Origin: a virus | Lineage: Duplodnaviria; Caudoviricetes | Virus record (IMG/VR): IMGVR_UViG_3300042154_002208 | Reading direction: 5' to 3' (one strand) | DNA: 64,000 nt | Part shown: positions 1-64,000 of the stretch, piece by piece | How the letters are laid out: every line of letters begins with the position of its first letter | How positions within the stretch are numbered: position 1 is the first letter of the stretch | Made by a program: the position numbers and the translations under genes | Notes under the pieces: model-generated | The model's input: only the letters and a program-made list of their open reading frames with translations | Databases searched by the model: none | What the model was told of the DNA's origin: nothing

Positions 1-663
1 TTAACCAACTGGTTAAACATATCTGCTTCTTCTTACGGATGTATGGCAATTAAAACAGATGGTACATTATGGGGATGGGGCCATAATTCTTATGGTAGAT
101 TGGGGCTAGGTGATACTACAGCTAGAAATAGTCCGGTACAAGTAGGTGCGGGAACTACTTGGGCAACCGTAACTGCAAAGGCTGCGACGGCGGCGGCAAT
201 TAAAACTGATGGTACTCTATGGACCTGGGGATACGGAAATAATGGGCAATTGGGTTTAGGTACTACTACAGCTAGATCTAGTCCAGTACAAGTCGGTTCT
301 TTAACCAATTGGTCAGTGATTCACATTTTAACAAATGGCACTATGCTTGCGGTTAAAACAGATGGAACTTTGTGGGGTTGGGGCAATAGCGGCAATGGTC
401 AACTGGGTTTAGGTGCCGCCCCTGTGTATTATTCAAGTCCGAAGCAAATAGGTGCGCTAACAACATGGAGAAACGTTAGTGGCGCGGCCGCTAATAGTTC
501 TGCAATTAAAACCGATGGTACTGTATGGACCTGGGGAAATAATGCTCAAGGACAACTTGGCCTAAATAATAAGACAAGTTATTCAAGTCCAAAACAAGTT
601 GGCGCATTAACTACTTGGACAGCCATTAGTAGTGCGAGTCACACATTATTAATTTCAAGTTAA
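1..663 (+). CDS. RCC1/BLIP-II repeat beta-propeller protein, 5'-truncated by window edge
   Basis: Frame is open from base 1 ([27 protein letters not shown]...); ~50-aa repeats [22 protein letters not shown]...SSPxQVG. Confidence 0.9.
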
Positions 664-670
664 AACAAAA

Positions 671-1786
671 ATGGCAATTACATTCAATGGTATCTCAATC
701 GGATCAGGGGTAGCCCTAACAATTACTCCGCCTCCTCCCCCTCCTCCTCCGCAATACTTGTGGGCATGGGGAAGTGGTGCAGATGGCAGGTTAGGCCTTG
801 GCAGCACTACAAACAGATCTAGTCCGGTACAGGTTGGTGATCTAACCACTTGGTCAAGTGTTGCTGCTCACGAAAAGCACAGCCTGGCAATCAAAACAGA
901 TGGCACGCTATGGGCATGGGGCCGCAATGGCACTGGCGAATTAGGCGATAATACTGGTGTAAATAAATCTAGTCCAGTACAGATTGGCGCATTAACCACC
1001 TGGTTAAATATTGCTGCGGGCAGATACACCAGCTTTGCAATTAAAACCGATGGTACATTGTGGGCCTGGGGCTACAATGCTTATGGCCGATTGGGCCTGG
1101 GCAACCTCACCTATAGATACAGTCCAGTACAAGTAGGAGGCGATTCCAATTGGTCAAGTGTTGCTAGTGGCGTCAATCACACTCATGCAATTAAAACTAC
1201 TGGTACATTATGGGCCTGGGGATACAATGGATATGGCACACTGGGTAATAATAGCAACACTTCGCTAAGCAATCCAGTACAAATTGGCGCATTAACCAAT
1301 TGGTCAAAGATTTCCGTTGCCTTTGTTCACACCCTAGCCGTCAAAACAGATGGCACGCTATGGGCATGGGGCCGCAATACAATTTATGGCACTGACTATG
1401 GCATATTAGGGTTAGGTGACACCAGCGCACCAAACAGTCCAGTACAAGTTGGTGCATTGACAACTTGGTCAAGTGTCAGTGCTGGTTTCTACCACAGCCT
1501 AGCCGTCAAAACAGATGGTACATTATGGTCTTGGGGCGGTAATAGTGGTCTATTGGGGCTCGGTGATACCTCACATAGATCTAGTCCAACTCAAGTTAGC
1601 GCAGGAACTACTTGGTCAAAAATTGATGCAGCTGACAATGCTAGTCTGGCTATAAAAACTGATGGCACATTGTGGGGTACTCTTGGAGCAGTTACACCTA
1701 CTTCAAACAGTCTAGTACAAATTGGGTCGTCAACCAATTGGTCAAATATTGCTGGCGGCAGTTCACACTACCTGGCAATTGGTTAA
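671..1786 (+). CDS. RCC1/BLIP-II repeat 7-bladed propeller protein with N-terminal peptide and poly-Pro linker (putative adhesin)
   Basis: MAITFNGISIGSGVALTIT-PPPPPPPP then 7 x ~50-aa RCC1-like repeats. Confidence 0.9.
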   Translation: MAITFNGISIGSGVALTITPPPPPPPPQYLWAWGSGADGRLGLGSTTNRSSPVQVGDLTTWSSVAAHEKHSLAIKTDGTLWAWGRNGTGELGDNTGVNKSSPVQIGALTTWLNIAAGRYTSFAIKTDGTLWAWGYNAYGRLGLGNLTYRYSPVQVGGDSNWSSVASGVNHTHAIKTTGTLWAWGYNGYGTLGNNSNTSLSNPVQIGALTNWSKISVAFVHTLAVKTDGTLWAWGRNTIYGTDYGILGLGDTSAPNSPVQVGALTTWSSVSAGFYHSLAVKTDGTLWSWGGNSGLLGLGDTSHRSSPTQVSAGTTWSKIDAADNASLAIKTDGTLWGTLGAVTPTSNSLVQIGSSTNWSNIAGGSSHYLAIG

Positions 1787-1793
1787 ATTATCT

Positions 1794-1801
1794 GATAAAT
1801 A
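1794..1801 (+). promoter_or_regulatory. T4-like late promoter variant GATAAATA
   Basis: Intergenic, one mismatch to TATAAATA, followed by AGGAG RBS and ATG 1826. Confidence 0.5.
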
Positions 1802-1825
1802 ACAGTTTAAATAGGAGTTTTTAAA

Positions 1826-2179
1826 ATGAGTCATTTCGCAAAAGTAGAAGACGGCATCGTAACACAAGTTATCGTTGTGGAACAAGATGTAATTGATACT
1901 GGTTTGTTTGGTGATCCCGCAAGCTGGGTACAAACAAGCTATAACACGCATGCAGGTGTTCACATCAATGGTGGTACTCCATTACGCAAAAATTATGCAG
2001 GTATTGGATACACATATGACGCCACACGAGATGCTTTTATTCCACCTAAGTTTTTTCAATCATGGGTATTGGATGAAGCCACTTGCAATTGGAAACCACC
2101 TGTGGAAAGACCAACTGATGGCAAAGATTATGACTGGCACGAAGAAGTTCAAAATTGGGTAGAAGTTTCATTAACGTAA
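1826..2179 (+). CDS. Conserved phage hypothetical protein, tail-fibre associated (possible assembly chaperone)
   Basis: Good RBS (AGGAG); MSHFAKV...LRKNYAGIGYTYDATRDAFIPP motif typical of small proteins next to fibre genes. Confidence 0.7.
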   Translation: MSHFAKVEDGIVTQVIVVEQDVIDTGLFGDPASWVQTSYNTHAGVHINGGTPLRKNYAGIGYTYDATRDAFIPPKFFQSWVLDEATCNWKPPVERPTDGKDYDWHEEVQNWVEVSLT

Positions 2180-2191
2180 AACGAGACAAAA

Positions 2192-2521
2192 ATGGCGATA
2201 ACATATAAAGTATTGGGACAGATCAGTCCTTCAGCAGGTACAGCAAATACACTGTATACTGTTCCGTCGGGCACAAGCGCAGTCACTTCTACAATATCAG
2301 TTTGTAATCAAAATGCCAGTGCAGCAGCATATCGCATTGCAGTAAGACCTGCAGGTGAAACGCTGGCAAACAAACATTATATTGCCTTTGATGCAACCGT
2401 TCCTGCTTTGGATTCAATATCGCTAACAATCGGTGTAACATTGGCTGCCACAGACGTGGTAACAGTATATGCAAATACCACAAATATTAGTTTTAATCTG
2501 TTCGGCACTGAGGTTACCTAA
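2192..2521 (+). CDS. Small beta-rich virion/tail-associated protein
   Basis: 109 aa, Thr/Ala/Val-rich beta-sandwich-like, coupled (TAATG overlap) to a glycine-rich gene. Confidence 0.65.
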   Translation: MAITYKVLGQISPSAGTANTLYTVPSGTSAVTSTISVCNQNASAAAYRIAVRPAGETLANKHYIAFDATVPALDSISLTIGVTLAATDVVTVYANTTNISFNLFGTEVT

Positions 2522-3552
2522 TGACCTTACGGAAGTATAGTGCTGCAAAAGTTAGTACTACACAAAAGTTTTCTGCATCTGCGAACAATTTTCGTGCCGT
2601 TGCAAGAAAAAAAGTCAGTGTTAATATATTAGTTGCTGGGGAAGTTCCTCGCGCACCGTCTACTGTAGAATACTTAGTTGTTGCTGGGGGCGGTGGCGGG
2701 GGTTATAACGGAGCGGGCGGTGCGGGTGGATATAGAACTGCTACGGGATTTTCAGTTACGCCTGGAGCAAATATCGCAGTTACTGTTGGCGCAGGCGGTA
2801 GTGGAAGCTCTGCGGCTAGCGCGTCGAATGGGGGTTCTGGTTCTAATTCTGTATTTGGAAGCATTACTTCAACCGGCGGTGGCCGCGGTAATGGTGGTGG
2901 CGATTTAGGCCCAGGGGGCTCAGGTGGTTCGGGTGGCGGTAACAGCTATGGTGCATCAAGAAATGTTGCCTCTACCGGAGGTAGTGGAAATACTCCTTCA
3001 ACCTCACCTTCGCAAGGAAATAACGGGGGAGGTGGATTAAATGGTGCTACCAATGGTGCCGGTGGAGGCGGTGGCGGATCTAGTGCTGTTGGTGGAACCG
3101 CAGGTCCAGTTTCTAATTCGCCATCCGCCGGAGCAGGAGGAGTAGGAACTTCTAGTTCTATCTCAGGTACCGCCATTTTTTATGCTGGCGGTGGAGGTGG
3201 TGGCGCATATGTTGCCTCTAATGCCGCAAATGGTGGTGCCGGCGGTGGAGGTGGCGGCGGATCTCAGTCTGGAACCCAAGGCACAGGTGGCTCAAATGGC
3301 GGCGCTAATGGCACGAGTGGAGAAGGTGGAGCCGGCGGTATTAATTCAGGAGGAGGTGGAGGAGGTGGCCCGTATAACAGTTCCATCTCCGGGGGGTATA
3401 GACCTGGCGGCGCTGGAGGCTCAGGTATCGTAATCATTCGGTATGCCGATACATCAACAGCCGCAACAGCAACAACAGGTTCACCTAACGTAATAGTATC
3501 CGGTGGCTATAGAATATATAAATGGACCAGCTCAGGGTCCATTACGTTTTAA
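2521..3552 (+). CDS. Glycine-rich domain tail/adhesin protein
   Basis: VEYLVVAGGGGGG ... AGGGGGG ... GGSGIVIIRY motifs of phage glycine-rich domain proteins. Confidence 0.8.
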   Translation: MTLRKYSAAKVSTTQKFSASANNFRAVARKKVSVNILVAGEVPRAPSTVEYLVVAGGGGGGYNGAGGAGGYRTATGFSVTPGANIAVTVGAGGSGSSAASASNGGSGSNSVFGSITSTGGGRGNGGGDLGPGGSGGSGGGNSYGASRNVASTGGSGNTPSTSPSQGNNGGGGLNGATNGAGGGGGGSSAVGGTAGPVSNSPSAGAGGVGTSSSISGTAIFYAGGGGGGAYVASNAANGGAGGGGGGGSQSGTQGTGGSNGGANGTSGEGGAGGINSGGGGGGGPYNSSISGGYRPGGAGGSGIVIIRYADTSTAATATTGSPNVIVSGGYRIYKWTSSGSITF

Positions 3553-3569
3553 GTAGAATAATCGTTGGC

Positions 3570-3577
3570 AATAAATA
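3570..3577 (+). promoter_or_regulatory. T4-like late promoter variant (GGC)AATAAATA
   Basis: Intergenic, 29 nt upstream of the fibre gene ATG; same GCAATAAATA context at 26265 and 27091. Confidence 0.55.
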
Positions 3578-3605
3578 TAGTAGATAACAATAAAAAGGTC
3601 AAGAG

Positions 3606-6600
3606 ATGGCTCGCAAAATAGATGTAAGTTTAATCAGTGGAAATGGAGGAAGTAACGGCCAATTGCTGGGTGCCAACACCGGCAATGTTTCCTTCCAAAG
3701 TATATTTACCGGCAATGTTATTGAATCGGGAAACACCAGTTCTGGCAATGTATATTTCAGTAATGCCAGAGCAATCGGCGCTCTTGTTGCTGGCGATAAT
3801 ATCTCTATTGCAGCAAATGGTCTTATTTCAGCAAACCTGTCTGCGGTAAGCGTTTCATCTGTTACTGGTAACTTGAATGTTAGCGGCAATGTAATTGCCA
3901 ATGGTTTCGTTTCCACAAGTGCTTCTGCTGGCTTAATTTCATCCTCTGGCAACATCACCATGACTGCTGCGGGTGCAGTCAATATTAACTCTACAAATGT
4001 TATCGCAAGCGGCAATGTAATTGCCAACACTTTCATATCAACCGGCCCAGGATCGGGATTATTATCATCTACAGGCAACGTATCAATATCCGCAACCGGC
4101 GTCGTTACTTTAACTGGATCAAGTATTGTTGTTAACGGACCTTTAACAGCAAATAGTTATTCGGGAATTTTTACTGCAAACGTAACAGAATCTGCAAGTA
4201 ATCTTTACTTTACCAATGCCAGAGTTTTTGCCAATGTGGTATCATTATTGGCTGCCAAGGCCAATGTTGTAGACTTAACAACTGCCAATGTTGCGGAATT
4301 AAACAATCTATACTATACAAATGCCAGAGTAGCATCCAATGTTATTGCATTGATGCCGTCATTACAGGGCAATAACATTATTATCGCTGCTAATGGTCAA
4401 ATCTCTGCTAATTTGACAGGGGTTTCCGTCAATGTTAATAATATCACAGGCAATCTAAATGTTACTGGCAATGTAATTGCAAATGGATTTATATCGGCAA
4501 GCGCATCTGCTGGGTTGATTACATCTACTGGAAACATTACAATGACTGCCGCAGGTGCAGTCAATATCAATTCTACTAATGTTATTGCATCAGGTAATTT
4601 AATTGCAAATACATTTATATCAGTAGGTACAGGCTCTGCTACATTATCTTCTACGGGCAATGTTGGTATTACGGGTGCGGGTAATATTACATTAAATTCA
4701 GGCAATGTTATTGCATCTGGTAATGTAATCGCAACAAAATTCTTTGGTGATGGTTCTTCTCTAACGGGAGTAGGTGCATCATCATTCTCAGGCAATACAA
4801 ATGGTATTACTGAAGGTACAAACAATCTATTCTATACAAATGCCAGAGTTAATGCTCAAGTTGAATCTAATTTAGCTTTAAAAGCCAATGTAGTTGATTT
4901 AACAACTGCTAATATTAGTGAATTAAACAATTTATATTATACAAATGCCAGAGTAGTATCAAATGTTATTGCATATTTGGCAGCAAATCCTGCAATTAGC
5001 ACATACGGTAACGCCAATGTTGGTGCGTTTCTAACAACATACACCGGTAATATTACTGCAGGCAATGTTATTGCCAATACAATTATTTCACCTACAGCAA
5101 TAGCTGCAACAATAACATCAACAGGTAATTTGAATATTACTGCGTTAGGTGCAATTAATTTGACATCTCCGAATGTTATTGCATCGGGCAATATTGTTGC
5201 TAATAACATTATAACAGGCAGTGGTTCCGGTGGTTCGTTTACAGGCGCCAATTTAATTAGTGCGGGTAATATTTCTGCAACAACTTGGTTGAATCTATAC
5301 ACGGCCAACGTAATTGAATCCGACAATAGCATTTTCTATACCAATGCCAGAGTTTTATCGAATATTACTGCTTACCTTGCGGCAAATCCGGTAAGTGGTA
5401 GTTTTAGTAACGCCAATGTTGCATCATTCCTATCAACATACACCGGCAATCTTGCTGCAGGTAATTTAATATTGACAGGTGGAATAATAGATAATGTTGG
5501 TGTATTGACAATTGCAACCACTTCAAATTCCAACATAGAATTATCTGCGGCAGGTAATGGCAGAATTTTATTAGATGGGCAGGCTTGGCCACATACCGAT
5601 GGCATTAATGGTTATGTACTACAAACAAATGGTACAGGCAACTTATTTTGGGGAGCACCAGCATCATCATTTGCCAATGCCAATGTTGGTGCATTTTTAG
5701 CAACATATACTGGCAATATCAGTGCAGGTAATGTAATTGCAAATACAATTCTATCGCCCACTGCAATAGCGGCAACAATAACATCTACTGGCAATTTGAA
5801 TATTACTGCGGCAGGTGCAATTAATTTAACAACAACCAATGTGTTGGTGTCAGGCAATATTGTAGCAAATACATTTATTGCAACCGGCTCAGGCTCTGCA
5901 GAACTTACATCCACAAGCAATATATTATTAAGCGCAGCTGGTAATTTAAACTTAACATCTTCAAATGTATTTGTTAATGGCAATTTGGTATTACAAGGTG
6001 CTCTGTCAGGTTTAACTTTAACAACATCAAGCATTGCTGAAGGTTCAAACTTATATTATACCAATGCAAGAGTAGTATCCAATGTTATTGCATATTTAGC
6101 AGCAAATCCTGCGACTGTTAGTTTTGGCAATGCCAATGTGAGTTCTTTCTTAACAACTTATACTGGCAATCTAAGTGCCGGCAATGTTATTGCCAATAGC
6201 TTTGTTTCTCCAACAGCAACATCTGCCACATTAACATCAACAGGTAATTTGAATATTACTGCGGCCGGAACAATTAATTTAACAACACCAAACGTATTGG
6301 TGTCAGGTAATGTTGTAGCAAATAATTTTATATCGACCGGTGCAGGCTCAGGCGAAGTTGCATCCACAAGTAACTTGTTATTAAGTGCAGCCGGTAATCT
6401 TAACTTAACATCATCGAATGTTTTTGTTAACGGCAATTTAGTACTAAGAGGCGGAATAACTGGATTAACACTAACAACATCAAGCATTGCCGAAGGTTCA
6501 AACTTATATTATACCAATGCTCGAGTATTATCAAATATTGAAGCGGCATTGCCAACATACACTGGTAACATTGCTGCAGGTAACTTAATTTTAACCGGCG

Positions 6601-9236
6601 GCATAATAGACAACGTGGGTGTTCTATCTATATCAACTACCGGAAATTCCAACATAGAATTGGTTGCAAACGGCACAGGTAGGATCTTGCTAGATGGACA
6701 GTCATGGCCGCATACTGATGGAGAGACCGGGTATGTGTTACAGACAAATGGCACAGGCAATTTATTCTGGGCTGCTCCCACAGCATCTTCATCATTTAGT
6801 AACGCCAATGTAAGCTCATTCCTAACAACATACACCGGCAACATTAGTGCCGGCAATGTTATTGCTAATAGTTTCGTGTCGCCAACGGCAACATCTGCTA
6901 CATTGACATCTACAGGTAATTTGAATATTACTGCGGCTGGTACAATCAATTTAACCACGCCTAACGTATTGGTATCAGGCAATATTGTTGCAAATACATT
7001 TATATCCGCTGGTGCAGGCTCAGGAGAAATAGTATCCACAAGTAATTTATTATTAAGTGCAGCCGGTAATTTGAACTTAACTGCTCCAAATATTTTTGTT
7101 AATGGTAATCTGGTATTAACAGGTGGAATAACAGGGTTAACTCTAACGACCTCTAGTATTGCTGAAGGCTCAAACTTATATTACACCAATGCAAGAGTTC
7201 ACTCTAATGTTATTGGAATACTATCATCTTATGCATTAACCGCTAATTTAAATACTGCAAATGTAAATGAAAATGCCGCAAGTGGCAATTTGTACTATAC
7301 CAATGCCAGAGTAGTATCAAATGTTATCGCTTATCTTGCGGCAAATCCTGCAAGTGGTAGTTATGGTAACGCAAATGTTGGTGCATTCCTAACAACATAT
7401 ACTGGCAATATTAATGCAGGCAATGTTATTGCTAACACGGTCATTTCACCGTTTGCAACATCTGGAACATTAAATTCCACAGGTAATTTAAACATTGTTT
7501 CCGGTGACACAATTAATTTAACCGCAAATACTGTTCTTGCATCTGGCAATATTGTTGCCAACACATTCATTGCTACTGGAACCGGTTCCGCAGAACTTTC
7601 AACTTCAAGCAATTTATTATTAAGCGCGACCGGCAATTTGAACCTAGCTGGCGGTAATATCTTTGTCAATAGCCCTATAACATTCAGAGGAACGGTTACC
7701 GGTATTGCAAGTGCATCGGTTACACAGGCCAATTTAACTACTGCAAATGTAAATGAAATTGCTTCAAGCGGCAATTTATACTATACAAATGCAAGAGTTT
7801 ACTCTAATGTTATTAGCATTTTAGGTACTGCTGGATATGCACTAACCGCTAATTTAACAACGGCAAATGTAACAGAACTTGCTGCAACCGGTGGGTTGTA
7901 TTACACGAATGCAAGAGTATTATCAAATGTTACTGCGTACCTTGCAGCAAACCCACAAGGCGGTACATATGGTAATGCCAATGTTGCAGCATATCTATTA
8001 ACAAATCCTACAAGCGGAAGTTATAGTAATGCAAATGTGAGTGCATTCCTAACAACATACACTGGTAACATTAGTGCCGGTAATGTTATTGCAAATACAA
8101 TTCTTTCGCCTACTGCGACATCTGGAACATTAAATTCCACAGGTAATTTGAACATTATTGCTCAAAATAATACCATTAATTTAACAGCTTCAAATGTTCT
8201 AGCTTCCGGCAATGTTATTGCAAATACATTTATTGCAACTGGATCAGGTTCAGCAGAATTATCGACATCTAGTAACTTATTGTTGAGTGCCACAGGTAAT
8301 TTGAACTTAGCTGGTGGCAACATTTATGTCAATAGCCCAATAACATTCAGAGGAACTGTTACTGGTATATCAGCCGGCGGGTCAGTTACACAGGCTAATT
8401 TAACAACGGCCAATGTTGCAGAACTTGCTTCAAGTGGTAACTTATATTATACAAACGCAAGAGTTTACTCTAATGTTATTGGTTTATTAAGTACATATTT
8501 GTCCGCTGCTAGTTTAGCAACTTATACTGGCAACATTGGCGCCGGCAACGTAATCGCAAACGCATTCTATGCCAATGGTACAGGTGTAGCTGGCGGAACA
8601 ATTTTCTCCGCAGGTAATGTTAATATTACATCTGGTGGAAATATTATTCTGGCAACAGGTGCCAATTCATCTATTGTGGCATTGAGTTCTGGCACTACTG
8701 CAGGAATTATTAATGGATTTGGTAATTTAACAATATCAACATCCGGTAATATTTTCTTATCTCCAGAATCAGGCGGCAAAATTTATGCTTCGACTCCTGT
8801 AAGATTTGCAAATTATTCTAATGTAATTAGCGGTGTTTCAGGGCCGTTAACAGGTGATACTGCATATAATATATTATCTAATACTCTTTCATATTACAAT
8901 AGTACAGGATGGAATAAAGTAGGTTATCTAAATGTTCCGCAATCTGGCGCAGATAAAACTAGTGCATATACATTGGTAGCATCTGATGTTGGTAAGTTTA
9001 TTAGTATTGGCACAAGCGGAAGCATTGTTATTCCAGACGCAGTATTTGCTGCAGGGGATGCGATATCAATCTTTAATAACACAGGTACTGCAGCTACATT
9101 AACTTGTTCTATCACTACTGCGTATATAAGCGGCACAGATACAGACAAAGCAACTGTAACATTGGCAACCAGAGGAGTTGCAAGTATATTGTTTATTAGC
9201 GGAACAGTTTGTGTTATAACTGGTAGCGTATCATGA
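3606..9236 (+). CDS. Long repetitive tail fibre protein (1876 aa)
   Basis: Asn/Thr/Gly/Ala-rich with GNI/GNV beta repeats, 13 copies of the (L/V/I)(Y/F)(Y/F)(T/S)NAR motif, duplicated internal modules and a distinct C-terminal tip domain. Confidence 0.85.
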   Translation: MARKIDVSLISGNGGSNGQLLGANTGNVSFQSIFTGNVIESGNTSSGNVYFSNARAIGALVAGDNISIAANGLISANLSAVSVSSVTGNLNVSGNVIANGFVSTSASAGLISSSGNITMTAAGAVNINSTNVIASGNVIANTFISTGPGSGLLSSTGNVSISATGVVTLTGSSIVVNGPLTANSYSGIFTANVTESASNLYFTNARVFANVVSLLAAKANVVDLTTANVAELNNLYYTNARVASNVIALMPSLQGNNIIIAANGQISANLTGVSVNVNNITGNLNVTGNVIANGFISASASAGLITSTGNITMTAAGAVNINSTNVIASGNLIANTFISVGTGSATLSSTGNVGITGAGNITLNSGNVIASGNVIATKFFGDGSSLTGVGASSFSGNTNGITEGTNNLFYTNARVNAQVESNLALKANVVDLTTANISELNNLYYTNARVVSNVIAYLAANPAISTYGNANVGAFLTTYTGNITAGNVIANTIISPTAIAATITSTGNLNITALGAINLTSPNVIASGNIVANNIITGSGSGGSFTGANLISAGNISATTWLNLYTANVIESDNSIFYTNARVLSNITAYLAANPVSGSFSNANVASFLSTYTGNLAAGNLILTGGIIDNVGVLTIATTSNSNIELSAAGNGRILLDGQAWPHTDGINGYVLQTNGTGNLFWGAPASSFANANVGAFLATYTGNISAGNVIANTILSPTAIAATITSTGNLNITAAGAINLTTTNVLVSGNIVANTFIATGSGSAELTSTSNILLSAAGNLNLTSSNVFVNGNLVLQGALSGLTLTTSSIAEGSNLYYTNARVVSNVIAYLAANPATVSFGNANVSSFLTTYTGNLSAGNVIANSFVSPTATSATLTSTGNLNITAAGTINLTTPNVLVSGNVVANNFISTGAGSGEVASTSNLLLSAAGNLNLTSSNVFVNGNLVLRGGITGLTLTTSSIAEGSNLYYTNARVLSNIEAALPTYTGNIAAGNLILTGGIIDNVGVLSISTTGNSNIELVANGTGRILLDGQSWPHTDGETGYVLQTNGTGNLFWAAPTASSSFSNANVSSFLTTYTGNISAGNVIANSFVSPTATSATLTSTGNLNITAAGTINLTTPNVLVSGNIVANTFISAGAGSGEIVSTSNLLLSAAGNLNLTAPNIFVNGNLVLTGGITGLTLTTSSIAEGSNLYYTNARVHSNVIGILSSYALTANLNTANVNENAASGNLYYTNARVVSNVIAYLAANPASGSYGNANVGAFLTTYTGNINAGNVIANTVISPFATSGTLNSTGNLNIVSGDTINLTANTVLASGNIVANTFIATGTGSAELSTSSNLLLSATGNLNLAGGNIFVNSPITFRGTVTGIASASVTQANLTTANVNEIASSGNLYYTNARVYSNVISILGTAGYALTANLTTANVTELAATGGLYYTNARVLSNVTAYLAANPQGGTYGNANVAAYLLTNPTSGSYSNANVSAFLTTYTGNISAGNVIANTILSPTATSGTLNSTGNLNIIAQNNTINLTASNVLASGNVIANTFIATGSGSAELSTSSNLLLSATGNLNLAGGNIYVNSPITFRGTVTGISAGGSVTQANLTTANVAELASSGNLYYTNARVYSNVIGLLSTYLSAASLATYTGNIGAGNVIANAFYANGTGVAGGTIFSAGNVNITSGGNIILATGANSSIVALSSGTTAGIINGFGNLTISTSGNIFLSPESGGKIYASTPVRFANYSNVISGVSGPLTGDTAYNILSNTLSYYNSTGWNKVGYLNVPQSGADKTSAYTLVASDVGKFISIGTSGSIVIPDAVFAAGDAISIFNNTGTAATLTCSITTAYISGTDTDKATVTLATRGVASILFISGTVCVITGSVS

Positions 9237-10354
9237 GTGGTATAATGAACATGGTAGTGGGCTCTTCATTTGGCCCACCAATTCCAGTATATGCTTTGTA
9301 TGGAACTGGTCGAAACACTGATGGTCAGCTTGGTTTCGGCAATACTTCATCTCCGTATGTAAATTTTACGCAAAGTGGTTCGAGTACTGATTGGTCGGAA
9401 ATCGAGGCCACCTTTTATAGTGCAAATGCAATTAAAACCGATGGTACCATGTGGGCATGGGGATATAATGGTTATTATCAATTAGGCTTAGGCGATAGTA
9501 CAAACAGATCTAGCCCTGTTCAAATTGGATCTAGTACAAATTGGGCAAAAATTAAAGGTGGGGGAGAATTTAGACTTGCCCTCACAACCAACGGTTCTCT
9601 GTGGTCTTGGGGAAAAAATTCATATGGACAGGGCGGCAGGGGAATTACCTATATTGAGGCCGTCCCAGGTCAAGTTGGAGCGTTAACTAATTGGTCAAAA
9701 ATAGCAACCGGCGCATTCACTTCAACATCAATTAAAACAGATGGCACATTGTGGGCATGGGGAAGAAATGCATACGGTGAAATAGGTAATGGTAATACTT
9801 CAAATTATTCTAGCCCAATACAAATAGGTACATTAAATAATTGGTCCAATGTTACTGCCGGATTTTCATTTGTTGCATCGATTAAAACTGATGGTACACT
9901 TTGGGTATGGGGCAGAAATTACAAAGGGGGATTGGGGTTAGGTGATACTACAAATAGATCTAGTCCAGTACAGGTTGGCGCAGGAAACAATTGGTATTCA
10001 ATTGGTGCAGCCAGAGACTCAACCTATGGAATTAAAACCGATGGTACATTATGGGCGTGGGGTCAAAATTATGCGGGCGCACTGGGGCTCGGGGATACTA
10101 CAAATAGATCTAGTCCAGTACAGGTTGGCGCATTAACTAATTGGTCAAAAATTGATGGCAGTACTGGGGGATATCATGTTGCAGCTATTAAAACTGATGG
10201 CACCCTGTGGACATGGGGATACAATCTTTATGGACAATTAGGCCTAGGGTCGTCGGGCAATTATGCTAAAAGATCCAGTCCTGTGCAAGTTGGCTCTTTG
10301 ACCAATTGGTTAGCTGTTAGTGCAGGATATAATCATACCTTGGCATTAGGATAA
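9233..10354 (+). CDS. RCC1/BLIP-II repeat propeller protein translationally coupled to the fibre gene (putative tip adhesin)
   Basis: ATGA overlap with the fibre stop; MSGIMNMVVGSSFGPPIP then 7 RCC1-like repeats. Confidence 0.9.
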   Translation: MSGIMNMVVGSSFGPPIPVYALYGTGRNTDGQLGFGNTSSPYVNFTQSGSSTDWSEIEATFYSANAIKTDGTMWAWGYNGYYQLGLGDSTNRSSPVQIGSSTNWAKIKGGGEFRLALTTNGSLWSWGKNSYGQGGRGITYIEAVPGQVGALTNWSKIATGAFTSTSIKTDGTLWAWGRNAYGEIGNGNTSNYSSPIQIGTLNNWSNVTAGFSFVASIKTDGTLWVWGRNYKGGLGLGDTTNRSSPVQVGAGNNWYSIGAARDSTYGIKTDGTLWAWGQNYAGALGLGDTTNRSSPVQVGALTNWSKIDGSTGGYHVAAIKTDGTLWTWGYNLYGQLGLGSSGNYAKRSSPVQVGSLTNWLAVSAGYNHTLALG

Positions 10355-10383
10355 TATACATTTTTAAGGTATTGTACTGAGGT

Positions 10384-10391
10384 GATAAATA
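10384..10391 (+). promoter_or_regulatory. T4-like late promoter variant GATAAATA
   Basis: AT-rich intergenic region upstream of the modification cluster. Confidence 0.45.
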
Positions 10392-10425
10392 ATATATAAT
10401 TAAATTATAATGGGAAGATGTTAGT

Positions 10426-10917
10426 ATGGCATTAATTAAAACGATGACGGTTGATGAATTTTATAATAACGAAAGTGCAACCAATTTATACAATGTAGTT
10501 AGAGGTTTACCATTTCAACCAACTGAGTTTGGTAAAGAAATATTAAATTTCAATCACATTCCTGCAGACGCAGATAACCTATTCTCAGCTGTACTCGGTA
10601 AAGATGTTACAGTAGATAGAGAAAAATCAGGTGTTTTTAGATTTCCTGAACTACTTATACACTTTGAAGGATTTGATTCTTTAAAGGAATGGTTATTTGT
10701 AGTTGCAATAGATCAATCTACATTTAACATCTTTGAACACAAATCCGGCGCATTAACTGCATTAGACGGATACCAACACAATTATAGAAATTTATTCGAA
10801 TGGGATCTGATGGTTAACTATCAGTTAAAACCCGGGCAAGCTGTATTTTTCAGACCTTGGTTATTTCATTCATTTGATAGTGGCATTGTGCAAATTTTTA
10901 GATTAATAGAAAAGTAA
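10426..10917 (+). CDS. 2OG-Fe(II) oxygenase-like protein (DUF6445-like)
   Basis: IHFE...AVFFRPWLFHS; resembles the 14832 paralogue (HFD...LFRPWLWHH). Confidence 0.6.
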   Translation: MALIKTMTVDEFYNNESATNLYNVVRGLPFQPTEFGKEILNFNHIPADADNLFSAVLGKDVTVDREKSGVFRFPELLIHFEGFDSLKEWLFVVAIDQSTFNIFEHKSGALTALDGYQHNYRNLFEWDLMVNYQLKPGQAVFFRPWLFHSFDSGIVQIFRLIEK

Positions 10918-10929
10918 ATTGGAAATATT

Positions 10930-11475
10930 ATGAAATTAAATATTGGAGCAGGTGATAAACATTATGATGGATTTTTAAATTGTGATTACGACGATAATTG
11001 TAATCCCGATTATAAATTTGATCTTGAAAACGACACATGGCCGTTTGAAGATAACTCCGTAGAAGAAGTAATTGCACATCATGTGTTAGAACACATGGGC
11101 GAGGGGTATTTTCACGCAATCAAAGAACTATACCGTGTTTGTAAGCATGATGCCATAATTGATATTGTAGTACCACATCATAGACATGAATATTTTGCAA
11201 ATGATCCAACACATCGTAGACCAATTACTGCCGAAGGATTGGGACTCTTTAGTAAAAAATACAATGATCTATGCAAACAACGAGGAGAATCTGCTTCTAG
11301 ATTGGCGCATCATTTCAATGTAGACTTTGATCTTTACACGGTAGAAAATATTCCCGATCAAAGATATTATAAAATATTCAATGGCAGACCCGAAGAAGAA
11401 GTTGAAAGATACGTACAAGAACATAATAACATTATCATGGAAGTCCACATTAAATTGAAGGTAATTAAAGAATGA
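10930..11475 (+). CDS. Class I SAM-dependent methyltransferase (type 11-like)
   Basis: KLNIGAG motif I, WPFEDNSVEEVIAHHVLEH, DPTH. Confidence 0.8.
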   Translation: MKLNIGAGDKHYDGFLNCDYDDNCNPDYKFDLENDTWPFEDNSVEEVIAHHVLEHMGEGYFHAIKELYRVCKHDAIIDIVVPHHRHEYFANDPTHRRPITAEGLGLFSKKYNDLCKQRGESASRLAHHFNVDFDLYTVENIPDQRYYKIFNGRPEEEVERYVQEHNNIIMEVHIKLKVIKE

Positions 11476-12248
11476 ATAAATTGAATCTATTAGTAGTATT
11501 GCAGACACATTCCGTAAAAAGCAGAGATACTACAAAACAAAGATACTGCGGTGCAAGCAAAGCTGAAATAATGCGCAGATGTGTTACAAGTCTTGTTGAC
11601 TCAATTAACTATGCATCCGATCTATTACCACACGTTGATATTTCTTTGCAGGTATTTGACGATCATTCGGATGATGAATCATTCAATAAACTAACAAGTA
11701 TTGCATCTAAATGCAATGTACCTTATAACATTACGCAATTGGAAACAAGAGGCATTATGCCTTCTATTCTTAGATGCTATGAACACGGCAAACAATTTGG
11801 CAAAGACCTAGTATATTTTGTCCAAGATGATTACCTATATGAAATAAACGCCATTAGAGATATGGTCAACACCTGGGTAGATGCCAGCACCAGATTAAAT
11901 AAACCTGTTAGTATTTTCCCATTCAATGATCCCTATCATTACATTCCAGTAAATACACAAATTCCCTCATACGTAGTACAATCTTCAGGTAGACATTGGA
12001 GAACAAACATTTTGACTTCAAGTTGTTTTATGACGCACATTAGCATTATAAAAGACGAATGGGATTTGTTTTATAAAATGGGAACAAGTAAAGTATCCCC
12101 AACAATGGAAGATGATTCAATCAATCAGTTGTTTAAAACACGCGGATATTTTTTGCTTATACCGATTCCAAGTCTTGCACTACATATGCAATTCGATACC
12201 GAAAAGGATCCATTTATAAATTGGAGAGAATGGTGGGATAAGTATTGA
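11472..12248 (+). CDS. GT-A fold (family 2-like) glycosyltransferase
   Basis: VFDDHS and YFVQDDY acidic motifs. Confidence 0.7.
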   Translation: MNKLNLLVVLQTHSVKSRDTTKQRYCGASKAEIMRRCVTSLVDSINYASDLLPHVDISLQVFDDHSDDESFNKLTSIASKCNVPYNITQLETRGIMPSILRCYEHGKQFGKDLVYFVQDDYLYEINAIRDMVNTWVDASTRLNKPVSIFPFNDPYHYIPVNTQIPSYVVQSSGRHWRTNILTSSCFMTHISIIKDEWDLFYKMGTSKVSPTMEDDSINQLFKTRGYFLLIPIPSLALHMQFDTEKDPFINWREWWDKY

Positions 12249-12273
12249 CAAAATATCTTAAATCCGATAAAAT
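12245..12273 (+). promoter_or_regulatory. sigma70-type promoter
   Basis: TTGACA(12245-50)-17 nt-TAAAAT(12268-73) upstream of the sulfotransferase fusion gene. Confidence 0.6.
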
Positions 12274-12305
12274 ATTAATATATACCACAATAATTAGGTG
12301 ATTTT

Positions 12306-14063
12306 ATGAATAAACAACTACATTTTCTTGCAGGCATTCCCCGTTCTGGTTCTACAGTTCTCGCGGCCATTTTAAATCAAAATCCAATGACCCATGTTAG
12401 TACAACATCCGGGTTGGTTCATGCCTTAGATGGCTTGGCAAATACTTGGCATAGTGCTGGGTTATTAAATGAAAACGATGCGGATCGTTCTAAGCTGGCG
12501 GCAACAATGCGAGGGACTATTGATGCGTTCTACTCTGATGTAGACAAGCCCGTTGTTATAGATAAATCTCGCGGATGGCCTATTCCACAAATTATGGCAG
12601 CCATGTCTGCGGTTCTCGAAAGAAGACCTAAAGTTATTGCAACGGTTCGTTCCGTGCCTGATTGTGCTGCATCTTTTGTTCGTGTGGCAAAACCCACAGA
12701 CTTAGATCAACTTATCTATTCAGGTCAGTTAATGGATCACCTCAAAGCTGCTTATATTTCATTGCAAGAGGGTTATAAATTTGCCCCAGAAAATTTCCTG
12801 TTTGTTGAGTATGAAGATTTAGTTAAAGATCCCAAGAAAGAATTAAAACGTATTCATGCGTTCTTGGGCCTACCAGATTTTGATTATGACTTTGGTAACA
12901 TCGATGGTTCTACAGTATCAGAAGATGATGAGAACATTCACGGTTATGCAGGTATGCATGATATTAAGCCCGTGTTACAGCGTCAGCATAATCAAGACCC
13001 AAGAGAATTATTAAAGCATCATTATCCCTCATTCTGTCAGGGTGAGTTCTGGTTAAAGACTCCTAGAACAGTACAAGAAAAACACGATCTTGATTTTCAG
13101 CTTGAAGCAAGTACCCGTGGAGATTTTGAAGAAGGTTGGAGACTATCTCAAAAGATAGAATTAGCAGAACCATTTAACCACAGAGCAGCTTACAACAGAG
13201 GTTGGTATTACTTGAGTCAAGGCCACATCCAAAAGGGATATAGCCTAATGGATCGTGGTCGCATTGTAGGTGTGTTTGGAAACAGTAGACCAGATACCCC
13301 TATGCCTATGTGGGATGGAAAAACAAAAGGTATCGTAATGTTATACCTTGAAGGCGGACTGGGAGATCAAATACACCAAGTTCGTTATGCAAAAGTTATT
13401 GCAGATCGAGGATGTAAAGTCATGGTATGTTGTACCGGTATGCTGGCATCTTTGTTTATAGATGTTGAAGGTGTATCTGCAGTAGTACAGCACGAATCAA
13501 TTTACGGTGTGTATCATGATTTCTGGGTAGCAGGTATGTCTGCAGCAGTTCCATTGGGATTAGAACTTGAGGACTTATCGGGTGCACCTTATCTCAGAAA
13601 ACCATTCTCAATCAAAGGCAAAAAGATGCGTATCGGTTTGAGATGGCAAGGCAACCCACAATTCGAGCATGAGCATCATAAGAAGTTTCCTTCTGAGTTA
13701 ATGTTTGAAGCATTACGTGGTATTAATGCAGAGTTTATTAGCTTGCAAAGAGATGAGGGCGAAGATGAATGTCCATTCTGGGTTAGAAAAGTTCCATTAA
13801 ATACATGGGAAGATACTCGCAAAGCAGTTGCAGAATGTGATCTGGTGATTAGTTCATGCACATCTGTCAGCCACCTTGCTGGTGCTATGGGTGTAGATAC
13901 ATGGGTCGTTACTCCAATTATGCCATACTTCCTATATGCTCTTCCTGGAGACAAGACACCATACTATGATTGTTTCACCATGATGCGTCAGGAAAAATAT
14001 GGAGATTGGGAAGCACCGTTTGTGAAAATTAGAGAAAAACTTTTGGGAATGAATATACAATGA
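12306..14063 (+). CDS. Sulfotransferase - TPR-like - GT9-like glycosyltransferase fusion
   Basis: N-term GIPRSGST PAPS-binding loop, IDKSRGW; central helical AAYNRGWYYL; C-term GLGDQI, GLRWQGNP, DLVISSCTSVSHLAGAMG. Confidence 0.8.
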   Translation: MNKQLHFLAGIPRSGSTVLAAILNQNPMTHVSTTSGLVHALDGLANTWHSAGLLNENDADRSKLAATMRGTIDAFYSDVDKPVVIDKSRGWPIPQIMAAMSAVLERRPKVIATVRSVPDCAASFVRVAKPTDLDQLIYSGQLMDHLKAAYISLQEGYKFAPENFLFVEYEDLVKDPKKELKRIHAFLGLPDFDYDFGNIDGSTVSEDDENIHGYAGMHDIKPVLQRQHNQDPRELLKHHYPSFCQGEFWLKTPRTVQEKHDLDFQLEASTRGDFEEGWRLSQKIELAEPFNHRAAYNRGWYYLSQGHIQKGYSLMDRGRIVGVFGNSRPDTPMPMWDGKTKGIVMLYLEGGLGDQIHQVRYAKVIADRGCKVMVCCTGMLASLFIDVEGVSAVVQHESIYGVYHDFWVAGMSAAVPLGLELEDLSGAPYLRKPFSIKGKKMRIGLRWQGNPQFEHEHHKKFPSELMFEALRGINAEFISLQRDEGEDECPFWVRKVPLNTWEDTRKAVAECDLVISSCTSVSHLAGAMGVDTWVVTPIMPYFLYALPGDKTPYYDCFTMMRQEKYGDWEAPFVKIREKLLGMNIQ

Positions 14064-14842
14064 TATACTTTTTAAGCGGCCTGCCAAGATCAGGCTCAAC
14101 ATTGCTTGGATCAATTTTAAATCAAAATACAGAGGTATATGTTTCTCCCACAAGTCCCTTGTTAGATTTGTTATGCCTGCAAAATGAGGCATTGAACAGA
14201 GTTACTCAGCAATATACCTTTGATGTTGAAAATCAATCCGCATCCATATACACTGCGTTACCCAAAGCATATTATGAGAGCATAAAGAAACCACACATCA
14301 TTGACAAGCACCGAGCATGGGCACGCAATGTTATGCCTGCAAAGCTACACATTTCTGAAAACCCCCGGGTCATTTGTACCAATAGACCGGTTGCAGAAGT
14401 TGTCACAAGTTTTATCAAGTTACTGAATAAAGATCCAAACAATTTTATTGATGCAGCATTAAAACAAAAACGCAAGCCGATAAATACAAACACACGAGCA
14501 ATGGAACTATGGGAATCTTATATCAGAGATCCATGGGAAAGTTTACAGATTGGCTTGAAGAATTACAAAGACAATCTATATTTTGTACAGTATGATGATC
14601 TGGTACAAACTCCTCAAAGCACAATAAATAACATATATGATTTCTTGGAAATAAATAGATATGACCACAAGTTCGATAGTATCACAAATACTTGCGGTGA
14701 AGCCAAAGATACTGCATGGGGATTGAAAGATCTGCATACAATCAGAGGTAAATTAGAAAAGACCAGTGATTCTGCACAAGAAGTACTTGGCGAGAGTTTA
14801 TGTAAATATTTTTCACAATTTGATATTAAAAATGGAATTTGA
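14060..14842 (+). CDS. Sulfotransferase family protein
   Basis: GLPRSGSTLLGSILNQN, IDKHRAW, VQYDDLV; paralogous to the N-term domain of 12306. Confidence 0.8.
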   Translation: MIYFLSGLPRSGSTLLGSILNQNTEVYVSPTSPLLDLLCLQNEALNRVTQQYTFDVENQSASIYTALPKAYYESIKKPHIIDKHRAWARNVMPAKLHISENPRVICTNRPVAEVVTSFIKLLNKDPNNFIDAALKQKRKPINTNTRAMELWESYIRDPWESLQIGLKNYKDNLYFVQYDDLVQTPQSTINNIYDFLEINRYDHKFDSITNTCGEAKDTAWGLKDLHTIRGKLEKTSDSAQEVLGESLCKYFSQFDIKNGI

Positions 14843-15458
14843 TAAAAAAGTAATAGTTATAGATGATTTTTATCCCGATCCTTATATGATGCGGGATATG
14901 GCATTGAATGCGGAATACGAACCTGAAGGCCTGACACCTAACTATCCAGGGCTAAACACCACGAGATCGTATTGGGATACAACCATTACAAAAATGTTCT
15001 GTAAGGCCACGGGAGAAGATGTAAAACCTGCAAAACCCTCGGCCAATGGATTTTTTAGACATACTCGAGCAAAAGACATTGCAAAACAAATTGTGCATTT
15101 TGATCCAACACCGGGACAAACATGGGCAGGAGTAGTTTATTTAAGTCTACCCGAGCATTATGAAGGTAGAGATGCCGGAACAAAAATTGTTTCTCATAAA
15201 CGAACCGGCATGACCATTGCCCCCAAAGATTACACCGAAAGTGACGCAATTGGAGTAAAAACATTCGAAGATATGCGAAATTTCTTTGAAACTGAGGGTA
15301 TAAATACTAATTTATGGAAAACCGAATTGAATGTAGACATTAAGTTTAATCGGGCCGTGCTGTTCAGGCCCTGGTTATGGCACCATATGGGCCAACATTT
15401 TGGAACAGACGTTAACAACAGTAGATTGACACACCTTATATTCCTACAACCGGCTTAA
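14832..15458 (+). CDS. 2OG-Fe(II) oxygenase (DUF6445-like)
   Basis: VIVIDDFYPDP start (ATG 14832 preferred over GTG 14766); HFD...WAGVVYL...NRAVLFRPWLWHH...RLTHLIF. Confidence 0.75.
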   Translation: MEFDKKVIVIDDFYPDPYMMRDMALNAEYEPEGLTPNYPGLNTTRSYWDTTITKMFCKATGEDVKPAKPSANGFFRHTRAKDIAKQIVHFDPTPGQTWAGVVYLSLPEHYEGRDAGTKIVSHKRTGMTIAPKDYTESDAIGVKTFEDMRNFFETEGINTNLWKTELNVDIKFNRAVLFRPWLWHHMGQHFGTDVNNSRLTHLIFLQPA

Positions 15459-15483
15459 ACCGAAAATTTGGAATATCTTATAT

Positions 15484-15491
15484 TATAAATA
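15484..15491 (+). promoter_or_regulatory. T4 late promoter TATAAATA
   Basis: Exact consensus upstream of 15526 and the nine-gene propeller array. Confidence 0.75.
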
Positions 15492-15525
15492 TAACAGACA
15501 CCCATTTAACATTAGGAGATTAAAA

Positions 15526-15912
15526 ATGGCATTATTTGTACAAGTATTAGACGGCGAAGTTAAACAAGTTTGGGACTCTGCACCACCCGAAGGCCAAGAA
15601 GGCTGGAGAAATGCAGTAGAAGTTCGTGCTGAACTAGTTGCACATCGTCAACAGTTTGCGGCTCACCGCTATGATCTAAATGTAGATCCAGTTCAAATCA
15701 TCTGGGACGCAGTAGATATCACAGTTGAAGATCGTAAAAACAGCATGATTTCTAATGCTAATTTTGCGGTTGCTCGCATGAATATGCAAAATCAGATGAC
15801 ACCCGGAACTCATACCGCAGAAGCAATTGCCGCAGCACAAGCTACAGCAGACGCTAAAGTTGCAGCAGTTAATGCCGCAACAACACACGACGAATTAGAC
15901 GCGTTAGTTTAA
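15526..15912 (+). CDS. Hypothetical tail-fibre assembly-like protein
   Basis: AGGAG RBS; C-term KVAAVNAATTHDELDAL resembles fibre chaperone tails. Confidence 0.6.
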   Translation: MALFVQVLDGEVKQVWDSAPPEGQEGWRNAVEVRAELVAHRQQFAAHRYDLNVDPVQIIWDAVDITVEDRKNSMISNANFAVARMNMQNQMTPGTHTAEAIAAAQATADAKVAAVNAATTHDELDALV

Positions 15913-15932
15913 TCTAAAAGAAGAGGTGTAAT

Positions 15933-17063
15933 ATGGCCCTGACCATTTCCGGTTTTACTATGACCGGTAATCTTACCGCGGTACATATTCCACCCCCTCC
16001 TCCATCCTATTACCTTTGGTCATGGGGTCGCAACAATTATGGTTTATTGGGGGTAGGAGATACTATAGATAGATCTAGTCCAGTACAGGTTGGTGCTCTT
16101 GGTAATTGGTCAACTGTTTCTGGCGGAGTTTATCATAATCTATCCATTAAAACAGATGGTACCTTATGGTCATGGGGTAGAAATTATTTAGGCTTTTTAG
16201 GTCTTGGCGAGACCACCGCTAGATCTAGTCCAGTGCAAGTAGGTGCATTAACTAATTGGTCAAAAATTGCTACAGGTGGAGGCCTACACAGTTTAGCTAT
16301 AACAACCGATGGGTATTTATGGACTTGGGGTTACAATTATTATGGACAATTAGGATTAGGTAATACTACAGGATATTCAAGTCCAAAACAGATTGGCGCA
16401 TTAACTAATTGGTCAAGTATTTCTGCAGGCGGTAATCACAGTTTAGCTATCAAAACAGATGGTACATTATGGGTATGGGGGTATAACCAGTCAGGTCGAT
16501 TGGGCCTTGGCGATACTAATAATAGATCTAGCCCAGTACAAATTGGGGCTCTAACCACTTGGTCAAGTATTTCTGCAAGCAACGGCGGCTGTGCCGCTAT
16601 CAAAACAGATGGTACTTTGTGGGTTTGGGGCGGTAATTATTTTGGGCAGTTAGGATTAGGCAATACCACATATTATTCAAGTCCCAAACAAGTTGGCGCA
16701 TTAACTACTTGGTCAAGTATTTCTGCAAGCGGCGGCGGCTGTGCCGCTATCAAAACAGATGGTACTTTGTGGGTTTGGGGTAGAAATTTTGGGGCAGGTT
16801 CTTTAGGGTTAGGTGATACTATATCTAGATCTAGTCCAGTACAAATGGGGGCATTAACCAATTGGGCAAGTATTTCTGCAGGAGAACTTTTTTGTGTGTC
16901 CATTAAAACAGATGGTACACTATGGTCATGGGGACACAATGCGTATGGCCGGGTTGGAGATGGTACAACTGTTCTTAAATCTAGCCCAGTACAAATTGGA
17001 TCATCAACTACCTGGTCAAGTATTTCTGCAGGTAGCGCTACTCCATTAGCTATTAAATCTTAA
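15933..17063 (+). CDS. RCC1/BLIP-II propeller paralogue (array 1/9)
   Basis: MALTISG...PPPPP + 7 repeats; GAGGTG RBS. Confidence 0.9.
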   Translation: MALTISGFTMTGNLTAVHIPPPPPSYYLWSWGRNNYGLLGVGDTIDRSSPVQVGALGNWSTVSGGVYHNLSIKTDGTLWSWGRNYLGFLGLGETTARSSPVQVGALTNWSKIATGGGLHSLAITTDGYLWTWGYNYYGQLGLGNTTGYSSPKQIGALTNWSSISAGGNHSLAIKTDGTLWVWGYNQSGRLGLGDTNNRSSPVQIGALTTWSSISASNGGCAAIKTDGTLWVWGGNYFGQLGLGNTTYYSSPKQVGALTTWSSISASGGGCAAIKTDGTLWVWGRNFGAGSLGLGDTISRSSPVQMGALTNWASISAGELFCVSIKTDGTLWSWGHNAYGRVGDGTTVLKSSPVQIGSSTTWSSISAGSATPLAIKS

Positions 17064-17082
17064 TAAAAATTAAAAGAACAAA

Positions 17083-18213
17083 ATGGCACTAACAATTTCA
17101 GGCGTAAGAATAAACGGAGCATTGTCTGCGGTGCATATTCCACCTCCTCCGCCACCTGCGTATTACCTTTGGGCTTGGGGTGCTAATGATTACGGTGAGT
17201 TAGGCCAAGGCGATTATAATATTAATAGATCTAGTCCAGTACAGATTGGTTCATTGACCAATTGGTTAAGTATTTCAGCCGGTGGTTATCACAGCGCGGC
17301 CACCTTCCCAAACGGGACTATATGGACATGGGGCAGTAATTATGTCGGCCAATTAGGGTTAGGAAATACTACAAATAGATCTAGTCCGGTACAAGTTGGT
17401 GCCTTAACCACATGGTCAAGTATTTCTACTGGCCAATACCACAACCTGGCCGTTAAAACAGATGGTACCATGTGGACATGGGGTGGAAATAGTTATGGCA
17501 AATTGGGGTTAGGCGATACCGCAAATAGATCTAGTCCAGTACAAATTGGCGCTTTAACTACTTGGTCATCTGTGAGTGCAGGAGGAAATATCAGTGCGGC
17601 AATTAAAACAGATGGTACATTGTGGGCGTGGGGTAGAAATTATCACGGGTCATTGGGCCAAGGTAATACTACAGATAGATCTAGTCCAGTACAAGTTGGT
17701 TCTCTAACTAATTGGTTGTCTGTTGCTGCTGCATATGTTTGTTGTCACGCAATTAAAACAGATGGTACCTTATGGTCATGGGGTAGAAATTATGCTGGCG
17801 TCTTGGGTTTAGGAGGTACTACAAATATTTCCAGTCCAGCACAAGTTGGTGCATTAACAAATTGGTCAACTGTATCTAACAGAGAACACTATTGTGCAGC
17901 AATTAAAACAGATGGTACATTATGGTCATGGGGCAGGGGTTCTCAAGGCAAATTAGGGTTAGGCGACATTACCAATAGATCCAGCCCGACTCAGGTTGGT
18001 GCATTAACTACTTGGTTAAGTGTTTCTGCAGGATATTCTCACAGCGCTGCTATTAAAACTGATGGTACTCTGTGGTCGTGGGGTAGCGGCGGCCAAGGTA
18101 GATTGGGCCTAGGTGATACTACATCTAGATCTAGTCCAACTCAAGTTGGAGGATTAACTACTTGGTTATATATTGCTGCAGGAAGTACTTTCACCGCCGC
18201 TATTAGTAACTAA
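17083..18213 (+). CDS. RCC1/BLIP-II propeller paralogue (array 2/9)
   Basis: MALTISG...PPPPPP + 7 repeats. Confidence 0.9.
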   Translation: MALTISGVRINGALSAVHIPPPPPPAYYLWAWGANDYGELGQGDYNINRSSPVQIGSLTNWLSISAGGYHSAATFPNGTIWTWGSNYVGQLGLGNTTNRSSPVQVGALTTWSSISTGQYHNLAVKTDGTMWTWGGNSYGKLGLGDTANRSSPVQIGALTTWSSVSAGGNISAAIKTDGTLWAWGRNYHGSLGQGNTTDRSSPVQVGSLTNWLSVAAAYVCCHAIKTDGTLWSWGRNYAGVLGLGGTTNISSPAQVGALTNWSTVSNREHYCAAIKTDGTLWSWGRGSQGKLGLGDITNRSSPTQVGALTTWLSVSAGYSHSAAIKTDGTLWSWGSGGQGRLGLGDTTSRSSPTQVGGLTTWLYIAAGSTFTAAISN

Positions 18214-18229
18214 TTAAAAGAAGAACAAA

Positions 18230-19351
18230 ATGGATCTAATCGGAATAACTATATTTGGCGGAGTCAACATTCAGCCTCCGCCTCCGCCACCTCCTGTGCC
18301 CACATACTATCTATGGTCTTGGGGCAGAAATTATAAAGGTGTAATGGGTCTAGGTGATACTACCAATAGATCCAGTCCCAATCAAGTAGGCTCAATGAGT
18401 GATTGGTTATCTTTGGCTGCAGGAAGATACCATATGACAGCAATTAAAATCGATAACACCTTATGGTCTTTTGGTCAAAATTCAAGCGGTCAATTGGGGC
18501 TAGGCGATACCACCGACAGATCAAGTCCAACTCAAATCGGAGCATTGGCAACCTGGGCGTCATTAAGTTGCGGGGATCAGCACGCCATAGCAATTAAAAC
18601 AGATGGTACCTTGTGGGCATGGGGATACAATGGTATCGGCGGCTTGGGGCTAGGAAATTCTACAAGTTATTCAAGCCCAATGCAAGTTGGCGCGCTAACA
18701 ACTTGGTCAAGTATTGGTACCGGCGGATACAATTCGTTTGCTGTTAAAACCGATGGTACATTATGGACATGGGGATATAATGCACAAGGACAACTGGGTC
18801 TAGGCAATACCGCAGCTAGATCTAGTCCAGTACAGATTGGTGCATTAACTACTTGGTCAAAAGTTGATGGTGGAGATAAGCACACCATGGCAATTAAAAC
18901 AGATGGTACCTTGTGGGCATGGGGTGCTAGCAATCAGGGCCAAACGGGAACGGGAAGTTCTTCGTCTAGCCCAGTACAAGTTGGCGCATTGACAACCTGG
19001 GCAACATTAGGTATAACATATTTGTCATCCTCGGCAATTAAAACCGATGGTACATTATGGATGTGGGGTTCCAACGAGTCGGGACATTTAGGCCTAGGCA
19101 ATACTACCAATCAAGGTAGTCCGGTACAAGTGGGCGCGCTGACTACTTGGTCAAAAGTTAGTTTAGGACAATTCCATACTATGGCAGTTAGAACCGACGG
19201 CACATTATGGACATGGGGATTCAATGTTCAGGGTCAACTTGGTATTGGTAACACCACATATTTTTCCAGTCCAAAACAAGTTGGTGCATTAACTACCTGG
19301 TTGAATGTTACTGCAGGATATAGACATTCAACTGCAATTACATCGCAATAA
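18230..19351 (+). CDS. RCC1/BLIP-II propeller paralogue (array 3/9)
   Basis: MDLIGITIFGG...PPPPPPP + 7 repeats. Confidence 0.9.
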   Translation: MDLIGITIFGGVNIQPPPPPPPVPTYYLWSWGRNYKGVMGLGDTTNRSSPNQVGSMSDWLSLAAGRYHMTAIKIDNTLWSFGQNSSGQLGLGDTTDRSSPTQIGALATWASLSCGDQHAIAIKTDGTLWAWGYNGIGGLGLGNSTSYSSPMQVGALTTWSSIGTGGYNSFAVKTDGTLWTWGYNAQGQLGLGNTAARSSPVQIGALTTWSKVDGGDKHTMAIKTDGTLWAWGASNQGQTGTGSSSSSPVQVGALTTWATLGITYLSSSAIKTDGTLWMWGSNESGHLGLGNTTNQGSPVQVGALTTWSKVSLGQFHTMAVRTDGTLWTWGFNVQGQLGIGNTTYFSSPKQVGALTTWLNVTAGYRHSTAITSQ

Positions 19352-19380
19352 CCCGTTATACTAATTAAAAGAACAAAAAA

Positions 19381-20514
19381 ATGCCATTAATTTTTTCAGG
19401 TATAACCACAAAAGGTAGTTTCGAGATGGTGTATACTCCACCACCGCCTCCCGAACCAACATCTTATCTATGGTCGTGGGGTAGTGGAAGCGACGGTCGA
19501 CTAGGTTTAGGTAATACTACAAGTTACTCAAGTCCAAAACAAATTGGTTCGTTAGGCTCTTGGTTGAATATTGCTGCCGGGTATAATCACGGCATGGCCC
19601 TCAAAACAGATGGTACACTTTGGTCATGGGGTTACAATGATACGGGTCAGTTAGGTTTGGGGGATCTTACAGATAGATCTAGTCCAGTACAGATTGGCGC
19701 AGGAACCACTTGGTCAACAATTGAAGGAAGTTTCTTCTACAACATAGCCATTAAAACAGATGGTACCATGTGGTCATGGGGTTATAATAATAGCGGTCGA
19801 TTGGGGTTAGGCAATACTACAAGTATATCTAGTCCAGTACAAATTGGTGCATTAACTACTTGGTCAAAGATTAATGCAGGTGGTCAGCATACCATGGCCA
19901 TTAAAACAGATGGTACCATGTGGGCATGGGGAGTTAATCAACACGGTGCACTGGGGCTAGGCGATACCACAAATAGATCTAGTCCAGTACAAATTGGTTC
20001 ATTAACTACTTGGTTAAATATTGCTGGAGGGTACAGGGCCAGTATGGCCGTCAAAACAGATGGTACGTTATGGTCATGGGGGATGAATGCTTTTGGTCAG
20101 TTAGGATTAAATAATTATACATATTATTCTAGCCCAAAACAGGTAGGGGGTCTAACCAATTGGTTAAGTGTTGCTGGGGGTAAATATGCTCACAGCGTGG
20201 CCCTGAAAAATAATGGCACCTTGTGGGGATGGGGTCGCAATTATATAGGAATGTTAGGTTTAGGTGGTACCACTCAATATATAAGCCCAGTTCAAGTTGG
20301 TGCTTTAACCAATTGGTCAAGTATTGATGCCGGTAGAAGTCACAGCGTGGCCATTAAAACAGATGGTACCATGTGGGCTTGGGGTGGAAATGGATCCGGT
20401 CGATTGGGGTTAGGTGATACCACAAATAGATCAAGCCCAACACAGATTGGTTCATCAACTAATTGGTCAAAGATTGATGCAGTTGGTACGTTCACCTTGG
20501 CTATTAGCTATTAA
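19381..20514 (+). CDS. RCC1/BLIP-II propeller paralogue (array 4/9)
   Basis: MPLIFSG...PPPPP + 7 repeats. Confidence 0.9.
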   Translation: MPLIFSGITTKGSFEMVYTPPPPPEPTSYLWSWGSGSDGRLGLGNTTSYSSPKQIGSLGSWLNIAAGYNHGMALKTDGTLWSWGYNDTGQLGLGDLTDRSSPVQIGAGTTWSTIEGSFFYNIAIKTDGTMWSWGYNNSGRLGLGNTTSISSPVQIGALTTWSKINAGGQHTMAIKTDGTMWAWGVNQHGALGLGDTTNRSSPVQIGSLTTWLNIAGGYRASMAVKTDGTLWSWGMNAFGQLGLNNYTYYSSPKQVGGLTNWLSVAGGKYAHSVALKNNGTLWGWGRNYIGMLGLGGTTQYISPVQVGALTNWSSIDAGRSHSVAIKTDGTMWAWGGNGSGRLGLGDTTNRSSPTQIGSSTNWSKIDAVGTFTLAISY

Positions 20515-20530
20515 TAAAAAGAAAAACAAA

Positions 20531-21652
20531 ATGGCATTTACTTTTTCAGGCTTTGCAACCAACGGCAGTTTTAATCTGGTATGTCCTATACCTCCTCCAC
20601 CTCCCGCATATTATTTATGGGGATGGGGCAAAAATACCGATGGTACCGTAGGTGATAACACAACTACTGGTAGATCTAGTCCTGTGCAAGCCGGCACATT
20701 AACCACTTGGTTGAATGTTTCTGCAGGTGAATATCATGGTTTAGCACTTAACTCCGATGGCACCATGTGGTCTTGGGGAAGAAATAGTCAAGGTCAATTA
20801 GGGTTAGGTAATACTACACGTGTATCTAGTCCGGTGCAGGTTGGTGCTTTAACCACTTGGTCAACTATCGTAGGCGGGTCACAACACAGCTTAGCAGTTA
20901 AAACAGATGGCACATTGTGGTCATGGGGATATAATGCTTATGGTAAACTTGGACAGGGAGATACTATATCTAAATCTAGTCCAGTACAAATTGGTGGATT
21001 AACTAATTGGTTAAATGTTGCTGCTGGATATAGTTCCTCAGCTGTTAAAACAAATGGTACATTATGGACTTGGGGTTTTGGTATCTATGGTTTATTAGGG
21101 CTAGGTAATACTACACATAGATCTAGTCCAGTTCAAGTTGGTGCATTGACCAATTGGTCTAGCTCGACATTTGGATATCTACATTGTATGGCAATTAAAA
21201 CAGATGGCACGATCTGGGCATGGGGATATAATCCTAACGGACAACTTGGGTTAGGCAATACTACAAATATATCTAGTCCAGTTCAAGTTGGATCCGATAC
21301 AAATTGGGCAAGTATTGAAGCAGGTGAATATCAGACTTTAGCAATTAAAACCAATGGTACATTATGGTCATGGGGATGGAATAATTTGGGCAGACTGGGA
21401 CTCGGTAATACTACAGCATATTCAAGTCCAAAACAAATTGGTGCATTAACTACTTGGTCAAAAGTTTCTACGGGCTATCATGTCGCTGCAATTAAAACGG
21501 ATGGCACTCTTTGGGCTTGGGGAAGAAATACCGATGGTGAATTGGGTCTAGGTGATACTACAGATAGATCTAGTCCAGTTCAAATTGGCGCATCAACTGC
21601 TTGGTTAAATGTTTCGCTGGCTAATTATCATAGTATAGCAATCTCAAATTAA
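20531..21652 (+). CDS. RCC1/BLIP-II propeller paralogue (array 5/9)
   Basis: Start moved to ATG 20531 (MAFTFSG) by analogy with paralogues and the conserved spacer. Confidence 0.9.
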   Translation: MAFTFSGFATNGSFNLVCPIPPPPPAYYLWGWGKNTDGTVGDNTTTGRSSPVQAGTLTTWLNVSAGEYHGLALNSDGTMWSWGRNSQGQLGLGNTTRVSSPVQVGALTTWSTIVGGSQHSLAVKTDGTLWSWGYNAYGKLGQGDTISKSSPVQIGGLTNWLNVAAGYSSSAVKTNGTLWTWGFGIYGLLGLGNTTHRSSPVQVGALTNWSSSTFGYLHCMAIKTDGTIWAWGYNPNGQLGLGNTTNISSPVQVGSDTNWASIEAGEYQTLAIKTNGTLWSWGWNNLGRLGLGNTTAYSSPKQIGALTTWSKVSTGYHVAAIKTDGTLWAWGRNTDGELGLGDTTDRSSPVQIGASTAWLNVSLANYHSIAISN

Positions 21653-21666
21653 AAGAAGAACAAAAA

Positions 21667-22803
21667 ATGGCAGTCACATTTTCAGGCGGCGGATACGCAG
21701 GGGTAACAATTAACATAATTCAACCCACTCCTCCTCCTCCTACATACTATTTATGGGCATGGGGAGATGGCGGTAGCGGGCGATTGGGGTTAGGCGATAC
21801 CGCAAATAGATCTAGTCCAGTTCAAATTGGCGCATTAAGTAATTGGTTAAGTATTTCTATAGGCGATTACCATGGAGTTGGGCTTGACGTTGATAAAAAA
21901 CTTTGGACGTGGGGTAATAATTCCATAGGTGCTTTAGGTTTAGGTAATACTACAAATTATTCTAGCCCAGTACAAGTTGGCGCTTTAACTAACTGGGCAA
22001 TTCTGCGTGGGGGCGGAGAAGGTACAGCAGCTATTAAAACAGATGGTACCATGTGGGTATGGGGAGACGGCCGGTTTGGCAGGCTTGGGCTCGGCGATAC
22101 CGCAAATAGATCTAGTCCTACTCAGGTTGGAGCATTGACTAATTGGGCATCTATAAGTAACAGCTCTTGGAATATTTATGGAATTAAAACCGATGGCACA
22201 TTATGGGCATGGGGATATGGCTCAAGTGGCCAACTAGGCGATGGTACTACTATAAATAAATCTAGCCCAATACAAATTGGAGCATCTACAGATTGGAGCA
22301 AATGTGAAGGTGGAAACGGAATTGCGGGAGCGATTAAAACTAACGGCACACTATGGATGTGGGGATATAATTACAGAGGCAATTTAGGATTAGGCGATAT
22401 TACATATAGATCTAGTCCAGTGCAGGTTGGCGCTTTAACTAATTGGTTGCATATATCTGCTTCTAGATATAGTACAGCATCTATTAAAACAGATGGTACC
22501 TTGTGGATATGGGGTAGCAATTATGCTGGAACATTGGGCTTAGGTGATACTATACATAGATCTAGTCCAGTACAAGTTGGCGCACTAACTACTTGGTCAA
22601 AACTTGCTATTCCACAAGCAACATATTCGCGTGCAGCAATTAAAACAGATGGTACCTTGTGGACGTGGGGTAGCAATGGTAGTGGCCAGTTGGGGGTGGG
22701 AGATACTGCGAATAGAGGTAGTCCAGTACAAGTTGGGACCAATACAAACTGGGTAGAAGTAGTTCAAGGTAACGCCTCAAAGTTTGCATTAACCCCACAA
22801 TAA
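21667..22803 (+). CDS. RCC1/BLIP-II propeller paralogue (array 6/9)
   Basis: MAVTFSG...PTPPPP + 7 repeats. Confidence 0.9.
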   Translation: MAVTFSGGGYAGVTINIIQPTPPPPTYYLWAWGDGGSGRLGLGDTANRSSPVQIGALSNWLSISIGDYHGVGLDVDKKLWTWGNNSIGALGLGNTTNYSSPVQVGALTNWAILRGGGEGTAAIKTDGTMWVWGDGRFGRLGLGDTANRSSPTQVGALTNWASISNSSWNIYGIKTDGTLWAWGYGSSGQLGDGTTINKSSPIQIGASTDWSKCEGGNGIAGAIKTNGTLWMWGYNYRGNLGLGDITYRSSPVQVGALTNWLHISASRYSTASIKTDGTLWIWGSNYAGTLGLGDTIHRSSPVQVGALTTWSKLAIPQATYSRAAIKTDGTLWTWGSNGSGQLGVGDTANRGSPVQVGTNTNWVEVVQGNASKFALTPQ

Positions 22804-22820
22804 TTAAAAAGAAAAACAAA

Positions 22821-23951
22821 ATGGCATTTACTATTTCAGGAATCGGTGGATACTCGGGTATATCATTTACCACTACTCAACCACCACCACCTCCGATATA
22901 TTATCTTTGGTCATGGGGTCAAGGTATTAGTGGTCGATTGGGGTTAGGTAATACTACAGATTATTCTTCTCCAAAACAGATTGGTGCATTGACCACTTGG
23001 TCAAGTATTGCTGCAGCAGAAGGTTGGGCAATGGCTCTAAAAACAGATGGCACAATGTGGTCTTGGGGCAGAAATTATGCAGGTCAATTAGGCTTAGGTA
23101 ATACTATATATTATTCTTCTCCAAAACAGATTGGAGCTTTAACTACTTGGGCAAATATTAGTACAGGGAAAGCGTCTAATATGTTTGCTATAAAAACCAA
23201 TGGTACCTTATGGGCGTGGGGTGGTAATTATGGTTACAAGTTAGGATTGGGCAATACTACATCATATTCTAGTCCAGTACAAGTAGGTTCCTTAACTGAT
23301 TGGGCAATTATAATTTCACTTGCTGGAAACGGTGCTGCAGCAATTAAAACCAATGGTACTATGTGGTCATGGGGACAAGGATCTAACGGGCAATTGGGAT
23401 TGGGTAATACTACAAATACATCTAGCCCACAACAAATTGGCGCTTTAACCACTTGGTCAAATATTACTAATATTAGATTTGGTGCCCTTGCAACTAAAAC
23501 AGATGGAACTTTATGGACATGGGGCGCTAATGGTTACGGCGAACTTGGATTGGGCGATACTACAAATAGATCTAGTCCTGTACAGATTGGCGCATTAACT
23601 ACTTGGCAAAGTGTTTCCGCTGGGTATTATCACGGCCTGGCTGTAAAAACAGATGGTACTTTATGGTCTTGGGGAAGAAATGCAGTAGGCTCATTGGGGT
23701 TAGGAGATACTACAAATAGATCTAGTCCAGTACAAGTTGGTGCATTAACTACTTGGTTAAATATTTCAGGAGGTGTTGAACACAATCTGGCCATTAAAAC
23801 AGATGGTACCATGTGGTCATGGGGCGATAATCAATCTGGTCGATTGGGTATAGGCGATACCACAAATAGATCTAGTCCAGTGCAGATTGGATCATTAACA
23901 AATTGGGCAAATGTTTCTGCAGGTGGTTCTTTCAGCCTGGCTATCGGTTAA
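22821..23951 (+). CDS. RCC1/BLIP-II propeller paralogue (array 7/9)
   Basis: MAFTISG...PPPPP + 7 repeats. Confidence 0.9.
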   Translation: MAFTISGIGGYSGISFTTTQPPPPPIYYLWSWGQGISGRLGLGNTTDYSSPKQIGALTTWSSIAAAEGWAMALKTDGTMWSWGRNYAGQLGLGNTIYYSSPKQIGALTTWANISTGKASNMFAIKTNGTLWAWGGNYGYKLGLGNTTSYSSPVQVGSLTDWAIIISLAGNGAAAIKTNGTMWSWGQGSNGQLGLGNTTNTSSPQQIGALTTWSNITNIRFGALATKTDGTLWTWGANGYGELGLGDTTNRSSPVQIGALTTWQSVSAGYYHGLAVKTDGTLWSWGRNAVGSLGLGDTTNRSSPVQVGALTTWLNISGGVEHNLAIKTDGTMWSWGDNQSGRLGIGDTTNRSSPVQIGSLTNWANVSAGGSFSLAIG

Positions 23952-23977
23952 AAAAAAAATAAAAAAGAAGAACAAAA

Positions 23978-25105
23978 ATGGCATTTACTTTATCTGGCAT
24001 AAGCGACATAACCGGTCTTAACCTCACAACTACTCAACCTGTGCCTCCAGAATTTTACTTATGGTCATGGGGTTACCATGGTGGATATGGGCAACTCGGT
24101 TTAGGTGATGCTACTATAAGTAGATCTAGTCCAACACAGGTTGGCTCATTAACTAATTGGAGCAGTACTGCAGGAAAATACCTTCTGTCAATTGCCGCAA
24201 AAACCGACGGCACCATGTGGTCATGGGGTTACAATTCACAAGGTCGATTGGGGTTAGGCGATACCATACATAGATCTAGTCCTGTACAAATTGGAGCATT
24301 AACCACTTGGGCAAAAATAACCGCAATAAATACTGGCGGAGTTGCTATTAAAACAGACGGCACCTTATGGACATGGGGCGGTAATTATTACGGGGCATTG
24401 GGCGTAGGTGATACCATACATAGATCTAGTCCGGTACAAGTTGGTGCATTAACTACTTGGTTAAATATTTCAGGTGGTACATATCACACCATGGCAACTA
24501 AAACAGATGGCACCCTATGGATGTGGGGTAGAAACTATCATGGTCGATTGGGGTTAGGTGATACTAATAATAGATCTAGTCCAGTACAAGTTGGCGCATT
24601 AACTAATTGGTTAAAAGTTTCTGCGGCATATAACAATGCGGCCATCAAAACAGATGGTACAATGTGGGTATGGGGTCGCAATAACACCGGGCAATTGGGT
24701 TTGGGAGATACCACAAGCAGATCTAGTCCAACACAAGTTGGTGCTTTAACTACTTGGTTAAATGTTGCTGCAGGCACTTATACTAACATGGCCATTAAAA
24801 CAGACGGCACCATGTGGTCTTGGGGCAGGAATGCATACGGTCAATTGGGTTTAGGTAATACCACAGATAGATCTAGTCCAGTACAAGTTGGCGCATTAAC
24901 TAATTGGTCAAGTGTTAGTAGTCTAGGCCTCACCACGCATGCAATTAAAACAGATGGTACCATGTGGGCATGGGGCTCTAATGCAGATGGTAAATTAGGA
25001 TTAGGCAATACTACAAACTATTCAAGCCCTAAACAAATTGGCGCACGCACTACGTGGATTAGTGTTACGAACACAGACTACGTGATCCTGGCAATCTCAA
25101 ATTAA
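23978..25105 (+). CDS. RCC1/BLIP-II propeller paralogue (array 8/9)
   Basis: MAFTLSG...PVPP + 7 repeats. Confidence 0.9.
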   Translation: MAFTLSGISDITGLNLTTTQPVPPEFYLWSWGYHGGYGQLGLGDATISRSSPTQVGSLTNWSSTAGKYLLSIAAKTDGTMWSWGYNSQGRLGLGDTIHRSSPVQIGALTTWAKITAINTGGVAIKTDGTLWTWGGNYYGALGVGDTIHRSSPVQVGALTTWLNISGGTYHTMATKTDGTLWMWGRNYHGRLGLGDTNNRSSPVQVGALTNWLKVSAAYNNAAIKTDGTMWVWGRNNTGQLGLGDTTSRSSPTQVGALTTWLNVAAGTYTNMAIKTDGTMWSWGRNAYGQLGLGNTTDRSSPVQVGALTNWSSVSSLGLTTHAIKTDGTMWAWGSNADGKLGLGNTTNYSSPKQIGARTTWISVTNTDYVILAISN

Positions 25106-25120
25106 AAAGAAAAACAAAAA

Positions 25121-26242
25121 ATGGCATTTACTTTTTCAGGCTTAAATTTCGTCGGCGACGTTAGCGCGCAAGCAGTCTTTCCCACTCCCGAACCTTATTT
25201 GTGGGGGTTTGGGCACAATGCTTATGGTCAGTTGGGAGATGGTACCACTACAAATAGATCTAGTCCAGTACAGGTTGGCGCAGGAACCACTTGGTCAAAG
25301 ATTGAGGCAGGTCAAAGTCAAAGCGTAGCCCTCAAAACAGATGGTACCATGTGGTCATGGGGTAACAACAGCGCGGGTCGATTAGGGTTAGGCGATACTA
25401 CCAATAGATCTAGTCCAGTACAAATAGGTTCTCTAACTACTTGGTCAAAAATAATCAGTAAAGTTCATTCGTTAGCTATAAAAACGGATGGATCTTTGTG
25501 GGGCTGGGGTAGAAATGGTTTCGCGGGCTTAGGTCTAGGCAATACCACATATTATTCAAGTCCAAAACAAATAGGCGCATTAACCAATTGGTCGAATATT
25601 TCTGCACGTGGCCATAGTCTGGCAATTAAAACAGATGGTACCTTGTGGTCTTGGGGCGGCAATAGTTCTGGCAATCTAGGCCTAGGTAATACTACAGGTA
25701 TATCTAGTCCACAACAAGTTGGTTCATTGACAAATTGGCTAAGTGTAGCTGCCGGCGGATATTTTAGTTCAGCTGTCAAAACAGGTGGTACATTATGGGC
25801 ATGGGGAAGTAATCAATTTGGGCAATTGGGTTTAGGTGATACCGCAAATAGATCTAGTCCAGTACAGATTGGATCATTGACAAATTGGTTAAGTGTTGCC
25901 GGAGGCCAATATCATATTTCAGCAATTAAAACCGACGGCACTCTATGGACATGTGGCCGCGGCAGCAGTGGCGCGCTTGGCGTAGGCGATACCGAAAATA
26001 GATCTAGCCCAACTCAGGTTGGCGCATTAACTACTTGGTACATCAGCTCAAGCAGCAACGGTTTTAATTATTCAATTAAAACAGATGGGACATTGTGGAC
26101 ATGGGGCAGAAATGATTTCTATGGACAACTTGGTTTAGGTGATACTGCAAATAGATCTAGCCCAGTTCAGGTCGGAGCATTAACTAATTGGACAAATATT
26201 GCCACTGGAGAAATTCATGGCTTAGCAATTTCAACTGGATAA
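25121..26242 (+). CDS. RCC1/BLIP-II propeller paralogue (array 9/9)
   Basis: MAFTFSG...PTPEP + 7 repeats. Confidence 0.9.
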   Translation: MAFTFSGLNFVGDVSAQAVFPTPEPYLWGFGHNAYGQLGDGTTTNRSSPVQVGAGTTWSKIEAGQSQSVALKTDGTMWSWGNNSAGRLGLGDTTNRSSPVQIGSLTTWSKIISKVHSLAIKTDGSLWGWGRNGFAGLGLGNTTYYSSPKQIGALTNWSNISARGHSLAIKTDGTLWSWGGNSSGNLGLGNTTGISSPQQVGSLTNWLSVAAGGYFSSAVKTGGTLWAWGSNQFGQLGLGDTANRSSPVQIGSLTNWLSVAGGQYHISAIKTDGTLWTCGRGSSGALGVGDTENRSSPTQVGALTTWYISSSSNGFNYSIKTDGTLWTWGRNDFYGQLGLGDTANRSSPVQVGALTNWTNIATGEIHGLAISTG

Positions 26243-26259
26243 CACAGTATTTGTGTTTT
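26241..26259 (+). terminator. Weak hairpin at the end of the propeller array
   Basis: AACACA-GTATT-TGTGTT followed by TT; AT-rich stem. Confidence 0.3.
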
Positions 26260-26266
26260 AACAGGC

Positions 26267-26274
26267 AATAAATA
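26267..26274 (+). promoter_or_regulatory. T4-like late promoter variant AATAAATA
   Basis: GGCAATAAATA upstream of the GGAG RBS and ATG 26306. Confidence 0.55.
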
Positions 26275-26305
26275 ATAAACAATTTTAACATGGAGTGATT
26301 AAATT

Positions 26306-27097
26306 ATGACACAGAGAATTTTAGTAATGGGTTTACCAGGCTCAGGCAAGACATATCTTTCCCAGTATATTTTAGAATACCTGCAAAGAGAAAAGAAAAC
26401 AGTTTCTTGGCTCAATGCTGATGATGTTCGTAAAAAATACAATGATTGGGATTTCAGTAAAGAGGGTCGCATTCGTCAAAGTTTACGTATGCGAGAACTT
26501 GCTGATGGCATGACAACTGATTATGTTATTTGCGATTTTGTTGCACCTTTACCCGAGATGCGAAACAATTTCAAAGCAGACTGGACTGTATGGGTTGATA
26601 CAATTGAAAAAGGCCGCTTTGAAGATACCAACAAGGCATTTGTGCCGCCAGATGTATATGACTTTAGAATAACAGAACAAAATGCAGAGAAGTGGGCAGA
26701 GTTTATTGTGGCTCACATTTATGATAACAGACGCAGACCAACATTTGACTGGCAAAAAGAAAGCGCGTTGCTATTAGGCAGATATCAACCGTGGCACCCT
26801 GGGCATAGAGCATTGTTCGAAAGAGCAATTGCCAAGACAGGACAAGTTATTATACAAGTACGCGATTGTCAAGGTTGGAATGGTTCTAATCCTTTCGAAT
26901 TTAGGAAAGTTAAAGAATTTATTGAGAGAGATCTCGATACTTTATTTCAAGGGCAATATCAAATTATGTTAGTTCCTAACATAACCGAAATTGTTTATGG
27001 AAGAGATGTTGGCTACAGAATAACGCAGGAAACATTTTCTGACGAGATACATTCTATTTCTGCTACGAAAATTCGTAAAGAAATGGGATTGCAATAA
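26306..27097 (+). CDS. cysC: Adenylylsulfate (APS) kinase fused to an HxGH nucleotidyltransferase domain (possible minimal PAPS synthase)
   Basis: GLPGSGKT P-loop, LNADDVR, EGRIRQ, DFVAP (CysC-like); C-term GRYQPWHPGH, YGRD, ISATKIR. Confidence 0.75.
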   Translation: MTQRILVMGLPGSGKTYLSQYILEYLQREKKTVSWLNADDVRKKYNDWDFSKEGRIRQSLRMRELADGMTTDYVICDFVAPLPEMRNNFKADWTVWVDTIEKGRFEDTNKAFVPPDVYDFRITEQNAEKWAEFIVAHIYDNRRRPTFDWQKESALLLGRYQPWHPGHRALFERAIAKTGQVIIQVRDCQGWNGSNPFEFRKVKEFIERDLDTLFQGQYQIMLVPNITEIVYGRDVGYRITQETFSDEIHSISATKIRKEMGLQ

Positions 27098-27100
27098 ATA
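27093..27100 (+). promoter_or_regulatory. Late promoter variant AATAAATA overlapping the APS kinase stop
   Basis: GCAATAAATA, 17 nt before the endonuclease ATG. Confidence 0.45.
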
Positions 27101-27116
27101 TATTTAGGCAAAATTT

Positions 27117-27761
27117 ATGGATTCTTTTGTATATCAATGGACTAATTTAACATTAGGTAAAATTTATATAGGTTTCCATAAAGGAACAGAAGACGATGGA
27201 TATGTTTGTTCATCTTCTTCTGAAACCTTTTGGCGAGAATTTAAAGATCCTAACAATGTTTGGGAAAGAAAAATTATATCAAAAGGCACAATGAAGGAAT
27301 GTCAATTATTAGAATCTGCATTATTAGATTCAATTGATATTACATCCGACTCGGTGTATAATAATCGAAATTCATTAATGTTTAATTTTAATGAAGAGGT
27401 TCGCGCTAAATTAAGAGCTGCTGCCCTGGAAAGAGGAAAAGACCCTGAATATAGAAAAACACAATCGGAAAGAACAAAGGCAAATTGGGCTGCAAATCCT
27501 GAACGTAGGATTTTGCAAAGTCAAAAAGCAAAGCAACAAATAAGAACTGATATAACTAAAGAAAAAATAAAAATAGCAAGATCTAAACAAGTTATAACCC
27601 CTGAGTCAAGAAATAAAGCGGCCGCAACTATTAAAAACACCCCCAACGTAATGTGTCCGCATTGTAATAAAGTTGGAAGATATTTGGGCAGTATGAAAAA
27701 GAGACATTTTGAAAAATGTACATATAATAAAATAATGGAAAAATCCATTATAAATAACTAA
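27117..27761 (+). mobile_element. Free-standing Seg-like GIY-YIG homing endonuclease with NUMOD3-like basic C-terminus
   Basis: FVYQWTN...IYIGFHKG...DGYVCSS, E..LL, YNN; basic helical repeats and terminal CPHC. Confidence 0.75.
27749..27756 (+). promoter_or_regulatory. T4 late promoter TATAAATA
   Basis: Exact consensus in the last codons of the endonuclease, upstream of 27782. Confidence 0.7.
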
Positions 27762-27781
27762 CAGACGCAATTGGTACCAGA

Positions 27782-28222
27782 ATGGCAAAATCAAAATTAT
27801 CAGAATTAACCGCAGCAACACAAGTTAATAAACCCGATGCAATGTATCTGGTTCAAAGCGGTGTAAGCAAACAAGTCAACACATCTATTTTATTTGCCGG
27901 GATTACTGATCCCACAATAAAAGGTAATATTGTACTTGGCGGAACTCCTCAGGATATGACTTCTGCCAGCGTTGTTAACATAACCACTCCCATAACATAC
28001 TTGGGAGTGGGTTCTTCTCAAAGTACAATTTCTATTCCCAACGGTGCCAATGGTCAAGTTAAAGTATTGTTAACAACATCCACTGCCAATGGATCGTTTA
28101 TACTGAACACCAATGTGGCCAACAGTGCAAACATTATTTTTAGCAATGTGGGCGACAGTGCAACATTGTTGTATACCAATAACAAATGGTTTATGATAGG
28201 TGGAACTGCTCGGGTAGCATAA
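27782..28222 (+). CDS. Virion structural protein (fibre-like N-terminal KLSELT motif, beta-rich C-domain)
   Basis: MAKSKLSELTAA start typical of fibre proteins; GDSATLLY...KWFMIG tip. Confidence 0.6.
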   Translation: MAKSKLSELTAATQVNKPDAMYLVQSGVSKQVNTSILFAGITDPTIKGNIVLGGTPQDMTSASVVNITTPITYLGVGSSQSTISIPNGANGQVKVLLTTSTANGSFILNTNVANSANIIFSNVGDSATLLYTNNKWFMIGGTARVA

Positions 28223-28223
28223 C

Positions 28224-29120
28224 ATGGCAAGATTTACTTTAAATAATGTTAGTTTTTCCGGAAGCATAAACACCGCTGAAGCACCAGTTGCGGCCGCAGG
28301 CGGAGGCGGGTTGTATACCTATACCAGTCCCATAACAATATCCTCTAATAGATCATTATCCGGACCAAATGATTCTACACCTACTACAGGACAATCTGCC
28401 GCAGAAATTTATGGGTATTTTAATTCATCGTCACAAACCGATGCGTATAATGCCATGGTTGCCGCCACATATATCAAAATACCTTCCGCGGCAGGCTACA
28501 TTTATTTTACAATTCCAGAAACAGGTACCTGGCGAATAAAAGCTCAAGGTGGATCTGGAGGATACACAAATAAAAGTTCAATGATGGGTGCTGCAGTACA
28601 GGGTGATTTTTCACTAACGTCTGGCGATGTGCTTTGGATAACTATAGGCGGAGCCGGTGCATATGGAAATGCAGGTAGTTCTGATCTGGCTGGCGGTGCA
28701 GGTGGAGGATTTAGCGTGGTTGCAAAATCATCTTCAGGAAGCTCGACATTCTCAGGTGGCGATATGACGGCATTGCTAGTTGCAGCCGGTGGTCTGGGTC
28801 AAACTGAAGGAAGGCACGGATCTTATGCTTCTGCCTCAAGCTCAGCTAATGGAACAGGCGGAACAGGATTCAATACCAATTGGAAAAATCAGAATATACC
28901 TGGCGGGGGATCTGGGTACGGCGGGCAGACAACATATGGTGGCTTTGGCGGTGGAACCGGTACGGATGATGGGTTTGGCGGTGCAGGATCGTACGATGAT
29001 TTATATGCTGGCGCGCCAAACTCATTTGTAAACGCATCTGCAGCTAATATAGTAAGAGAAAATACCGGCACATTGGTATCATCATGGAATCACGGTGCAG
29101 TGCGATTAACTAAACTATGA
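28224..29120 (+). CDS. Glycine-rich tail/adhesin protein
   Basis: WRIKAQGGSGG, GAGGG, LLVAAGG, FGGGTG motifs; N-term MARFTLNNVSFSGSI. Confidence 0.7.
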   Translation: MARFTLNNVSFSGSINTAEAPVAAAGGGGLYTYTSPITISSNRSLSGPNDSTPTTGQSAAEIYGYFNSSSQTDAYNAMVAATYIKIPSAAGYIYFTIPETGTWRIKAQGGSGGYTNKSSMMGAAVQGDFSLTSGDVLWITIGGAGAYGNAGSSDLAGGAGGGFSVVAKSSSGSSTFSGGDMTALLVAAGGLGQTEGRHGSYASASSSANGTGGTGFNTNWKNQNIPGGGSGYGGQTTYGGFGGGTGTDDGFGGAGSYDDLYAGAPNSFVNASAANIVRENTGTLVSSWNHGAVRLTKL

Positions 29121-29671
29121 TAAAAGTAATTGATAATTTTTTACCCAATGTTCTTTTTAGACGAGTTAAGGATACTTTAAATTCGTCTCAGTTCAAATGG
29201 AGCAGGTATGAAAATATTGTAGGCAATGCTGCAAAGGTCGATCCATATAAAACAGTTGATGGATTTTCATCTATAGTTGATATTAGAAATACAAAAGAAA
29301 CTGGAATTTTTATTCCGTTGTTAGATTATGTTGCAGAAGAATTAAATGTTAGTCCCCATGCTGTTATGAGAATGTATATCAATCTGACAACTCCTCAATA
29401 TGGGTGGAATGTTGGAGATATATCATATCCTCACATTGATGATAATGAACCGCATACTGTTGCACTATTTTATATAGATGATGCAGATGGCGATACATAC
29501 TTATTTGATAACTATGGGCCATCTATGAAACAAGAATTTAAGGTTAAGGAAATTATAAAACCTGAACCTAATAAATTATTATTATTTGACGGAATGCAAT
29601 TCCATGCAGGAAATCCGCCATTGACAAGCAAAAAAAGAATTGTTGTTAACATGAATTTTAGAAAACAATAA
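29117..29671 (+). CDS. 2OG-Fe(II) oxygenase
   Basis: IKVIDNFL; PHID...FYIDDADGDT...NKLLLFDG..FH...RIVVNMNF. Confidence 0.8.
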   Translation: MIKVIDNFLPNVLFRRVKDTLNSSQFKWSRYENIVGNAAKVDPYKTVDGFSSIVDIRNTKETGIFIPLLDYVAEELNVSPHAVMRMYINLTTPQYGWNVGDISYPHIDDNEPHTVALFYIDDADGDTYLFDNYGPSMKQEFKVKEIIKPEPNKLLLFDGMQFHAGNPPLTSKKRIVVNMNFRKQ

Positions 29672-29681
29672 AGATAGAATA

Positions 29682-31109
29682 ATGTCGTTACAAATTACGT
29701 CATCGAATATAAGTATAACAGGTCGAACTCAGTTAATGGGCGATCCAAATGAGGTTGGTTTGCCTGGTATAACTGGTACTATTACTGCAAGTTCGCCCGA
29801 CGTATCCAATGCAGTTTTAAATTATAGTGTTACCAACACCGACGGATATACCGTATCTGAAGGGTTTGAAATAGCGGCAACATCCAATCTTGGGTCAAAT
29901 ATAAGTATTGTAACAACAACTGCAAGCGCAACAATTACTATGGAGAATTTATCTCCATCGGCAACTTATACCTTTACAGTTTATTCATATAATAAATTGG
30001 GTAGATCAAGAACAGGTGTTGTAAGTAATCAAATTTCAACATTAAATCCTGTTATACCTGCAGGCGCAATTATATTGTATAACGGAACTGATCCTAGCAA
30101 TGCATCTTGGCCCAGATATTCCGCAGCTGATAATTTATATCTGCAAGGCACAACGACACAGGGTGAAATAGCAACAAGTACTTCTCCGTCGACAAATGTA
30201 TCTTATACATATTCATTAGGTACTACTGGTGCGCATACATCAACATCCGGATACAGCTTTAATTCAAGTATAACCGCAGGATCGATCTCTGCTATACCGT
30301 TTAATCCTGCAGGAGATCATAGTCATGATTTAACGATTGCCCCCGCAACTGTTACCAATGCCAGACCACATACCGGCAATGTTACATTGTTAAGAGCATC
30401 CAGTAATCAAACAACATTCCCATCCAATACAATACATATTAATTCTTCAAATAAAAATGGTTGGACCCAGAAACTTGGAACAACATATAACCGATATGTT
30501 CGCGGAGTTTCTACAGGGGTGGCAGAGGTGGCCGCAGTTCCTGCGAGCGTATCCGGGACAACGTCAACAAACGGTCAACACGATCACGTACAGGGCGGAG
30601 TAAGAAGTTCTTCAAGCTCAGGCTCGGGAGTAGTTAACACCGCATCCGGCACGGGACAAAATCATGATCATAGTGTAACGGTAGAAGTTACCCCAGATTC
30701 AATAAAGGGCAAACTTTTTAAAATGTGGATTGCTGCATCTGCAGATTATGGATATGGAACTACTATGGTGATGTATGACGGCACACTGTCTGCATTGCCC
30801 TCATATTGGAAGGTATGCGACGGCACAAATGGCACTGTTGACATGCGAGGATACTTTTTAGGATATTCCACATCAGCTTCGGCGCATGCAGTTGAAACTG
30901 CAAATACATTAACAGTTTATTCAAGCGGTGCATATGGTGACTGGACACACCAACACGCCACTGCACAAACATCCGGCAATTCTTTTCGCGTGGATCAAAC
31001 AGGCCACCAAAGCCAAGGCTTCTCCCACACGCATACTGTTACCCCAGCCAGCGGTTCAGCAACGCACGATCCTGGAACATATCGGGTTGCATTTATTCAA
31101 TTATTATAA
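29682..31109 (+). CDS. Tail fibre protein with fibronectin-III-like and collar-like domains and HxH tip motifs
   Basis: LSPSATYTFTVYSYNKLG (FN3); IPAGAIILYNG and YWKVCDGTNGT collar-like; HSH, HDH, HQH, HTH motifs. Confidence 0.7.
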   Translation: MSLQITSSNISITGRTQLMGDPNEVGLPGITGTITASSPDVSNAVLNYSVTNTDGYTVSEGFEIAATSNLGSNISIVTTTASATITMENLSPSATYTFTVYSYNKLGRSRTGVVSNQISTLNPVIPAGAIILYNGTDPSNASWPRYSAADNLYLQGTTTQGEIATSTSPSTNVSYTYSLGTTGAHTSTSGYSFNSSITAGSISAIPFNPAGDHSHDLTIAPATVTNARPHTGNVTLLRASSNQTTFPSNTIHINSSNKNGWTQKLGTTYNRYVRGVSTGVAEVAAVPASVSGTTSTNGQHDHVQGGVRSSSSSGSGVVNTASGTGQNHDHSVTVEVTPDSIKGKLFKMWIAASADYGYGTTMVMYDGTLSALPSYWKVCDGTNGTVDMRGYFLGYSTSASAHAVETANTLTVYSSGAYGDWTHQHATAQTSGNSFRVDQTGHQSQGFSHTHTVTPASGSATHDPGTYRVAFIQLL

Positions 31110-31121
31110 CAAGGAAACATA

Positions 31122-31649
31122 ATGTTACATAACTATGTCTCAATAGATTTTTATAATGGAACAGTATCTTGTAGATTCAATGGTACGGGTTATTTATTTT
31201 CTGCCTCGTCTGTGTTTATAGAACACACAAATTTTCCATATACAGAAACTGTCCGTAGAGTTTCATACGAACCAGACAGAAACATTTATGTTGTTGAAGA
31301 ACTAAATGGTAAAATTTCTTCTGGACCAAGTTTGCCGGCAATTGTTTGGATCGCAGAACATTTGACAAATATCGAACAAGCAGCAATAGCAGACGTGGCA
31401 ATGAATACTGCAAGAGTTCCTGCATCTGCTCAACGAGAAATGTTGATATATAATACTGATTACATTTTACAAAGACATCAAGAAGAGACTTTGTTAAATA
31501 TTTCCCATAAACTAACAGATCAACAATTTGCAAATGTACTGTCATACAGACAAGCACTTAGAGATCTAGATGTGAATGGTTATGTTGAGGGCACTACTAA
31601 AATTAAAACAATAAGTGATGTTACTTGGCCGACAAATCCACTAGAATAA
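31122..31649 (+). CDS. Tail fibre assembly chaperone-like protein
   Basis: C-term YRQALRDL...WP motif, downstream of a fibre gene. Confidence 0.65.
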   Translation: MLHNYVSIDFYNGTVSCRFNGTGYLFSASSVFIEHTNFPYTETVRRVSYEPDRNIYVVEELNGKISSGPSLPAIVWIAEHLTNIEQAAIADVAMNTARVPASAQREMLIYNTDYILQRHQEETLLNISHKLTDQQFANVLSYRQALRDLDVNGYVEGTTKIKTISDVTWPTNPLE

Positions 31650-31655
31650 CACAGA

Positions 31656-32045
31656 ATGGTTTTTGATTTGACTGAAGAAAATTTCGTAATGTATGCAATG
31701 AAACACTATGATAACCCACACTGTAAAGGTATGGCAGAATTCTTAGATGATATAAAACGATTTAAATATATTAAACGTCTATTGGGCAAGTATCATAGCG
31801 ATAAAGGCTTAAAAGAAAGATTGATAATTAATCATATCATTGTGTTAAACAATTTGTTTGGAGTTGAGGCGGCAACAAAGATGTTGTTCTTTAAGACAGA
31901 AGAAAGATTCTGGCCTCAGTTAAAAACATTTTTGGTATTTTTAAATTATATGCCGGAAAAGGTTGTTATATCAAGCAGTCAAATTATTTTGGATGCTGAC
32001 ATTGCAATTGATTCAAACATAGCAAACGTATTAAGAAAAGTATAA
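31656..32045 (+). CDS. Conserved T4-like phage hypothetical protein
   Basis: LTEENF..YAMKHYDNP..KRFKYIKRLL..LKERLIINHIIVLNNLFG motif recalled from T4-like myoviruses. Confidence 0.75.
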   Translation: MVFDLTEENFVMYAMKHYDNPHCKGMAEFLDDIKRFKYIKRLLGKYHSDKGLKERLIINHIIVLNNLFGVEAATKMLFFKTEERFWPQLKTFLVFLNYMPEKVVISSSQIILDADIAIDSNIANVLRKV

Positions 32046-32046
32046 A

Positions 32047-32601
32047 ATGGGAAAATTTGTAGATTCCATTATTGCATATAGAATTCTAAAACTCTTGGTC
32101 ACACCATTTGATCAAACAGATGCTTATAAATTAGGTATCATTGATGCAAAGGGCAAAGAGTTAAAAAGAATGCAAGAATTAAATTCAGTTAATGAAAGAG
32201 ATGCATATACTTTATTGCATCGATTGGTCTTTAGATTAAAGAAAATCATTGAAAAAGTGCCTATAGATAACAAAAAATTGCTATCTTTAGCTGCAGCTTA
32301 TGCTCTTATCAAAGAGAATTTGGATCAAAATAATGAGCCAATTGACCTAGAAACACAGTATATAAATAAATTAAACGAGGAATTACAATCTGAAGTAATG
32401 ATTGTTGAAGAGTTCCTGTATGAGAAAAAATTGTTTACATTTAAGCAATTTAGTGAAGAAGGCGAGGGAATGGCGGCAGCAGCACCTGCAAACAATGCCG
32501 CAGTTACTTCAGGTATAAAGGGTTTGACCGGCGAACCACCTGTTAGCAAAAAAGCGCAGAAACGTTGGACAAATAAGAACAGTATTATTAGGAGAAAATA
32601 A
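32047..32601 (+). CDS. Conserved T4-like phage hypothetical protein
   Basis: YRILKLLVTPF..TDAYKLGIIDAKG motif. Confidence 0.75.
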   Translation: MGKFVDSIIAYRILKLLVTPFDQTDAYKLGIIDAKGKELKRMQELNSVNERDAYTLLHRLVFRLKKIIEKVPIDNKKLLSLAAAYALIKENLDQNNEPIDLETQYINKLNEELQSEVMIVEEFLYEKKLFTFKQFSEEGEGMAAAAPANNAAVTSGIKGLTGEPPVSKKAQKRWTNKNSIIRRK

Positions 32602-32897
32602 TGGAAATATTTTTAGGGTTAGCCGCACTAGTTGCAATTTTATATTATGGTTACTTGAGATTTTTCAAGACTGACACTACTGATTTGAAAGAACCAGCGG
32701 TTGTCGCAGATACACCAGTAGAACCAGCTGCACCTGTTGTGGAAGCCGCACCTGAACCTGTTGCAGAAAAAGCACCTGAGCCTGTTGTGGAAGCCGTACC
32801 TGAACCTGTTGCAGAAGTCGCACCTGAGCCAGTAGCAGTTGCACAAACTGTTGCCAGAGTGAAATCTTCTACTCCAAGAGCTAAGAAGAAAAAATAA
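32601..32897 (+). CDS. Membrane-anchored protein with Pro/Glu/Ala/Val repeats
   Basis: N-terminal TM helix, tandem (V/A)AE(A/K/V)(A/V)PEP-like repeats, basic C-tail. Confidence 0.7.
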   Translation: MEIFLGLAALVAILYYGYLRFFKTDTTDLKEPAVVADTPVEPAAPVVEAAPEPVAEKAPEPVVEAVPEPVAEVAPEPVAVAQTVARVKSSTPRAKKKK

Positions 32898-33202
32898 TGG
32901 CTACTTCGCAAGAACGAATCGGAGTCTTAGAGACCCGAGTTGAGGGTATCAATGAAAAAATGGATACCTTAAAAGCTGATGTTAAAGAGATGCACGATTG
33001 TTTGGATAAAACACGTGACGATCTGAGCGCTAAACTCGATAAGATGTACGATGCTTCTTGCTCTCAGCATAACGCGCTAAACGACAAAATCGAATCTATT
33101 GAAAAAATAAAAGATAAATGGACTTATATGGCATGGGGCGGATTGGCCGTAATTGGCTTCCTATCTGGCCATATTGATAAGATTCAAACACTTTTTAATT
33201 GA
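32897..33202 (+). CDS. Coiled-coil protein with C-terminal TM segment (XhlA/holin-like, uncertain)
   Basis: Heptad region followed by WTYMAWGGLAVIGFLSG. Confidence 0.6.
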   Translation: MATSQERIGVLETRVEGINEKMDTLKADVKEMHDCLDKTRDDLSAKLDKMYDASCSQHNALNDKIESIEKIKDKWTYMAWGGLAVIGFLSGHIDKIQTLFN

Positions 33203-33227
33203 CCTTATAGCCTAGCTATATTATAAT
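33199..33227 (+). promoter_or_regulatory. sigma70-type promoter of primase
   Basis: TTGACC-17 nt-TATAAT. Confidence 0.7.
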
Positions 33228-33249
33228 AAGGCTCTCCTGGAGCCTTTTT
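33228..33249 (+). terminator. Intrinsic terminator-like hairpin that also covers the primase RBS
   Basis: AAGGCTC-tcctg-GAGCCTT + TTT, immediately before ATG 33250. Confidence 0.65.
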
Positions 33250-34266
33250 ATGTCTTTATTCGTTGATCTTAAATATCTTAAACTAATCAGTAATCGTTTG
33301 CCGTTGTTCAAACAAAAGAACGACCGGTTATACAATTGCCGATGTGTTATCTGCGGTGATTCTTCAGTTAAGAAGAATAAAACGCGTGGTTACTTTTATG
33401 CGGTAAAAAATGAATTGTTTTACAAGTGTCACAACTGTAATGTTTCAATGCATTTTGGTACATTCTTAAAACAATTGGATTCATTGCAGTACAGCCAATA
33501 TGTCTTAGAGCGTTATAGCGAAGGCATGCCAATGAATAAGCCACACCAAAAGGCCGAGCCTGCATTTAAAATGGCAGCACCTGTATTTGAAAAGAAAAAC
33601 ATTCTTGATGAATTGCTTGATCGTTTAGATAAATTGCCGGATGATAATGAGGCAGTTAAATTTTGCCTTGATAGAAAAATCCCAAGAGAAAAGTTTGATG
33701 GATTATATTATATCGATGACATTAGAAAGATAGAACAATTATCTGACAAGTACAAAGGCACATTAAAGACTGATGAGCCCAGGCTTGTTATTCCTTTTTA
33801 TGATGCTGAAGGTGTGTTAACCGGTGTTACTTGTAGAGCATTGCGAGGCGAATCATTGCGCTATGTTACTATTAAGATATCGGAAGACCGACCATTTATA
33901 TTTGGTCTAGATAAAGTTAATCGTAATAAAAAGATATATGTGGTTGAAGGCCCTATTGATAGTTTGTTCATTGACAATTGTATTGCTGTTGCAGGTACTG
34001 CATTTGGTAAACTTGATACGTTGGGCATACCAAAAGACAAATTGGTTGTTATATTTGATAATCAACCTAGAAACAAAGAAGTCTCAAAAATTATAGACAA
34101 AGCTGTGAATAGCAATTATAATGTTGTTATCTGGCCACAAACTCTACAAGAAAAAGATATTAACGATATGATACTAGCGGATAAAGACCCAGCAAAGATT
34201 ATTTCGAAGAACATATATAATGGTCTAGAAGCAAAGATGAAATTTACTGCATGGAAAAGGTGTTAA
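33250..34266 (+). CDS. 61: DNA primase (T4 gp61-like)
   Basis: Zn finger CVICGDS...CHNC, TOPRIM VVEGPIDSLF, FDNQPRN, KDINDM. Confidence 0.95.
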   Translation: MSLFVDLKYLKLISNRLPLFKQKNDRLYNCRCVICGDSSVKKNKTRGYFYAVKNELFYKCHNCNVSMHFGTFLKQLDSLQYSQYVLERYSEGMPMNKPHQKAEPAFKMAAPVFEKKNILDELLDRLDKLPDDNEAVKFCLDRKIPREKFDGLYYIDDIRKIEQLSDKYKGTLKTDEPRLVIPFYDAEGVLTGVTCRALRGESLRYVTIKISEDRPFIFGLDKVNRNKKIYVVEGPIDSLFIDNCIAVAGTAFGKLDTLGIPKDKLVVIFDNQPRNKEVSKIIDKAVNSNYNVVIWPQTLQEKDINDMILADKDPAKIISKNIYNGLEAKMKFTAWKRC

Positions 34267-34267
34267 G

Positions 34268-34957
34268 ATGAAGGTGAAATTGATTAGTTACAGCAAGCCC
34301 ACACGTGAGTTAGTGTCCGACGGCTTGTATGATGCACAGGACCTAGTAGCGTTTTGTGCGAGAGTTTCAAATCCCGCAAACCAATATAACACAGAAACAT
34401 CTGAGAAGTTGATTAAGTATTTGATTAAGCATCAACATTGGTCACCTCTTGAAATGGTTTCTGCCTGTGTTGAGATTGAAACTACAAGAGACATTGCCAG
34501 ACAAATTCTTCGTCATAGAAGTTTTTCCTTTCAAGAATTTAGTCAACGATATGCGGATCCTACACAGGATTTAGATTTTGTTATTCGTGAAGCACGTTTA
34601 CAAGATACAAAGAATCGTCAAAATTCTGTTGAGATAGATTTACAAAATGATGAACAACGGCAAATTGCTTATCAGTGGCAGAATCTACAACGAGATCTTA
34701 TTAACAAGACTAGAGACATATATACTTGGGCTGTTTCTAAAGGCATTGCCAAAGAACAAGCCAGAGCAGTGCTTCCCGAAGGATTGACAGTAAGTAGACT
34801 TTATATGAATGGAACCTTAAGAAGTTGGATCCACTATATAATACTAAGAGCCGACAATGGAACTCAGAAAGAACATGCTGAGATTGCCCTGGCTTGTGCT
34901 GAAGTGATCGCGGAAATATTCCCAATGACTAAGGACTTGATAAATGAACCCAAGTGA
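34268..34957 (+). CDS. thyX: FAD-dependent thymidylate synthase ThyX
   Basis: HWSPLEM, RQILRHRSFSFQEFSQRY signature, EQARAVLP. Confidence 0.97.
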   Translation: MKVKLISYSKPTRELVSDGLYDAQDLVAFCARVSNPANQYNTETSEKLIKYLIKHQHWSPLEMVSACVEIETTRDIARQILRHRSFSFQEFSQRYADPTQDLDFVIREARLQDTKNRQNSVEIDLQNDEQRQIAYQWQNLQRDLINKTRDIYTWAVSKGIAKEQARAVLPEGLTVSRLYMNGTLRSWIHYIILRADNGTQKEHAEIALACAEVIAEIFPMTKDLINEPK

Positions 34958-34981
34958 TAATTACAACCTTCCCAAATAAAA

Positions 34982-35428
34982 ATGTGGTATCTATCTCTAT
35001 TACCTAGTATTGTCTTTCATGCTATATTGGCAGCAGGATTGTTGTTTATACTTGTTAGCATGGTGCTCAAGGTAGTGCCATTCATAAGTACATACTACAT
35101 ACCTATTCGCATTGCAGGCTTTGTGCTTTTTGTAGCGGGTGTATACTTTGAAGGCGGCCTTGGAATACAGGCAGAAATGATTAGTAGAATAAAAGAGATG
35201 GAAGCCAAAGTTGCCGCAGCTGAAGCTGAAAGCAAACAAGTGAACATTAAGATACAGGAAAAAGTAGTATACAAGCAACAGATAGTTCGTGAAAAAGGCG
35301 CAGAAGTTATAAAGTACATAGATAGAGAAATAGTCAAATATGATACTAAATTTGCTCCTGGCGGTATTTGTGAACTTCCCAAGGAATTTTTCATATCACA
35401 TAATGAAGCGGCAAAGGAACGTAGATGA
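34982..35428 (+). CDS. Putative inner-membrane spanin (Rz-like)
   Basis: N-terminal TM helices then coiled coil; overlaps the downstream lipoprotein gene. Confidence 0.6.
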   Translation: MWYLSLLPSIVFHAILAAGLLFILVSMVLKVVPFISTYYIPIRIAGFVLFVAGVYFEGGLGIQAEMISRIKEMEAKVAAAEAESKQVNIKIQEKVVYKQQIVREKGAEVIKYIDREIVKYDTKFAPGGICELPKEFFISHNEAAKERR

Positions 35429-35691
35429 AACTCCACATTGCTCTTTTATTGCTTATATCATTGACAGGATGTTCAACAACTGTCCCTGTTGTTGCAAAAT
35501 TTCCAGAAGTTCCTAAAGTGTTACTAACAAAATGTCCCAATCTACAAGAACTTAGTACAGATGCAAAACTAAGTGATGTGGCAAAAACAATTACGGTAAA
35601 TTATAGCTCATACTATGAATGCGCAGTTAAAATGGATGCGTGGATAGAATGGTATGGCGTACAAAAAATAATATATGAAGGAATAAAATGA
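35425..35691 (+). CDS. Putative outer-membrane spanin lipoprotein (Rz1-like)
   Basis: Lipobox LTGC, Pro-rich segment, NY..YYEC motif. Confidence 0.65.
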   Translation: MKLHIALLLLISLTGCSTTVPVVAKFPEVPKVLLTKCPNLQELSTDAKLSDVAKTITVNYSSYYECAVKMDAWIEWYGVQKIIYEGIK

Positions 35692-36050
35692 AAAAATTAT
35701 TAATTTTATTGAGTATTACTTTCCTATCAGGATGTAGTACAATCGGAGATTTACAAAAATATTGGCCCAGACCACACGATCCAATTATGTTTGGATATTT
35801 GGTCAGTACCGATATTGAAATAAACAAAGTTGATTGCGAAAAAAGCAATTGGTCAAATGTATTAATCTACACAGAACAATTGGTAAAATATACAGAATGG
35901 CGAAATGATCCGCAACAAGATAATATCAAGGGATTACACAGTCACGCAATAAAGATGAATAGCGGTGCAAGTAAAACCTTTTGTGAGTTAGGTAAAAAGA
36001 CAGCATCACAAAGAGTAAACGCAACAAGAAAATCCTGGGAGAAACGATAA
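35688..36050 (+). CDS. Lipoprotein, hypothetical
   Basis: Signal peptide with lipobox LSGC. Confidence 0.7.
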   Translation: MKKLLILLSITFLSGCSTIGDLQKYWPRPHDPIMFGYLVSTDIEINKVDCEKSNWSNVLIYTEQLVKYTEWRNDPQQDNIKGLHSHAIKMNSGASKTFCELGKKTASQRVNATRKSWEKR

Positions 36051-36238
36051 TGCATCCATTAGAAGAAGAAATTAAATCAATAGTTGAAGAATTTTTAGCA
36101 GGTAAAATTACCTTAGAAGAAAAAACATATTTGCTACAAGAGATTCGAGATGTTCGTATAGCACAAGAATGCGCAGATGATGAAGAAAGAGTTAGAATCG
36201 TTGCACACGTGTGCAGCATGGCGCTAGCATTAAGTTAA
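36050..36238 (+). CDS. Hypothetical protein
   Basis: Coupled to the upstream gene (TAATG), 62 aa. Confidence 0.6.
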   Translation: MHPLEEEIKSIVEEFLAGKITLEEKTYLLQEIRDVRIAQECADDEERVRIVAHVCSMALALS

Positions 36239-36258
36239 AATAAAAAATTGGAGTAAAG

Positions 36259-38070
36259 ATGACGCAAGAAATTGTGCATGGGATTAATGTCGATTATACT
36301 AGAGATAGTTTATTCGACGAGTTAGGTATTAAGAGATTAAAAGAAAGTTACATGAAAGAGGATGAAGTGTCTCCTCAGGAAAGGTTTGCCTATGTTTCCA
36401 AGACGTTCGGGACTAATGCAAAACATTCGCAAAGACTGTATGAATATAGCAGTAGACATTGGTTGTCATATTCTACTCCTATTCTCAGCTTTGGGCGTAG
36501 TAAGCGTGGCCTTCCTATATCATGTTTTTTACCTTATTTACATGATAGTGCTGAGGGGCTGGTTGATTGTCTCGCCGAAGTAAACTGGTTGTCCATGATG
36601 GGCGGAGGAGTGGGAATTGGTATTGGAATACGTTCATCGGATGATAAATCGGTTGGAGTCATGCCCCACCTTCGCACATATGACGCATCATCTCTCGCTT
36701 ATCGACAAGGTAGGACTCGTCGTGGTAGTTATGCCGCTTATCTTGATATTAGTCATCCGGATATTCTCATATTTCTAGAGATGAGAAAGCCAACGGGCGA
36801 TCCCAATATGCGTTGTTTAAATTTGCATCACGGTATCAATATCACCGATGACTTTATGCACCTAATCGAGCGCGCCATGATTGATCCCGAGATGGATGAT
36901 ACTTGGGAATTAAAAGATCCTCACAACGGCGAAGTCAAAGATAAAATATCGGCAAGAGAGTTATGGCAACGCATTTTAGATATGCGTATGCAAACAGGTG
37001 AGCCCTATTTACATTTTATTGACAGTAGCAATAGAGCTATGCCCGAGTTCCAAAAGAAGTTGGGACTCAGTATTAAGCAATCTAATTTGTGCAGTGAAAT
37101 TATTTTACCAACGGATAAAGATCGTACTGCGGTATGTTGCTTATCCTCTTTAAACTTGGAGTATTATGATGATTGGAAAGATGACAGACTTTTTCTTCGG
37201 GACGTTGCGGAGATGCTCGATAACGTCTTGCAGTATTTCATTGATAATGCTCCTGACAGCATATCACGCGCAAGATTTAGTGCTACTCGTGAACGGTCTA
37301 TTGGTATTGGTGCTCTCGGTTGGCACGCTCTACTACAAAAGAACAACCTCCCGTGGGAATCAGCGTCGGCAACAGGATTGAATCATAAGATATTTGCACA
37401 CATTCGTAAGGAACTAGATAATGCTAACATTCAGTTGGGTAAAGAACGAGGCGAAGCACCTGATGCGACAGGTACTGGACGCCGCTTCTCTCATATGCTT
37501 GCTATTGCTCCAAACGCTTCTTCTTCTATTATTATGGGTAATACTTCCCCTTCTATTGAGCCGCTTCGTGCGAACGCATATAGACAAGATACTTTATCGG
37601 GCTCAATGCTCAACAAAAACAAATGGTTGAATAGAGTTATTGAAAAACATCTTTCAGGTGAAGGTGATATAGTTAATCAAGATGATTACAATGAAATTTG
37701 GTCAAGCATTATTGCCAATGATGGTTCAGTACAACATTTGTCCTGGATGGATGACTGGACAAAGGATGTGTTTAAAACATCTATGGAAATTGACCAGCGT
37801 TGGGTAGTACAACATTCTGCAGACAGACAGCAATATATAGATCAAGCACAATCTGTTAATCTATTCTTTAGACCAGATAGCAATATTAAATATATTCATG
37901 CGGTTCACTTTCAAGCATGGAAACAAGGCCTAAAGACATTGTACTATTGCCGCAGTGAAAAGATTGGTAAAGCAGATAAGATATCAAAGAAAATAGAGCG
38001 ACAAGTCATGGAAGAGATTGACTTGAAAGCATTAGCAACCGAAGACATTTGTTTAGCTTGTGAAGGATAA
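36259..38070 (+). CDS. nrdA: Ribonucleotide reductase class Ia alpha subunit (short form, no ATP-cone evident)
   Basis: QSNLCSEI active-site motif, IAPNASSS, KTLYY, C-terminal CLACEG. Confidence 0.97.
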   Translation: MTQEIVHGINVDYTRDSLFDELGIKRLKESYMKEDEVSPQERFAYVSKTFGTNAKHSQRLYEYSSRHWLSYSTPILSFGRSKRGLPISCFLPYLHDSAEGLVDCLAEVNWLSMMGGGVGIGIGIRSSDDKSVGVMPHLRTYDASSLAYRQGRTRRGSYAAYLDISHPDILIFLEMRKPTGDPNMRCLNLHHGINITDDFMHLIERAMIDPEMDDTWELKDPHNGEVKDKISARELWQRILDMRMQTGEPYLHFIDSSNRAMPEFQKKLGLSIKQSNLCSEIILPTDKDRTAVCCLSSLNLEYYDDWKDDRLFLRDVAEMLDNVLQYFIDNAPDSISRARFSATRERSIGIGALGWHALLQKNNLPWESASATGLNHKIFAHIRKELDNANIQLGKERGEAPDATGTGRRFSHMLAIAPNASSSIIMGNTSPSIEPLRANAYRQDTLSGSMLNKNKWLNRVIEKHLSGEGDIVNQDDYNEIWSSIIANDGSVQHLSWMDDWTKDVFKTSMEIDQRWVVQHSADRQQYIDQAQSVNLFFRPDSNIKYIHAVHFQAWKQGLKTLYYCRSEKIGKADKISKKIERQVMEEIDLKALATEDICLACEG

Positions 38071-38072
38071 AA

Positions 38073-38327
38073 ATGAAAAAAGTAATAAGATTTACAGCAT
38101 CATGGTGCCAACCATGTAAAGCAATGGCCAGTATACTTGAAGAAGTTAATACTACTATGAATATTCCTATTGAAGTTGTGGACATTGATGTGCATCAAGA
38201 AGTTGCAATTGAATTTGGAATTAGAAGTGTCCCTACACTTGTTAAGATAGATGAAAATGGTAATGTTGCTGGCAGACTAATAGGCGTTAGAGCAAAAAAT
38301 TTAGTAGAAGAGTTCCTCAATGATTAA
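38073..38327 (+). CDS. Thioredoxin
   Basis: WCQPC, VPT cis-Pro loop; between nrdA and nrdB. Confidence 0.9.
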   Translation: MKKVIRFTASWCQPCKAMASILEEVNTTMNIPIEVVDIDVHQEVAIEFGIRSVPTLVKIDENGNVAGRLIGVRAKNLVEEFLND

Positions 38328-39312
38328 AAAAACAAAATCCAATTTAATGGATACTAGAGACTCATTCAAACCCTTCAATTACCCTTGGGCATATGATGCA
38401 TGGTTGAAGCATGAGCAAAGTCATTGGTTACACACAGAAGTACCAATGGTAGAAGATGTTAAAGATTGGAAAAAGAAACTAAATGCAAACGAAAAACAAT
38501 TCCTCACGCATATTTTCCGCTTTTTTACACAGGGAGATATCGACGTTGCTGGCGGTTACGTCAACAATTACCTTCCTTATTTTCCTCAGCCAGAAGTACG
38601 CATGATGCTATTGGGCTTTGCAGCACGCGAAGCTCTACATATTGCAGCATACTCACATTTAATTGAGACATTGGGATTGCCCGAGACAATGTATAATGAG
38701 TTCTTAGCTTATGAAGAAATGAAAGCCAAGCATGATTATGTCTTAGATATATCACAACAAAACTCCACAAAAGAAAACACCGCAAAGCATATTGCTATCT
38801 TCTCAGCATTTACAGAAGGTATGCAACTGTTTAGTTCTTTTATTATGTTGTTGAATTTCCCTCGTCATGGCAAAATGAAGGGCATGGGACAAATTGTTAC
38901 TTGGTCTATTGTGGATGAAACTCAGCATTGTGAGTCTATGATTAAATTATTCAGGACATATATACAAGAGAATCCCGAGATTTGGAACGATGAACTCAAA
39001 GGTGAACTGTATACAATTGCTGAGCAAATGGTTCTACTCGAAGAACGCTTTATTGATTTGGCATTTGCAATGGGTCCTATGGAAAATTTAGACTCAGCCG
39101 ACGTTAAACAGTATATCCGTTATATTACTGATCGTAGACTTATTAGTCTTGGTCTTAAGGGTATTATGAAGGTTAAAAAGAATCCGCTACCTTGGGTTGA
39201 AGAAATGATTAATGCACCTATTCACACTAACTTCTTTGAGAATAGAGCAACCGATTATGCCAAAGCAGCACATACAGGTAACTGGGAAGATGTTTGGGCA
39301 AAACAAAAATGA
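38320..39312 (+). CDS. nrdB: Ribonucleotide reductase class Ia beta subunit
   Basis: FFTQGD, EALH..AY, FTEGMQLFSSF, DETQH, NFFE.RATDY. Confidence 0.97.
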   Translation: MIKKTKSNLMDTRDSFKPFNYPWAYDAWLKHEQSHWLHTEVPMVEDVKDWKKKLNANEKQFLTHIFRFFTQGDIDVAGGYVNNYLPYFPQPEVRMMLLGFAAREALHIAAYSHLIETLGLPETMYNEFLAYEEMKAKHDYVLDISQQNSTKENTAKHIAIFSAFTEGMQLFSSFIMLLNFPRHGKMKGMGQIVTWSIVDETQHCESMIKLFRTYIQENPEIWNDELKGELYTIAEQMVLLEERFIDLAFAMGPMENLDSADVKQYIRYITDRRLISLGLKGIMKVKKNPLPWVEEMINAPIHTNFFENRATDYAKAAHTGNWEDVWAKQK

Positions 39313-39728
39313 AAACTTTTAAAGAACTAAAAGAAAAAAATGATAGTTTAGTAGAGGCAGTTAACAAAGGTTGCCCTATTGCTACTCATGATTTAGATAT
39401 TAATGTTAAAAATCGGCAAGAGGCTATAGACGATCATCATTATGGTCCTGCCAATCCAGATGAACCTGGAGACTATTGGAAAATTTCAGCTAAGCAATGG
39501 GGTATTAGTGAGAAAACAGCGCAGACCATGAGATGCAGTAACTGCGCTGCATTTAATATTACCGATGCAATGTATAAATGCATTGAAGATGGTATGGGCA
39601 AAGAAGCATTTGAAGCTGAAAAAACTAGAGAATCTGCAGATTTAGGATATTGTAACTTGTTACATTTTAAATGTGCTGGTACTAGAAGTTGCGAACTGTG
39701 GATAACAGGCGGCCCTATTATAAAATAA
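39309..39728 (+). CDS. Cys-rich conserved phage hypothetical protein
   Basis: CP...RCSNCAAF...GYC...FKCAG.RSC motifs. Confidence 0.7.
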   Translation: MKTFKELKEKNDSLVEAVNKGCPIATHDLDINVKNRQEAIDDHHYGPANPDEPGDYWKISAKQWGISEKTAQTMRCSNCAAFNITDAMYKCIEDGMGKEAFEAEKTRESADLGYCNLLHFKCAGTRSCELWITGGPIIK

Positions 39729-39729
39729 A

Positions 39730-39906
39730 ATGAATAGTAATAAAGAAATAAGTTTCACATTAAAACGCAGAGAAATTTGTGATAAGTGTGAACATCTTAC
39801 TACTATCATTGGTGCTAAGGTGTGCAATAAATGTGGGTGCTCTATATGGGCAAAGACCATGATACCTATTGCGAAATGCCCCGAAGGAAAATGGGATGAA
39901 AATTGA
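39730..39906 (+). CDS. Small Cys-rich protein (DUF6171-like), 58 aa, not in the ORF track
   Basis: MNSNKEISFTLKRREICDKCEHL...VCNKCGC...KCPEGKW. Confidence 0.75.
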   Translation: MNSNKEISFTLKRREICDKCEHLTTIIGAKVCNKCGCSIWAKTMIPIAKCPEGKWDEN

Positions 39907-40534
39907 ATTAACTAATAATTTTTTCAACACTAATGGTTATTGGTCTAAACCCATTGATAAAATATTATATACACCTACGCCGGAAGATGTAGAACTGTTT
40001 GACCAAAATGGTTATGATCTAACTGAATTGGAAAAACATTATGCTTATAGTAATAGGCAAAAAGATAAAAAACATAGACCACATCGTTCAGCATTAAAAA
40101 AAGATTGGTTTACACAGTATCCTAAGATAGAAGGTGCAGTTCTAAACCATAGTTTATTATTTGAACGAAAAGGATATACAGGCGAAGCATTAACTGAACT
40201 AACATACTGGGCAAAACAATTACCATTAGTATATAAAGTCATATCATTGCGACCAAAATGGGGGTTAGATTTCTCTATGGATTATGTCGATAGAGAAGGC
40301 AATTGTTTTGAAATATTGCATTGGGAATATGATGGATTTGATTGTGAAGAAGTTCAAGCATGTAAGTTATTAGTACAAGCAGAATTTGCAACTATAGATT
40401 GGGATGATGCTGCTAAAGGAATACTTAAGCATAAAGATGAATGGCATCACTTAGACTTTTTTGCTCAAAGTGATTGGAAATGTAATTACTTCGGTGTACC
40501 TAAAGAAAGATTTAAAATGGTGATTTGGAAATGA
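39896..40534 (+). CDS. Conserved hypothetical protein
   Basis: ATG 39896 in frame with the ORF-track call; LFDQNGYDL, PKWGLDFS.DY. Confidence 0.7.
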   Translation: MKIELTNNFFNTNGYWSKPIDKILYTPTPEDVELFDQNGYDLTELEKHYAYSNRQKDKKHRPHRSALKKDWFTQYPKIEGAVLNHSLLFERKGYTGEALTELTYWAKQLPLVYKVISLRPKWGLDFSMDYVDREGNCFEILHWEYDGFDCEEVQACKLLVQAEFATIDWDDAAKGILKHKDEWHHLDFFAQSDWKCNYFGVPKERFKMVIWK

Positions 40535-40995
40535 ATAAATTTGATTATGCTCATATGATTGTTGCGGAGACTTATGCTAAGTTATCATATGCTAACCGAT
40601 TACAGGTTGGTGCTGTTGTAGAAAAAGACAATAGAATTATATCTATTGGATACAACGGCACACCGGTTGGATGGGACAATACCTGTGAGGATACTTTTGA
40701 AGAGCATTCTACATATGTAATAGATATGGGTGGACCTGAGTATCCCATGATTACTACCCATACAAAAACAAAGCAAGAAGTTATTCATGCTGAAATGAAT
40801 GCTATTGGCAAGTTGGCTAAGTCAAATGAATCAGGTGCAGGTGCTACGATGTATATCACCCATGCACCATGCTTTGAATGTGCTAAACTTATACATATAG
40901 CAGGGATTAAAAAAGTGTTTTATCGCAATCAGTATAGAAGCGATGAAGGTATAAAATTTTTAAATAAGTGTAACATTGAAGTGGAGAAAATATGA
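40531..40995 (+). CDS. cd: dCMP deaminase
   Basis: QVGAV, GYNG, HAEMNAI, PCFECAK. Confidence 0.93.
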   Translation: MNKFDYAHMIVAETYAKLSYANRLQVGAVVEKDNRIISIGYNGTPVGWDNTCEDTFEEHSTYVIDMGGPEYPMITTHTKTKQEVIHAEMNAIGKLAKSNESGAGATMYITHAPCFECAKLIHIAGIKKVFYRNQYRSDEGIKFLNKCNIEVEKI

Positions 40996-41486
40996 GTGCG
41001 AATAAAAAAATTGGAATTACGTGTTCCACATTTGATCTGTTCCATGCGGGTCATGTGATTATGTTGGAGGAAGCAAAGCGTCAATGCGATTATCTAATTG
41101 CTGCGATTCAGGTCGACCCCACAATAGATAGAAAATCTAAAAACAAACCTGTTCAGTCAATCATTGAGAGACAGATTCAGGTATCAGCATGCAAGCATGT
41201 GGATGAGATTATTGTTTATTCTACAGAAAAAGAACTTGAGGACATCTTTATGGCATTGCCAATTGATGTTAGAATCTTGGGTGAAGAATATAAAGATACA
41301 GACTACACCGGCAAAGACATTTGCATGAAAAGAGGAATAGAATTGCATTTCAATAAACGAGATCATTTCTTTAGTTCATCTGACCTGCGTCAAAGAGTGT
41401 TTGATATAGAAACAAAAAAGAGAGGATTGACATGGCAAGAAAACAACATCACGAATGTGTCGAATGTGATGCCGTCTTCAAGATAA
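40992..41486 (+). CDS. Cytidylyltransferase (TagD-like glycerol-3-phosphate cytidylyltransferase family)
   Basis: TFDLFHAGH, ER..QVSACKHVDE, SSSDLR. Confidence 0.85.
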   Translation: MSANKKIGITCSTFDLFHAGHVIMLEEAKRQCDYLIAAIQVDPTIDRKSKNKPVQSIIERQIQVSACKHVDEIIVYSTEKELEDIFMALPIDVRILGEEYKDTDYTGKDICMKRGIELHFNKRDHFFSSSDLRQRVFDIETKKRGLTWQENNITNVSNVMPSSR

Positions 41487-41593
41487 ATTTTGATCTTGAC
41501 GAAGACTATTATAAAGTAGAGTTTTGTCCATTCTGCGGGTCGGCAATGGATGAAGACCAACAGGATGAGTACGAAGACGAAGACCTGTCCTAA
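41432..41593 (+). CDS. Small Zn-ribbon protein with acidic tail, 53 aa, not in the ORF track
   Basis: GAGGA RBS; MARKQHHECVEC...FCPFCGS...DEDQQDEYEDED. Confidence 0.7.
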   Translation: MARKQHHECVECDAVFKINFDLDEDYYKVEFCPFCGSAMDEDQQDEYEDEDLS

Positions 41594-41909
41594 GTGCAGC
41601 ACAGAACATACCAAACCAGGTAAGTTCTGTTCTCGCGCCTGTGCCAACTCCAGACAATGGAATGAAGAACAAAAGAAAGTCTTTTCAGAAAAACAAGCGG
41701 CATACATGGCACGCGAAGAATCTGAAGAGCATAGATATAAGAAATCTATACAAACCCAAATGCTGCAACGAGCCGGCATCATGGGAACCGGCGGATTAGT
41801 TGAAGACGCCGAAGATATAATGACAAATCCCGACGATTACTTCTTTGTTCCACCTAGGGATGATGGTGATAACTTTTCAGACGGAAACGACTATTGGGAA
41901 ACCGTATAA
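41565..41909 (+). CDS. Hypothetical protein with CxxC...CSxxC Zn motif
   Basis: CPKC...KFCSRACANSR. Confidence 0.65.
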   Translation: MSTKTKTCPKCSTEHTKPGKFCSRACANSRQWNEEQKKVFSEKQAAYMAREESEEHRYKKSIQTQMLQRAGIMGTGGLVEDAEDIMTNPDDYFFVPPRDDGDNFSDGNDYWETV

Positions 41910-41912
41910 ATA
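41905..41912 (+). promoter_or_regulatory. T4 late promoter TATAAATA
   Basis: Exact consensus upstream of the GIY-YIG gene and the orphan propeller gene. Confidence 0.7.
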
Positions 41913-41934
41913 CTAATTTAATATTGGTATTTAG

Positions 41935-42336
41935 ATGTGGCTATATAACGGAAACCCTTTAGAACTTATTCCAGACGACGCTTATGGTTATGTGTACTTG
42001 ATTACCAATACTGCCACGAATCGCAAGTATATAGGTAAAAAGTTGTTTTGGTTTCGCAGAACAAAGGTAGTTAAGGGTAAGAAGAAAAGATTAAAGGTTG
42101 AGTCAGATTGGAGAGATTATTGGTCTTCATCTGATGAGGTTAAAGCTGATGTTGAAACGCATGGTGCGGATAAGTTTATACGAGAGATACTGCATATATG
42201 CCCAAACAAAGGCCTGTGCAATTATTTAGAAGCAAGAGAACAAATGGATAGACGAGTTTTAGAAACAGAAGATTATTACAACGGCCAAGTGCAATGCCGC
42301 GTACATAAAACTCATATCAAGAATTTAAAGGTATAA
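41935..42336 (+). CDS. GIY-YIG family endonuclease (conserved in T4-like myoviruses)
   Basis: GYVYLITN...KYIGKK, WRDYWSS, FIREIL, YYN. Confidence 0.8.
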   Translation: MWLYNGNPLELIPDDAYGYVYLITNTATNRKYIGKKLFWFRRTKVVKGKKKRLKVESDWRDYWSSSDEVKADVETHGADKFIREILHICPNKGLCNYLEAREQMDRRVLETEDYYNGQVQCRVHKTHIKNLKV

Positions 42337-42348
42337 GAAAGAATTAAA

Positions 42349-43479
42349 ATGCAAATTACAAATGTTAACTTCGCTCTTGGCGGAATGAATATACAGACAT
42401 GGGATCCTCCTGTTCCAACGCTTTACCTTTGGGAATGGGGATATAATCCTTATGGCAATTTAGGATTAGGCGATACTACAAATAGATCCACTCCTACACA
42501 GGTTGGAGTATCTACTAATTGGAATTCTCTTTACGTTACTTCTTATAGAAGTATAGCAACTAAATCTGACGGTACGTCATGGGTGTGGGGATATAATGGA
42601 TATGGTCAATTAGGATTGGGCGCTGGCGGAAATGTATCGAGTCCAGTTCAGTTAGGTTCTGCGAATGAATGGTCAAGTTTCTCAGTAGGCCACAGTACAA
42701 ATCACACGATGGGGATAAAACCAAATGGGACTTTATGGGCATTTGGAAACAATAACCAAGGACAATTAGGTTTAAGTAATACTACAGGGTATTCAAGTCC
42801 AAAACAAGTTGGATTATTAACTAATTGGTTGGCTGCTGCTACCGGATATAGACATACGGTAGCTGTTAAAACAGATGGTACTTTGTGGGCATGGGGCAGT
42901 AATCAAGTATATCATCTAGGCTTGGGTGATAATACAAATAGATCTAGTCCAGTACAAGTTGGAAGTGCAACCAATTGGTTAAAGGTTGTTGCAGGTAAAT
43001 GGCATTCTTATGCAATTAAAACTGACGGAACCATTTGGTCTTGGGGACAAAATTATAAAGGTGCAACAGGTTTAAATGAGGGTGGTACTAACGCAACCTC
43101 AACTCCTACAAAAATAGGAACATTAACTAATTGGTTAAATGTTTCTGCAGGAGAGTATACTGCGTACGCTATAAAAACAGATGGAACCTTATGGGCATGG
43201 GGTTTAGGCACTAGCGGGCAATTAGGATTAAGTGGTACTACAAATAGATCAAGTCCAACACAGGTTGGCGCATTGACTAATTGGTTAAGTGTTGCCGGCG
43301 GAGCATACTGGGCAGCGGCGGTAAAAACCAATGGTACGCTGTGGACATGGGGATATAATCCTTATGGTAATTTAGGATTAGGCAATACTACAGATAGATC
43401 AAGTCCAGTGCAAGTAGGCGCATTAACTTCTTGGACAACAATAGGTGCAGGCTCCTATAATGGCGCAGCAATAGGATAA
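42349..43479 (+). CDS. Orphan RCC1/BLIP-II propeller paralogue
   Basis: MQITNVNFALGGMNIQTWDPPVP + 7 repeats. Confidence 0.9.
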   Translation: MQITNVNFALGGMNIQTWDPPVPTLYLWEWGYNPYGNLGLGDTTNRSTPTQVGVSTNWNSLYVTSYRSIATKSDGTSWVWGYNGYGQLGLGAGGNVSSPVQLGSANEWSSFSVGHSTNHTMGIKPNGTLWAFGNNNQGQLGLSNTTGYSSPKQVGLLTNWLAAATGYRHTVAVKTDGTLWAWGSNQVYHLGLGDNTNRSSPVQVGSATNWLKVVAGKWHSYAIKTDGTIWSWGQNYKGATGLNEGGTNATSTPTKIGTLTNWLNVSAGEYTAYAIKTDGTLWAWGLGTSGQLGLSGTTNRSSPTQVGALTNWLSVAGGAYWAAAVKTNGTLWTWGYNPYGNLGLGNTTDRSSPVQVGALTSWTTIGAGSYNGAAIG

Positions 43480-43516
43480 AATAAAATGCCATTAGTTTTT
43501 AACAGGCAATAATATA

Positions 43517-43837
43517 ATGACAATACTACAACTACTTGAATGCGTATTTTATGCGTGGATAATTTGGAATGCAATTGGCTTTATTAGAGCGGTAACTAAT
43601 AAAGACATGCAACAATATAAAATGATTACTCCTCCCAGTGAACAGGAAAAGTATATAGAATGCAGAGTTGAGCATCACGGAGATCAAGTATACTTATGGA
43701 CTTTGAACCCTGAATCATTTCTAATTCAAGGCAAGTCTTTAGATGAGATACAAGAGGCATTGCTAAAGATAATGCCCAACACGACTCTGGTAATAACAGA
43801 ATCAGATCGAGAGTTAGACGGTCTAAACCCTGTGTAA
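43517..43837 (+). CDS. Membrane-anchored hypothetical protein
   Basis: N-terminal hydrophobic helix. Confidence 0.6.
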   Translation: MTILQLLECVFYAWIIWNAIGFIRAVTNKDMQQYKMITPPSEQEKYIECRVEHHGDQVYLWTLNPESFLIQGKSLDEIQEALLKIMPNTTLVITESDRELDGLNPV

Positions 43838-43845
43838 GTTATAAA

Positions 43846-43876
43846 GTATCTGCACTGCGACAGCAGCTGTGGATAC
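43846..43876. terminator. Hairpin between convergent transcription units
   Basis: GTATCTGCA/TGTGGATAC 9 bp (2 G-U) + CTGC-GACA-GCAG GNRA-capped stem, between + gene end 43837 and - gene end 43915. Confidence 0.6.
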
Positions 43877-43914
43877 TGCCACGATTAAAACGTAATAAAT
43901 TGTGTGTTTCATTT

Positions 43915-44187
43915 TTAATTATCCCAAGTGACATGATCCGCAACCGGAGATATCATTTTCATTATTTGTTCGTATTCAAGTTTATTTTTATGCACATCAT
44001 AGCTGTAAGGTACTCGGATGCAAGTGAGAATATAATGTTTCATTTTATTTGTGATGCGAATAGACATCTGTTCTAATACTGTGTCAGCGGGCGTTCCGTG
44101 TGCCAATGCTTGCATGGCATAACCGAATTCAAACTGTCTGACTCTTTCAGACCATTGTTCAAATGTCTCTCCGTCTTTGATTTTCAT
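43915..44187 (-). CDS. Hypothetical protein resembling the glutamyl-tRNA reductase (HemA) C-terminal dimerisation helix
   Basis: VLEQMSIRITNKMKH resembles the HemA C-terminal TNKxxH motif. Confidence 0.5.
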   Translation of the reverse strand: MKIKDGETFEQWSERVRQFEFGYAMQALAHGTPADTVLEQMSIRITNKMKHYILTCIRVPYSYDVHKNKLEYEQIMKMISPVADHVTWDN

Positions 44188-44387
44188 TTAAATAATGATA
44201 AAGATGCGAGTTTTGATTCCAAATAGGCAATCTGTGTTACTATGGCATCGAATGATGCACAGGTGCTAGATGAACCTGGTACACCCACAGTATGTTGCAA
44301 TAATACTTCAGCGTCAATTCTAAACTGTTCAATATCTGCGGTGTATCGTGCTGCGGTTGCATCGATGATTTGATTTCTAAAACTCAT
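44184..44387 (-). CDS. Conserved phage hypothetical protein
   Basis: ATG 44387 coupled to the upstream stop; Y..DIE......EVLL...VG motif. Confidence 0.6.
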   Translation of the reverse strand: MSFRNQIIDATAARYTADIEQFRIDAEVLLQHTVGVPGSSSTCASFDAIVTQIAYLESKLASLSLFK

Positions 44388-44554
44388 TATGTGTTCTTTC
44401 GTGTTTGATGTCGATATTCTCTTTTTATCCACCATTTATATTTGCCCCAATATTCTTGAATAGTTATTTGTTCTTCTTTGTGTAGGAATCTTTCTTCTAG
44501 ATTTTCATGCCATAATCTAAAAACCCACAATCTAAATTTAGAATCTTTATACAT
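44387..44554 (-). CDS. Small Trp-rich hypothetical protein, 55 aa, not in the ORF track
   Basis: MYKDSKFRLWVFRLWHENLEE...EYWGKYKWWIKREYR; fills the operon gap exactly. Confidence 0.65.
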   Translation of the reverse strand: MYKDSKFRLWVFRLWHENLEERFLHKEEQITIQEYWGKYKWWIKREYRHQTRKNT

Positions 44555-44738
44555 AATCTTCATACATTATTTTAGCACCATCCTCACCCAATTCATTTAC
44601 AAATATCTCATGAGTACGTTGCATCATGGCACATGCCATCATTAGTATATCTTCTCTATTATCGCACATCAAAATCTGTTGTTCTATAGGAGCCATTAAT
44701 TCTTCCATGCGTTGTTTTGTTGTGTCGTTATTGTTCAT
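44547..44738 (-). CDS. Hypothetical protein
   Basis: GAGGAG RBS, ATGA coupling. Confidence 0.7.
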   Translation of the reverse strand: MNNNDTTKQRMEELMAPIEQQILMCDNREDILMMACAMMQRTHEIFVNELGEDGAKIMYEDYV

Positions 44739-44902
44739 ACAATCTCCTCAAGAATGCCCAATAGTTCTGCAGTAATTAACAATAGACCGGCAATAACAAA
44801 ATCACCCGTGATTAAGTATGCCCCTGCTATAATTCGCATTCCACTTTTAATCAAACTGATATAAAAGTGACCTTTGCTTGTATCTTTTGGCTGAATATCC
44901 AT
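44735..44902 (-). CDS. Small membrane protein, 55 aa, not in the ORF track
   Basis: MDIQPKDTSKGHFYISLIKSGMRIIAG...AELLGILEEIV; first gene after the leftward promoter. Confidence 0.7.
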   Translation of the reverse strand: MDIQPKDTSKGHFYISLIKSGMRIIAGAYLITGDFVIAGLLLITAELLGILEEIV

Positions 44903-44936
44903 GTAGAATCCCTATATTGTAGATAATATTACCTCG

Positions 44937-44965
44937 ATTATATATTCTTTTTGATGTCTTGTCAA
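44937..44965 (-). promoter_or_regulatory. Leftward sigma70 early promoter
   Basis: Minus strand TTGACA-17 nt-TATAAT; drives the five-gene minus-strand operon. Confidence 0.85.
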
Positions 44966-45008
44966 GCACTTTTTTAGCAGAAATTCGAATCTTTTTGACT
45001 AAAAAGGC

Positions 45009-45037
45009 TTGACAAGATGTGCATTTGCACATATAAT
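45009..45037 (+). promoter_or_regulatory. Rightward sigma70 early promoter with palindromic spacer
   Basis: TTGACA-17-TATAAT; spacer has ATGTGCA-TT-TGCACAT (45017-45032). Confidence 0.85.
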
Positions 45038-45102
45038 TATGACATGATGAAAAGTAAATTTGTGCAAATCAAAAGAACCCATAAAGCCAAAAGGGTTATT
45101 GC

Positions 45103-45131
45103 TTGTGCAAATGTGCAAAAGCAATTATAAT
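45103..45131 (+). promoter_or_regulatory. Promoter with variant -35 (TTGTGC)
   Basis: TTGTGC-17-TATAAT preceded by GGGTTATTGC, as in other cassettes. Confidence 0.6.
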
Positions 45132-45162
45132 AGATATATAGCAAACAAAAACAGGAGTTAGT

Positions 45163-46071
45163 ATGCGTGTAAAAGTAATTTTCAACAAAGCAAAGAATCG
45201 TTTCGAAGGTTTTGTTGATGGTAAAATGGTCTCAAGATCACGTCATGAATCTTATGTGCGCGACCAGATTGCTAAATTAGGTTTGCAAGTAGAACCAGTA
45301 AGCGGTACTGTAAATACCCAGCCCAAGGTTGACGAATTTGGTATCAACAAGCGTTTTGACTTTGTTGCACAAATGGTCACAATGGTTGCTAAAAAGACTA
45401 TCGCATCGGCAATTATCACAGGCCAAGGTGGCTTGGGTAAGACACATACTGTTTTGAAATCACTCAAAGCACAGAACTTGATTGACACTACAGACTTAGC
45501 ACAGTTCGAAGAAGGTGCTCGCATTAATAGTGAAAAGAGTTTTCGCATTGTAAAAGGTTACAGTACTGCTAAAGGTCTGTATCGCACATTGTTCGAAGGC
45601 AATGGTCAAGTATTAGTATTTGATGACTGCGATAGCGTGCTCAAAGACCCAGTTGCTCTTAATTTGCTCAAGGGTGCACTTGACTCATACGGCGAACGCT
45701 GGATCAACTGGAATGCAGACATGAAAGATGACGATCTGCCCCGCAGTTTCAAATTTACAGGTAGCATTGTGTTTATCTCGAACATGGATCTTGATCGTGT
45801 AGACCAAGCTGTTAAGAGTCGTGCAATGTGCGTTGACTTGAGCATGACACAAGCTCAAAAGATTGAGCGCATGGAAGTGTTGATTGACGATTCAGAGTTT
45901 ATGCCAGAGTTTGCAACATCGCATAAAGCTGACGCAATTGCATTTATCAAGACAATTGGTAATAGCATTGAGAACTTGAGTTTGCGTTCGTTAATCTCAA
46001 CGACAAAGATTCGTGCAGAAGGTGGCGATTGGAAACAATTGGCTAAGTATGTATTGACACAAGGTGCTTAA
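45163..46071 (+). CDS. AAA+/P-loop ATPase
   Basis: Walker A GQGGLGKT, Walker B LVFDD, FISN sensor, AVKSR. Confidence 0.85.
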   Translation: MRVKVIFNKAKNRFEGFVDGKMVSRSRHESYVRDQIAKLGLQVEPVSGTVNTQPKVDEFGINKRFDFVAQMVTMVAKKTIASAIITGQGGLGKTHTVLKSLKAQNLIDTTDLAQFEEGARINSEKSFRIVKGYSTAKGLYRTLFEGNGQVLVFDDCDSVLKDPVALNLLKGALDSYGERWINWNADMKDDDLPRSFKFTGSIVFISNMDLDRVDQAVKSRAMCVDLSMTQAQKIERMEVLIDDSEFMPEFATSHKADAIAFIKTIGNSIENLSLRSLISTTKIRAEGGDWKQLAKYVLTQGA

Positions 46072-46072
46072 T

Positions 46073-46300
46073 ATGACAGACCGAGATATGGGAAATTTAA
46101 TGTTCTTATTGAAAGCAGACGATGAGACATTTAGACACTGGCTTGAAAATTGTAGCTTTGACGATATTGCATATGCAAATGAATTGATTACTGCATATAG
46201 AAAAGAGAAAATATATCTAGCAGAAGATGTCGATGATTTCTCTCTTGCTAAAGATGTTCTAAGTAAATTCACATTAGGTACGAAACTCAAGAATGGCTAG
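46073..46300 (+). CDS. Hypothetical early protein
   Basis: ATG 46073 follows the ATPase stop. Confidence 0.65.
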   Translation: MTDRDMGNLMFLLKADDETFRHWLENCSFDDIAYANELITAYRKEKIYLAEDVDDFSLAKDVLSKFTLGTKLKNG

Positions 46301-46547
46301 TCTAAAAGATCATTTTGAATCCGTTAGATACTTTGGTAAATATCAATTAGGTGATAGAGTTACTGGAGTGTACAAAGGTGTTAGGTGGGTAGGCTCTGTG
46401 GGTAATGACAGGGTTATCAACGAACAACAAGGCCCTACAGTAACTATTCATCTTGATTTACCTTTCAAGATCGAAGACGAAATATACAAGCATATACTTA
46501 TTGTCAAACCCAAAGATATTAAAAGATTAACTAATTATGACGTATAA
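46293..46547 (+). CDS. Hypothetical early protein (SH3-like beta)
   Basis: Overlapping operon arrangement. Confidence 0.65.
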   Translation: MASLKDHFESVRYFGKYQLGDRVTGVYKGVRWVGSVGNDRVINEQQGPTVTIHLDLPFKIEDEIYKHILIVKPKDIKRLTNYDV

Positions 46548-46824
46548 TAGAGAATTAGTAATAAACACTAAAGATTGTGTTTATCATCCTAAAGCCAAAC
46601 GATTAACTATCTCTACAGAGAAAATAGCTGGCTCGATTATCTTTCCTAATACAGTATATGTCAAATCACATCATACTAATAATCAGATAACATTTAAACC
46701 TATTAAAGAAACTCATAATGATTTTGACCAAGATCAATGGGATGGTGAACAGCAAATATATGAACCAATATATACTGGAGTTAAAGTTAATGTTAAAACT
46801 CTGGTAATATATCGAGGCGAATAA
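46537..46824 (+). CDS. Hypothetical early protein
   Basis: Overlapping operon arrangement. Confidence 0.65.
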   Translation: MTYNRELVINTKDCVYHPKAKRLTISTEKIAGSIIFPNTVYVKSHHTNNQITFKPIKETHNDFDQDQWDGEQQIYEPIYTGVKVNVKTLVIYRGE

Positions 46825-46834
46825 TCAGTGTTGC

Positions 46835-46863
46835 ATTATAACATCGTTCAAGTGTTCTGTCAA
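46835..46863 (-). promoter_or_regulatory. Leftward (antisense) sigma70 promoter
   Basis: Minus strand TTGACA-gaacacttgaacgatgt-TATAAT; no minus-strand gene downstream. Confidence 0.7.
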
Positions 46864-46900
46864 GCACGTTATAGTACCCATACAAATTGCTCGGGAATGC

Positions 46901-46929
46901 TTGACAGGTTGTCCAAAATGTGCTATAAT
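46901..46929 (+). promoter_or_regulatory. sigma70 early promoter, extended -10
   Basis: TTGACA-17-TATAAT with TGTG extension. Confidence 0.9.
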
Positions 46930-46953
46930 TGAGACATAGCAAAAAGGAAATAT

Positions 46954-47268
46954 ATGAAATTAGTCATTTCAACTCAAGTATACGAAAATTATGGTGCTCA
47001 CGATTGGGATGGTACTGGCGAGTGCCCTCAATACTGGAAAGCCAAAGGCGGTAGCGATTACGCTATTAAGAACTTCAAAGGTGGCGATGAAGAGGCTGTC
47101 AAAGCAATCTTTTGTTTACGTCCAAAGATTGAGAGTGACGACGAGTTCTATCGTGAGTATATCCTAAGCTGGAACATTGTCGGCGACGACTACCTCACAG
47201 AGTTCGAGCAGTCACAGCTTGACTACGAAGGCAAGATTCGTTTCCCCGTCAAGGAGTTGGCATGGTAA
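46954..47268 (+). CDS. Conserved phage hypothetical early protein
   Basis: AAAGGA RBS; TQVYENYGAHDWDG.GECPQYWKAKGG. Confidence 0.75.
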   Translation: MKLVISTQVYENYGAHDWDGTGECPQYWKAKGGSDYAIKNFKGGDEEAVKAIFCLRPKIESDDEFYREYILSWNIVGDDYLTEFEQSQLDYEGKIRFPVKELAW

Positions 47269-47339
47269 TGAATATTTTATTAGGAATGTGTATTGGTGTT
47301 TGTTTGGGTCTAGCAATACATCTTTTTTATATTGACTAA
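47268..47339 (+). CDS. 23-aa hydrophobic peptide
   Basis: TAATG coupling, AAGGAG upstream; MNILLGMCIGVCLGLAIHLFYID. Confidence 0.45.
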   Translation: MNILLGMCIGVCLGLAIHLFYID

Positions 47340-47348
47340 GGAATTATA

Positions 47349-47618
47349 ATGCGTACAAAGACATTGGTTGACGGTTTAAAGAATTCACAAAAGATCCGAG
47401 TCATTATAGATGGCTTTGGAATCTATACTACGGTCGGCAATATATTCAATGTATATGCTCATCACAGCTTGAAGCAGGCAGCATGGGATGGGTTGTTGCG
47501 TTTGAGTAGCGATCGCTATTTTGCTGAAAGAGCAAACAAAGAATTACCAACGATGGTTAGCATAAAGAGTATGAATACTACTCAGATTGCTAAGCAAGTA
47601 CAAATTGATTTGATTTAA
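47349..47618 (+). CDS. Hypothetical early protein
   Basis: AAGGA RBS. Confidence 0.7.
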   Translation: MRTKTLVDGLKNSQKIRVIIDGFGIYTTVGNIFNVYAHHSLKQAAWDGLLRLSSDRYFAERANKELPTMVSIKSMNTTQIAKQVQIDLI

Positions 47619-47627
47619 GGAATAGAT

Positions 47628-48182
47628 ATGCCTAATTGGTGCAGTAATACAGTTCGCCTCACCCATGAAGATCCAGCTATGATTATTCGAGCGCGCGACG
47701 CTTTGACAAATGGTACATTCTTTAATGAGTTTGTTCCAGTACCGAAAGGATTATCTGAATCAATAGCATCGTCAGAAACAGACGAAGCATTGATAAAGTC
47801 AAACATCGACAAGTTTGGTTACGCATCCTGGTATGATTTTTGCGTAAATGAATGGGGAACGAAATGGGATACGGAATGCCATAGCGTCGATATCTATGAA
47901 GAGCATCCTGACACACTCGAGGCAGTATTTGATACAGCATGGGCACCACCTGTTCCGTTTTATGAAAAGCTAGAACGTATGGGTTTTCAGGTTGAGGCAA
48001 AATACTATGAGTCCGGTATGTGCTTTGCTGGAATGTATTCTAATGGTTCAGACGATTACTACGAACTCGGCACAATGTCAGCAGAAGATGTCGAGCGCAC
48101 TATTCCCGAAGAGCTAGATGCCGAGTTTGGCATCAGCGATAATATGTATCAGTATGAAAAGGATAACAATGAAGACGTTTGA
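47628..48182 (+). CDS. DUF1281/Api92-like (YubB ferredoxin-like) protein
   Basis: MPNWCSN, WYDFCVNEWGTKWD, FDTAWAPP. Confidence 0.8.
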   Translation: MPNWCSNTVRLTHEDPAMIIRARDALTNGTFFNEFVPVPKGLSESIASSETDEALIKSNIDKFGYASWYDFCVNEWGTKWDTECHSVDIYEEHPDTLEAVFDTAWAPPVPFYEKLERMGFQVEAKYYESGMCFAGMYSNGSDDYYELGTMSAEDVERTIPEELDAEFGISDNMYQYEKDNNEDV

Positions 48183-48396
48183 CACATTTGAACAAGTAGA
48201 AGACATGGGCGCTTGCATGAAGCGACCTATTGTAGTACATGCTAAAAAGATTGATGAGGACTTTCGTGTGAATACACTCGAAGGAAATTACAAGCAAGGC
48301 AAAGCTGGTGACTATTTGATGCGAGGAGTAGATGGAGAATTATACATCTGCGATGGTCCGATATTTGATAGAACCTATGATTTTGTAAGTGCTTAA
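48169..48396 (+). CDS. Small conserved phage protein (PGDYG-like motif)
   Basis: TLEG...GKAGDYLM.GVDGELY.C...IF..TY; start at ATG 48169. Confidence 0.65.
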   Translation: MKTFDTFEQVEDMGACMKRPIVVHAKKIDEDFRVNTLEGNYKQGKAGDYLMRGVDGELYICDGPIFDRTYDFVSA

Positions 48397-48416
48397 TATT
48401 TAAGCAACGAGGATAT

Positions 48417-48728
48417 ATGGAAAAAGTAATTAGAGACGGCAGAGTTGCTGTACTGGTATCGCCGGGTTTCGGTGCAGGTTGGTCTACTTGGAATAGAGAT
48501 GTGCCAGAATTGCTATTTGACCCAGCTATTGTTCAAATGGTTGGCGATGGTACAAGACCTGATACAATTGAATTATATTGCGAGGCCAAGTATCCCAACC
48601 AGTATTTTGGTGGAGCTAGCGATCTGACGGTAGTGTGGGTACCAGTCGGTACAGAATTTATAATAGATGAATATGATGGTGCAGAATCTATCATATTCAA
48701 AGACCAAGAAAAATGGATAACAGCATGA
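48417..48728 (+). CDS. Conserved phage hypothetical protein
   Basis: VAVLVSPGFGAGWSTWN...F.IDEYDGAE. Confidence 0.75.
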   Translation: MEKVIRDGRVAVLVSPGFGAGWSTWNRDVPELLFDPAIVQMVGDGTRPDTIELYCEAKYPNQYFGGASDLTVVWVPVGTEFIIDEYDGAESIIFKDQEKWITA

Positions 48729-48994
48729 ATGAGAATATAAGAAAAATAATGGAAAAGGCTGACATGCCTATGTGGCAAGATGAGCCATGGGGACCTGGGC
48801 CAGGACATGTGGACTGGCAAGGAGTTGACAGTAAATGCTTTGAAGTCTTTTTGCATCACTTGATTAATGAAGCGGTAGGCGTCGTTGCCAATGCCAGCAC
48901 ATCATCTGCATTCACGACATTTGATCAGGCGGTTGTTGTATCTGCACTGGCTAATGCACGCAAAGATATCAAGAATCACTTCGGTGTCAAGTAG
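48725..48994 (+). CDS. Hypothetical early protein
   Basis: ATGA coupling; MNENIRKIMEKA start. Confidence 0.65.
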   Translation: MNENIRKIMEKADMPMWQDEPWGPGPGHVDWQGVDSKCFEVFLHHLINEAVGVVANASTSSAFTTFDQAVVVSALANARKDIKNHFGVK

Positions 48995-48997
48995 TGC

Positions 48998-49026
48998 ATT
49001 TTAACATCTTTCAAGTGTTTTGTCAA
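48998..49026 (-). promoter_or_regulatory. Leftward (antisense) sigma70 promoter
   Basis: Minus strand TTGACA-aaacacttgaaagatgt-TAAAAT; spacer nearly identical to 46835-46863. Confidence 0.65.
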
Positions 49027-49053
49027 TACCCCAGAAGTCTGAAGGGTTATTGC

Positions 49054-49082
49054 TTGTGCTTTTAGCCCGAATGTGCTATAAT
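49054..49082 (+). promoter_or_regulatory. Promoter with variant -35 (TTGTGC), extended -10
   Basis: TTGTGC-17-TATAAT; ATG 49089 is 6 nt downstream. Confidence 0.65.
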
Positions 49083-49088
49083 TAGGGC

Positions 49089-49391
49089 ATGAGAAAGAAA
49101 AGATCAGACAGACGCCATATCGTTTACATGCTACAAAATGTAGCAACCGGAGATTTCTACATCGGAATTACTCAGGGTTTTCGCAAGCAGGACCTCAAAA
49201 TCCGCGTACAAAAGCACATTAGACGGGCATTGACTGAGCACAAGTCCTGGACGCTATGCGACGCTATCAGGTCCTACGGGGTCTCAGCATTTGTTGCACA
49301 AGAACTTGCCATCGTCAGAGGCAAAGCTCCAGCTCACGCTTTAGAACGCCAGTTAATTGGTGAGTACTCACCAACATTGAACTCGCAGTAA
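49089..49391 (+). CDS. Small GIY-YIG domain protein, apparently leaderless
   Basis: IVYML......FYIGIT...R...H...E. Confidence 0.7.
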   Translation: MRKKRSDRRHIVYMLQNVATGDFYIGITQGFRKQDLKIRVQKHIRRALTEHKSWTLCDAIRSYGVSAFVAQELAIVRGKAPAHALERQLIGEYSPTLNSQ

Positions 49392-49411
49392 CCCTAGTTT
49401 CCAAAGGGTTA
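49389..49411 (+). terminator. Stem-loop immediately upstream of an early promoter
   Basis: TAACCCT-agtttccaa-AGGGTTA. Confidence 0.45.
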
Positions 49412-49471
49412 TTGCTTGACAAGTTGTCCAAAATGTGCTATAATTAAAGCATGAAAAAGGAAAACAAAATG
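49412..49471 (+). repeat. 60-bp promoter-RBS-ATG cassette, copy 1
   Basis: 59/60 identical to 51296-51355; includes TTGACA(49416)-17-TATAAT(49439). Confidence 0.9.
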
Positions 49472-49651
49472 ACAGTATACATTTTACAAGCACAGGGTCT
49501 GGGTGATAACGAATTTGCATTTTACAACACTGGCGTTTATAGCACACTGGAATTTGCACAAAATGCAGAACAGAATCTTATTCGTGAGTCGCATGACGAC
49601 GGGCTTACTGATATCGCAACTAACATAGAAATGCTGGAATTGGATTGCTAA
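49469..49651 (+). CDS. Hypothetical early protein
   Basis: AAGGA RBS, ATG 49469. Confidence 0.7.
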   Translation: MTVYILQAQGLGDNEFAFYNTGVYSTLEFAQNAEQNLIRESHDDGLTDIATNIEMLELDC

Positions 49652-49652
49652 A

Positions 49653-49946
49653 ATGAGAGACGATAGAAAAGATTACGTAGTTAAAGAGACCTGGCAAGAT
49701 GGTTCTGAGACTTATTTTATTTCCAGAGAGCATCAGCCAGAAGATGCCATTCACAGAGTGAACGTACGCTGGGATTCTATGGCACACGTATTCGGAGCAC
49801 ACGGCACCGTTATTACAAGACCAACAGCATTTGAGATATATAACGCAACAGTAGAAGATATGCCTCATTACTGGCACCCAGCATCAAGCATCAGTTCGCT
49901 TGTGAAACGTGTTTATCTTTTAGACGAAATGGAACATTATGGTTAA
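49653..49946 (+). CDS. Hypothetical early protein
   Basis: Operon position. Confidence 0.6.
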   Translation: MRDDRKDYVVKETWQDGSETYFISREHQPEDAIHRVNVRWDSMAHVFGAHGTVITRPTAFEIYNATVEDMPHYWHPASSISSLVKRVYLLDEMEHYG

Positions 49947-50160
49947 TAATATAGTTGTACCAGAATTTGGAATGTTCACCGAAGAAGGTGATTACGAAGT
50001 ATATCGCATTGTCGATTTAGCTTTAAGAGCGAATCTAACCTGGAATCAGGTAAAAGGATTATTAGAGCAATTGGCTACGGATCTGGGTCACGAAGAAGCC
50101 ACAGATACAGTAGTTCGCGAACGAGTTTGGGAATATCTATTTTATGAAAGCAGACCATAA
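49939..50160 (+). CDS. Hypothetical early protein
   Basis: FGMFT.EG...V..IV...EA.DT.VRE.V motif. Confidence 0.65.
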   Translation: MVNNIVVPEFGMFTEEGDYEVYRIVDLALRANLTWNQVKGLLEQLATDLGHEEATDTVVRERVWEYLFYESRP

Positions 50161-50161
50161 T

Positions 50162-50332
50162 ATGAGTAAATACGAATTTTTAGAAATGTTAAACGACGAA
50201 TATCCGCCAGTCAATCTAGCTGGTATTGAATACAGTTTTGGATATGCTCTGAAAGAATTAGATCCAATTCGACTCGACGTAATGTACAATGATTATTGCT
50301 CAATGCTGGAAGAGGAAGAATATGAATCTTGA
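50162..50332 (+). CDS. Small acidic hypothetical protein
   Basis: Start ATG 50162; LKELDPI....MYNDY. Confidence 0.6.
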   Translation: MSKYEFLEMLNDEYPPVNLAGIEYSFGYALKELDPIRLDVMYNDYCSMLEEEEYES

Positions 50333-50501
50333 TAATCTGATCGACGAATACGTCACAATATTAGATCGAGATCCCTTAGATCATTCGGAATCAACTGATG
50401 TTATTCTGCAAGAGTTCGCGAATAAAGTAATTGAACTCACTCGTCACGATCTTGGTCAAAGTAATTATTACAAAAAGCAACACAGTCTCTGGATAGATTA
50501 A
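50322..50501 (+). CDS. Hypothetical protein
   Basis: GAGGA RBS, ATG 50322; LQEFANKVI. Confidence 0.55.
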   Translation: MNLDNLIDEYVTILDRDPLDHSESTDVILQEFANKVIELTRHDLGQSNYYKKQHSLWID

Positions 50502-50502
50502 A

Positions 50503-50622
50503 ATGATATTCTACGTTATTGCTATAATCTTTTCAGCATACGCAATATCCACGAACGATGTTTACTATTTGGCTTTGTCATTAATCGCATGTGCTATAGC
50601 AATTATTGTGGAACGAGACTGA
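50503..50622 (+). CDS. 39-aa two-TM peptide
   Basis: MIFYVIAIIFSAYAISTNDVYYLALSLIACAIAIIVERD. Confidence 0.5.
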   Translation: MIFYVIAIIFSAYAISTNDVYYLALSLIACAIAIIVERD

Positions 50623-50702
50623 TGCCAGAATTAGCATTCGTTGTATTAATGATACTGATAATAGCAATCGTACTAAACGATAAAGGTCCACCATATGATT
50701 AA
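50622..50702 (+). CDS. 26-aa single-TM peptide
   Basis: TGATG coupling; MPELAFVVLMILIIAIVLNDKGPPYD. Confidence 0.4.
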   Translation: MPELAFVVLMILIIAIVLNDKGPPYD

Positions 50703-51069
50703 AAGAAAATTCGTAGTAGCGGGTAATATGAAAGAATATTATGCATTTCTTGATAAGCATAAAGATGATATTAACGTAATTTATCTATATGTCAACAGCA
50801 CGAGAGATCTAAAAGGAATGCGGAATATAGAAGGATATTTTACTGGTACTTATAACGAGAGATCTGATATAGAAACGATTAAAGAAGTAATAAGAATGAG
50901 CAAGAATAAAACTAATAATGAATATACTGCAGAACCAGTACGAGCATTAGATAATAATCACGTAATAGATTATAGATGGAAAGCATTGGAAACGACCGTA
51001 GATAATGCACATGATCTTCAGCAATTGGCAGATAATAGCATGATAGATAGCATGAGAAATCGAGATTAG
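50695..51069 (+). CDS. Hypothetical protein (3' part overlaps AGATAAT repeats)
   Basis: FVVAGN..EYYAF...LKGMRNIEGYFTGTY.ER.D. Confidence 0.55.
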   Translation: MIKRKFVVAGNMKEYYAFLDKHKDDINVIYLYVNSTRDLKGMRNIEGYFTGTYNERSDIETIKEVIRMSKNKTNNEYTAEPVRALDNNHVIDYRWKALETTVDNAHDLQQLADNSMIDSMRNRD

Positions 51070-51079
51070 TAGATAATAC

Positions 51080-51230
51080 TGTGGATAACCTGTGGATAAA
51101 TCGAAGAATAATCGAGCCTATATAGAAATGCTATATAAAGCTATTAAAGCATGAATCAGATCAGATCAGATCAGATAATACTTTATATTAAAGGAATTAT
51201 TATATTTTGATTATCTTTTTATTTGTCTTG
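51080..51230. other. oriC-like element: tandem DnaA boxes, GATC repeats, AT-rich tract
   Basis: TGTGGATAA at 51080-88 and 51091-99 (=TTATCCACA on minus); (ATCAG)4 at 51155-74; very AT-rich 51175-51230; non-coding. Confidence 0.55.
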
Positions 51231-51231
51231 C

Positions 51232-51260
51232 ATTATAACATCTTTTTCAAATCCTGTCAA
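51232..51260 (-). promoter_or_regulatory. Leftward sigma70 promoter pointing into the oriC-like element
   Basis: Minus strand TTGACA-ggatttgaaaaagatgt-TATAAT. Confidence 0.75.
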
Positions 51261-51295
51261 CCGAAGACCATACGACCCTTGTGGAAAAAAGGTTT

Positions 51296-51355
51296 TTGCT
51301 TGACAAGTTGTCCAAAATGTGCTATAATTGAAGCATGAAAAAGGAAAACAAAATG
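51296..51355 (+). repeat. 60-bp promoter-RBS-ATG cassette, copy 2
   Basis: 59/60 identical to 49412-49471; TTGACA(51300)-17-TATAAT(51323). Confidence 0.9.
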
Positions 51356-51541
51356 CAAAAAGAAATTACCGTAAAAGTCGAGCTAAATGCTCAACAAATC
51401 GCCCTTCTGCTTCAGATTCTAGACGAACAAATCTCAATCGGAAATATGGTATCTTCAGATAATGCTTTAGCTTTCGGAGTCTTAGAAATTCTAGAAACAG
51501 CTGAAAATACAGCTTACTCACATCTTCATTATTTTTCTTAA
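51353..51541 (+). CDS. Hypothetical early protein
   Basis: AAGGA RBS, ATG 51353. Confidence 0.65.
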   Translation: MQKEITVKVELNAQQIALLLQILDEQISIGNMVSSDNALAFGVLEILETAENTAYSHLHYFS

Positions 51542-51553
51542 TAAGGAACCATT

Positions 51554-51757
51554 ATGTCTATTCAATACGGTACATTATCAGAATTCGATATCATTGCTAA
51601 ATATACAAAAGAATCAGGTTTAGGAACCGATTTAATTGCTGGTCTAAAATCAATAAAAGAAAATTGGGATGACCTAGACGAGGATATTACAGACGCCTAT
51701 GACGAAGTCGTTTATCAATTATCTATATTCACCAAGGAAGCTGAGTATCTTGTCTAA
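51554..51757 (+). CDS. Hypothetical early protein
   Basis: AAGGA RBS. Confidence 0.65.
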   Translation: MSIQYGTLSEFDIIAKYTKESGLGTDLIAGLKSIKENWDDLDEDITDAYDEVVYQLSIFTKEAEYLV

Positions 51758-51766
51758 TTAAGAAAT

Positions 51767-51795
51767 CAATACCCCTTCAGAGATCTGGGGTATTG
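51767..51795 (+). terminator. Stem-loop abutting the -35 of an early promoter
   Basis: CAATACCCC-11 nt-GGGGTATTG perfect 9-bp stem. Confidence 0.65.
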
Positions 51796-51796
51796 C

Positions 51797-51825
51797 TTGA
51801 CAAGTTATCCAAAATGTGCTATAAT
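51797..51825 (+). promoter_or_regulatory. sigma70 early promoter, extended -10
   Basis: TTGACA-agttatccaaaatgtgc-TATAAT. Confidence 0.9.
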
Positions 51826-51867
51826 AGAGTCATAGTAAGTAAAAAGGTTGTTGAAGTAAAGAGCATT

Positions 51868-51925
51868 TAAGCCCGCTTGAGGAACAGCGGTAAAGCCCCA
51901 GAGCACTAGGGCACTTAGATGGGGC
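51868..51925 (+). ncRNA. Candidate structured RNA in a 5' leader
   Basis: CCGCT/AGCGG and GCCCCA/TGGGGC stems, possible pseudoknot; GC-rich island in an AT-rich leader. Confidence 0.35.
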
Positions 51926-51952
51926 AACGAGTAATCTATATAAGGACCTAGT

Positions 51953-52129
51953 ATGAAAATAGAAACAGCGATCAAGCATTTGGAATCAGATGCAGATTTC
52001 TTGGGAATGGAGTTTTTCGACTTCGTGGCTTTTGTTAAAGCAAATCCCATGGCACAGACCGCCAAGACCATTGAGGCTTATGCAGTATTCGCAATCGAAA
52101 GTAAAAAAGCATGGAACAAAGTAACATGA
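51953..52129 (+). CDS. 58-aa hypothetical protein, not in the ORF track
   Basis: AAGGA RBS; MKIETAIKHLESDADFLGMEFFDFVAFVKANPMAQTAKTIEAY... Confidence 0.65.
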   Translation: MKIETAIKHLESDADFLGMEFFDFVAFVKANPMAQTAKTIEAYAVFAIESKKAWNKVT

Positions 52130-52341
52130 ATAAAGATCTAAGAGAACTAGCACCAGTACCGAAAGAAGTCGCCCGCGAGATGCAAGAAGATGCAGTCGCA
52201 AGGTTCCTAGCTGCCGGTGGTTCCGTTCAAGAACTCAAAGGCCGTAAGAACCCAAAGCCGGTTTCGGCCAAAGGCAAATCAAACTCTGGCATGAAGCTCA
52301 GAGCGGATCCAACTGCCCGGTTCCCCTCAAAAAGCTATTGA
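52126..52341 (+). CDS. Basic hypothetical protein
   Basis: ATGA coupling; VARFLAAGG.VQ motif. Confidence 0.65.
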   Translation: MNKDLRELAPVPKEVAREMQEDAVARFLAAGGSVQELKGRKNPKPVSAKGKSNSGMKLRADPTARFPSKSY

Positions 52342-52366
52342 CAAGATTTCTACATGGTGTTATAAT
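52338..52366 (+). promoter_or_regulatory. sigma70 early promoter
   Basis: TTGACA-17-TATAAT. Confidence 0.85.
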
Positions 52367-52398
52367 ACTCTATGTAGCAACACAGAAAGGTCTATATT

Positions 52399-52659
52399 AT
52401 GAGAATGTTAACTGAAGCTGAAAGCAATCTGATCAACAACACAGAATACACTGTAGATTGGTCTGATCAAATTGATACTGACGACACTTTGTCTGGAGCA
52501 CAATGGGACTATGAGCGCGAACTCGAGCATCGCTTTGAAGTACTCGTTGCTGGCAAGTGGGATTCTCGAGATGATTTGGGTGGTCTCACAGTATTCTTCA
52601 AAGAGAATAAACTCGTGGCATTTTATGACTACGAACAGTATGCTGGCACTGTATTTTAA
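52399..52659 (+). CDS. Hypothetical early protein
   Basis: AAAGG RBS. Confidence 0.65.
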   Translation: MRMLTEAESNLINNTEYTVDWSDQIDTDDTLSGAQWDYERELEHRFEVLVAGKWDSRDDLGGLTVFFKENKLVAFYDYEQYAGTVF

Positions 52660-52806
52660 TGTTTGCTGGCGCTAGAAAGTGAGAAAACGGCGTTATAAGT
52701 CTATGAAAACATTAGCTTTTTTACGCCGTTTTTCTAAAAACATGCTAAAAGATGCCGTCCGTAGGGGTAAATACCCTATTCCCGCGTATGGTCTTTGATA
52801 AAATGC

Positions 52807-52835
52807 TTGACAGGTTGTCCAAATTGTGCTATAAT
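52807..52835 (+). promoter_or_regulatory. sigma70 early promoter, extended -10
   Basis: TTGACA-ggttgtccaaattgtgc-TATAAT. Confidence 0.9.
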
Positions 52836-52871
52836 AGAGTCATATTAAGAAACAAACAACAGGAGTAGATT

Positions 52872-53105
52872 ATGACCGATTCAGCAGCCCCAATGATCCC
52901 AGATCACATTACCGTAGCAGACATGATTGCGGCATTGTCGGCATTGCCCGCAGACGCTCGCTTGGTTGTGACCCACTCCGGATACTACTGTTACGACGAC
53001 TTCGCAGACATCTTCACCCCACGGCCTGTAGATTCCAATGGATCCACCTGTGCAGACGGTGACGCTATAGCGTACGCTATTGGTCACTCTCATCAGTCCT
53101 ATTAA
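52872..53105 (+). CDS. Hypothetical early protein
   Basis: AGGAG RBS; ITVADMIAALSALPADARLVV. Confidence 0.7.
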   Translation: MTDSAAPMIPDHITVADMIAALSALPADARLVVTHSGYYCYDDFADIFTPRPVDSNGSTCADGDAIAYAIGHSHQSY

Positions 53106-53114
53106 CCACACGGG

Positions 53115-53143
53115 TTGACAGGGTATTCAAACGGTGTTATAAT
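53115..53143 (+). promoter_or_regulatory. sigma70 early promoter
   Basis: TTGACA-17-TATAAT. Confidence 0.85.
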
Positions 53144-53167
53144 AAAGACATGAACAAAGGAACACAG

Positions 53168-53263
53168 ATGATTAAAGAGCTAGCGATAGAAGTATCCCAA
53201 GCAGCGCTGTTCGTAGCAGTTGCATTCGGTCCGTTTTTCTACTACATTTTGACAAAGGTTTAA
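53168..53263 (+). CDS. 31-aa single-TM peptide
   Basis: AAAGGA RBS; MIKELAIEVSQAALFVAVAFGPFFYYILTKV. Confidence 0.55.
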   Translation: MIKELAIEVSQAALFVAVAFGPFFYYILTKV

Positions 53264-53264
53264 G

Positions 53265-53561
53265 ATGACTATCAATTACAAAGCAATGGGTGAGATGATT
53301 ACAAGCAACGAAAAATACAAGCGTGAGATCGCAATGTACGGTATGACCACAGACCAGATTAAAGTGGAGTACATGGCCATCGGTCGAATGACAGGCCTAG
53401 AGATGGTCGTTGCTGGCATTCTGTCAGATGTGCAAGAACTTACTGCGTACCAGCATGCGGCGGATATAAACAGCAAGGCTACAAAGGAACTTATTCGCCA
53501 GCAGTTAAACATCGCGAAATTTGTGTTATTTGAAATGATGGATCAAAAGGAAACAGCATGA
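53265..53561 (+). CDS. Hypothetical early protein
   Basis: YGMT..QI...Y...MVVAGILSDVQE motif. Confidence 0.7.
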   Translation: MTINYKAMGEMITSNEKYKREIAMYGMTTDQIKVEYMAIGRMTGLEMVVAGILSDVQELTAYQHAADINSKATKELIRQQLNIAKFVLFEMMDQKETA

Positions 53562-53743
53562 GCAATATGAAGAATCTATATCTAGAACTCGTAGAGTGCG
53601 TAGCAATGGGACTTAGCAACGAATCGATCGCTAAGATTACAGGTCTTCCCAAAGAGGCCGTAGCGGTTCTAGCTCACGATATCGAGACAGAACAGATGGC
53701 GAACGATCTAGCCGAAGCGTACGGCGAATACTACGGCGCCTGA
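53558..53743 (+). CDS. Hypothetical early protein (possible HTH)
   Basis: MSNMKNLYLE...GLSNESIAKITGLP. Confidence 0.65.
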   Translation: MSNMKNLYLELVECVAMGLSNESIAKITGLPKEAVAVLAHDIETEQMANDLAEAYGEYYGA

Positions 53744-53747
53744 GAAC

Positions 53748-53898
53748 AGGGGTACCCTAAATTATAGATAGGGGTACCCGTTGCTAGATCAGGGGTTAAA
53801 CAACCGCCACCTTATATTCGTGTTTACTCTATTCTCAAAATTCTCTCTCTAAAAAAATTTCCCAGAAAAAATTTGCCCCAAAAACTCCGTCTAAAAAA
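53748..53898. repeat. AGGGGTACCC direct repeats plus phased A-tracts, non-coding
   Basis: AGGGGTACCC at 53748 and 53770, AGGGGT at 53791; A4-A7 tracts at 53837, 53851, 53866, 53880, 53893. Confidence 0.6.
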
Positions 53899-53905
53899 CA
53901 CTGCT

Positions 53906-54319
53906 ATGAAGACATTCGTTCAATCCCCTCTTAACTCCGCATTTGGTCCTGCACCCACATTACCCTCTATCAGACAAACACCCACCGCTAGCTGGCCCTC
54001 AGTAGATGCTGATGCCAAACCCGCTGTACGTCACCCAATTTTTAGAGCACCCCAACTCAACAAAGTCTACTTCACTAGAAAGATTCTCAAAGAGACCGTA
54101 AAACGCTATAACGCTAATACGTTACGGAATGAGATTGCCGAGGTATGGGAGATTCCTTTCTCTGTAGATGTAAATGAGCCTGTTACTGAACTTACACAAA
54201 GAATACAAGCTGTAATGACTGCTAAGAAGATATACAAACATTGGGATATCAATTTCAATACTTTTTTAATTATTGCTTCACAAGTAACTGATACTGATGA
54301 ATGGTCTACAAAGTACTAA
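53906..54319 (+). CDS. Hypothetical protein
   Basis: ATG 53906 in frame with the ORF-track TTG call. Confidence 0.5.
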   Translation: MKTFVQSPLNSAFGPAPTLPSIRQTPTASWPSVDADAKPAVRHPIFRAPQLNKVYFTRKILKETVKRYNANTLRNEIAEVWEIPFSVDVNEPVTELTQRIQAVMTAKKIYKHWDINFNTFLIIASQVTDTDEWSTKY

Positions 54320-54320
54320 T

Positions 54321-54548
54321 ATGAAATTTAACGACGTCATTCAATGGCTGGGTGCAGTTGCTATTATAATAGGACACGTTGCCAATGCTATTGGACCTGA
54401 TGCTTATCCCTGGAATATTGTTGCTTTTACACTAGGTACCGCTATGTTTCTAACATGGGCTATACGTGCGAGAAACAATCCGCAGATGGTGGTAAATATT
54501 GTAGCAATCGTTACTTGTTTAATTGGTTTAGTTAATGCATGGAGATGA
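54321..54548 (+). CDS. Small three-TM membrane protein
   Basis: QWLGAVAIIIG..YPWNI...G...FLTWA. Confidence 0.7.
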   Translation: MKFNDVIQWLGAVAIIIGHVANAIGPDAYPWNIVAFTLGTAMFLTWAIRARNNPQMVVNIVAIVTCLIGLVNAWR

Positions 54549-54549
54549 T

Positions 54550-54777
54550 ATGAAAAATTATGAACCAGACGATGGCGCTTTAACTCGCGATCAGATCGAA
54601 CAAATCCGTGATCGAGTGCGACAACAGGATGAGATTGAATTGGTAGACTTTATTAGACTGGCCGTTCTAGAGGAACGCGAGGCGTGTGCAAAGTTATGTG
54701 ATGACTTGGATAAGATGCGCGGATATTCTTATGCCGACAAATGCGCCGCCGCCATCAGAGCAAGAGGAAATAAATGA
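54550..54777 (+). CDS. Conserved phage hypothetical protein
   Basis: EEREACAKLCD...CAAAIRARG motif. Confidence 0.75.
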   Translation: MKNYEPDDGALTRDQIEQIRDRVRQQDEIELVDFIRLAVLEEREACAKLCDDLDKMRGYSYADKCAAAIRARGNK

Positions 54778-55061
54778 ACGAAGATGATGTAAAACGAGAG
54801 GTTGAGTTTATGCTCAACAATCGTAAACAACAAAAACAATGGATGGAGAAAGAATTCGGGCAATGGGTATACTTTGATACTGCGGATGGTAAGATTATTG
54901 GAGCAGTCTATACTGTCGGTACTAAAACAGGTATCTGGGGTGGTCGTGTATACTTGGAGAACAATATGGAAAAAACGCTTGGTCAGTTTATTGATTCCGA
55001 TTGGGCCCGTAAGGGTGTAGAGCGATACTGGGAAATTGATGGACGTACTCTACTGGAGTAA
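54774..55061 (+). CDS. Conserved phage hypothetical protein
   Basis: YFDTADGKIIG.V...LGQFIDSDWARKGVERYW. Confidence 0.7.
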   Translation: MNEDDVKREVEFMLNNRKQQKQWMEKEFGQWVYFDTADGKIIGAVYTVGTKTGIWGGRVYLENNMEKTLGQFIDSDWARKGVERYWEIDGRTLLE

Positions 55062-55064
55062 TTG

Positions 55065-55316
55065 ATGAACGATTTAAAATTTACTACCGCAGGAAATTAT
55101 ATGGATACTAAATTTGAAGACCTGATGTATCGGTCGGGTCTAACTGCCTCTGGTTGTTGGGATCAGCTAGACGAGTATGATCGTAAAGCTATTGAGAAAT
55201 TTGGTGAGTTAATCGTTAGAGAATGTGTCGAGGTTGCTATAGATAATGGATGCGGAGATTTTGTAGATATCGAGCAATTACTATTAGAACATTTCGAAGT
55301 TAGCCGTGATATTTGA
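55065..55316 (+). CDS. Conserved phage hypothetical protein (EKF.ELIV family)
   Basis: LMYRSGLTASGCWD...IEKFGELIVREC...EHF. Confidence 0.75.
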   Translation: MNDLKFTTAGNYMDTKFEDLMYRSGLTASGCWDQLDEYDRKAIEKFGELIVRECVEVAIDNGCGDFVDIEQLLLEHFEVSRDI

Positions 55317-55443
55317 CCTTATTATAAAACTATTGGGAACTGCGTTTATGACAGCAGTGTTATCCTTTTGGGGATTGATACTGATTGTTATTGTATATTG
55401 GATTATATACTGGATAATTAAACTTTGGAGTTACTTATTATGA
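55306..55443 (+). CDS. 45-aa hydrophobic peptide (GTG start)
   Basis: Fills the gap between two genes; very hydrophobic. Confidence 0.4.
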   Translation: MIFDLIIKLLGTAFMTAVLSFWGLILIVIVYWIIYWIIKLWSYLL

Positions 55444-55646
55444 ATGAAAAAATTAAAAATTACGCAAAGCAATCGGGGCTTGATGTATATGGTCTTGGCA
55501 CAGACTATGCTAAATGGAACGATGTGCTGGAAAAATTTGCCGAGTTGATTATTGATGATGTATGTGACGATATGATGTCTCTCGAACCTATGTATCCCGC
55601 GAACATCGTTGCTTTGAAGATTCGACAAAAGTACGGAGTAAAATAA
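55440..55646 (+). CDS. Conserved phage hypothetical protein (EKF.ELI family)
   Basis: MNEKIKNYAKQSG...LEKFAELII. Confidence 0.75.
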   Translation: MNEKIKNYAKQSGLDVYGLGTDYAKWNDVLEKFAELIIDDVCDDMMSLEPMYPANIVALKIRQKYGVK

Positions 55647-55942
55647 TGAACAACTATCTGATACGCTTTAATACGAAACACAACGGCTCAAAATTAGTAT
55701 GGCGAGTGTTTGAAAACGGCACAGAGAATCTGGTCGAGAATATCGACATACGTGTTCCGGTCTTTACCGAAACTTCTCGGGAAGCGGGTGAAACCAAATG
55801 GAATATCTCTTGTTCTGGCGAAATGCGGATTGTCGATGATGTAGCTTATATTAGAGACAGTTTTGTTGAGGATCGGAATCTCGGGGCTCTAGATCTAGAT
55901 CTAGATCAATATGATGATCCTGCTTGGCATGGTAAGCAGTAG
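55646..55942 (+). CDS. Hypothetical protein
   Basis: YLIRFNTKH..SKLVWRVFENG.E.LV. Confidence 0.7.
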   Translation: MNNYLIRFNTKHNGSKLVWRVFENGTENLVENIDIRVPVFTETSREAGETKWNISCSGEMRIVDDVAYIRDSFVEDRNLGALDLDLDQYDDPAWHGKQ

Positions 55943-55981
55943 GATTTCGGCCGTTGAAAAAACCGGGAAATAGGGGAACTT

Positions 55982-56146
55982 ATGAGTATCTTTAGACATA
56001 TGTATTATGCGATTCGATATGGTAAATGGGAATGGGGATTTGACAACCATTCTGATAGATATCGTTTTGGCTTTAAACATAGTTATTACGACGGTGACTG
56101 GGTTACGATCTGGTTTTTTAAATTTTATATTGCGGTAAACTACTAA
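55982..56146 (+). CDS. 54-aa aromatic-rich hypothetical protein
   Basis: GGGGA RBS; TAATG coupling to the HAD gene. Confidence 0.55.
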   Translation: MSIFRHMYYAIRYGKWEWGFDNHSDRYRFGFKHSYYDGDWVTIWFFKFYIAVNY

Positions 56147-56457
56147 TGAATATCTCACTTGATTACGATGACACTTATACCAGAGACCGATATCTTTGGA
56201 ACGGATTTATTAAACTTGCCAAAGCCTCTGGGCACAATGTATATTGTGTCACGATGCGATCCAATGCAGAGGGTGACGAAGTACGAAATCAATTGGGACC
56301 CATGGTTGATGGTATTATCTTTACTGCTCGCAAGGCCAAAAAAGAAGCATGCTATAAATTGGGAATACATATAGATGTGTGGATTGATGACATGCCCCTA
56401 TTTGTCATTAAGGATGCACCGCCAGACCCATACTACGATGCCTCATTGGGAGATTGA
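56146..56457 (+). CDS. HAD-superfamily hydrolase-like protein
   Basis: SLDYDDTY motif I, VTMR, VWIDD. Confidence 0.8.
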   Translation: MNISLDYDDTYTRDRYLWNGFIKLAKASGHNVYCVTMRSNAEGDEVRNQLGPMVDGIIFTARKAKKEACYKLGIHIDVWIDDMPLFVIKDAPPDPYYDASLGD

Positions 56458-56485
56458 TATATAACACATACTATGGAGATTCAAT

Positions 56486-56737
56486 ATGTCAAAAGAAGAA
56501 GATCGTTTTAAACATTCTAAACGAATTTACCAAAAAGAGACCAAAATACATAAGCAAGAAGTTATTGCTAAAACATTTGGAATCCCTGTTAAAGAACCGC
56601 ATAAATTTAATAAACACCATGCCATGGCTTGCGGAAATCCAAATTGTGTAATGTGCGCAAATCCCAGAAAAACATTTGGTGAGCTAACATACCAAGAACA
56701 AAAATTATATCAACATGACAAGGAAATTGAATTATGA
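56486..56737 (+). CDS. Conserved basic hypothetical protein with Zn motif
   Basis: KHHAMACGNPNCVMCANPRK. Confidence 0.7.
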   Translation: MSKEEDRFKHSKRIYQKETKIHKQEVIAKTFGIPVKEPHKFNKHHAMACGNPNCVMCANPRKTFGELTYQEQKLYQHDKEIEL

Positions 56738-56943
56738 GTACAACCTATGATATTGAAAAATACGGTCACGAAATGACGTCTCCGTATAATGATGGATACA
56801 CTGCTTTCCATTACAAACAACAAATCATGCAAACTTTATGGGAATGTCAATATTGGTTGTCCAAATCTCCCACATTTGCCGGTGAAGATGAGTGGATTGC
56901 CGAAAATAAACCAAAAAAATTGGATAACCTCAGTACAATTTAA
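56734..56943 (+). CDS. Hypothetical protein
   Basis: SPYNDGYTAF..KQ...P.F.GE.EW. Confidence 0.65.
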   Translation: MSTTYDIEKYGHEMTSPYNDGYTAFHYKQQIMQTLWECQYWLSKSPTFAGEDEWIAENKPKKLDNLSTI

Positions 56944-56967
56944 ATAAAAAGATGTTATAATAGTAAC

Positions 56968-57147
56968 ATGGAAGATAAACAATCTATAAAAGAATTGTTA
57001 GAAGAAATCCATTTCGCACTCACTAAAGATAGAATTTTAGTACGTAAGAAATGGGTATGCAGACTACTAAGTCCCGATAACTATAACCACCTAATTCCTA
57101 AATTGGAAAAAGCAATCGAACAACTTGAGAAAGAAAGTAAAAAATGA
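56968..57147 (+). CDS. 59-aa hypothetical protein, apparently leaderless
   Basis: TGTTATAAT (-10 at 56956-61) 6 nt upstream of ATG, no SD; ATGA overlap with the next gene. Confidence 0.55.
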   Translation: MEDKQSIKELLEEIHFALTKDRILVRKKWVCRLLSPDNYNHLIPKLEKAIEQLEKESKK

Positions 57148-57611
57148 TGGAAGAAGACGACGAGCAATATACAGACTTTGATATTAATTACGACAATGTG
57201 ATTGCCAGCAAAGAATGTTTATCTATGACACGTATTCTTGCTGCAGATTTGAAAGCCAACCCATATATGACGGTTGGGGATTTTCTAATGAATATTTCCA
57301 AAAGTGATTTGGCAATTCTTAGTGATATCGTTGAACAACATATGGGGTTTGACGAAGACGATGAAGTGACCGACGAGCGAATGGCAGACTTTGTTCTTAT
57401 GACAGAAATGCTTTCTCGTGCAGAAGGTTTAATATCTGAAGATGACGATGACCTAACACGAAAAATTAGTCAATTCATGATAATGGTTACAATGGAGAAC
57501 CTTTATCGAAAAGGACTGATTAAGTTGTACCATGAAAATATGTCATTTGGTAAAGATGTAGAACATAGAATTGTTGCAGAAAAAATTAAAGGTGCGGGGG
57601 ATGAGGATTAA
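57144..57611 (+). CDS. Acidic hypothetical protein
   Basis: 155-aa ORF in operon. Confidence 0.7.
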   Translation: MMEEDDEQYTDFDINYDNVIASKECLSMTRILAADLKANPYMTVGDFLMNISKSDLAILSDIVEQHMGFDEDDEVTDERMADFVLMTEMLSRAEGLISEDDDDLTRKISQFMIMVTMENLYRKGLIKLYHENMSFGKDVEHRIVAEKIKGAGDED

Positions 57612-58431
57612 TATAGCGTCTGATATTCATTTAGAATTCGGACCAATTGAAATTAAAAATACAGAGAGGGCAGATGTCCTTATTCTGTCTGGTGATATTT
57701 GTGTTGCGATTGATGTAATGCATAAAGATGATTTAGATAACAAGTCTAGAAAGATTCACGATTTCTTTGAAATGTGTTCTAAAGAATATAAAAATGTAAT
57801 TTATATTGTTGGTAATCATGAACATTATAATGGCGACTTTCAACAAACAATTCCTCATCTAAAAAGATCCTTTGAGTATTTGGATAATCTACATATTCTC
57901 GATAAAGAAATTGTTACTATCGAAGATGTTACATTTATCGGCGGAACCTTGTGGACTGATATGAATAAAGAAGATCCATCAACCCTAATTAGTATTAGTG
58001 GTATGATGAATGACTTTATAAAAGTGTCTAATGGTAAATTAGATAATAATTCTAATAAACCATATTATCGTATTAGCAGATTAAAACCTGACGATGTAGT
58101 AGTTGACCATAAAGAACTGTTGGAATATATTCGAACAATCGTTAAAGGTAAATCCGATCAAAAGTTTGTAGTTGTTGGTCATCATGCACCAAGCAAGTTA
58201 TCTACAAAACCAAGATATCAAGATGATTATCTTATGAATGGTGCATATTCATCTGATCTATCAGAATTCATTTTAGATCATCCGCAAATTAAAATGTGGA
58301 CACACGGACACACGCATGATACTTTCGATTATCTTGTGGGTAGTACTAGAGTAGTTTGTAATCCGAGGGGATATGTTAATTATGAGCAAAGAGCTGATGA
58401 TTTTGATCCCAATATTATTTTTGAAGTTTAA
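57601..58431 (+). CDS. Calcineurin-like metallophosphoesterase
   Basis: SDIHLE, GDI, GNHEHY, GHHAP, HGHTH, NPRGY. Confidence 0.92.
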   Translation: MRINIASDIHLEFGPIEIKNTERADVLILSGDICVAIDVMHKDDLDNKSRKIHDFFEMCSKEYKNVIYIVGNHEHYNGDFQQTIPHLKRSFEYLDNLHILDKEIVTIEDVTFIGGTLWTDMNKEDPSTLISISGMMNDFIKVSNGKLDNNSNKPYYRISRLKPDDVVVDHKELLEYIRTIVKGKSDQKFVVVGHHAPSKLSTKPRYQDDYLMNGAYSSDLSEFILDHPQIKMWTHGHTHDTFDYLVGSTRVVCNPRGYVNYEQRADDFDPNIIFEV

Positions 58432-58443
58432 GGAGTTTATATT

Positions 58444-58719
58444 ATGAGTAAAGTTGAGCAATATTCGCGTCCATGGGTAACATTTAATCCAACCGATAAA
58501 ACACACCGTGAAATTTTCCATACAGCATTAAAACATAATACGTGGGGAAAATCCCCTGTTCGGTTTTGGCTAGAAGGAGAAACATCTAGTTTAATGGATC
58601 AATGTACTCAAAAAATGGCCAGATATTATATGGAACAAGAATTTGGTAGAATCAAAGATAAAACGATTGCAGATGAAATTAATGTTATTAATCAATATCG
58701 ATATGTTTCTACAGCATAA
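58444..58719 (+). CDS. Hypothetical protein
   Basis: AGGAG RBS; RPWVTFNP..K.HR...WGKSPVRF. Confidence 0.7.
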   Translation: MSKVEQYSRPWVTFNPTDKTHREIFHTALKHNTWGKSPVRFWLEGETSSLMDQCTQKMARYYMEQEFGRIKDKTIADEINVINQYRYVSTA

Positions 58720-58730
58720 TACCCTTACGG

Positions 58731-58759
58731 TTGACAGGGTTACTAAAAGATGTTATAAT
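58731..58759 (+). promoter_or_regulatory. sigma70 promoter
   Basis: TTGACA-17-TATAAT. Confidence 0.85.
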
Positions 58760-58779
58760 ATAGCATGAAAAGGAAAAAT

Positions 58780-59085
58780 ATGACAGATACCGAAAAATAC
58801 ACAGGAGCATGGTACGCCTCTGCTTCAGACCAAGAACGCGATATATTTAAAAGTTGGATCAAGAGTCATCTTGCAATGGGTGAAATGAAAATTAAATTTA
58901 CCAAAAAAGATAACACGATTCGAGATATGCGTTGCACTCTCGGTGCAGGATATTTGCCTGTAACTGAAGAAAAAGAAATTAAACGAAAAGAAAACACAGA
59001 AGTACTTGCAGTGTGGGATATGGATAAAGGTGCATGGCGTGCTATTCGATATGAAACAATCAAAGAAATCCGCTTCGACATTTAA
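58780..59085 (+). CDS. WYL-like (SH3-fold) domain protein
   Basis: FTKKD.TIR.M.CTL...VWDMDKGAWRAIR. Confidence 0.7.
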   Translation: MTDTEKYTGAWYASASDQERDIFKSWIKSHLAMGEMKIKFTKKDNTIRDMRCTLGAGYLPVTEEKEIKRKENTEVLAVWDMDKGAWRAIRYETIKEIRFDI

Positions 59086-59188
59086 GCCAACAAAATTGAT
59101 TGAAAATAAACGCAAGTTTATTCCTGATCCGTTACTAAATAAACGTGATCTTAGAGAATTTAAAAAATTAGTAATTAAGGAAAAATAA
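59051..59188 (+). CDS. 45-aa basic peptide (uncertain)
   Basis: Fills the gap; TAATG coupling to 59188. Confidence 0.35.
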   Translation: MKQSKKSASTFKPTKLIENKRKFIPDPLLNKRDLREFKKLVIKEK

Positions 59189-60276
59189 TGGCACGTGTAT
59201 CACTTGACGCTGAACCTAGCATTGCTGTACTATCTCCAGAAGAAAATACTTATAATGTTCAATTGATGAGAATCATGAACTGGTATTCTGCTGAGAAAGC
59301 AAAAGCTGACGCTCGCAAGTATATGCGAGAATATGTCAAAGCTAAAATGCCAAGTGAGTTGAACACATTTGACCAGGTTAAAGATGTAAACATTGTAAAT
59401 ACATATGGTTGGATTTCTCGTATTATTATGCGCAATGGTAAAATATCAGATAAGCATGTGACAAAACTTACAGGTTATCTAAAAGATACTTTGGCTTCTA
59501 CGGTTTATATTCCAGAACCAGTACAACAAAAGGTTGTTGTATCTGCACCCAAGCCTTCAATCCAAGATGCAATGAAAGAAAAGATTTCAGAATACTTGGG
59601 TGAATTAGAAGGATCGTTTGATTCTGTAGTTAAGAATAAAGAAGACTTTTCGTTGTATAAAAATATGCAAGCGAATCAAATTCCAAAACCTTATGTTGCT
59701 GATATTCAAGAATGGTCCAAGCGTAAACTTCGCGAATATATTCAAGTATATGAAGGCAAGGATTCTCAGATTGTAGAAGGTTATTCTAATATTACAAAAC
59801 GAGACGTAAAAAGTATTGTAAAAATGCTTGCACAATTTATTGAAGATTGTGATAAATATTCAGAGTTCAAGAAAGCAAATCGTAAACCCCGAGCAGTTAA
59901 GGCAAAGCCTGCGAGTGTTCAAGTTAAGAATCTCAAGTATAAAAAAGAAGATACGGAGATAGGCATTACATCTGTGGATCCTGCAGAGATTATTGGCGCG
60001 CAACAAGTATGGGTGTTTAACAGTAAAACTCGTAAGTTGGCTCTGTATAAAACAGACTCGGCTATGGGTATTATTGTTAAAGGTTCTAGCTTTCAGAACT
60101 ACGATCCAGAAATGGGTTGCCAAAAGACTTTGCGTAAACCTGCAGATCAACTTAAAGATTTGATGGGTGCTACAAAGGTACAATTAAGAAAGTATATGGA
60201 TAGTGTAAATTCTAAAGCATCGCCTGCAAATGGCAGAATGAATGCTGATACATTAATCCTTCGAGTTATTAAATAA
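59188..60276 (+). CDS. Conserved T4-like phage hypothetical protein
   Basis: C-term SVDP..IIGA..VWVFN.K.RKL...KTLRKP motif. Confidence 0.75.
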   Translation: MARVSLDAEPSIAVLSPEENTYNVQLMRIMNWYSAEKAKADARKYMREYVKAKMPSELNTFDQVKDVNIVNTYGWISRIIMRNGKISDKHVTKLTGYLKDTLASTVYIPEPVQQKVVVSAPKPSIQDAMKEKISEYLGELEGSFDSVVKNKEDFSLYKNMQANQIPKPYVADIQEWSKRKLREYIQVYEGKDSQIVEGYSNITKRDVKSIVKMLAQFIEDCDKYSEFKKANRKPRAVKAKPASVQVKNLKYKKEDTEIGITSVDPAEIIGAQQVWVFNSKTRKLALYKTDSAMGIIVKGSSFQNYDPEMGCQKTLRKPADQLKDLMGATKVQLRKYMDSVNSKASPANGRMNADTLILRVIK

Positions 60277-60284
60277 GGTTTCAA

Positions 60285-61193
60285 ATGGCGTTAAAAATAT
60301 CATATTGCCAATTAATTAAGATTGTTCTTGCACAGATTGGCGGTAGTCCATTACAACAGGTTTATACCCAATTATCACAGGGCATGAAGCAAATATCTAC
60401 ACGAGGAATTATTCCTTCGGAGATTGCACAAATCAAAGCATTTATTGATCAGGTAACTACCACACTAAATGGAATATCGGGTGACGTAAATGCCATGCAA
60501 CAAATGGCTAATCAGTTTTTCTACAATCCAGTAGGAACGGTTACTACAGAAACTATAACACAGATTAATTTGCGGCTTGCTCAAATTACACAAGATCTCG
60601 GTGCCGGCCCGGTAGTTATATCTGGTAATGAGACTGAATATGCATATTTAAATAGTTTAAAAACTGAAATGACAAATTTTAAAACTCATAGTGATAGATT
60701 GTCAGGCCAAGCTGATCCCGAAGATGGTAAACCATTTGGTGGGTGTACGCTTGCAGATTTGTTGGGAGATGGATGTAGTCCGGCAGGTGATGTACCAGAT
60801 GTTGACCTTCAAGTTCTTGTAGATGGATTTAAATCTGGCGCTATTATTACCGGTGCAAAGAATGCACTGACTCAAGCAGTACTTGCTAATACTGGGGGTG
60901 CAGCATTAATTAGTGCGCTTGGAAATTTACAATCAACAGTTAATACTTTCAATACTACGGTGACTACCAAGATTAATAAACTTGCAATTAAACGAGCGGT
61001 CGAATCTTACGTAAATTATGTTGTTTTTAACTTATTAACAGGATGTAGCAACACGTTATTAAATGCAACACTAATACCTTCAGTAAAAGAAGCTATAACC
61101 CCGTATGCTCAATATATACAGAAACAACAACTTGATGCGGCTTTGGATGGCGCAACCGGTCAACCGTTTACAAATACTACACTCGCAACCTAA
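60285..61193 (+). CDS. Hypothetical helical protein
   Basis: 302-aa ORF, AAGG RBS. Confidence 0.7.
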   Translation: MALKISYCQLIKIVLAQIGGSPLQQVYTQLSQGMKQISTRGIIPSEIAQIKAFIDQVTTTLNGISGDVNAMQQMANQFFYNPVGTVTTETITQINLRLAQITQDLGAGPVVISGNETEYAYLNSLKTEMTNFKTHSDRLSGQADPEDGKPFGGCTLADLLGDGCSPAGDVPDVDLQVLVDGFKSGAIITGAKNALTQAVLANTGGAALISALGNLQSTVNTFNTTVTTKINKLAIKRAVESYVNYVVFNLLTGCSNTLLNATLIPSVKEAITPYAQYIQKQQLDAALDGATGQPFTNTTLAT

Positions 61194-61208
61194 ACAGAAA
61201 GATATATT

Positions 61209-62096
61209 ATGATTGTTGTTGATTACAGCCAAACGGCTATTTCAAATTTGATGGCAGAAATTGGCGGTAGAAAAGATATTGAAATTCAAGTGCCACTATT
61301 GCGTCACATGATTTTAAATTCAATTCGAGGTTACAAACAAAAATTCGGAAAAGAATATGGGCAGTTGGTTATTGCCGTAGACAATAGAAATTATTGGAGG
61401 AGACAAGAATTCCAATATTACAAAGCTGGCCGCAAAAAAGCTCGTGAGGATTCTGGTCTAGATTGGAAAACAATCTTTGAGGCTCTTGATCTAATCAGAA
61501 ATGAGATCGATAAGTTTTTCCCCTATAAGGTTGTTAACGTCGATGGCGCAGAAGCAGATGACGTTATTGCAGTTTTAGCAGAGTGGTCTCAGACAAATGA
61601 TTTTGCCGGTGGTGGAGTATTTGAAGATGATCCTAAACCGTTTCTAATTGTTTCCGGTGATCATGATTTCATTCAACTTCAAAAGTTTAAGAATGTCAAA
61701 CAATTTTCCCCGGTACAAAAGAAATATGTTAAACCTGAGATGTCACCTAAACAGTACATCTTTGAACATACAATTAAAGGCGATAAGGGGGACGGAGTAC
61801 CTAACGTATTGTCAGCGGATGATAGTATTGTTGCAGGTGAACGACAAAAACCAATTACAACTAAAAAATTAGAAGTGTGGTATAAAGATGCAACTACCAT
61901 GCCGCAGGATGATGAATTTAAAAATAGATTTGAGCGCAATCGCAAATTGGTTGACTTTACCTGCATCCCAGAAGAGATTAAAAATTCTATTATAAATAAC
62001 TACACAGGTCAGCCTGATAAAAACAAGAGTATGCTTTTGAACTTTTTCATTGAGCATAAAATGAAGAATATGTTGGAATTAATTGAGGAGTTCTGA
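61209..62096 (+). CDS. rnh: RNase H / 5'-3' exonuclease (T4 rnh)
   Basis: VDYSQ, YWRR..F.YYKA.RK, EADD.I, SGDHDF.QL, KGDKGDGVPN. Confidence 0.93.
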   Translation: MIVVDYSQTAISNLMAEIGGRKDIEIQVPLLRHMILNSIRGYKQKFGKEYGQLVIAVDNRNYWRRQEFQYYKAGRKKAREDSGLDWKTIFEALDLIRNEIDKFFPYKVVNVDGAEADDVIAVLAEWSQTNDFAGGGVFEDDPKPFLIVSGDHDFIQLQKFKNVKQFSPVQKKYVKPEMSPKQYIFEHTIKGDKGDGVPNVLSADDSIVAGERQKPITTKKLEVWYKDATTMPQDDEFKNRFERNRKLVDFTCIPEEIKNSIINNYTGQPDKNKSMLLNFFIEHKMKNMLELIEEF

Positions 62097-62608
62097 TGCG
62101 AACAACTATACCACAAATTTTCGAGGAAGTCGAAAAAACAAACGGCAAAGATAAAAAGATTGCTGTATTACGATCATACCATAGCCCACAGCTTGAGGGT
62201 GTTCTACAAATCAATTTTAACTCAGATGTTAAATTAGATTTACCAGAGGGTGAGCCACCATTCAAGAAAGATGAGAAAATTCCAATTGGATATTCTGAAA
62301 CAAACTTGTATGCAGAATTTAGACGTATGTATATTTGGCTAGAACCAAATATTAACCTATCCAAAATTAAAAAAGAACAACTGTTTGTTCAGATGCTTGA
62401 AGGTATTCATTGGACAGAGTCTGAAGTAATATGTTTAGCTAAAGATAAGGCTCTTGAAACTAGATATAAGACACTTACTGAAGATTTAGTTAGAGAAGCA
62501 TTTCCGAATATTCTTCCTCCTGCTAAACCAAAAACTGTTGTGGATATTATCCCAGTTCTCAAGAAAGAATCAAAAGCAAAAAAAGCCGCAGTCTCTTTGA
62601 AAGATTGA
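62096..62608 (+). CDS. Conserved T4-like hypothetical protein (DUF6433-like)
   Basis: LPEGEPPF...L..E.RR.Y....KKEQLFVQMLEGIH..E.EV....KDK. Confidence 0.7.
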   Translation: MRTTIPQIFEEVEKTNGKDKKIAVLRSYHSPQLEGVLQINFNSDVKLDLPEGEPPFKKDEKIPIGYSETNLYAEFRRMYIWLEPNINLSKIKKEQLFVQMLEGIHWTESEVICLAKDKALETRYKTLTEDLVREAFPNILPPAKPKTVVDIIPVLKKESKAKKAAVSLKD

Positions 62609-62742
62609 CTAGGTTCTTCAAACGAGACGAACCCGAACCAGTCGTAAGTAATTGGTTAGTTTCGGATGATATGCCAGATGACCCAATGTATGACAGTAGA
62701 ACGGTAAACCACCACAAATATCGAGCATTTGACAAATATTGA
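62605..62742 (+). CDS. 45-aa ORF (TTG start overlapping upstream TGA) or -1 frameshift extension
   Basis: Open -1 frame 62530-62742; TTGA overlap. Confidence 0.35.
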   Translation: MTRFFKRDEPEPVVSNWLVSDDMPDDPMYDSRTVNHHKYRAFDKY

Positions 62743-62757
62743 AAAAGATGTTATAAT
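62729..62757 (+). promoter_or_regulatory. sigma70 promoter
   Basis: TTGACA-17-TATAAT, then GGAG RBS. Confidence 0.85.
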
Positions 62758-62776
62758 ATAGTATGGGAGATTTAGT

Positions 62777-63172
62777 ATGACAATGCACATCGTTGGACCC
62801 TGGTTATCTACAACCGGAAAAAAGAAATCAAAAGTTAAATTTAAAAGTGCAGACGCGGCACGTAATGCTCGAGATCTTGCACAGGAGTGGTCTTCTATGA
62901 AAAAGAAGTGGGGCGTTGAGATTGATGATACAAAACGCAAACGTGCAATGGCGGCCGAGATATATTCCCCTCCGGTATCTTCTAATCCCCGAGGCGTTAC
63001 ACATAAAAATATTCAAAGTTTAAATGATAAAATAACAGGTGCGGTTTCTAGCAAGCCAGCATCCGTGTATACTGGAACAAAGGTTCTAGGTATTGGTACA
63101 ATGCACAAGTCTAATGCTGTCCCTATCTTTAGTGATGACGAGGCAAAAGAAATTTCTACAATGAGGCGATAA
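62777..63172 (+). CDS. Conserved phage hypothetical protein
   Basis: C-term YTG....GIGTMHKSNAVP motif. Confidence 0.75.
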   Translation: MTMHIVGPWLSTTGKKKSKVKFKSADAARNARDLAQEWSSMKKKWGVEIDDTKRKRAMAAEIYSPPVSSNPRGVTHKNIQSLNDKITGAVSSKPASVYTGTKVLGIGTMHKSNAVPIFSDDEAKEISTMRR

Positions 63173-63945
63173 TGAAAAAAATAGTTTTAGTCACAGGCGG
63201 ATTTGATCCTGTGCATTCTGGGCATATTGCATATTTTAAAGCAGCCAAAAAGTTAGGAGACTACTTGGTTGTAGGCGTAAACTCTGACGCATGGCTAACA
63301 CGTAAGAAAGGCGCACCGTTTATGCCAGTATGGGAGCGGGTTGCTTTATTACAAGAATTTAAATGTATCGATCAGGTTGTATTCTTTGATGATAATGCAG
63401 ATGCTGACGGAAGCGCCAAACACTTTATAAAAGAAACATTAGATATCTGGCCAGACTCTGAGGTTATCTTTGCTAATGGTGGGGATAGAACTGATAAGAA
63501 TATTCCAGAAATGGATATACAAAATCCTCGTCTAAGTTTTGCGTTTGGCGTAGGTGGTGAAGATAAAAAGAATTCTAGCTCTTGGATTTTGCAAGAATGG
63601 AAAGCTCCTAAGACCTCGCGCGCGTGGGGATATTATCGTGTTCTACATGAACAAGGTAAAGATGTTAAAGTAAAAGAATTAACGGTTGCTCCTGGCAAAT
63701 GTTTAAGTATGCAACGACATAAAGATCGAAGCGAGCATTGGTTTGTATCAGAAGGAACCGCTACGGTTTATACGTTAAATTGTAGCACAGATGTTGAACT
63801 AATTGGAACATTCAATAAATTTGAAAATCTCCATATTGGTAAAACAGAGTGGCATCAGCTTTGTAATGAAACTGAGTCACCATTGAAGATTGTCGAAATC
63901 CAGTATGGCGACAATTGTATTGAAGATGATATTGAAAGGAAATAA
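63172..63945 (+). CDS. Cytidylyltransferase (RfaE/HldE-II-like) fused to a mannose-6-phosphate isomerase type II-like cupin
   Basis: TGGFDPVHSGH, GVNSD, FANGGDR; C-term RAWGYY, LSMQRH..RSEHW, EIQYG...EDDIER. Confidence 0.85.
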   Translation: MKKIVLVTGGFDPVHSGHIAYFKAAKKLGDYLVVGVNSDAWLTRKKGAPFMPVWERVALLQEFKCIDQVVFFDDNADADGSAKHFIKETLDIWPDSEVIFANGGDRTDKNIPEMDIQNPRLSFAFGVGGEDKKNSSSWILQEWKAPKTSRAWGYYRVLHEQGKDVKVKELTVAPGKCLSMQRHKDRSEHWFVSEGTATVYTLNCSTDVELIGTFNKFENLHIGKTEWHQLCNETESPLKIVEIQYGDNCIEDDIERK

Positions 63946-63948
63946 ATT

Positions 63949-64000
63949 ATGGCAGGTATCCCATCCAGTCCAACGGATCGTAAAGCAATTCTTGATTGTA
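63949..64000 (+). CDS. dsbA: Probable T4 DsbA-like dsDNA-binding protein, 3'-truncated
   Basis: MAGIPSSPTDRKAI... resembles DsbA N-termini; near rnh as in T4; only 17 codons visible. Confidence 0.45.
   Translation, partial: MAGIPSSPTDRKAILDC

Follow-up and report, generated by a model that had tools for sequence, protein, structure and literature searches.

Amid the RCC1 fibre-head genes of an uncultured freshwater T4-like phage sits a set of enzyme genes, raising the question of what these enzymes modify. The window (the whole stretch of DNA analysed, 64,000 nucleotides) was examined together with related loci from hundreds of other phages, and the reading that we somewhat favour on sequence grounds is that the enzymes would attach sugar to the RCC1 fibre heads within the cytoplasm, the resulting glycan then being lengthened, sulfated and methylated.

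Layout of the cassette

The earlier note had described six cassette ORFs flanked by propeller genes; all six (g1 to g6) were recovered at the same coordinates on the plus strand, and RCC1 propeller genes do lie on both sides. Directly 5' is the “fibre-tip” gene, encoding an RCC1-like seven-blade propeller (9233..10354, +; WD40_RLD 1e-67, RCC1 2e-64), and beyond the cassette domain matches identify nine tandem RCC1 propeller genes (15933..26242, +) with MAxTxSG...PPPPP leaders; the products of all of these are candidate substrates. The labels methyltransferase, GT-A, sulfotransferase (ST)-TPR-GT9 fusion, second sulfotransferase and, for g6, oxygenase hold, while that of g1 as an oxygenase is doubtful (see below). 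“Self-contained”, as the cassette had been called, is too strong a term since no nucleotide-sugar synthesis gene lies inside it. Adjacent genes overlap at g2/g3 (4 nt), g4/g5 (4 nt) and g5/g6 (11 nt), and may therefore be translationally coupled. A simple hydropathy scan gave no clear transmembrane segment in any cassette enzyme; the top window (1.74) is in g4, within a domain modelled as globular.

A further gene, g7 (15526..15912, +), was missed in the earlier note. It encodes a conserved Ala-rich protein of 128 aa, is present in 68 of 80 g4-anchored loci and, in the majority of related phages, ends the block of RCC1 and GT9 genes, the typical order being R R [ST~GT9] R R g7 KIN. The only clue to its function comes from Atlas, a weak lead (0.87) to tail assembly chaperones, and it is possibly a fibre-assembly helper. 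Motifs resembling T4 late promoters were read from the sequence about 35 nt 5' of g1 (GATAAATA; 10384..10391, +) and 35 nt 5' of g7 (TATAAATA; 15484..15491, +); NATAAATA-type motifs similar to GATAAATA stand ahead of g7 and of the genes at 26306, 27117 and 27782. Overall TATAAATA is not enriched relative to shuffles, yet all seven copies are on the plus strand.

The g4 fusion and its likely class of substrate

The g4 protein (12306-14063, 585 aa; AF2 model pLDDT 89.9) unites a TPST-like sulfotransferase, TPR helices and a GT9-like GT-B domain. The N-domain (12306..13079, +) is a PAPS-type sulfotransferase (Sulfotransfer_3 2e-17, residues 7-192) with the motifs PRSGST and RSxxDxxxS; residues 1-258 match TPST1/2 with Z 18.1-18.9, and its profile matches TPST in the PDB at 3e-9. 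The linker (13080..13289, +) has consensus TPR matches at profile positions 267-313 and model helices at 261-319. The C-domain (13290..14063, +) was assigned from structure matches and from relatives carrying Glyco_transf_9; E349, G353, D354 and H523 are invariant, and residues 342-585 match WaaC (Z 16.5), WaaF (Z 16.1) and TibC (Z 15.2). TibC heptosylates the TibA adhesin. The best Swiss-Prot structural match of g4 is Caulobacter FlbA (596 aa, 1.3e-14, residues 37-585), taken to be FlmG, the TPR-guided flagellin O-glycosyltransferase. FlmG is described as an enzyme of 596 aa that combines TPR with GT-B and binds flagellins through its TPR domain (PMC7591256). The likeness of g4 to FlbA/FlmG, TibC and tyrosylprotein sulfotransferases points to protein substrates.

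In structure TibC ties, within about 1 Z, with the LPS heptosyltransferases WaaC and WaaF, and this fits an alternative that we consider unlikely yet worth weighing: that host envelope glycans (LPS core, capsule, S-layer glycoprotein) are what the enzymes alter during infection, with the RCC1 genes mere neighbours in an adsorption island. Superinfection might then be blocked, or progeny kept from sticking to debris. Cyanophage papers interpret such glycosyltransferase clusters as modifying the host cell surface (PMC12801897), sulfotransferase/oxygenase/GT1 clusters without RCC1 exist (L106), and g3 is weakly like GtrB-type O-antigen conversion enzymes (phrog_841 1e-4). Furthermore, the spacer ahead of g4 holds a near-consensus sigma-70-like promoter (TTGACA-17-TAAAAT, 11/12; 12245..12273, +), which would fit early expression and so counts against fibre decoration; this motif match is a lead only, and the region has no excess of sigma-70-like matches (47 against 62.5 expected). 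Envelope remodelling is, however, opposed by the TPR plus GT-B build with its best match to FlbA/FlmG, which argues for a protein substrate, and by the hydropathy scan, where no membrane anchor is evident. It is also opposed by the company that the fusion keeps: TPR-GT9 always occurs with RCC1 in the samples taken, and RCC1 is the constant partner of the module across very different phages, whose host envelopes presumably differ.

The accessory enzymes

g2 (10930..11475, +) encodes a class I SAM-dependent methyltransferase (Methyltransf_11 2.2e-5, above cut-off; phrog_6636 3e-16), probably a sugar O-methyltransferase; in BUCT-ZZ01 and contig L138, homologues follow TPR-GT9 as a C-terminal fusion. 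g3 (11472..12248, +) is a GT2-like glycosyltransferase of GT-A fold, with invariant D63 D64 and D119 D120 Y121 (the DDY motif); a profile of eight homologues matches the GT2 enzyme SpsA in the PDB at 1.3e-6. Homologues of g3 occur in contig L166 and, in marine L167, right behind RCC1-GT9. The second, standalone sulfotransferase g5 (14060..14842, +; Sulfotransfer_3 1e-15) shares 31% identity with the g4 N-domain and 45% with QPX48310, an S-SRM01 sulfotransferase that adjoins an RCC1 gene.

g6 (14832..15458, +; DUF6445 3e-11) is a 2OG-Fe(II) oxygenase whose AF2 model (pLDDT 93) has the DSBH fold and whose HxD...H...R set (H89xD91, H184, R198) is conserved. A GTG at 14766 was considered as its start and set aside; the ATG at 14832 is the likely one. 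The best structural matches are OGFOD1 (1.3e-4, TM 0.57) and PKHD-type hydroxylases; Tpa1 and free-proline hydroxylase H11 are also among its near structural neighbours. g1 (10426..10917, +) encodes a shortened DUF6445-like protein of 163 aa that resembles g6 in BLASTP (2e-6). It retains HFE...H. The oxygenase label is tentative because g1 has no family match in Pfam, PHROG or NCBIfam, its likeness to g6 is remote and the C-terminal Arg segment is missing. Metal ligands are not kept across the g1 family, and the L147 homologue has lost HxE and has the domain joined to a P-loop kinase. Judged from its sequence, g1 is a remote, shortened relative of g6 that possibly has oxygenase activity and possibly is non-catalytic.

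The earlier note had suggested, as one example, that prolines in the poly-Pro linkers of the RCC1 leaders are hydroxylated by the oxygenases and that sugar and sulfate are then added to the hydroxyproline, much as in the Hyp-O-glycans of plants and algae. The phage does have both poly-Pro leaders and two DUF6445-type genes, and g6 is structurally nearest to prolyl hydroxylases, though only at E about 1e-4 and TM 0.57. A PPP leader, however, is found in 30 of 280 RCC1 ORFs, all from this phage and its near-identical sisters, which amounts to one independent observation. DUF6445 stands alongside RCC1 proteins lacking poly-Pro in L005, L100 and L147 and occurs without any RCC1 in L106, L142 and L143; across genomes, DUF6445-type genes are found in at least five other contexts that lack either a poly-Pro leader or any RCC1 gene. 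Both the oxygenases and the standalone sulfotransferases occur independently of poly-Pro adhesins. The core, ST~GT9 with RCC1, does without an oxygenase in most phages, and the state of g1 described above also speaks against the proposal. With the leaders confined to sisters and DUF6445 widespread without them, hydroxylation of the linkers therefore finds no comparative support, and we regard it as very unlikely. In AG-345-E08 a DUF6445 gene lies beside RCC1 genes.

Two genes further downstream had also been linked to the cassette. The first (26306..27097, +), put forward there as a candidate PAPS maker, encodes an APS-kinase-like P-loop kinase (residues 1 to about 140; APS_kinase 4e-10) joined to an NMNAT/NadM-like nucleotidyltransferase (150-263), with the motifs GRYQPWHPGH and ISATKIR and PDB matches to 2yvu (3e-6) and 2qjt (2e-5). 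IMG/VR has more than 596 loci with this conserved anchor gene; the kinase type is tied to sulfotransferases in three independent contexts and has no upstream sulfotransferase in 19 of 40 sampled loci, so that a PAPS-making role and its belonging to the glycan system are uncertain. The second (29117..29671, +) is 2OG-oxygenase-like (2OG-FeII_Oxy_3 2.5e-4, below cut-off; phrog_274 3.5e-33; FlmC-family 1.6e-4). It is absent from sister contigs L083-L086 and is probably an independent accessory gene.

Association with RCC1 genes and the proposed pathway

In IMG/VR the g4 fusion has 182 full-length relatives, of which 80 were retrieved; every one of these has ST~GT9 fused, and wherever the flank reached at least 1.5 kb on both sides (64 loci) an RCC1 gene lies within 3 kb. 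An independent second sample of 40 loci was anchored on the kinase gene: GT9 was seen in 12, every one with RCC1, and neither in 24; the remaining four, all sister contigs, had RCC1 alone, and by analogy with the window GT9 is expected past the locus edge. TPR-GT9 without RCC1 was seen neither in the g4-anchored loci with enough flank nor in the kinase-anchored ones. The loci share phylogenetic kinship, and these counts therefore overstate the number of independent observations. Among deposited phages, the closest RCC1 relatives are in S-SRM01, AG-345-E08 and BUCT-ZZ01, exactly those carrying TPR-GT9 homologues; the two genes are within about 2 kb in each, and in S-SRM01 and BUCT-ZZ01 the block is directly behind annotated tail-fibre genes. 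RCC1-GT9-GT2 genes overlap in marine TARA contigs, and Logan contig L166 combines Gly_rich_2, RCC1, a methyltransferase and GT9~ST with g2-like and g3-like genes. Rosetta-stone fusions comprise ST-TPR-GT9, GT9-ST (P0158) and GT9-methyltransferase (BUCT-ZZ01, L138).

It could instead be that there is no single pathway and that the locus is a hotspot mosaic, beside the fibre genes, of unrelated accessory genes. ST~GT9 alone would then relate to RCC1, and the targets of the oxygenases, g5, g2 and g3 would be small molecules, nucleotides or other proteins; we think this quite improbable. Accessory genes do differ greatly among related phages, many different inserts occupy one site in the kinase-anchored sample, and g1, g2, g3, g5 and g6 are found together in near-identical sister contigs only. 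The region is a hypervariable island, and some co-location could stem from a recombination hotspot. Cyanophage dioxygenase arrays have been interpreted as secondary-metabolite enzymes (Iyer et al. 2010, PMC2938197), and the CurM polyketide sulfotransferase is another structural match of the g4 sulfotransferase domain (Z 16.7). Against a mosaic are the overlaps g2/g3 and g4/g5/g6 and the fusion of g2-type methyltransferases to GT9 in two lineages. Homologues of g2 and g3 also accompany GT9 and RCC1 elsewhere, in marine contigs and in L166, which is very distant, and a sulfotransferase is paired with a DUF6445-type gene in at least five contexts. Sulfotransferase/DUF6445/GT clusters without an RCC1 gene (L095, L106, L142, L143, L158) mean that the target of the cassette's accessory half may be a different one.

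Decoration of the fibre heads draws on synteny, distant lineages, fusions, the fold, the lack of a clear transmembrane segment, gene overlaps, late-promoter-like motifs and tail-fibre adjacency; the WaaC/WaaF tie, the RCC1-free clusters, the confinement of the full set to sisters and the island's hypervariability were counted against it. The earlier note's general idea, that the phage's fibre proteins carry a glycan with sulfate and methyl groups built by these enzymes, gains from the comparative genomics (GT9/RCC1 synteny, fusions, FlbA/FlmG fold) rather than from chemistry. The best reading is that the cassette is an enlarged version of a widespread phage module whose enzymes, soluble and cytoplasmic, would decorate presumed RCC1 fibre heads before virion assembly. 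We found no published description of such a module in the literature.

From the observed gene identities, folds, motifs, fusions and synteny we infer substrate, sugar, order of steps and benefit as follows. The TPR segment of g4 would recruit newly made RCC1 protein, as that of FlmG recruits flagellin, and the GT9-like domain would attach the first sugar to Ser/Thr, or possibly Asn; donor precedents are ADP-heptose for GT9 and CMP-pseudaminic acid for FlmG. The g4 sulfotransferase domain could then sulfate this sugar from PAPS supplied by the host, or possibly by 26306. In this phage g3 might extend the glycan and g2 O-methylate it, and the overlapping pair g5 and g6 might add a hydroxyl and a second sulfate. 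The binding heads would thereby acquire a coat, the likely benefit being that it is charged and hydrated, protease-resistant or receptor-tuning. If this is true, it would be the first function for phage sulfotransferases.

Gene content and layout of the cassette

The window appears to come from the genome of an uncultured T4-like phage of aquatic origin; all of its ORFs longer than 144 aa lie on the + strand, its gene content includes ThyX, both RNR subunits and a T4-type RNase H, and no tRNA was found in it. Seven tightly packed + strand genes separate the RCC1 propeller gene at 9233-10354 from a tandem array of nine more at 15933-26242, the propellers being the presumed fibre heads: g1 (10426-10917), g2 (10930-11475), g3 (11472-12248), g4 (12306-14063), g5 (14060-14842), g6 (14832-15458) and g7 (15526-15912). 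The g2/g3 and g4/g5 pairs each overlap by 4 nt and the g5/g6 pair by 11 nt. A megablast search against 50,697 phage records returned no near relative of the cassette among deposited phages. An earlier note had labelled g1 to g6, in order, as oxygenase, methyltransferase, GT-A glycosyltransferase, sulfotransferase-TPR-GT9 fusion, sulfotransferase and oxygenase; the labels of g2 to g6, five of the six, hold well, and g7 is a gene that it had overlooked. A simple hydropathy scan gave no clear transmembrane segment in any cassette enzyme.

The g2 product is a class I SAM methyltransferase (Methyltransf_11, 25.5 bits with a cut-off of 21.2; phrog_6636, 3e-16) and g3 is a GT2-like GT-A enzyme; an 8-sequence profile of g3 matched SpsA at 1.3e-6, with D119 and D120 and the DDY motif invariant, and the single-sequence Pfam search gave an E of 0.029 at best. 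Two sulfotransferases are present, the N-terminal domain of g4 and the separate protein g5, which are 31% identical to each other and score 64.4 and 58.9 bits, respectively, against Sulfotransfer_3 (cut-off 27). Each carries two recognisable motifs (IPRSGSTV and VRSVPDCAAS in g4, LPRSGSTL and NRPVAEVVTS in g5); in both, the PRSGST loop is taken to bind the 5'-phosphosulfate and the R...S motif the 3'-phosphate. For g6 the likely start is the ATG at 14832; its product belongs to DUF6445 and adopts, in a model of pLDDT 93, the DSBH fold of 2OG oxygenases. The fold was apparent from the fold search alone; the DUF6445 profile found nothing meaningful among PDB sequences. The best fold neighbours of g6 are OGFOD1 (1.3e-4, TM 0.57) and PKHD-type hydroxylases, with WelO5, H11 and Tpa1 also matched; H89, D91, H184 and R198, which make up the HxD...H metal triad and the 2OG-binding Arg, are invariant or nearly so in 20 sequences.

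The remaining label, that of g1 as an oxygenase, is weaker. The protein is a shortened remote relative of g6, and the window copy has an HFE motif and the distal His; against this, it has no family match, the segment bearing the C-terminal Arg is missing, and a homologue in the related locus L147 lacks the HxE. There a 297-aa ORF (L147:9500-10393; IMGVR_UViG_3300046804_002325) joins a g1-like domain that has lost its metal ligands to a P-loop kinase paralogous to the N-terminal domain of the window's 26306 protein (30% identity, 3e-17), and it is located between a standalone sulfotransferase and the 26306 orthologue. The fusion hints that the g1 family may work with the kinase rather than as an oxygenase. 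The same locus encodes a 117-aa Cys-rich protein (8372-8725; CGTCTLCC...C..C) between its TPR-GT9 gene and the sulfotransferase.

The g7 product, 128 aa long, Ala-rich and conserved, marks the end of the RCC1/GT9 block in 68 of 80 related loci; the one lead to its function is a weak similarity, from the Atlas, to tail assembly chaperones. The gene is preceded by TATAAATA, exact copies of which occur seven times, all on the + strand (15299, 15484, 22251, 27749, 32361, 41905 and 61991); over the whole window this total is the chance number, with no enrichment over shuffles. Variants of NATAAATA precede g1, 26306 and 27117, and sigma-70-like promoter matches were fewer than expected. In the propeller array, the GTG start listed for 20414-21652 is probably over-extended upstream, the RCC1 leader MAFTFSG beginning at the ATG at 20531. 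Beyond the array, 27117-27761 and 29117-29671 are recent accessory insertions; both are missing from the sister contigs L083-L086, which otherwise retain the order kinase, 27782, 28224, fn3, 31122, DUF7207.

The g4 fusion protein and its nearest known enzymes

The g4 product is a true three-part fusion of 585 aa, in which a sulfotransferase domain is followed by TPR helices and then by a GT9 domain (AF2 model pLDDT 89.9). In the model, residues 1-258 superimpose on the TPST1/2 fold (Z 18.1-18.9, 242 residues aligned, rmsd 4.0). TPST1/2 (PDB 5wrj, 3ap1) are the closest solved relatives of this domain in both fold and sequence (Z 18.9; profile E 3e-9) and share with it the PRSG(S/T)T 5'-phosphosulfate-binding motif, albeit at about 14-17% identity. 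The Sulfotransfer_3 family also contains carbohydrate and polyketide sulfotransferases (NodH, NoeE, CurM), and a sugar acceptor is favoured for the g4 domain because it is fused to a glycosyltransferase. Sulfation of the conserved tyrosine pair after the poly-Pro run of the RCC1 leaders was considered and set aside; YYLWxWG is the first propeller strand and has no acidic context.

The GT9 domain was assigned through relatives found in a representative search, the fold model and fold searches. Single-sequence searches of the C-terminal half against PDB and Pfam gave TPR noise or nothing, and the C-terminal domain alone had no match to Glyco_transf_9 or any other Pfam family even at E 10; the relatives that it retrieves carry Glyco_transf_9 at up to 8.5e-27. 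Residues 342-585 align with the GT9 enzymes WaaC (Z 16.5, 229 aligned, rmsd 3.2), WaaF (16.1), 3tov (15.6) and TibC (15.2). Within GGLGDQI, G353 and D354 are invariant, as are H523 and G529 within SCTSVSHLAGAMG. The Asp of the G-D motif would correspond to the catalytic Asp of WaaC, and S/T-x-x-H-L-A-x-A-x-G is the C-terminal GT9 motif; the catalytic roles of these residues in g4 are putative.

By far the best Swiss-Prot model for g4 is Caulobacter FlbA (P21296, 596 aa), matched over residues 37-585 at 1.3e-14. More widely, the C-domain family comprises 26,696 representative clusters at E <=1e-3, many of its members being giant proteins of bacteria that combine TPR arrays with 3-7 GT9-like modules. 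We take FlbA to be FlmG, given the equal length of 596 aa and the history of the gene. Among systems known from experiment, the closest are FlmG with flagellin, TibC/Aah with the adhesins TibA/AIDA-I, and mycobacteriophage virion glycosylation. In the last of these, phage-encoded glycosyltransferases and a methyltransferase reportedly modify the phage's own structural proteins, as described by Freeman et al. in 2023; to our knowledge virion glycosylation has been documented so far only for actinobacteriophages. The targets there are C-terminal extensions of the capsid and tail-tube proteins of actinobacteriophages and the enzymes belong to other families than those of the cassette, with no sulfation, hydroxylation or RCC1 protein involved.

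FlmG is a 596-residue TPR and GT-B protein whose TPR domain binds all flagellins tested and whose GT domain O-glycosylates flagellins in the cytoplasm (PMC7591256). Like g4, it is a soluble protein in which a GT-B domain comes after TPR repeats; its TPR domain binds several paralogous substrates, the six flagellins, and the candidate substrates of g4 are likewise many RCC1 paralogues. Unlike g4, which has its fused sulfotransferase, FlmG has no such domain and it transfers pseudaminic acid onto flagellin; no Pse pathway genes were found in the window. TibC and Aah (PDB 4rap, 4rb4) are GT-B enzymes of GT9 type that glycosylate, in the cytoplasm, a repetitive adhesin encoded by the adjacent gene, and TibC matches g4 over residues 329-585 (Z 15.2). 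In contrast to g4, TibC is without TPR or sulfotransferase domains; it forms an iron-containing dodecamer, and its substrate is a beta-helix passenger domain and not a propeller.

Since TibC and the LPS heptosyltransferases match equally well, the fold by itself does not settle whether the acceptor of g4 is a protein or a lipid-linked glycan. The main rival reading, that the cassette remodels the host envelope, draws on this same fold match; set beside the constant neighbourhood of propeller genes described below, we regard it as unlikely. A complex prediction for g4 residues 250-585 with the RCC1 protein 15933-17063 gave no answer (score 0.00) and bears on binding in neither direction. The window has no recognisable heptose-activation genes; E. 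coli makes both PAPS and ADP-heptose. At the far end of the window, 63172-63945 encodes a two-domain protein, cytidylyltransferase-like and mannose-6-phosphate-isomerase-type cupin, that may be a nucleotide-sugar enzyme; the related locus L152 has the same gene, some 3 kb upstream of its kinase.

Association with RCC1 propeller genes

IMG/VR contains 182 full-length relatives of the g4 fusion, 70-97% identical to it, and all 80 of those retrieved are fused sulfotransferase-GT9 proteins. An RCC1 gene lies within 3 kb of the fusion in 64/64 loci with at least 1.5 kb of flank on each side, the usual order being two RCC1 genes, the fusion, two more RCC1 genes, g7 and the kinase. A second sample was anchored on the kinase gene instead of g4 and comprised 40 loci with at least 8 kb upstream. 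GT9 and RCC1 genes were both present in 12 of these; neither GT9 nor RCC1 was seen in 24, five of which had a standalone sulfotransferase; and in the other four, all sister contigs, RCC1 was present with GT9 not seen, where by analogy with the window the GT9 gene would lie beyond the locus edge. Similarly, the three deposited phages whose RCC1 genes are closest, namely S-SRM01, BUCT-ZZ01 and marine virus AG-345-E08, are exactly those with TPR-GT9 homologues, and the two genes are within about 2 kb of each other in each. S-SRM01 and BUCT-ZZ01 are in culture, and QPX48300, QPX48302, QPX48309 and UTS52180 are RCC1 proteins of these two phages. In marine TARA contigs RCC1, GT9 and GT2 genes overlap, and the Logan contig L166 carries Gly_rich_2, RCC1, methyltransferase and GT9-sulfotransferase genes together with g2-like and g3-like genes.

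The fusions themselves take several forms: sulfotransferase-TPR-GT9, GT9-sulfotransferase, and GT9 with a g2-type methyltransferase. Such varied partners are as expected if sulfotransferase and methyltransferase act on the product of the glycosyltransferase. In two genes the g2-type methyltransferase, rather than a sulfotransferase, is fused at the C-terminus of the TPR-GT9 (L162:8063-9778, which is BUCT-ZZ01 UTS52179, and L138:75-1796). The BUCT-ZZ01 gene comes after that of a 700-aa RCC1 protein annotated 'BNR repeat domain protein', itself two genes downstream of an annotated tail fibre gene.

The full set of enzymes is much rarer. Outside the window, only L003 and L004, a pair of near-identical sister contigs, have all of g1, g2, g3, g5 and g6, with partial mixes elsewhere, and the recurring pair of a standalone sulfotransferase and an adjacent DUF6445-type gene (window, L100, L106, L142/143 and L147) occurs both with and without RCC1 genes. 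These distributions would suit a mosaic island that serves no single pathway; the fusions of g2-type methyltransferases to GT9 point the other way, and we consider such an island quite improbable. DNA modification, which had been kept as an alternative, was set aside, as the cassette contains nothing similar to a DNA glycosyltransferase or a base-modifying enzyme and the linkage of TPR-GT9 to RCC1 explains the data better.

The earlier note had also proposed that the oxygenases hydroxylate proline in the PPPPP leaders of the nine-gene array. The co-occurrence of oxygenase and poly-Pro across genomes that this would lead one to expect was not seen. A PPP run is present in 30 of 280 RCC1 ORFs of related loci, all from sister contigs; DUF6445 genes occur without PPP leaders in at least five contexts, where the RCC1 proteins lack poly-Pro or the RCC1 gene is absent, and other clades have quite different RCC1 leaders. 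Prolyl hydroxylases are among the fold neighbours of g6 at E about 1e-4, as are small-molecule oxygenases. By the note's own yardstick the proposal is not supported, and hydroxylation of poly-Pro in this one phage is, in our judgement, very unlikely. Outside the lineage of the window (L008, L014, L030 and others), two leader types alternate on the RCC1 genes flanking the fusion, MSFRY..KPGFNPLA.. and MP.T..GVQYSGIWT.QQ..WPVPPGP, as against MAxTxSG..PPPPP in the window lineage.

Candidate sulfate-donor enzyme, proposed pathway and significance

The candidate for PAPS synthesis, 26306-27097, has two domains. The N-terminal one is APS-kinase-like, with a P-loop, NADDVR instead of DGDxxR, FS...R and F-x-x-P kept and a short lid; it scores 40.3 bits against Pfam APS_kinase (cut-off 21.1), over profile positions 5-94 of 152 only, and 29 bits against NCBIfam apsK, whose cut-off is 138.7. 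The C-terminal one is an NMNAT/NadM-like nucleotidyltransferase (2qjt, 2e-5; NF002243, 4.5e-6) with GRYQPWHPGH and ISATKIR motifs; no family match to an ATP sulfurylase domain was found in the protein, the C-terminal domain matching NMN adenylyltransferases. An adenylyltransferase joined to an adenosine 3'-kinase would be apt for making PAPS, and also for other 3'-phospho-adenylyl compounds; the NMNAT-like domain might instead act in NAD salvage.

Several observations count against a dedicated role in sulfation. As an anchor gene it is very abundant, with at least 596 loci in IMG/VR, and in a large protein collection all 8,000 scored candidates matched it; in 19 of 40 loci the 8-10 kb upstream contain no sulfotransferase, a record rated complete has a marginal 16-bit sulfotransferase-like match only, and in L152 the gene is placed among DNA polymerase, FolE and QueD genes. 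Speaking for a link, both domains recur in L166 in the opposite order, there with the canonical motifs LDGDxxR and GFSxxDR, and overlap the end of its GT9-sulfotransferase gene; a bacterial contig has a KTI12-like kinase that overlaps a sulfotransferase-GT9 gene at its start; and in L147 the kinase-domain paralogue fused to the g1-like domain comes directly after a sulfotransferase. A PAPS-related role for 26306 is thus a real possibility that falls somewhat short of probable.

On balance the cassette is probably, though we hold this with some reserve, an enlarged version of a phage module whose cytoplasmic enzymes modify RCC1 fibre-head proteins by a stepwise mechanism. Gene identities, folds, motifs, fusions and synteny are what we observe, and from them we infer the substrate and the sugar, the sequence in which the enzymes act and what the phage gains. 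A propeller would be recruited by the TPR segment of g4 (about residues 255-330), the GT9 domain would add the first sugar, and the fused sulfotransferase domain would sulfate it; g3 may then lengthen the glycan and g2 methylate it, with g5 and g6 adding a hydroxyl and another sulfate. A more ambitious version makes of these genes a complete private pathway, in which 26306 (NMNAT-like and APS-kinase-like) would be a minimal PAPS synthase of a new type feeding two sulfotransferases and, together with the TPR-GT9, GT-A, methyltransferase and DUF6445 hydroxylase, would yield a sulfated, methylated glycan on up to 13 RCC1 propellers; this we think improbable.

The closest printed prediction concerns bacterial operons in which 2OG dioxygenases, a methyltransferase, sulfotransferases and a PAPS synthetase stand beside phage tail-collar or glycine-rich collagen-like proteins, and for which hydroxylation and then sulfation of the co-encoded protein were predicted (Iyer, Abhiman, de Souza and Aravind 2010, PMC2938197). 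Both the g5-g6 pair and the window's Gly_rich_2 protein (2521-3552) agree with this logic; the operons of Iyer et al., which are predictions only, differ in having beta-hydroxylase and PhyH families and not DUF6445, and are without TPR-GT9 or RCC1 propellers. This Gly_rich_2 domain protein, with 31% Gly, is encoded upstream of the block of fibre and RCC1 genes, an arrangement repeated in the very distant L166 (2822-4687), and both proteins recall the glycine-rich hydroxylation and sulfation substrates proposed by Iyer et al. 2010. Our literature searches found no paper on RCC1 propellers paired with TPR-GT9 and sulfotransferase enzymes, and none that brings phage tail fibres together with a sulfotransferase and a glycosyltransferase; the S-SRM01 paper does not discuss the cluster, and the role of phage sulfotransferases is unclear according to a 2023 paper.

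We class the module among cytoplasmic systems dedicated to glycosylating a protein of a surface appendage, which are a known kind; what is new is the fused sulfotransferase and the unusually rich tailoring set in this phage. Were the complete private pathway true, it would give the first sulfated glycoprotein of a prokaryotic virus and a function for many orphan phage sulfotransferases. If aquatic phages do sulfo-glycosylate their receptor-binding heads, host range and adsorption would not be readable from protein sequence alone, and the surface charge of the virion and its stability in lake water would be tuned enzymatically. The TPR-GT9 family, with its giant multi-domain bacterial proteins included, would then gain a testable function as protein glycosyltransferases.

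What the first reader, a model, noticed from the sequence alone, without database searches (positions are those of the whole stretch)
15933..26242. Arsenal of at least 13 same-size RCC1/BLIP-II propeller paralogues, nine in tandem
Seen: 13 genes (<1-663, 671, 9233, nine at 15933-26242, 42349); the complete ones are 371-378 aa. Each is a ~25-aa leader plus 7 x ~50-aa blades. The scaffold is near-invariant (WxWGxNxxGxLGLG(D/N)TTxRSSPxQ(V/I)GALTxW...AIKTDGTL), with variation concentrated in two loops per blade rich in Y/G/N/S/R/H. Known: BLIP-II and RCC1 propellers bind protein partners through loops on one face. Inference: a phage-encoded library of fixed-scaffold, variable-surface binders, analogous to lamprey VLRs or DARPins. 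It takes up over a fifth of the window and sits among tail-fibre genes under a late promoter, so it probably acts as an interchangeable receptor-binding repertoire.
Basis: partly seen in the sequence, partly recalled or inferred. Interest (0 to 1): 0.85.

Follow-up and report, generated by a model that had tools for sequence, protein, structure and literature searches.

The report
Swappable propeller heads on phage leaders
An uncultured freshwater T4-like phage carries 13 genes for same-sized seven-bladed propeller proteins whose variable loops sit on one face; sister phages keep each gene's short leader but have exchanged the propeller behind it, which fits interchangeable binding heads carried on the virus particle, though that location is not yet shown.

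Summary
There are 13 RCC1-repeat genes, 12 of them complete at 371-378 aa. Each has a leader of about 25 aa followed by 7 blades of 50 aa.

Variation is confined to two alternate loops per blade, which by strand topology lie on one face. At those sites identity is 10%, against 8% expected by chance, and they are rich in Tyr and Ser. The scaffold is 78% identical.

New here:
- In three sister phage haplotypes the backbone has dS of about 0.3. The intergenic spacer and leader of each slot stay 90-100% identical. The propeller bodies are either replaced (dS 1.0 or more) or nearly identical (dS 0.01-0.03).
- One body sits behind a different leader in a sister phage.
- One leader carries a glycine-rich domain instead of a propeller.
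- A conserved 128-aa protein adjoins the propeller genes, and its fold resembles tail-assembly chaperones.
- Sulfotransferase and APS-kinase genes accompany the set.

The proteins match PHROG 4219. Members of that family were found by mass spectrometry in virions of phage W70, and RCC1-like proteins in virions of phAPEC6 and GAP32.

Best reading: virion-borne binding heads that can be swapped (confidence 0.55). Virion location and receptor binding are untested here. The late-promoter evidence is weak.

This scan has noted similar tagged RCC1 arrays on other DNA (jumbo coliphages, a Paenibacillus phage, marine phages). I class it as a new variant of a known kind.

The parts
1..663 (+). RCC1 propeller paralogue, 5' end cut by the window edge (last 4 blades)
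671..1786 (+). RCC1 propeller paralogue (371 aa), leader MAITFNGISIGSG...PPPPPPPP
9233..10354 (+). RCC1 propeller paralogue (373 aa) with a different leader (MSGIMNMVVGSSFGPP). Its start lies just before the end of the 1876-aa fibre-like ORF.
15484..15491 (+). TATAAATA, a match to the T4 late-promoter consensus, 34 nt before the ATG of the partner gene. Consensus match only.
15526..15912 (+). Conserved 128-aa partner protein (beta domain plus two long helices); its fold resembles phage tail assembly chaperone and DUF4376 proteins
15933..17063 (+). Slot A: leader (about the first 72 nt) plus propeller body
17083..18213 (+). Slot B: leader plus propeller body. In sister phage L002/L158 the same leader carries a 292-aa Gly_rich_2 domain instead.
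18230..19351 (+). Slot C: leader plus propeller body. This body, largely 90-100% identical in nt but mosaic, lies behind the slot-F leader in L157.
19381..20514 (+). Slot D: 98.6% nt identical to L002/L158 (dS 0.02-0.09 across body site classes, 0.03 at conserved sites; below the backbone)
20531..21652 (+). Slot E: leader kept, body replaced relative to L002 and L157
21667..22803 (+). Slot F: leader 98-100% nt identical in sister phages, body about 60%
22821..23951 (+). Slot G: 98.9% nt identical to L002/L158, where it sits two slots earlier
23978..25105 (+). Slot H: body 76% nt identical to L002 (intermediate)
25121..26242 (+). Slot I: leader 97-100% nt identical, body replaced
42349..43479 (+). 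Dispersed RCC1 paralogue (376 aa), leader class MQITNVNFALGGMN..PPVP, which recurs in relatives L004, L015 and L048
12306..14842 (+). Sulfotransferase fusion (585 aa) and a second sulfotransferase: accompanying genes, found in 107 and 97 of 122 related loci of 10 kb or more
26306..27097 (+). APS-kinase fusion directly after the array; homologue in 78 of 122 related loci

Best explanation
Each gene is a two-part cassette. The first part is a slot-specific N-terminal leader of about 20 residues. Its alternating hydrophobic pattern (M-A-h-T-h-S-G-h-x-x-x-G-x-h-x-h) suggests a beta-hairpin, and a polyproline spacer follows it. The second part is a seven-bladed RCC1-type propeller with a rigid, conserved scaffold. 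One face of the propeller displays 14 hypervariable loops rich in Tyr and Ser.

I infer that the leader docks the protein onto the virion (fibre, baseplate or another surface site) by folding onto a partner. I infer that the variable face binds host-envelope or other surface ligands. The conserved 128-aa neighbour would then act as an assembly chaperone or adaptor.

Diversity does not arise in place. Whole bodies, and sub-gene patches that include the loops, are exchanged by homologous recombination. Exchange occurs between slots and between co-circulating phages, which draw on a very large environmental pool. The non-repetitive spacer and leader stay fixed.

Shown: the anatomy, the one-face variability, the conservation of leaders with exchange of bodies, a head of another fold on the same leader, and the conserved neighbours. 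Inferred: virion location, docking by the leader, the binding function, and the chaperone role.
For: One-face variability:
- Hypervariable columns are confined to the start of the long loop after strand TLWxW and to the short loop before strand xxAIKT.
- In the confident model (pLDDT 88, pTM 0.86) these are alternate loops of a four-strand meander, so they lie on one face.
- The short-loop hypervariable sites align with the W and R of the UVR8 GWRHT motifs.
- At hypervariable sites, identity between paralogues is 10% against 7.9% expected by chance. Tyr is 11.9% there and 0.9% in the scaffold. The scaffold is 78% identical.

Exchange of bodies behind fixed leaders:
- Against L002/L158 and L157, flanking genes are 93-99% identical in protein with dS 0.06-0.37.
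- Leaders are 90-100% identical in nt. Bodies A, C, E, F and I are about 60-68% identical, with dS 1.0-1.3 at conserved codons. Bodies D and G have dS 0.01-0.03 at conserved and intermediate codons.
- In L157, slot F combines the window's F leader (100% nt) with the window's C body.
- In L002, slot B combines the window's B leader with a Gly_rich_2 domain (Pfam E 3e-20). Homology stops at the proline linker and resumes at the next spacer.
- Leader conservation between slots is at the protein level, because codons differ.

The partner protein:
- In 55 loci fetched through the partner, 39 have an RCC1 gene directly upstream and 4 directly downstream; 54 of 55 contain at least one RCC1 gene.
- Its model (pLDDT 92) matches BFVD entries named phage tail assembly chaperone or DUF4376 at E 1e-4 to 1e-2.
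- In the cultured phage S-SRM01, a DUF4376 gene lies between two RCC1 genes, directly after a tail-fibre gene that carries a Peptidase_S74 domain.

Virion evidence by analogy:
- The window's proteins match PHROG 4219 at E 1e-44 to 1e-71. That is the family of W70_237-239, detected in purified virions with 141-233 spectra (PMC11370258).
- Six RCC1-like proteins of phAPEC6 and gp1 of GAP32 were also found in virions (PMC7247149, PMC5259590).
- Some relatives carry fn3, TIG or He_PIG domains.
Against: - There is no direct evidence that these particular proteins are in the virion or bind anything.
- The leader is modelled as disordered (pLDDT about 50), and no docking partner is identified.
- The complex prediction of propeller with the 128-aa partner gave no verdict.
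- The partner has no clear match among solved structures, and its viral matches have only moderate TM (0.4-0.66).
- Leader conservation could partly be passive: leaders are the non-repetitive part, so they escape recombination between paralogues.
- The late-promoter evidence is weak.
- The phAPEC6 authors proposed a role inside the capsid in DNA organisation.
Confidence: 0.55

Rival explanations
1. The propellers are packaged inside the capsid, or are injected, and organise DNA or act in the newly infected cell. The leader would be a capsid-targeting tag like the T4 internal-protein signal.
For: The phAPEC6 and W70 authors suggested a DNA-condensation role for the virion RCC1-like proteins. 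Mass spectrometry shows only that the protein is in the particle, not where. A short N-terminal tag shared by different folds is also how T4 internal proteins are addressed (established knowledge).
Against: The leaders lack the T4-type MKT..(L/I)xE cleavage pattern. A hypervariable Tyr/Ser-rich face and wholesale exchange of heads are typical of proteins facing a changing external target. The neighbours are fibre-type genes and a chaperone-like protein. Relatives are fused to fn3, TIG and Ig-like domains. The alternative head is a glycine-rich domain of a type that also lies among the fibre-type genes here.
Confidence: 0.12
2. The propellers are non-structural intracellular binders made late in infection, for example inhibitors of host defence or host enzymes. 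This would resemble the repeat-protein expansions of giant viruses. Each variable face would be tuned to a variable host protein.
For: RCC1-like domains in eukaryotes and BLIP-II in bacteria bind proteins through propeller faces (established knowledge; structural matches). Rapid turnover between sister phages also fits an arms race with host defence. Nothing here shows virion incorporation.
Against: They belong to the same PHROG as proteins found in virions. They are tightly linked to a chaperone-like partner and to fibre genes across hundreds of loci. The same leader carries a glycine-rich domain of the kind found among the fibre-type genes in this window. Nine to thirteen different leaders conserved at the protein level are hard to explain for soluble inhibitors.
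Confidence: 0.15
3. The propellers are virion decorations that serve mainly as carriers for sulfated or glycosylated groups added by the accompanying enzymes. They would give general adhesion (to particles, mucus or cell surfaces), not specific receptor recognition.
For: Homologues of the sulfotransferase fusion occur in 107 of 122 related loci of 10 kb or more, and the APS-kinase fusion in 78 of 122. The same gene company is seen in S-SRM01. The best Pfam match is Sulfotransfer_3. The variable loops are 12% Tyr and 15% Ser.
Against: A mere carrier would not need a hypervariable face at random-level identity, or frequent exchange of heads. No modification site is identified. The enzymes could equally act on host surface glycans.
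Confidence: 0.13

Closest known systems
RCC1-like paralogue arrays of Rak2-like jumbo coliphages (121Q 13 copies, PBECO4 6, phAPEC6 11, GAP32 gp1) and of phage W70 (W70_237-239)
   Same: These are tandem stand-alone RCC1-repeat proteins of about 40 kDa in myoviruses. W70_237-239 belong to PHROG 4219, which the window's proteins also match. Several RCC1-like proteins of W70, phAPEC6 and GAP32 were detected in purified virions.
   Different: Identity is only about 31% over half the protein. The published work gives no role beyond a guess at DNA condensation. It does not report one-face variability, slot leaders with exchanged bodies, a partner protein, or sulfation genes. The host lineage here is a freshwater T4-like phage.
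Modular receptor-binding proteins with a conserved N-terminal anchor and exchangeable C-terminal head (multi-RBP phages such as Klebsiella phage PhiK64-1, CBA120 tailspikes, SP6/K1-5 adaptors; from my own knowledge)
   Same: Related phages share a conserved N-terminus and differ in a horizontally exchanged C-terminal binding module, and one virion carries many different heads. The sharp homology breakpoint at the linker seen here matches that pattern.
   Different: The anchor here is only about 20 residues plus a proline spacer, not a folded domain. The heads are monomer-like propellers, not trimeric beta-helix spikes. Attachment to the virion has not been shown.
UVR8, HERC2 RLD, RPGR and RCC1 (eukaryotic RCC1-like domains)
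   Same: They share the seven-bladed fold (TM 0.83-0.87, 24-31% identity) and clear sequence homology (E 1e-75 to UVR8). The hypervariable short loop aligns with the UVR8 GWRHT interface motif.
   Different: Here there is no Ran-GEF or photoreceptor context. The conserved His of the G..H motif is kept in only 37 of 85 blades. Blades are a uniform 50 aa with no insertions.
BLIP-II (Streptomyces beta-lactamase inhibitor protein II)
   Same: It is a seven-bladed propeller that binds a protein through loops on one face (established knowledge).
   Different: The structural match is much weaker (TMq about 0.6, 271-residue chain). The window's proteins have no secretion signal.
Fixed-scaffold variable-surface binders: DGR target proteins (BPP-1 Mtd), lamprey VLRs, designed repeat binders
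   Same: The scaffold is invariant, diversity is concentrated on one surface, and the composition is rich in Tyr and Ser, as in antibody paratopes.
   Different: Nothing resembling somatic or retroelement-driven diversification is seen. No near-identical template and variable repeat pair exists; paralogues are 64-73% identical in nt. Synonymous sites are saturated. Diversity is a germline repertoire reshuffled by recombination.

Membership tests
RCC1 repeat / RCC1-like domain (Pfam PF00415, PF25390) | Repeats of about 50-60 aa that match the RCC1 profile above the curated cut-off | tested here: met
   PF00415 scores 211-237 bits with 6-7 stretches, and PF25390 scores 230-246 bits against a cut-off of 150. 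Blade spacing is 48-52 aa.
RCC1 repeat / RCC1-like domain (Pfam PF00415, PF25390) | Seven-bladed beta-propeller with four strands per blade | tested here: met
   The AF2 model has pLDDT 88 and 28 strands. Foldseek gives TM 0.83-0.87 to UVR8, HERC2, RPGR and RCC1.
RCC1 repeat / RCC1-like domain (Pfam PF00415, PF25390) | Guanine-nucleotide exchange on Ran, or chromatin binding | not testable with these tools
   There is no Ran in bacteria or phages. The database label 'chromosome condensation' is inherited from the eukaryotic founder.
BLIP-II | Close structural similarity to BLIP-II, with blades of about 40 aa | tested here: not met
   BLIP-II chains rank 46th and lower, with TMq 0.59-0.61. Blades here are 50 aa.
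BLIP-II | Secreted, with an N-terminal signal peptide | tested here: not met
   By reading the leader sequences, they lack a basic n-region and a long hydrophobic core, and a polyproline run follows them. No signal-peptide predictor was run.
Virion RCC1-like proteins of phages (PHROG 4219) | Profile match to PHROG 4219 | tested here: met
   E 1e-44 to 2.5e-71 for four paralogues. W70_237-239 are assigned to the same PHROG.
Virion RCC1-like proteins of phages (PHROG 4219) | Physical presence in purified virions | not testable with these tools
   Shown only for W70, phAPEC6 and GAP32 proteins in the literature.
Modular receptor-binding proteins (conserved N-terminal anchor, exchangeable head) | N-terminus conserved and C-terminal module replaced between closely related phages, with a sharp breakpoint | tested here: met
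   Leaders are 90-100% nt identical and bodies about 60%, in eight slot pairs against each of two sister haplotypes (two bodies, D and G, are about 99% identical to L002). There is a chimera of the F leader with the C body, and the B leader carries a Gly_rich_2 head.
Modular receptor-binding proteins (conserved N-terminal anchor, exchangeable head) | A dedicated assembly chaperone gene next to the head gene | tested here: inconclusive
   The 128-aa gene is adjacent in 43 of 55 loci, and its fold resembles tail assembly chaperone and DUF4376 entries. It has no match among solved structures, and the complex prediction gave no verdict.
Modular receptor-binding proteins (conserved N-terminal anchor, exchangeable head) | The anchor attaches to the baseplate or fibre, and the head binds the host receptor | not testable with these tools
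   This needs virion structure or binding assays.
Diversity-generating retroelement targets | A variable repeat with a near-identical template repeat, differing at adenines | tested here: not met
   No paralogue pair in the window exceeds about 73% nt identity. Divergence includes saturated synonymous sites over the whole body. No reverse transcriptase appeared among the neighbours that were annotated, but not every ORF was scanned.

The most novel reading that the evidence does not exclude
The array and its constant companions form one undescribed system. The companions are the sulfotransferase fusions, the APS-kinase fusion that would supply PAPS, and the chaperone-like partner. In this reading a phage builds a repertoire of antibody-like binding heads on the virion. 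Their Tyr- and Ser-rich loops would be sulfated or glycosylated by phage enzymes to raise affinity, as sulfotyrosines do in some antibody CDRs. The heads would be reshuffled between fixed docking leaders by recombination within the phage population.
Probability: 0.12. Interest if true: 0.9.

Novelty: new variant of a known kind. Interest (0 to 1): 0.62.

Why it matters
Databases label phage RCC1-like genes as 'regulator of chromosome condensation' and file them under nucleotide metabolism (PHROG 4219). The anatomy and population genetics here point to a widespread class of interchangeable surface-binding modules instead. The word-limited search found at least 7,886 clusters at 90% identity with E of 1e-30 or better, and more than 590 stretches in IMG/VR.

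If the heads decide adsorption, this locus would be a main determinant of host range in abundant freshwater T4-like phages. It would also give a natural, compact, monomeric scaffold whose binding face tolerates full randomisation. The sharp leader/body breakpoints offer a simple marker for following cassette turnover in time-series metagenomes.

Tried and rejected
- Complex prediction of propeller A with the 128-aa partner gave no verdict (score 0.25, mark 0.32). It counts neither for nor against binding.
- The partner has no Pfam or PDB sequence match and no clear solved-structure match by Foldseek or VIA.
- Per-site dN/dS as a test of positive selection was abandoned. Replaced bodies have saturated dS (1.0 or more), and the near-identical pairs have too few changes.
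- The late promoter as evidence of timing was rejected. The motif count is at chance, and the motif is rare upstream of related RCC1 genes.
- The window's own phage was sought among isolated phages. There was no nucleotide match, and the primase is only about 43% identical to Melnitz and cyanomyovirus primases. No whole genome is held.
- The second small ORF, 1826-2179, which follows the gene at 671-1786, is not detectably related to the 128-aa partner and has no Pfam family.
- Leader-like N-termini of ORFs 28224-29120 and 29682-31109 are not significant against the leader profile (E about 3).
- Leader classes of more distant clades were found only on RCC1 bodies in the loci held.
- The 1876-aa ORF is not homologous to the S-SRM01 giant baseplate protein.
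- Literature searches found no paper on this family in cyanophages or freshwater phages. One hit was a false match to RCC strain numbers.

Full report
OBSERVATION

The window holds 13 + strand ORFs of one family: 1-663 (cut by the window edge), 671-1786, 9233-10354, nine head-to-tail genes at 15933-26242, and 42349-43479. The fifth tandem gene begins at ATG 20531. The 12 complete proteins are 371-378 aa. All 13 copies are 51-64% identical to the first. Pfam finds 6-7 RCC1 repeats in each, plus the RCC1-like-domain model PF25390. Cutting at the LWxWG anchor gives seven blades per protein, spaced 48-52 aa apart.

Over 85 aligned blades, entropy above about 2.9 bits occurs only at blade positions 6, 8, 9, 11 and 39-43. 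Of 41 hypervariable alignment columns, 40 fall in these two segments. The one correction is that the fold is closest to UVR8, HERC2, RPGR and RCC1 (TM 0.83-0.87), with BLIP-II well behind at about 0.6.

STRUCTURE AND THE VARIABLE FACE

AlphaFold2 with the 13-sequence alignment gives a confident propeller (pLDDT 88, pTM 0.86) of 28 strands. Residues 1-25 are at low confidence.

In each repeat the strand order is TLWxW, SSPVQ(I/V)G, WSxIxxG, xxxAIKT.
- The hypervariable residues sit at the start of the long loop after the first strand, and in the short loop before the fourth strand together with its first residues.
- In an antiparallel meander, alternate loops lie on the same side. So both variable segments of all seven blades are on one face.
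- The conserved ALTNW and KTDGT turns are on the other face.
- The short-loop sites align with the W and R of the UVR8 GWRHT motifs. From my own knowledge, these lie in the UVR8 dimer interface.

At hypervariable columns, mean identity between paralogues is 10%, against 7.9% expected from composition. At conserved columns it is 78%. Tyr is 11.9% and Ser 14.8% at hypervariable sites, while Tyr is 0.9% in the scaffold.

WHAT GENOME THIS IS

The neighbours include a gp61-type primase, homing endonucleases, 2OG oxygenases and fibre-like genes. The primase is only about 43% identical to those of Melnitz, Mosig and cyanomyoviruses. There is no nucleotide match among isolated phages, and no genome is held. 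The window comes from an uncultured T4-like phage. Its close relatives are IMG freshwater contigs.

THE KEY NEW RESULT: FIXED LEADERS, EXCHANGED BODIES

Three sister haplotypes were recovered.
- L002, L008, L001 and L158 are one phage, 99.995-100% identical across separate contig records; the longest contig is 150.6 kb.
- L157 is a further haplotype, and L159 and L160 are partial ones.

Flanking genes are 93-99% identical in protein, with dS 0.06-0.37. Within the array the pattern is different:
- The spacer and the first 60 nt of every gene are 90-100% identical (77% for slot E against L002).
- The propeller bodies of slots A, C, E, F and I are only about 60-68% identical. That is no closer than any two paralogues.
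- At codons for conserved residues, these bodies have dS 1.0-1.3. So they are replacements, not fast-evolving orthologues.
- Bodies D and G are 98.6-98.9% identical to L002, with dS 0.01-0.03 at conserved and intermediate codons. That is about ten times below the backbone, which implies recent exchange. Body H is intermediate.
- G also occupies a different slot in L002.

Two cases show that leader and body assort independently.
1. In L157 the slot-F gene has the window's F leader (100% over about 90 nt), followed by the window's C body. That body is 87% identical in protein, and most 30-nt windows are 90-100% identical. The differences are clustered in the WG-x-N-x-x-G loops and the adjacent TTxxSSPxQ stretch of blades 4-7, and they include synonymous changes. 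This points to patchy conversion.
2. In L002/L158 the slot-B leader (MALTISGVRINGALTAVHIP) is fused to a 292-aa glycine-rich domain (PF21722, E 3e-20). It has one mismatch to the window over the spacer plus 20 codons. Homology ends at the proline linker and resumes in the spacer just before the slot-C start codon.

Related leader-like N-termini with a proline run also head glycine-rich or other bodies in L015-L017, L048, L052 and L004.

Across slots the leaders share a protein pattern, M-A-h-T-h-S-G-h-x-x-x-G-x-h-x-h then prolines. They use different codons, so the conservation is at the protein level. They have none of the features of a secretion signal.

CONSERVED COMPANIONS

The 128-aa gene at 15526-15912 heads the array.
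- In 55 loci fetched through this protein, with room on both sides, 39 have an RCC1 gene directly upstream and 4 directly downstream. 54 contain at least one RCC1 gene.
- It is far more conserved than the propellers.
- Its model (pLDDT 92) has a five-strand beta domain and two long helices. It has no clear solved-structure relative.
- Among predicted viral structures it matches entries named phage tail assembly chaperone, tail fiber assembly protein and DUF4376, at E 1e-4 to 1e-2.
- The best of these by model coverage (TMq 0.66) is a 214-aa DUF4376 protein of the cultured freshwater phage S-SRM01. The only 214-aa gene in the stretch I read, gp336, scores for DUF4376 (E 1.6e-5). It lies between RCC1 genes gp335 and gp337, directly after a fibre gene with a Peptidase_S74 chaperone domain and the baseplate wedge genes.

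S-SRM01 also interleaves its RCC1 genes with a TPR protein, a 2OG oxygenase, a sulfotransferase and a glycosyltransferase. The window has the same company at 10426-15458 and 26306-27097. Homologues of the sulfotransferase fusion occur in 107 of 122 related loci of 10 kb or more, and the APS-kinase fusion in 78.

The window's 1876-aa ORF shares only its last 100 residues with isolates. The best match is annotated as a collagen-like minor tail protein of phage S-CBS2.

VIRION EVIDENCE, BY ANALOGY ONLY

The window's proteins match PHROG 4219 at E 1e-44 to 1e-71.
- Three tandem PHROG 4219 proteins of phage W70 (40-43 kDa) were found in purified virions with 141-233 spectra (PMC11370258).
- Six of the eleven RCC1-like proteins of jumbo phage phAPEC6 are in its virion proteome (PMC7247149).
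- GAP32 gp1 is a structural protein. Arrays of 13 and 6 copies are recorded in 121Q and PBECO4 (PMC5259590).
- The authors of those papers could only guess at a DNA-condensation role.
- Among the best 120 database relatives, some carry fn3, TIG or He_PIG domains.

MECHANISM

I commit to the following reading, with confidence 0.55. The genes encode virion-borne binding heads. The leader would be a short docking peptide that folds onto a virion partner. The proline run would be a spacer. The hypervariable face would bind surface ligands. The 128-aa protein would assist assembly or attachment.

Diversity is a germline repertoire. It is reshuffled by homologous recombination through the repetitive, conserved blade-coding stretches, between slots and between co-infecting phages. 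Leaders stay put because they are unique sequence and because they are needed.

Only the anatomy, the one-face variability, the exchange pattern and the gene linkage are shown. Location, docking and binding are inferred.

RIVALS

- An internal or injected capsid cargo (0.12).
- Non-structural intracellular binders (0.15).
- Carriers for sulfate or sugar that give general adhesion (0.13).

COMPARISON AND NOVELTY

Tandem RCC1-like paralogues in phage virions are on record. This scan has also noted tagged RCC1 arrays with swappable heads in jumbo coliphages, a Paenibacillus phage, marine phages and a CPR bacterium. So the kind is known.

What is new here:
- a demonstration at nucleotide resolution, in natural sister genomes, that leaders are fixed while bodies and even folds are exchanged;
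- the quantified one-face randomisation;
- the conserved chaperone-like partner;
- the extent of the family in freshwater T4-like phages.

I rate this as a new variant of a known kind, with interest 0.62.

WEAK POINTS

- The late-promoter claim is weak. There are 7 TATAAATA matches against 8.95 expected, although all 7 are on the + strand and one lies 34 nt before the partner gene. Only 2 of 262 related RCC1 genes have the motif within 80 nt upstream.
- The complex prediction gave no verdict.
- Positive selection could not be tested, because synonymous sites are saturated.

Noticed in passing
window 12306-14842 and 26306-27097; S-SRM01 locus L237:15126-23617: Sulfotransferase fusions and an APS-kinase fusion travel with the RCC1 genes: they occur in 107, 97 and 78 of 122 related loci of 10 kb or more (the two sulfotransferase queries may cross-hit). 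S-SRM01 has the same company. The best Pfam match is Sulfotransfer_3, and the variable loops are 12% Tyr, so sulfation of the propellers is a testable idea.
   Followed up: partly
window 27098-27747 and 29124-29637: The homing-endonuclease ORF (27117-27761) and the 2OG oxygenase ORF (29117-29671) have no counterpart in sister phage L002/L158. There the flanking sequence is contiguous, so these are recent insertions or deletions.
   Followed up: partly
window 3606-9236: Only the last 100 or so residues of the 1876-aa fibre-like ORF match isolated phages (S-CBS2 'collagen like minor tail' and S-B28, 40-46% identity). Its end overlaps the start of the RCC1 gene at 9233, which has a leader of a different class.
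   Followed up: partly
window 2521-3552 and L002:5675-6553: The glycine-rich (PF21722) protein that occupies slot B in the sister phage shares its last 43 residues at 84% identity with the window's separate glycine-rich ORF. Head domains may therefore share a common C-terminal module.
   Followed up: no
window 1826-2179: A 117-aa ORF (phrog_7759, no Pfam family) directly follows the RCC1 gene at 671-1786. Its position recalls the 128-aa partner, but no sequence similarity to it is detectable.
   Followed up: partly
window 15915-26260, intergenic spacers: All spacers in the array are 15-30 nt and share an A-rich motif (TAATTAAAAGAAGAACAAAA-ATG) with no classical Shine-Dalgarno sequence. The spacer is conserved together with the leader in sister phages.
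   Followed up: no
L157:12693-13410: In haplotype L157 no propeller-sized ORF was found in the roughly 700-nt interval where slot C would lie. Its content was not examined.
   Followed up: no

Follow-up and report, generated by a model that had tools for sequence, protein, structure and literature searches.

A candidate one-chain PAPS synthase of 263 residues, with a NadM-related second domain, in a T4-like freshwater phage

A 263-aa protein encoded by a T4-like freshwater phage most likely acts like a PAPS synthase yet stands outside the Sat and PAPSS families. Under the explanation that we favor, with a probability of about 0.7, it is a PAPS synthase on one chain, with a second half that represents a new, NadM-derived ATP sulfurylase family, and it probably supplies two sulfotransferases encoded 11.5 kb upstream. 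The gene lies in a window of 64,000 nucleotides, the whole stretch of DNA analyzed here, from a Caudoviricetes virus (IMG/VR record IMGVR_UViG_3300042154_002208) that also carries primase, ThyX, NrdAB, and RNase H genes. An earlier note on this DNA had proposed a miniature bifunctional PAPS synthase. Gene context speaks for this proposal (a reverse fusion with CysC, occupation of the sat position in SAR11, and genomes in which other sulfate activation was not found), but the sulfurylase half is not of the Sat type as had been supposed.

The open reading frame occupies positions 26306..27097 on the plus strand, as first reported, and opens with ATG, with a GGAG ribosome-binding site 10 bases 5' of the start (26292-26295, plus strand, a motif match). 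Its product matches PHROG 10255 over the full length (E 3.5e-50; residues 3-261 on profile positions 2-229/230), and its AlphaFold2 model has a pLDDT of 92 and a pTM of 0.84. Members of PHROG 10255 from the Xylella phages Sano and Salvo and the Stenotrophomonas phage DLP6 have both domains and the same motifs, with no difference in architecture. Proteins of this type are very common in phages, with 8000 or more clusters at 90% identity, and come mainly from aquatic viral contigs; atlas searches returned the family alone, under automatic names. PHROG 10255 is annotated only as 'kinase', and its C-domain is without any described function. A T4-late-promoter-like ATAAATA motif (26268-26274, plus strand) precedes the gene and suggests expression late in infection; a search for a sigma-70 site upstream of the gene found none.

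The N-domain (residues 1-143; 26306..26734, plus strand) is read as a putative trimmed APS kinase subfamily from its profile matches and modeled fold. Pfam APS_kinase (PF01583) matches residues 5-91 (E 4e-10; 40.3 bits against a cut-off of 21.1), covering only profile positions 5-94 of 152. The best 30 Foldseek matches all contain an APS kinase, and in an exhaustive fold search (VIA) five APS-kinase-containing entries lead with Z of 18.3-15.8, the next class, gluconate kinase, reaching 14.4. With CysC (PF01583, TIGR00455; PDB 4rfv and 2yvu) the domain shares the fold (Z 18.3, rmsd 1.7 over 129 residues), the P-loop (residues 9-16), and the residues on the APS side, and profile alignment to canonical CysC (probability 99%) also covers N37/D39, R42, F50, R55, Q58, and F78-P81. 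R42, F50, R55, and the F-x-x-P segment presumably line the APS site. Unlike CysC, the domain has only ~140 aa, NADD replaces DGDN, and the lid is ~19 residues shorter, the full RDPKGLY and FTG segments being missing; the 263-aa protein scores 29 bits against the TIGR00455 equivalog cut-off of 138.7. Both Asp residues of the DxD motif (DGDN) are required in human PAPSS1, the first being Asp87 (PMC8528679). Among 54 relatives of the phage domain, the first position is Asn in 34, as here, and Asp in 16, and the second Asp is kept in 51. The CysC-like kinase of the earlier note is therefore borne out by fold and Pfam match, but as a non-canonical form in motif and lid.

The C-domain (residues 144-263; 26735..27094, plus strand) is a single 120-aa domain of the HxGH class I nucleotidyltransferases and, judging from its model, folds, and partners, a candidate small ATP sulfurylase. 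Folded alone, it is modeled with a pLDDT of 95, and Pfam CTP_transf_like matches residues 156-186 slightly under its cut-off (E 5e-4). The motifs quoted from the initial inspection are all there, on the plus strand: HPGH within GRYQPWHPGH (residues 158-167; 26777..26806), which aligns as a NadM-like lead-in plus HxGH in place of Sat's QxRNPxHxxH; IVYGRDVG (229-236); and ISATKIR (251-257; 27056..27076), a motif of the SGTxxR type. From strand order, the YGRDVGY loop (26996..27016) would occupy the position of Sat's GRD loop. Across 62 relatives with 30-86% identity, G232, R233, G236, and R257 are invariant, and R159, Q161, H164, H167, and R186 are each kept in 61. R186 (26861..26863), a family-specific Arg that ends strand 2 where NadM has GSAQ, is a candidate sulfate-binding residue. 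HxGH, GR, and SATxxR of the Sat motif set first proposed are thus conserved, but the Asp of the GRD loop varies, being present in 52/62 relatives and replaced in SAR11 copies, which read GRG or GRK.

Hallmarks of Sat are QxRN, whose Gln and Arg bind sulfate, along with HxxH, GRD, SGTxxR, and three domains (PMC3779200). Like Sat (PF01747; Allochromatium 4dnx, Thermus 1v47), the C-domain has HxxH (H164, H167), a GR(D) loop, an S(G/A)TxxR motif, and a Rossmann-like core (Z 8.6 to 1v47), and its relatives occur in the sat position ahead of aprMBA; the SATxxR form is common to NMNAT and hence not diagnostic. It differs in length (~120 against 350-400 aa), in lacking the N-terminal barrel and domain III of the three-domain Sat subunit, and in having GR[FYW]Q at the position of QxRN, a motif that is not present. 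PF01747 does not match the 263-aa protein at E 0.1, and the family profile did not find Sat chains down to E 10. The nearest folds are NadM/NMNAT (Z 10.3 and 10.1) and PPAT (10.0), with Sat chains ranking below them (Thermus Sat 8.6, others 5.5-6.2); Sat chains are absent from the best 50 Foldseek matches, which alone excludes nothing. Structural comparison with both groups accordingly upheld the NadM/NMNAT resemblance already suspected and placed Sat further away. We also considered the C-domain as a shortened Sat, in line with the initial suggestion of a Sat lacking its PUA-like domain, and rule this out on the absence of QxRN and of any PF01747 or Sat profile match, the domain being nearer to NadM/NMNAT and PPAT by sequence as well as by fold.

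The best sequence matches of the family profile are archaeal NMNAT (E 1.7e-11) and NadM-Nudix. With archaeal NMNAT and bacterial NadM (PDB 1f9a, 1ej2, and 2qjt; TIGR01527), which are also its best fold matches, the domain shares the GR-aromatic-QP-aromatic-HxGH start, a GRFQPFHxGH-type motif, as well as an NP motif behind strand 2 and, towards the C-terminus, the GY and SxTxIR motifs. It differs in its second-substrate region, which is shorter by 25 residues, in having Arg for GSAQ and GR for the strand-4 loop, in scores far below the curated NMNAT cut-offs (NF002243, 26.4 against 127 bits; TIGR01527, 23.9 against 181.2), and in neighbors that are related to APS, not to NAD. The segment from strand 3 to the GY motif has 9 residues, compared with 34 in M. 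jannaschii NMNAT (1f9a). In NMNAT this segment binds NMN and carries the nicotinamide-stacking Trp, and the argument about the NMN pocket combines this role with the measured deletion. As the C-domain is neither Sat (no QxRN) nor NMNAT (below cut-offs, Arg186, 9 versus 34 residues), we infer that it forms a NadM-related family of its own, in which the ATP-cleaving motifs are intact and the second site appears to be reduced and arginine-rich. A tree of the domain was short and poorly supported, and the structure by itself cannot name the substrate.

Metazoan PAPSS1/2 (PDB 1x6v) and Sat-CysC fusions (Aquifex 2gks, Thiobacillus 3cr8) likewise unite an APS kinase and an HxGH nucleotidyltransferase in one chain. 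The phage protein has the PAPSS-type order, with the APS kinase preceding the sulfurylase-type HxGH domain, and its proposed product is again PAPS for sulfotransferases. It differs in having 263 instead of 530-630 aa, a shortened kinase lid, and a second domain that is not Sat-type, with no QxRN, N-terminal barrel, or C-terminal domain III. The C-domain would use HxGH, the GR loop, and SATxxR to bind ATP and would pass the AMP moiety on to sulfate, which yields APS and pyrophosphate; since QxRN is absent, sulfate is likely to be bound by the family-specific arginines R159, R186, and R233. The fused kinase would convert APS and a second ATP into PAPS, which would pull the unfavorable sulfurylase step forward, and the phage's own sulfotransferases would consume the PAPS, probably late in infection. 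The natural reaction of an HxGH enzyme linking ATP and APS is that of ATP sulfurylase, and this activity of the C-domain probably evolved separately from Sat.

Both sulfotransferases mentioned in the earlier note are present on the plus strand, and each is a probable PAPS user: a 585-aa protein (12306..14063) with the sulfotransferase in its N-terminal ~250 aa (PF13469, E 2.3e-17; PHROG 27463) and a 260-aa protein (14060..14842; PF13469, E 1.1e-15; PHROG 27463). The C-terminal ~330 aa of the former have no Pfam, PHROG, or NCBIfam match. The 263-aa protein would probably feed the two enzymes, although their genes are not adjacent to its own, lying beyond nine RCC1 genes. Sulfotransferase is the most frequent neighbor family of the candidate gene, found within 5 kb in 47-49 of 181 loci and within 300 bp in 17. 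Among long viral contigs, PF13469 exceeds its cut-off in 9/15 carriers of the gene compared with 2/23 controls (p 0.001), the control phage contigs having been picked by core genes and being unmatched in lineage. Restricted to contigs at least 90% complete, the figures are 4/5 and 2/8 (p 0.10), too small a set, and sulfotransferase-like genes occur in all five of these carriers. A phage-derived profile detected sulfotransferase-like genes less than 4 kb from the candidate gene in two more carriers. Among the controls, phage G318 has a sulfotransferase and lacks the candidate gene, and in the isolated Stenotrophomonas phage DLP6, which has the full gene, a sulfotransferase was looked for and not found. 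The 270 records of Chi-like phages contain the gene only in the 11 that form the Sano/Salvo group, where a sulfotransferase-like gene is close by in 11/11; this group is one clade and counts as a single event.

Individual phages show various arrangements. Phage Sano (L081:14374-16143) has a sulfotransferase-like gene, gp33, annotated as hypothetical, followed by the NADAR gene gp34 and the candidate gene. A kinase-only form occurs two genes ahead of a divergent sulfotransferase-like ORF in phage RsoM2USA (L083:7992-9435), whose genome gave no C-domain match at E 0.001, and another stands beside a sulfotransferase-like gene at locus L093. The jumbo phage contig G342 (525 kb, the IMG/VR contig of L071) encodes the full domain twice, as distinct copies, and one of these adjoins two sulfotransferase-like genes. 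Family P0181 is a 489-aa fusion of a sulfotransferase-like N-terminal part, a trimmed kinase, and a C-domain without the HxGH histidines. In family P0207, DUF2061 is fused to the C-domain; DUF2061 adjoins the candidate gene in 19 of the 24 loci that have it (neighbor cluster of L020:8976-9182) and may be part of the same sulfate module.

The partners of the C-domain point in the same direction outside the phage arrangement. A marine family of ~310 aa (P0208) has the reverse fusion, with the C-domain N-terminal to a canonical CysC (Pfam APS_kinase, E 5.7e-63). In an alphaproteobacterial genome (G494, one contig of 2.06 Mb), the gene for the fused protein stands immediately ahead of the sole sulfotransferase found, and searches of this contig for Sat, CysD, AprA, and another CysC found none. 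At another locus (L090) the gene after the candidate is CysQ, over its cut-off. Two alphaproteobacterial carriers have CysD-like genes besides. A crude motif scan of 1892 neighboring ORFs found no NAMPT or Nudix motifs; cytidylyltransferase and glycan-related genes are common neighbors too.

The C-domain was found in 240/301 sampled SAR11 genomes, Sat in 13/301, and aprA in 244/301. Its usual SAR11 form is a separate 124-aa domain gene directly behind a 135-aa kinase gene; at two SAR11 loci it follows a longer CysC-type gene. SAR11 copies are 47-54% identical to the window's C-domain (47-49% for those in the slot before aprM) and have the same motifs. In one lineage of 13 genomes (L535-L537, L562-L570, and L572), a kinase-free 126-aa homologue stands directly before aprM-aprB(-aprA), ~50-80 bases ahead of aprM on the same strand, AprM being named in SAR11 by position and length. 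The Allochromatium sat-aprMBA operon has sat in this place (PMC3779200), and the stand-alone SAR11 domain would run in reverse, converting APS and PPi into ATP and sulfate. In another lineage of 11 genomes, the kinase and domain pair abuts the 3' end of the apr operon. APS is the one metabolite common to PAPS-dependent sulfation and sulfite oxidation, two unrelated chemistries. In the main Pelagibacter clade (L580-L587), the slot before aprM holds a 132-aa HIT protein, which supports the slot as that of an APS-consuming enzyme, though of no particular reaction; the unlinked kinase and domain pair of this clade may serve PAPS synthesis only.

The joint distribution of domain and aprA in SAR11 (227/13/17/44, with 227 genomes having both and 44 neither) overstates their co-occurrence, and we rejected this table as independent evidence: in two clades the genes lie in physical linkage, and gaps in the assemblies add to the effect; recA is missing from 8/36 double-negative genomes and 2/24 positive ones. 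On a recA tree, joint absence is scattered, with 12 changes compared with a mean of 16.5 and a minimum of 10 in shuffles, a result that does not separate loss from gaps. One genome (G128, L573) has kept the domain while aprMBA is gone, and the domain there directly precedes the TauE-family gene that normally lies behind aprA and a 116-aa ORF. A 116-aa ORF without NCBIfam match lies behind aprA in the SAR11 loci examined (L222-L224, L539-L549, and L553-L556). In core SAR11 loci (L188-L217) the pair is found among methanethiol oxidase-like, DddP-like M24, Rieske oxygenase-like, enoyl-CoA hydratase-like, and YeeE/YedE sulfur transporter-like genes.

Three other explanations were weighed against a PAPS synthase. 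The C-domain could handle APS or PAPS without being an ATP sulfurylase, serving as a regulatory or channelling module or in APS hydrolysis or phosphorolysis, in which case the phage protein would be an APS kinase working on host APS. The context evidence indicates APS and no particular reaction; moreover, the HIT protein alternates with the domain in the aprM position, kinase-only forms occur beside sulfotransferase-like genes (L093 and RsoM2USA), and in P0181 the C-domain, fused with a sulfotransferase-like part and a kinase, has lost its histidines. We nonetheless regard this explanation as unlikely, as both histidines, R159, R233, and R257 are conserved in 61-62 of 62 relatives, a pattern that fits alpha-beta ATP cleavage with PPi binding, and no other route to APS was found in G494.

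The NMN substrate left as an alternative in the earlier note is now unlikely, even though the NadM-like sequence and fold were confirmed. More broadly, the C-domain could be a small NMNAT, PPAT, or other adenylyl- or cytidylyltransferase for an organic phosphate, its link to APS kinase being historical. Besides the archaeal NMNAT and NadM-Nudix sequence matches and the NadM, NMNAT, and PPAT folds, the NADAR gene directly upstream in Sano fits such a role. The scores far below NMNAT cut-offs, the 9 residues in place of 34 in the second-substrate segment, and the lack of NAD-salvage neighbors in the scan of 1892 ORFs make it very unlikely. Three carrier phage contigs also encode a separate protein of 336-392 aa, the size of NadM-Nudix, that matches the profile weakly, and across several distinct arrangements the domain is paired with APS enzymes. 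Least probable in our judgment is that the kinase has itself departed from APS and that both domains make another nucleotide-activated metabolite, such as one used to modify virions or DNA. The altered DGDN and short lid, the absence of a detectable sulfotransferase in DLP6, and the common cytidylyltransferase and glycan-related neighbors would agree with this, but the N-domain is closer in fold to APS kinases than to any other small-molecule kinase, R42, F50, R55, and F-x-x-P agree with CysC, CysQ and sulfotransferase neighbors recur, and the C-domain is also paired with canonical CysC.

For the PAPS synthase reading, a wider version has odds slightly better than even: the 120-aa domain, descended from the NadM branch, would join Sat and CysDN as a third type of ATP sulfurylase. 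It would provide thousands of aquatic phages with PAPS of their own making and would be, in most SAR11, the overlooked enzymatic link of APS with ATP and sulfate, from which cells could obtain ATP by sulfite oxidation in lineages where it heads aprMBA. In the literature searched, mostly outside subscription journals, we found no description of a small or NadM-like ATP sulfurylase. Phage 'cysC' is listed in metagenome papers among the genes of assimilatory sulfate reduction (10.1101/2020.02.13.942896; PMC13584214). If the proposal is true, many of these would be complete PAPS synthases for phage sulfotransferases, turning phage sulfation into a testable pathway, and an ATP sulfurylase family invisible to current Sat and CysD profiles would be added. 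It would also touch the published puzzle of P. ubique, which reportedly has aprBA, cysC, and cysQ and lacks sat and cysDN (PMC5069961), and would affect genome-based calls of organisms as unable to activate sulfate. A 263-aa PAPS synthase would further lend itself, by its small size, to the enzymatic production of PAPS as a reagent.

The candidate gene follows nine tandem RCC1-repeat genes (~375 aa each; 15933-26242), which separate it from the sulfotransferases, and is followed directly by a homing endonuclease gene (PHROG 314; 27117-27761) whose own ATAAATA motif overlaps the stop codon of the 263-aa gene. Further RCC1 copies lie at 9233-10354 and 42349-43479, and RCC1 genes are the second commonest neighbor family of the candidate gene (40 loci). 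Given these neighbors, one may speculate that sulfate is accepted by virion proteins or by glycans. The window also encodes, at 63172-63945, a fusion of a cytidylyltransferase-like domain (HldE domain II) and a cupin, a second HxGH enzyme that is unrelated to the family studied here.
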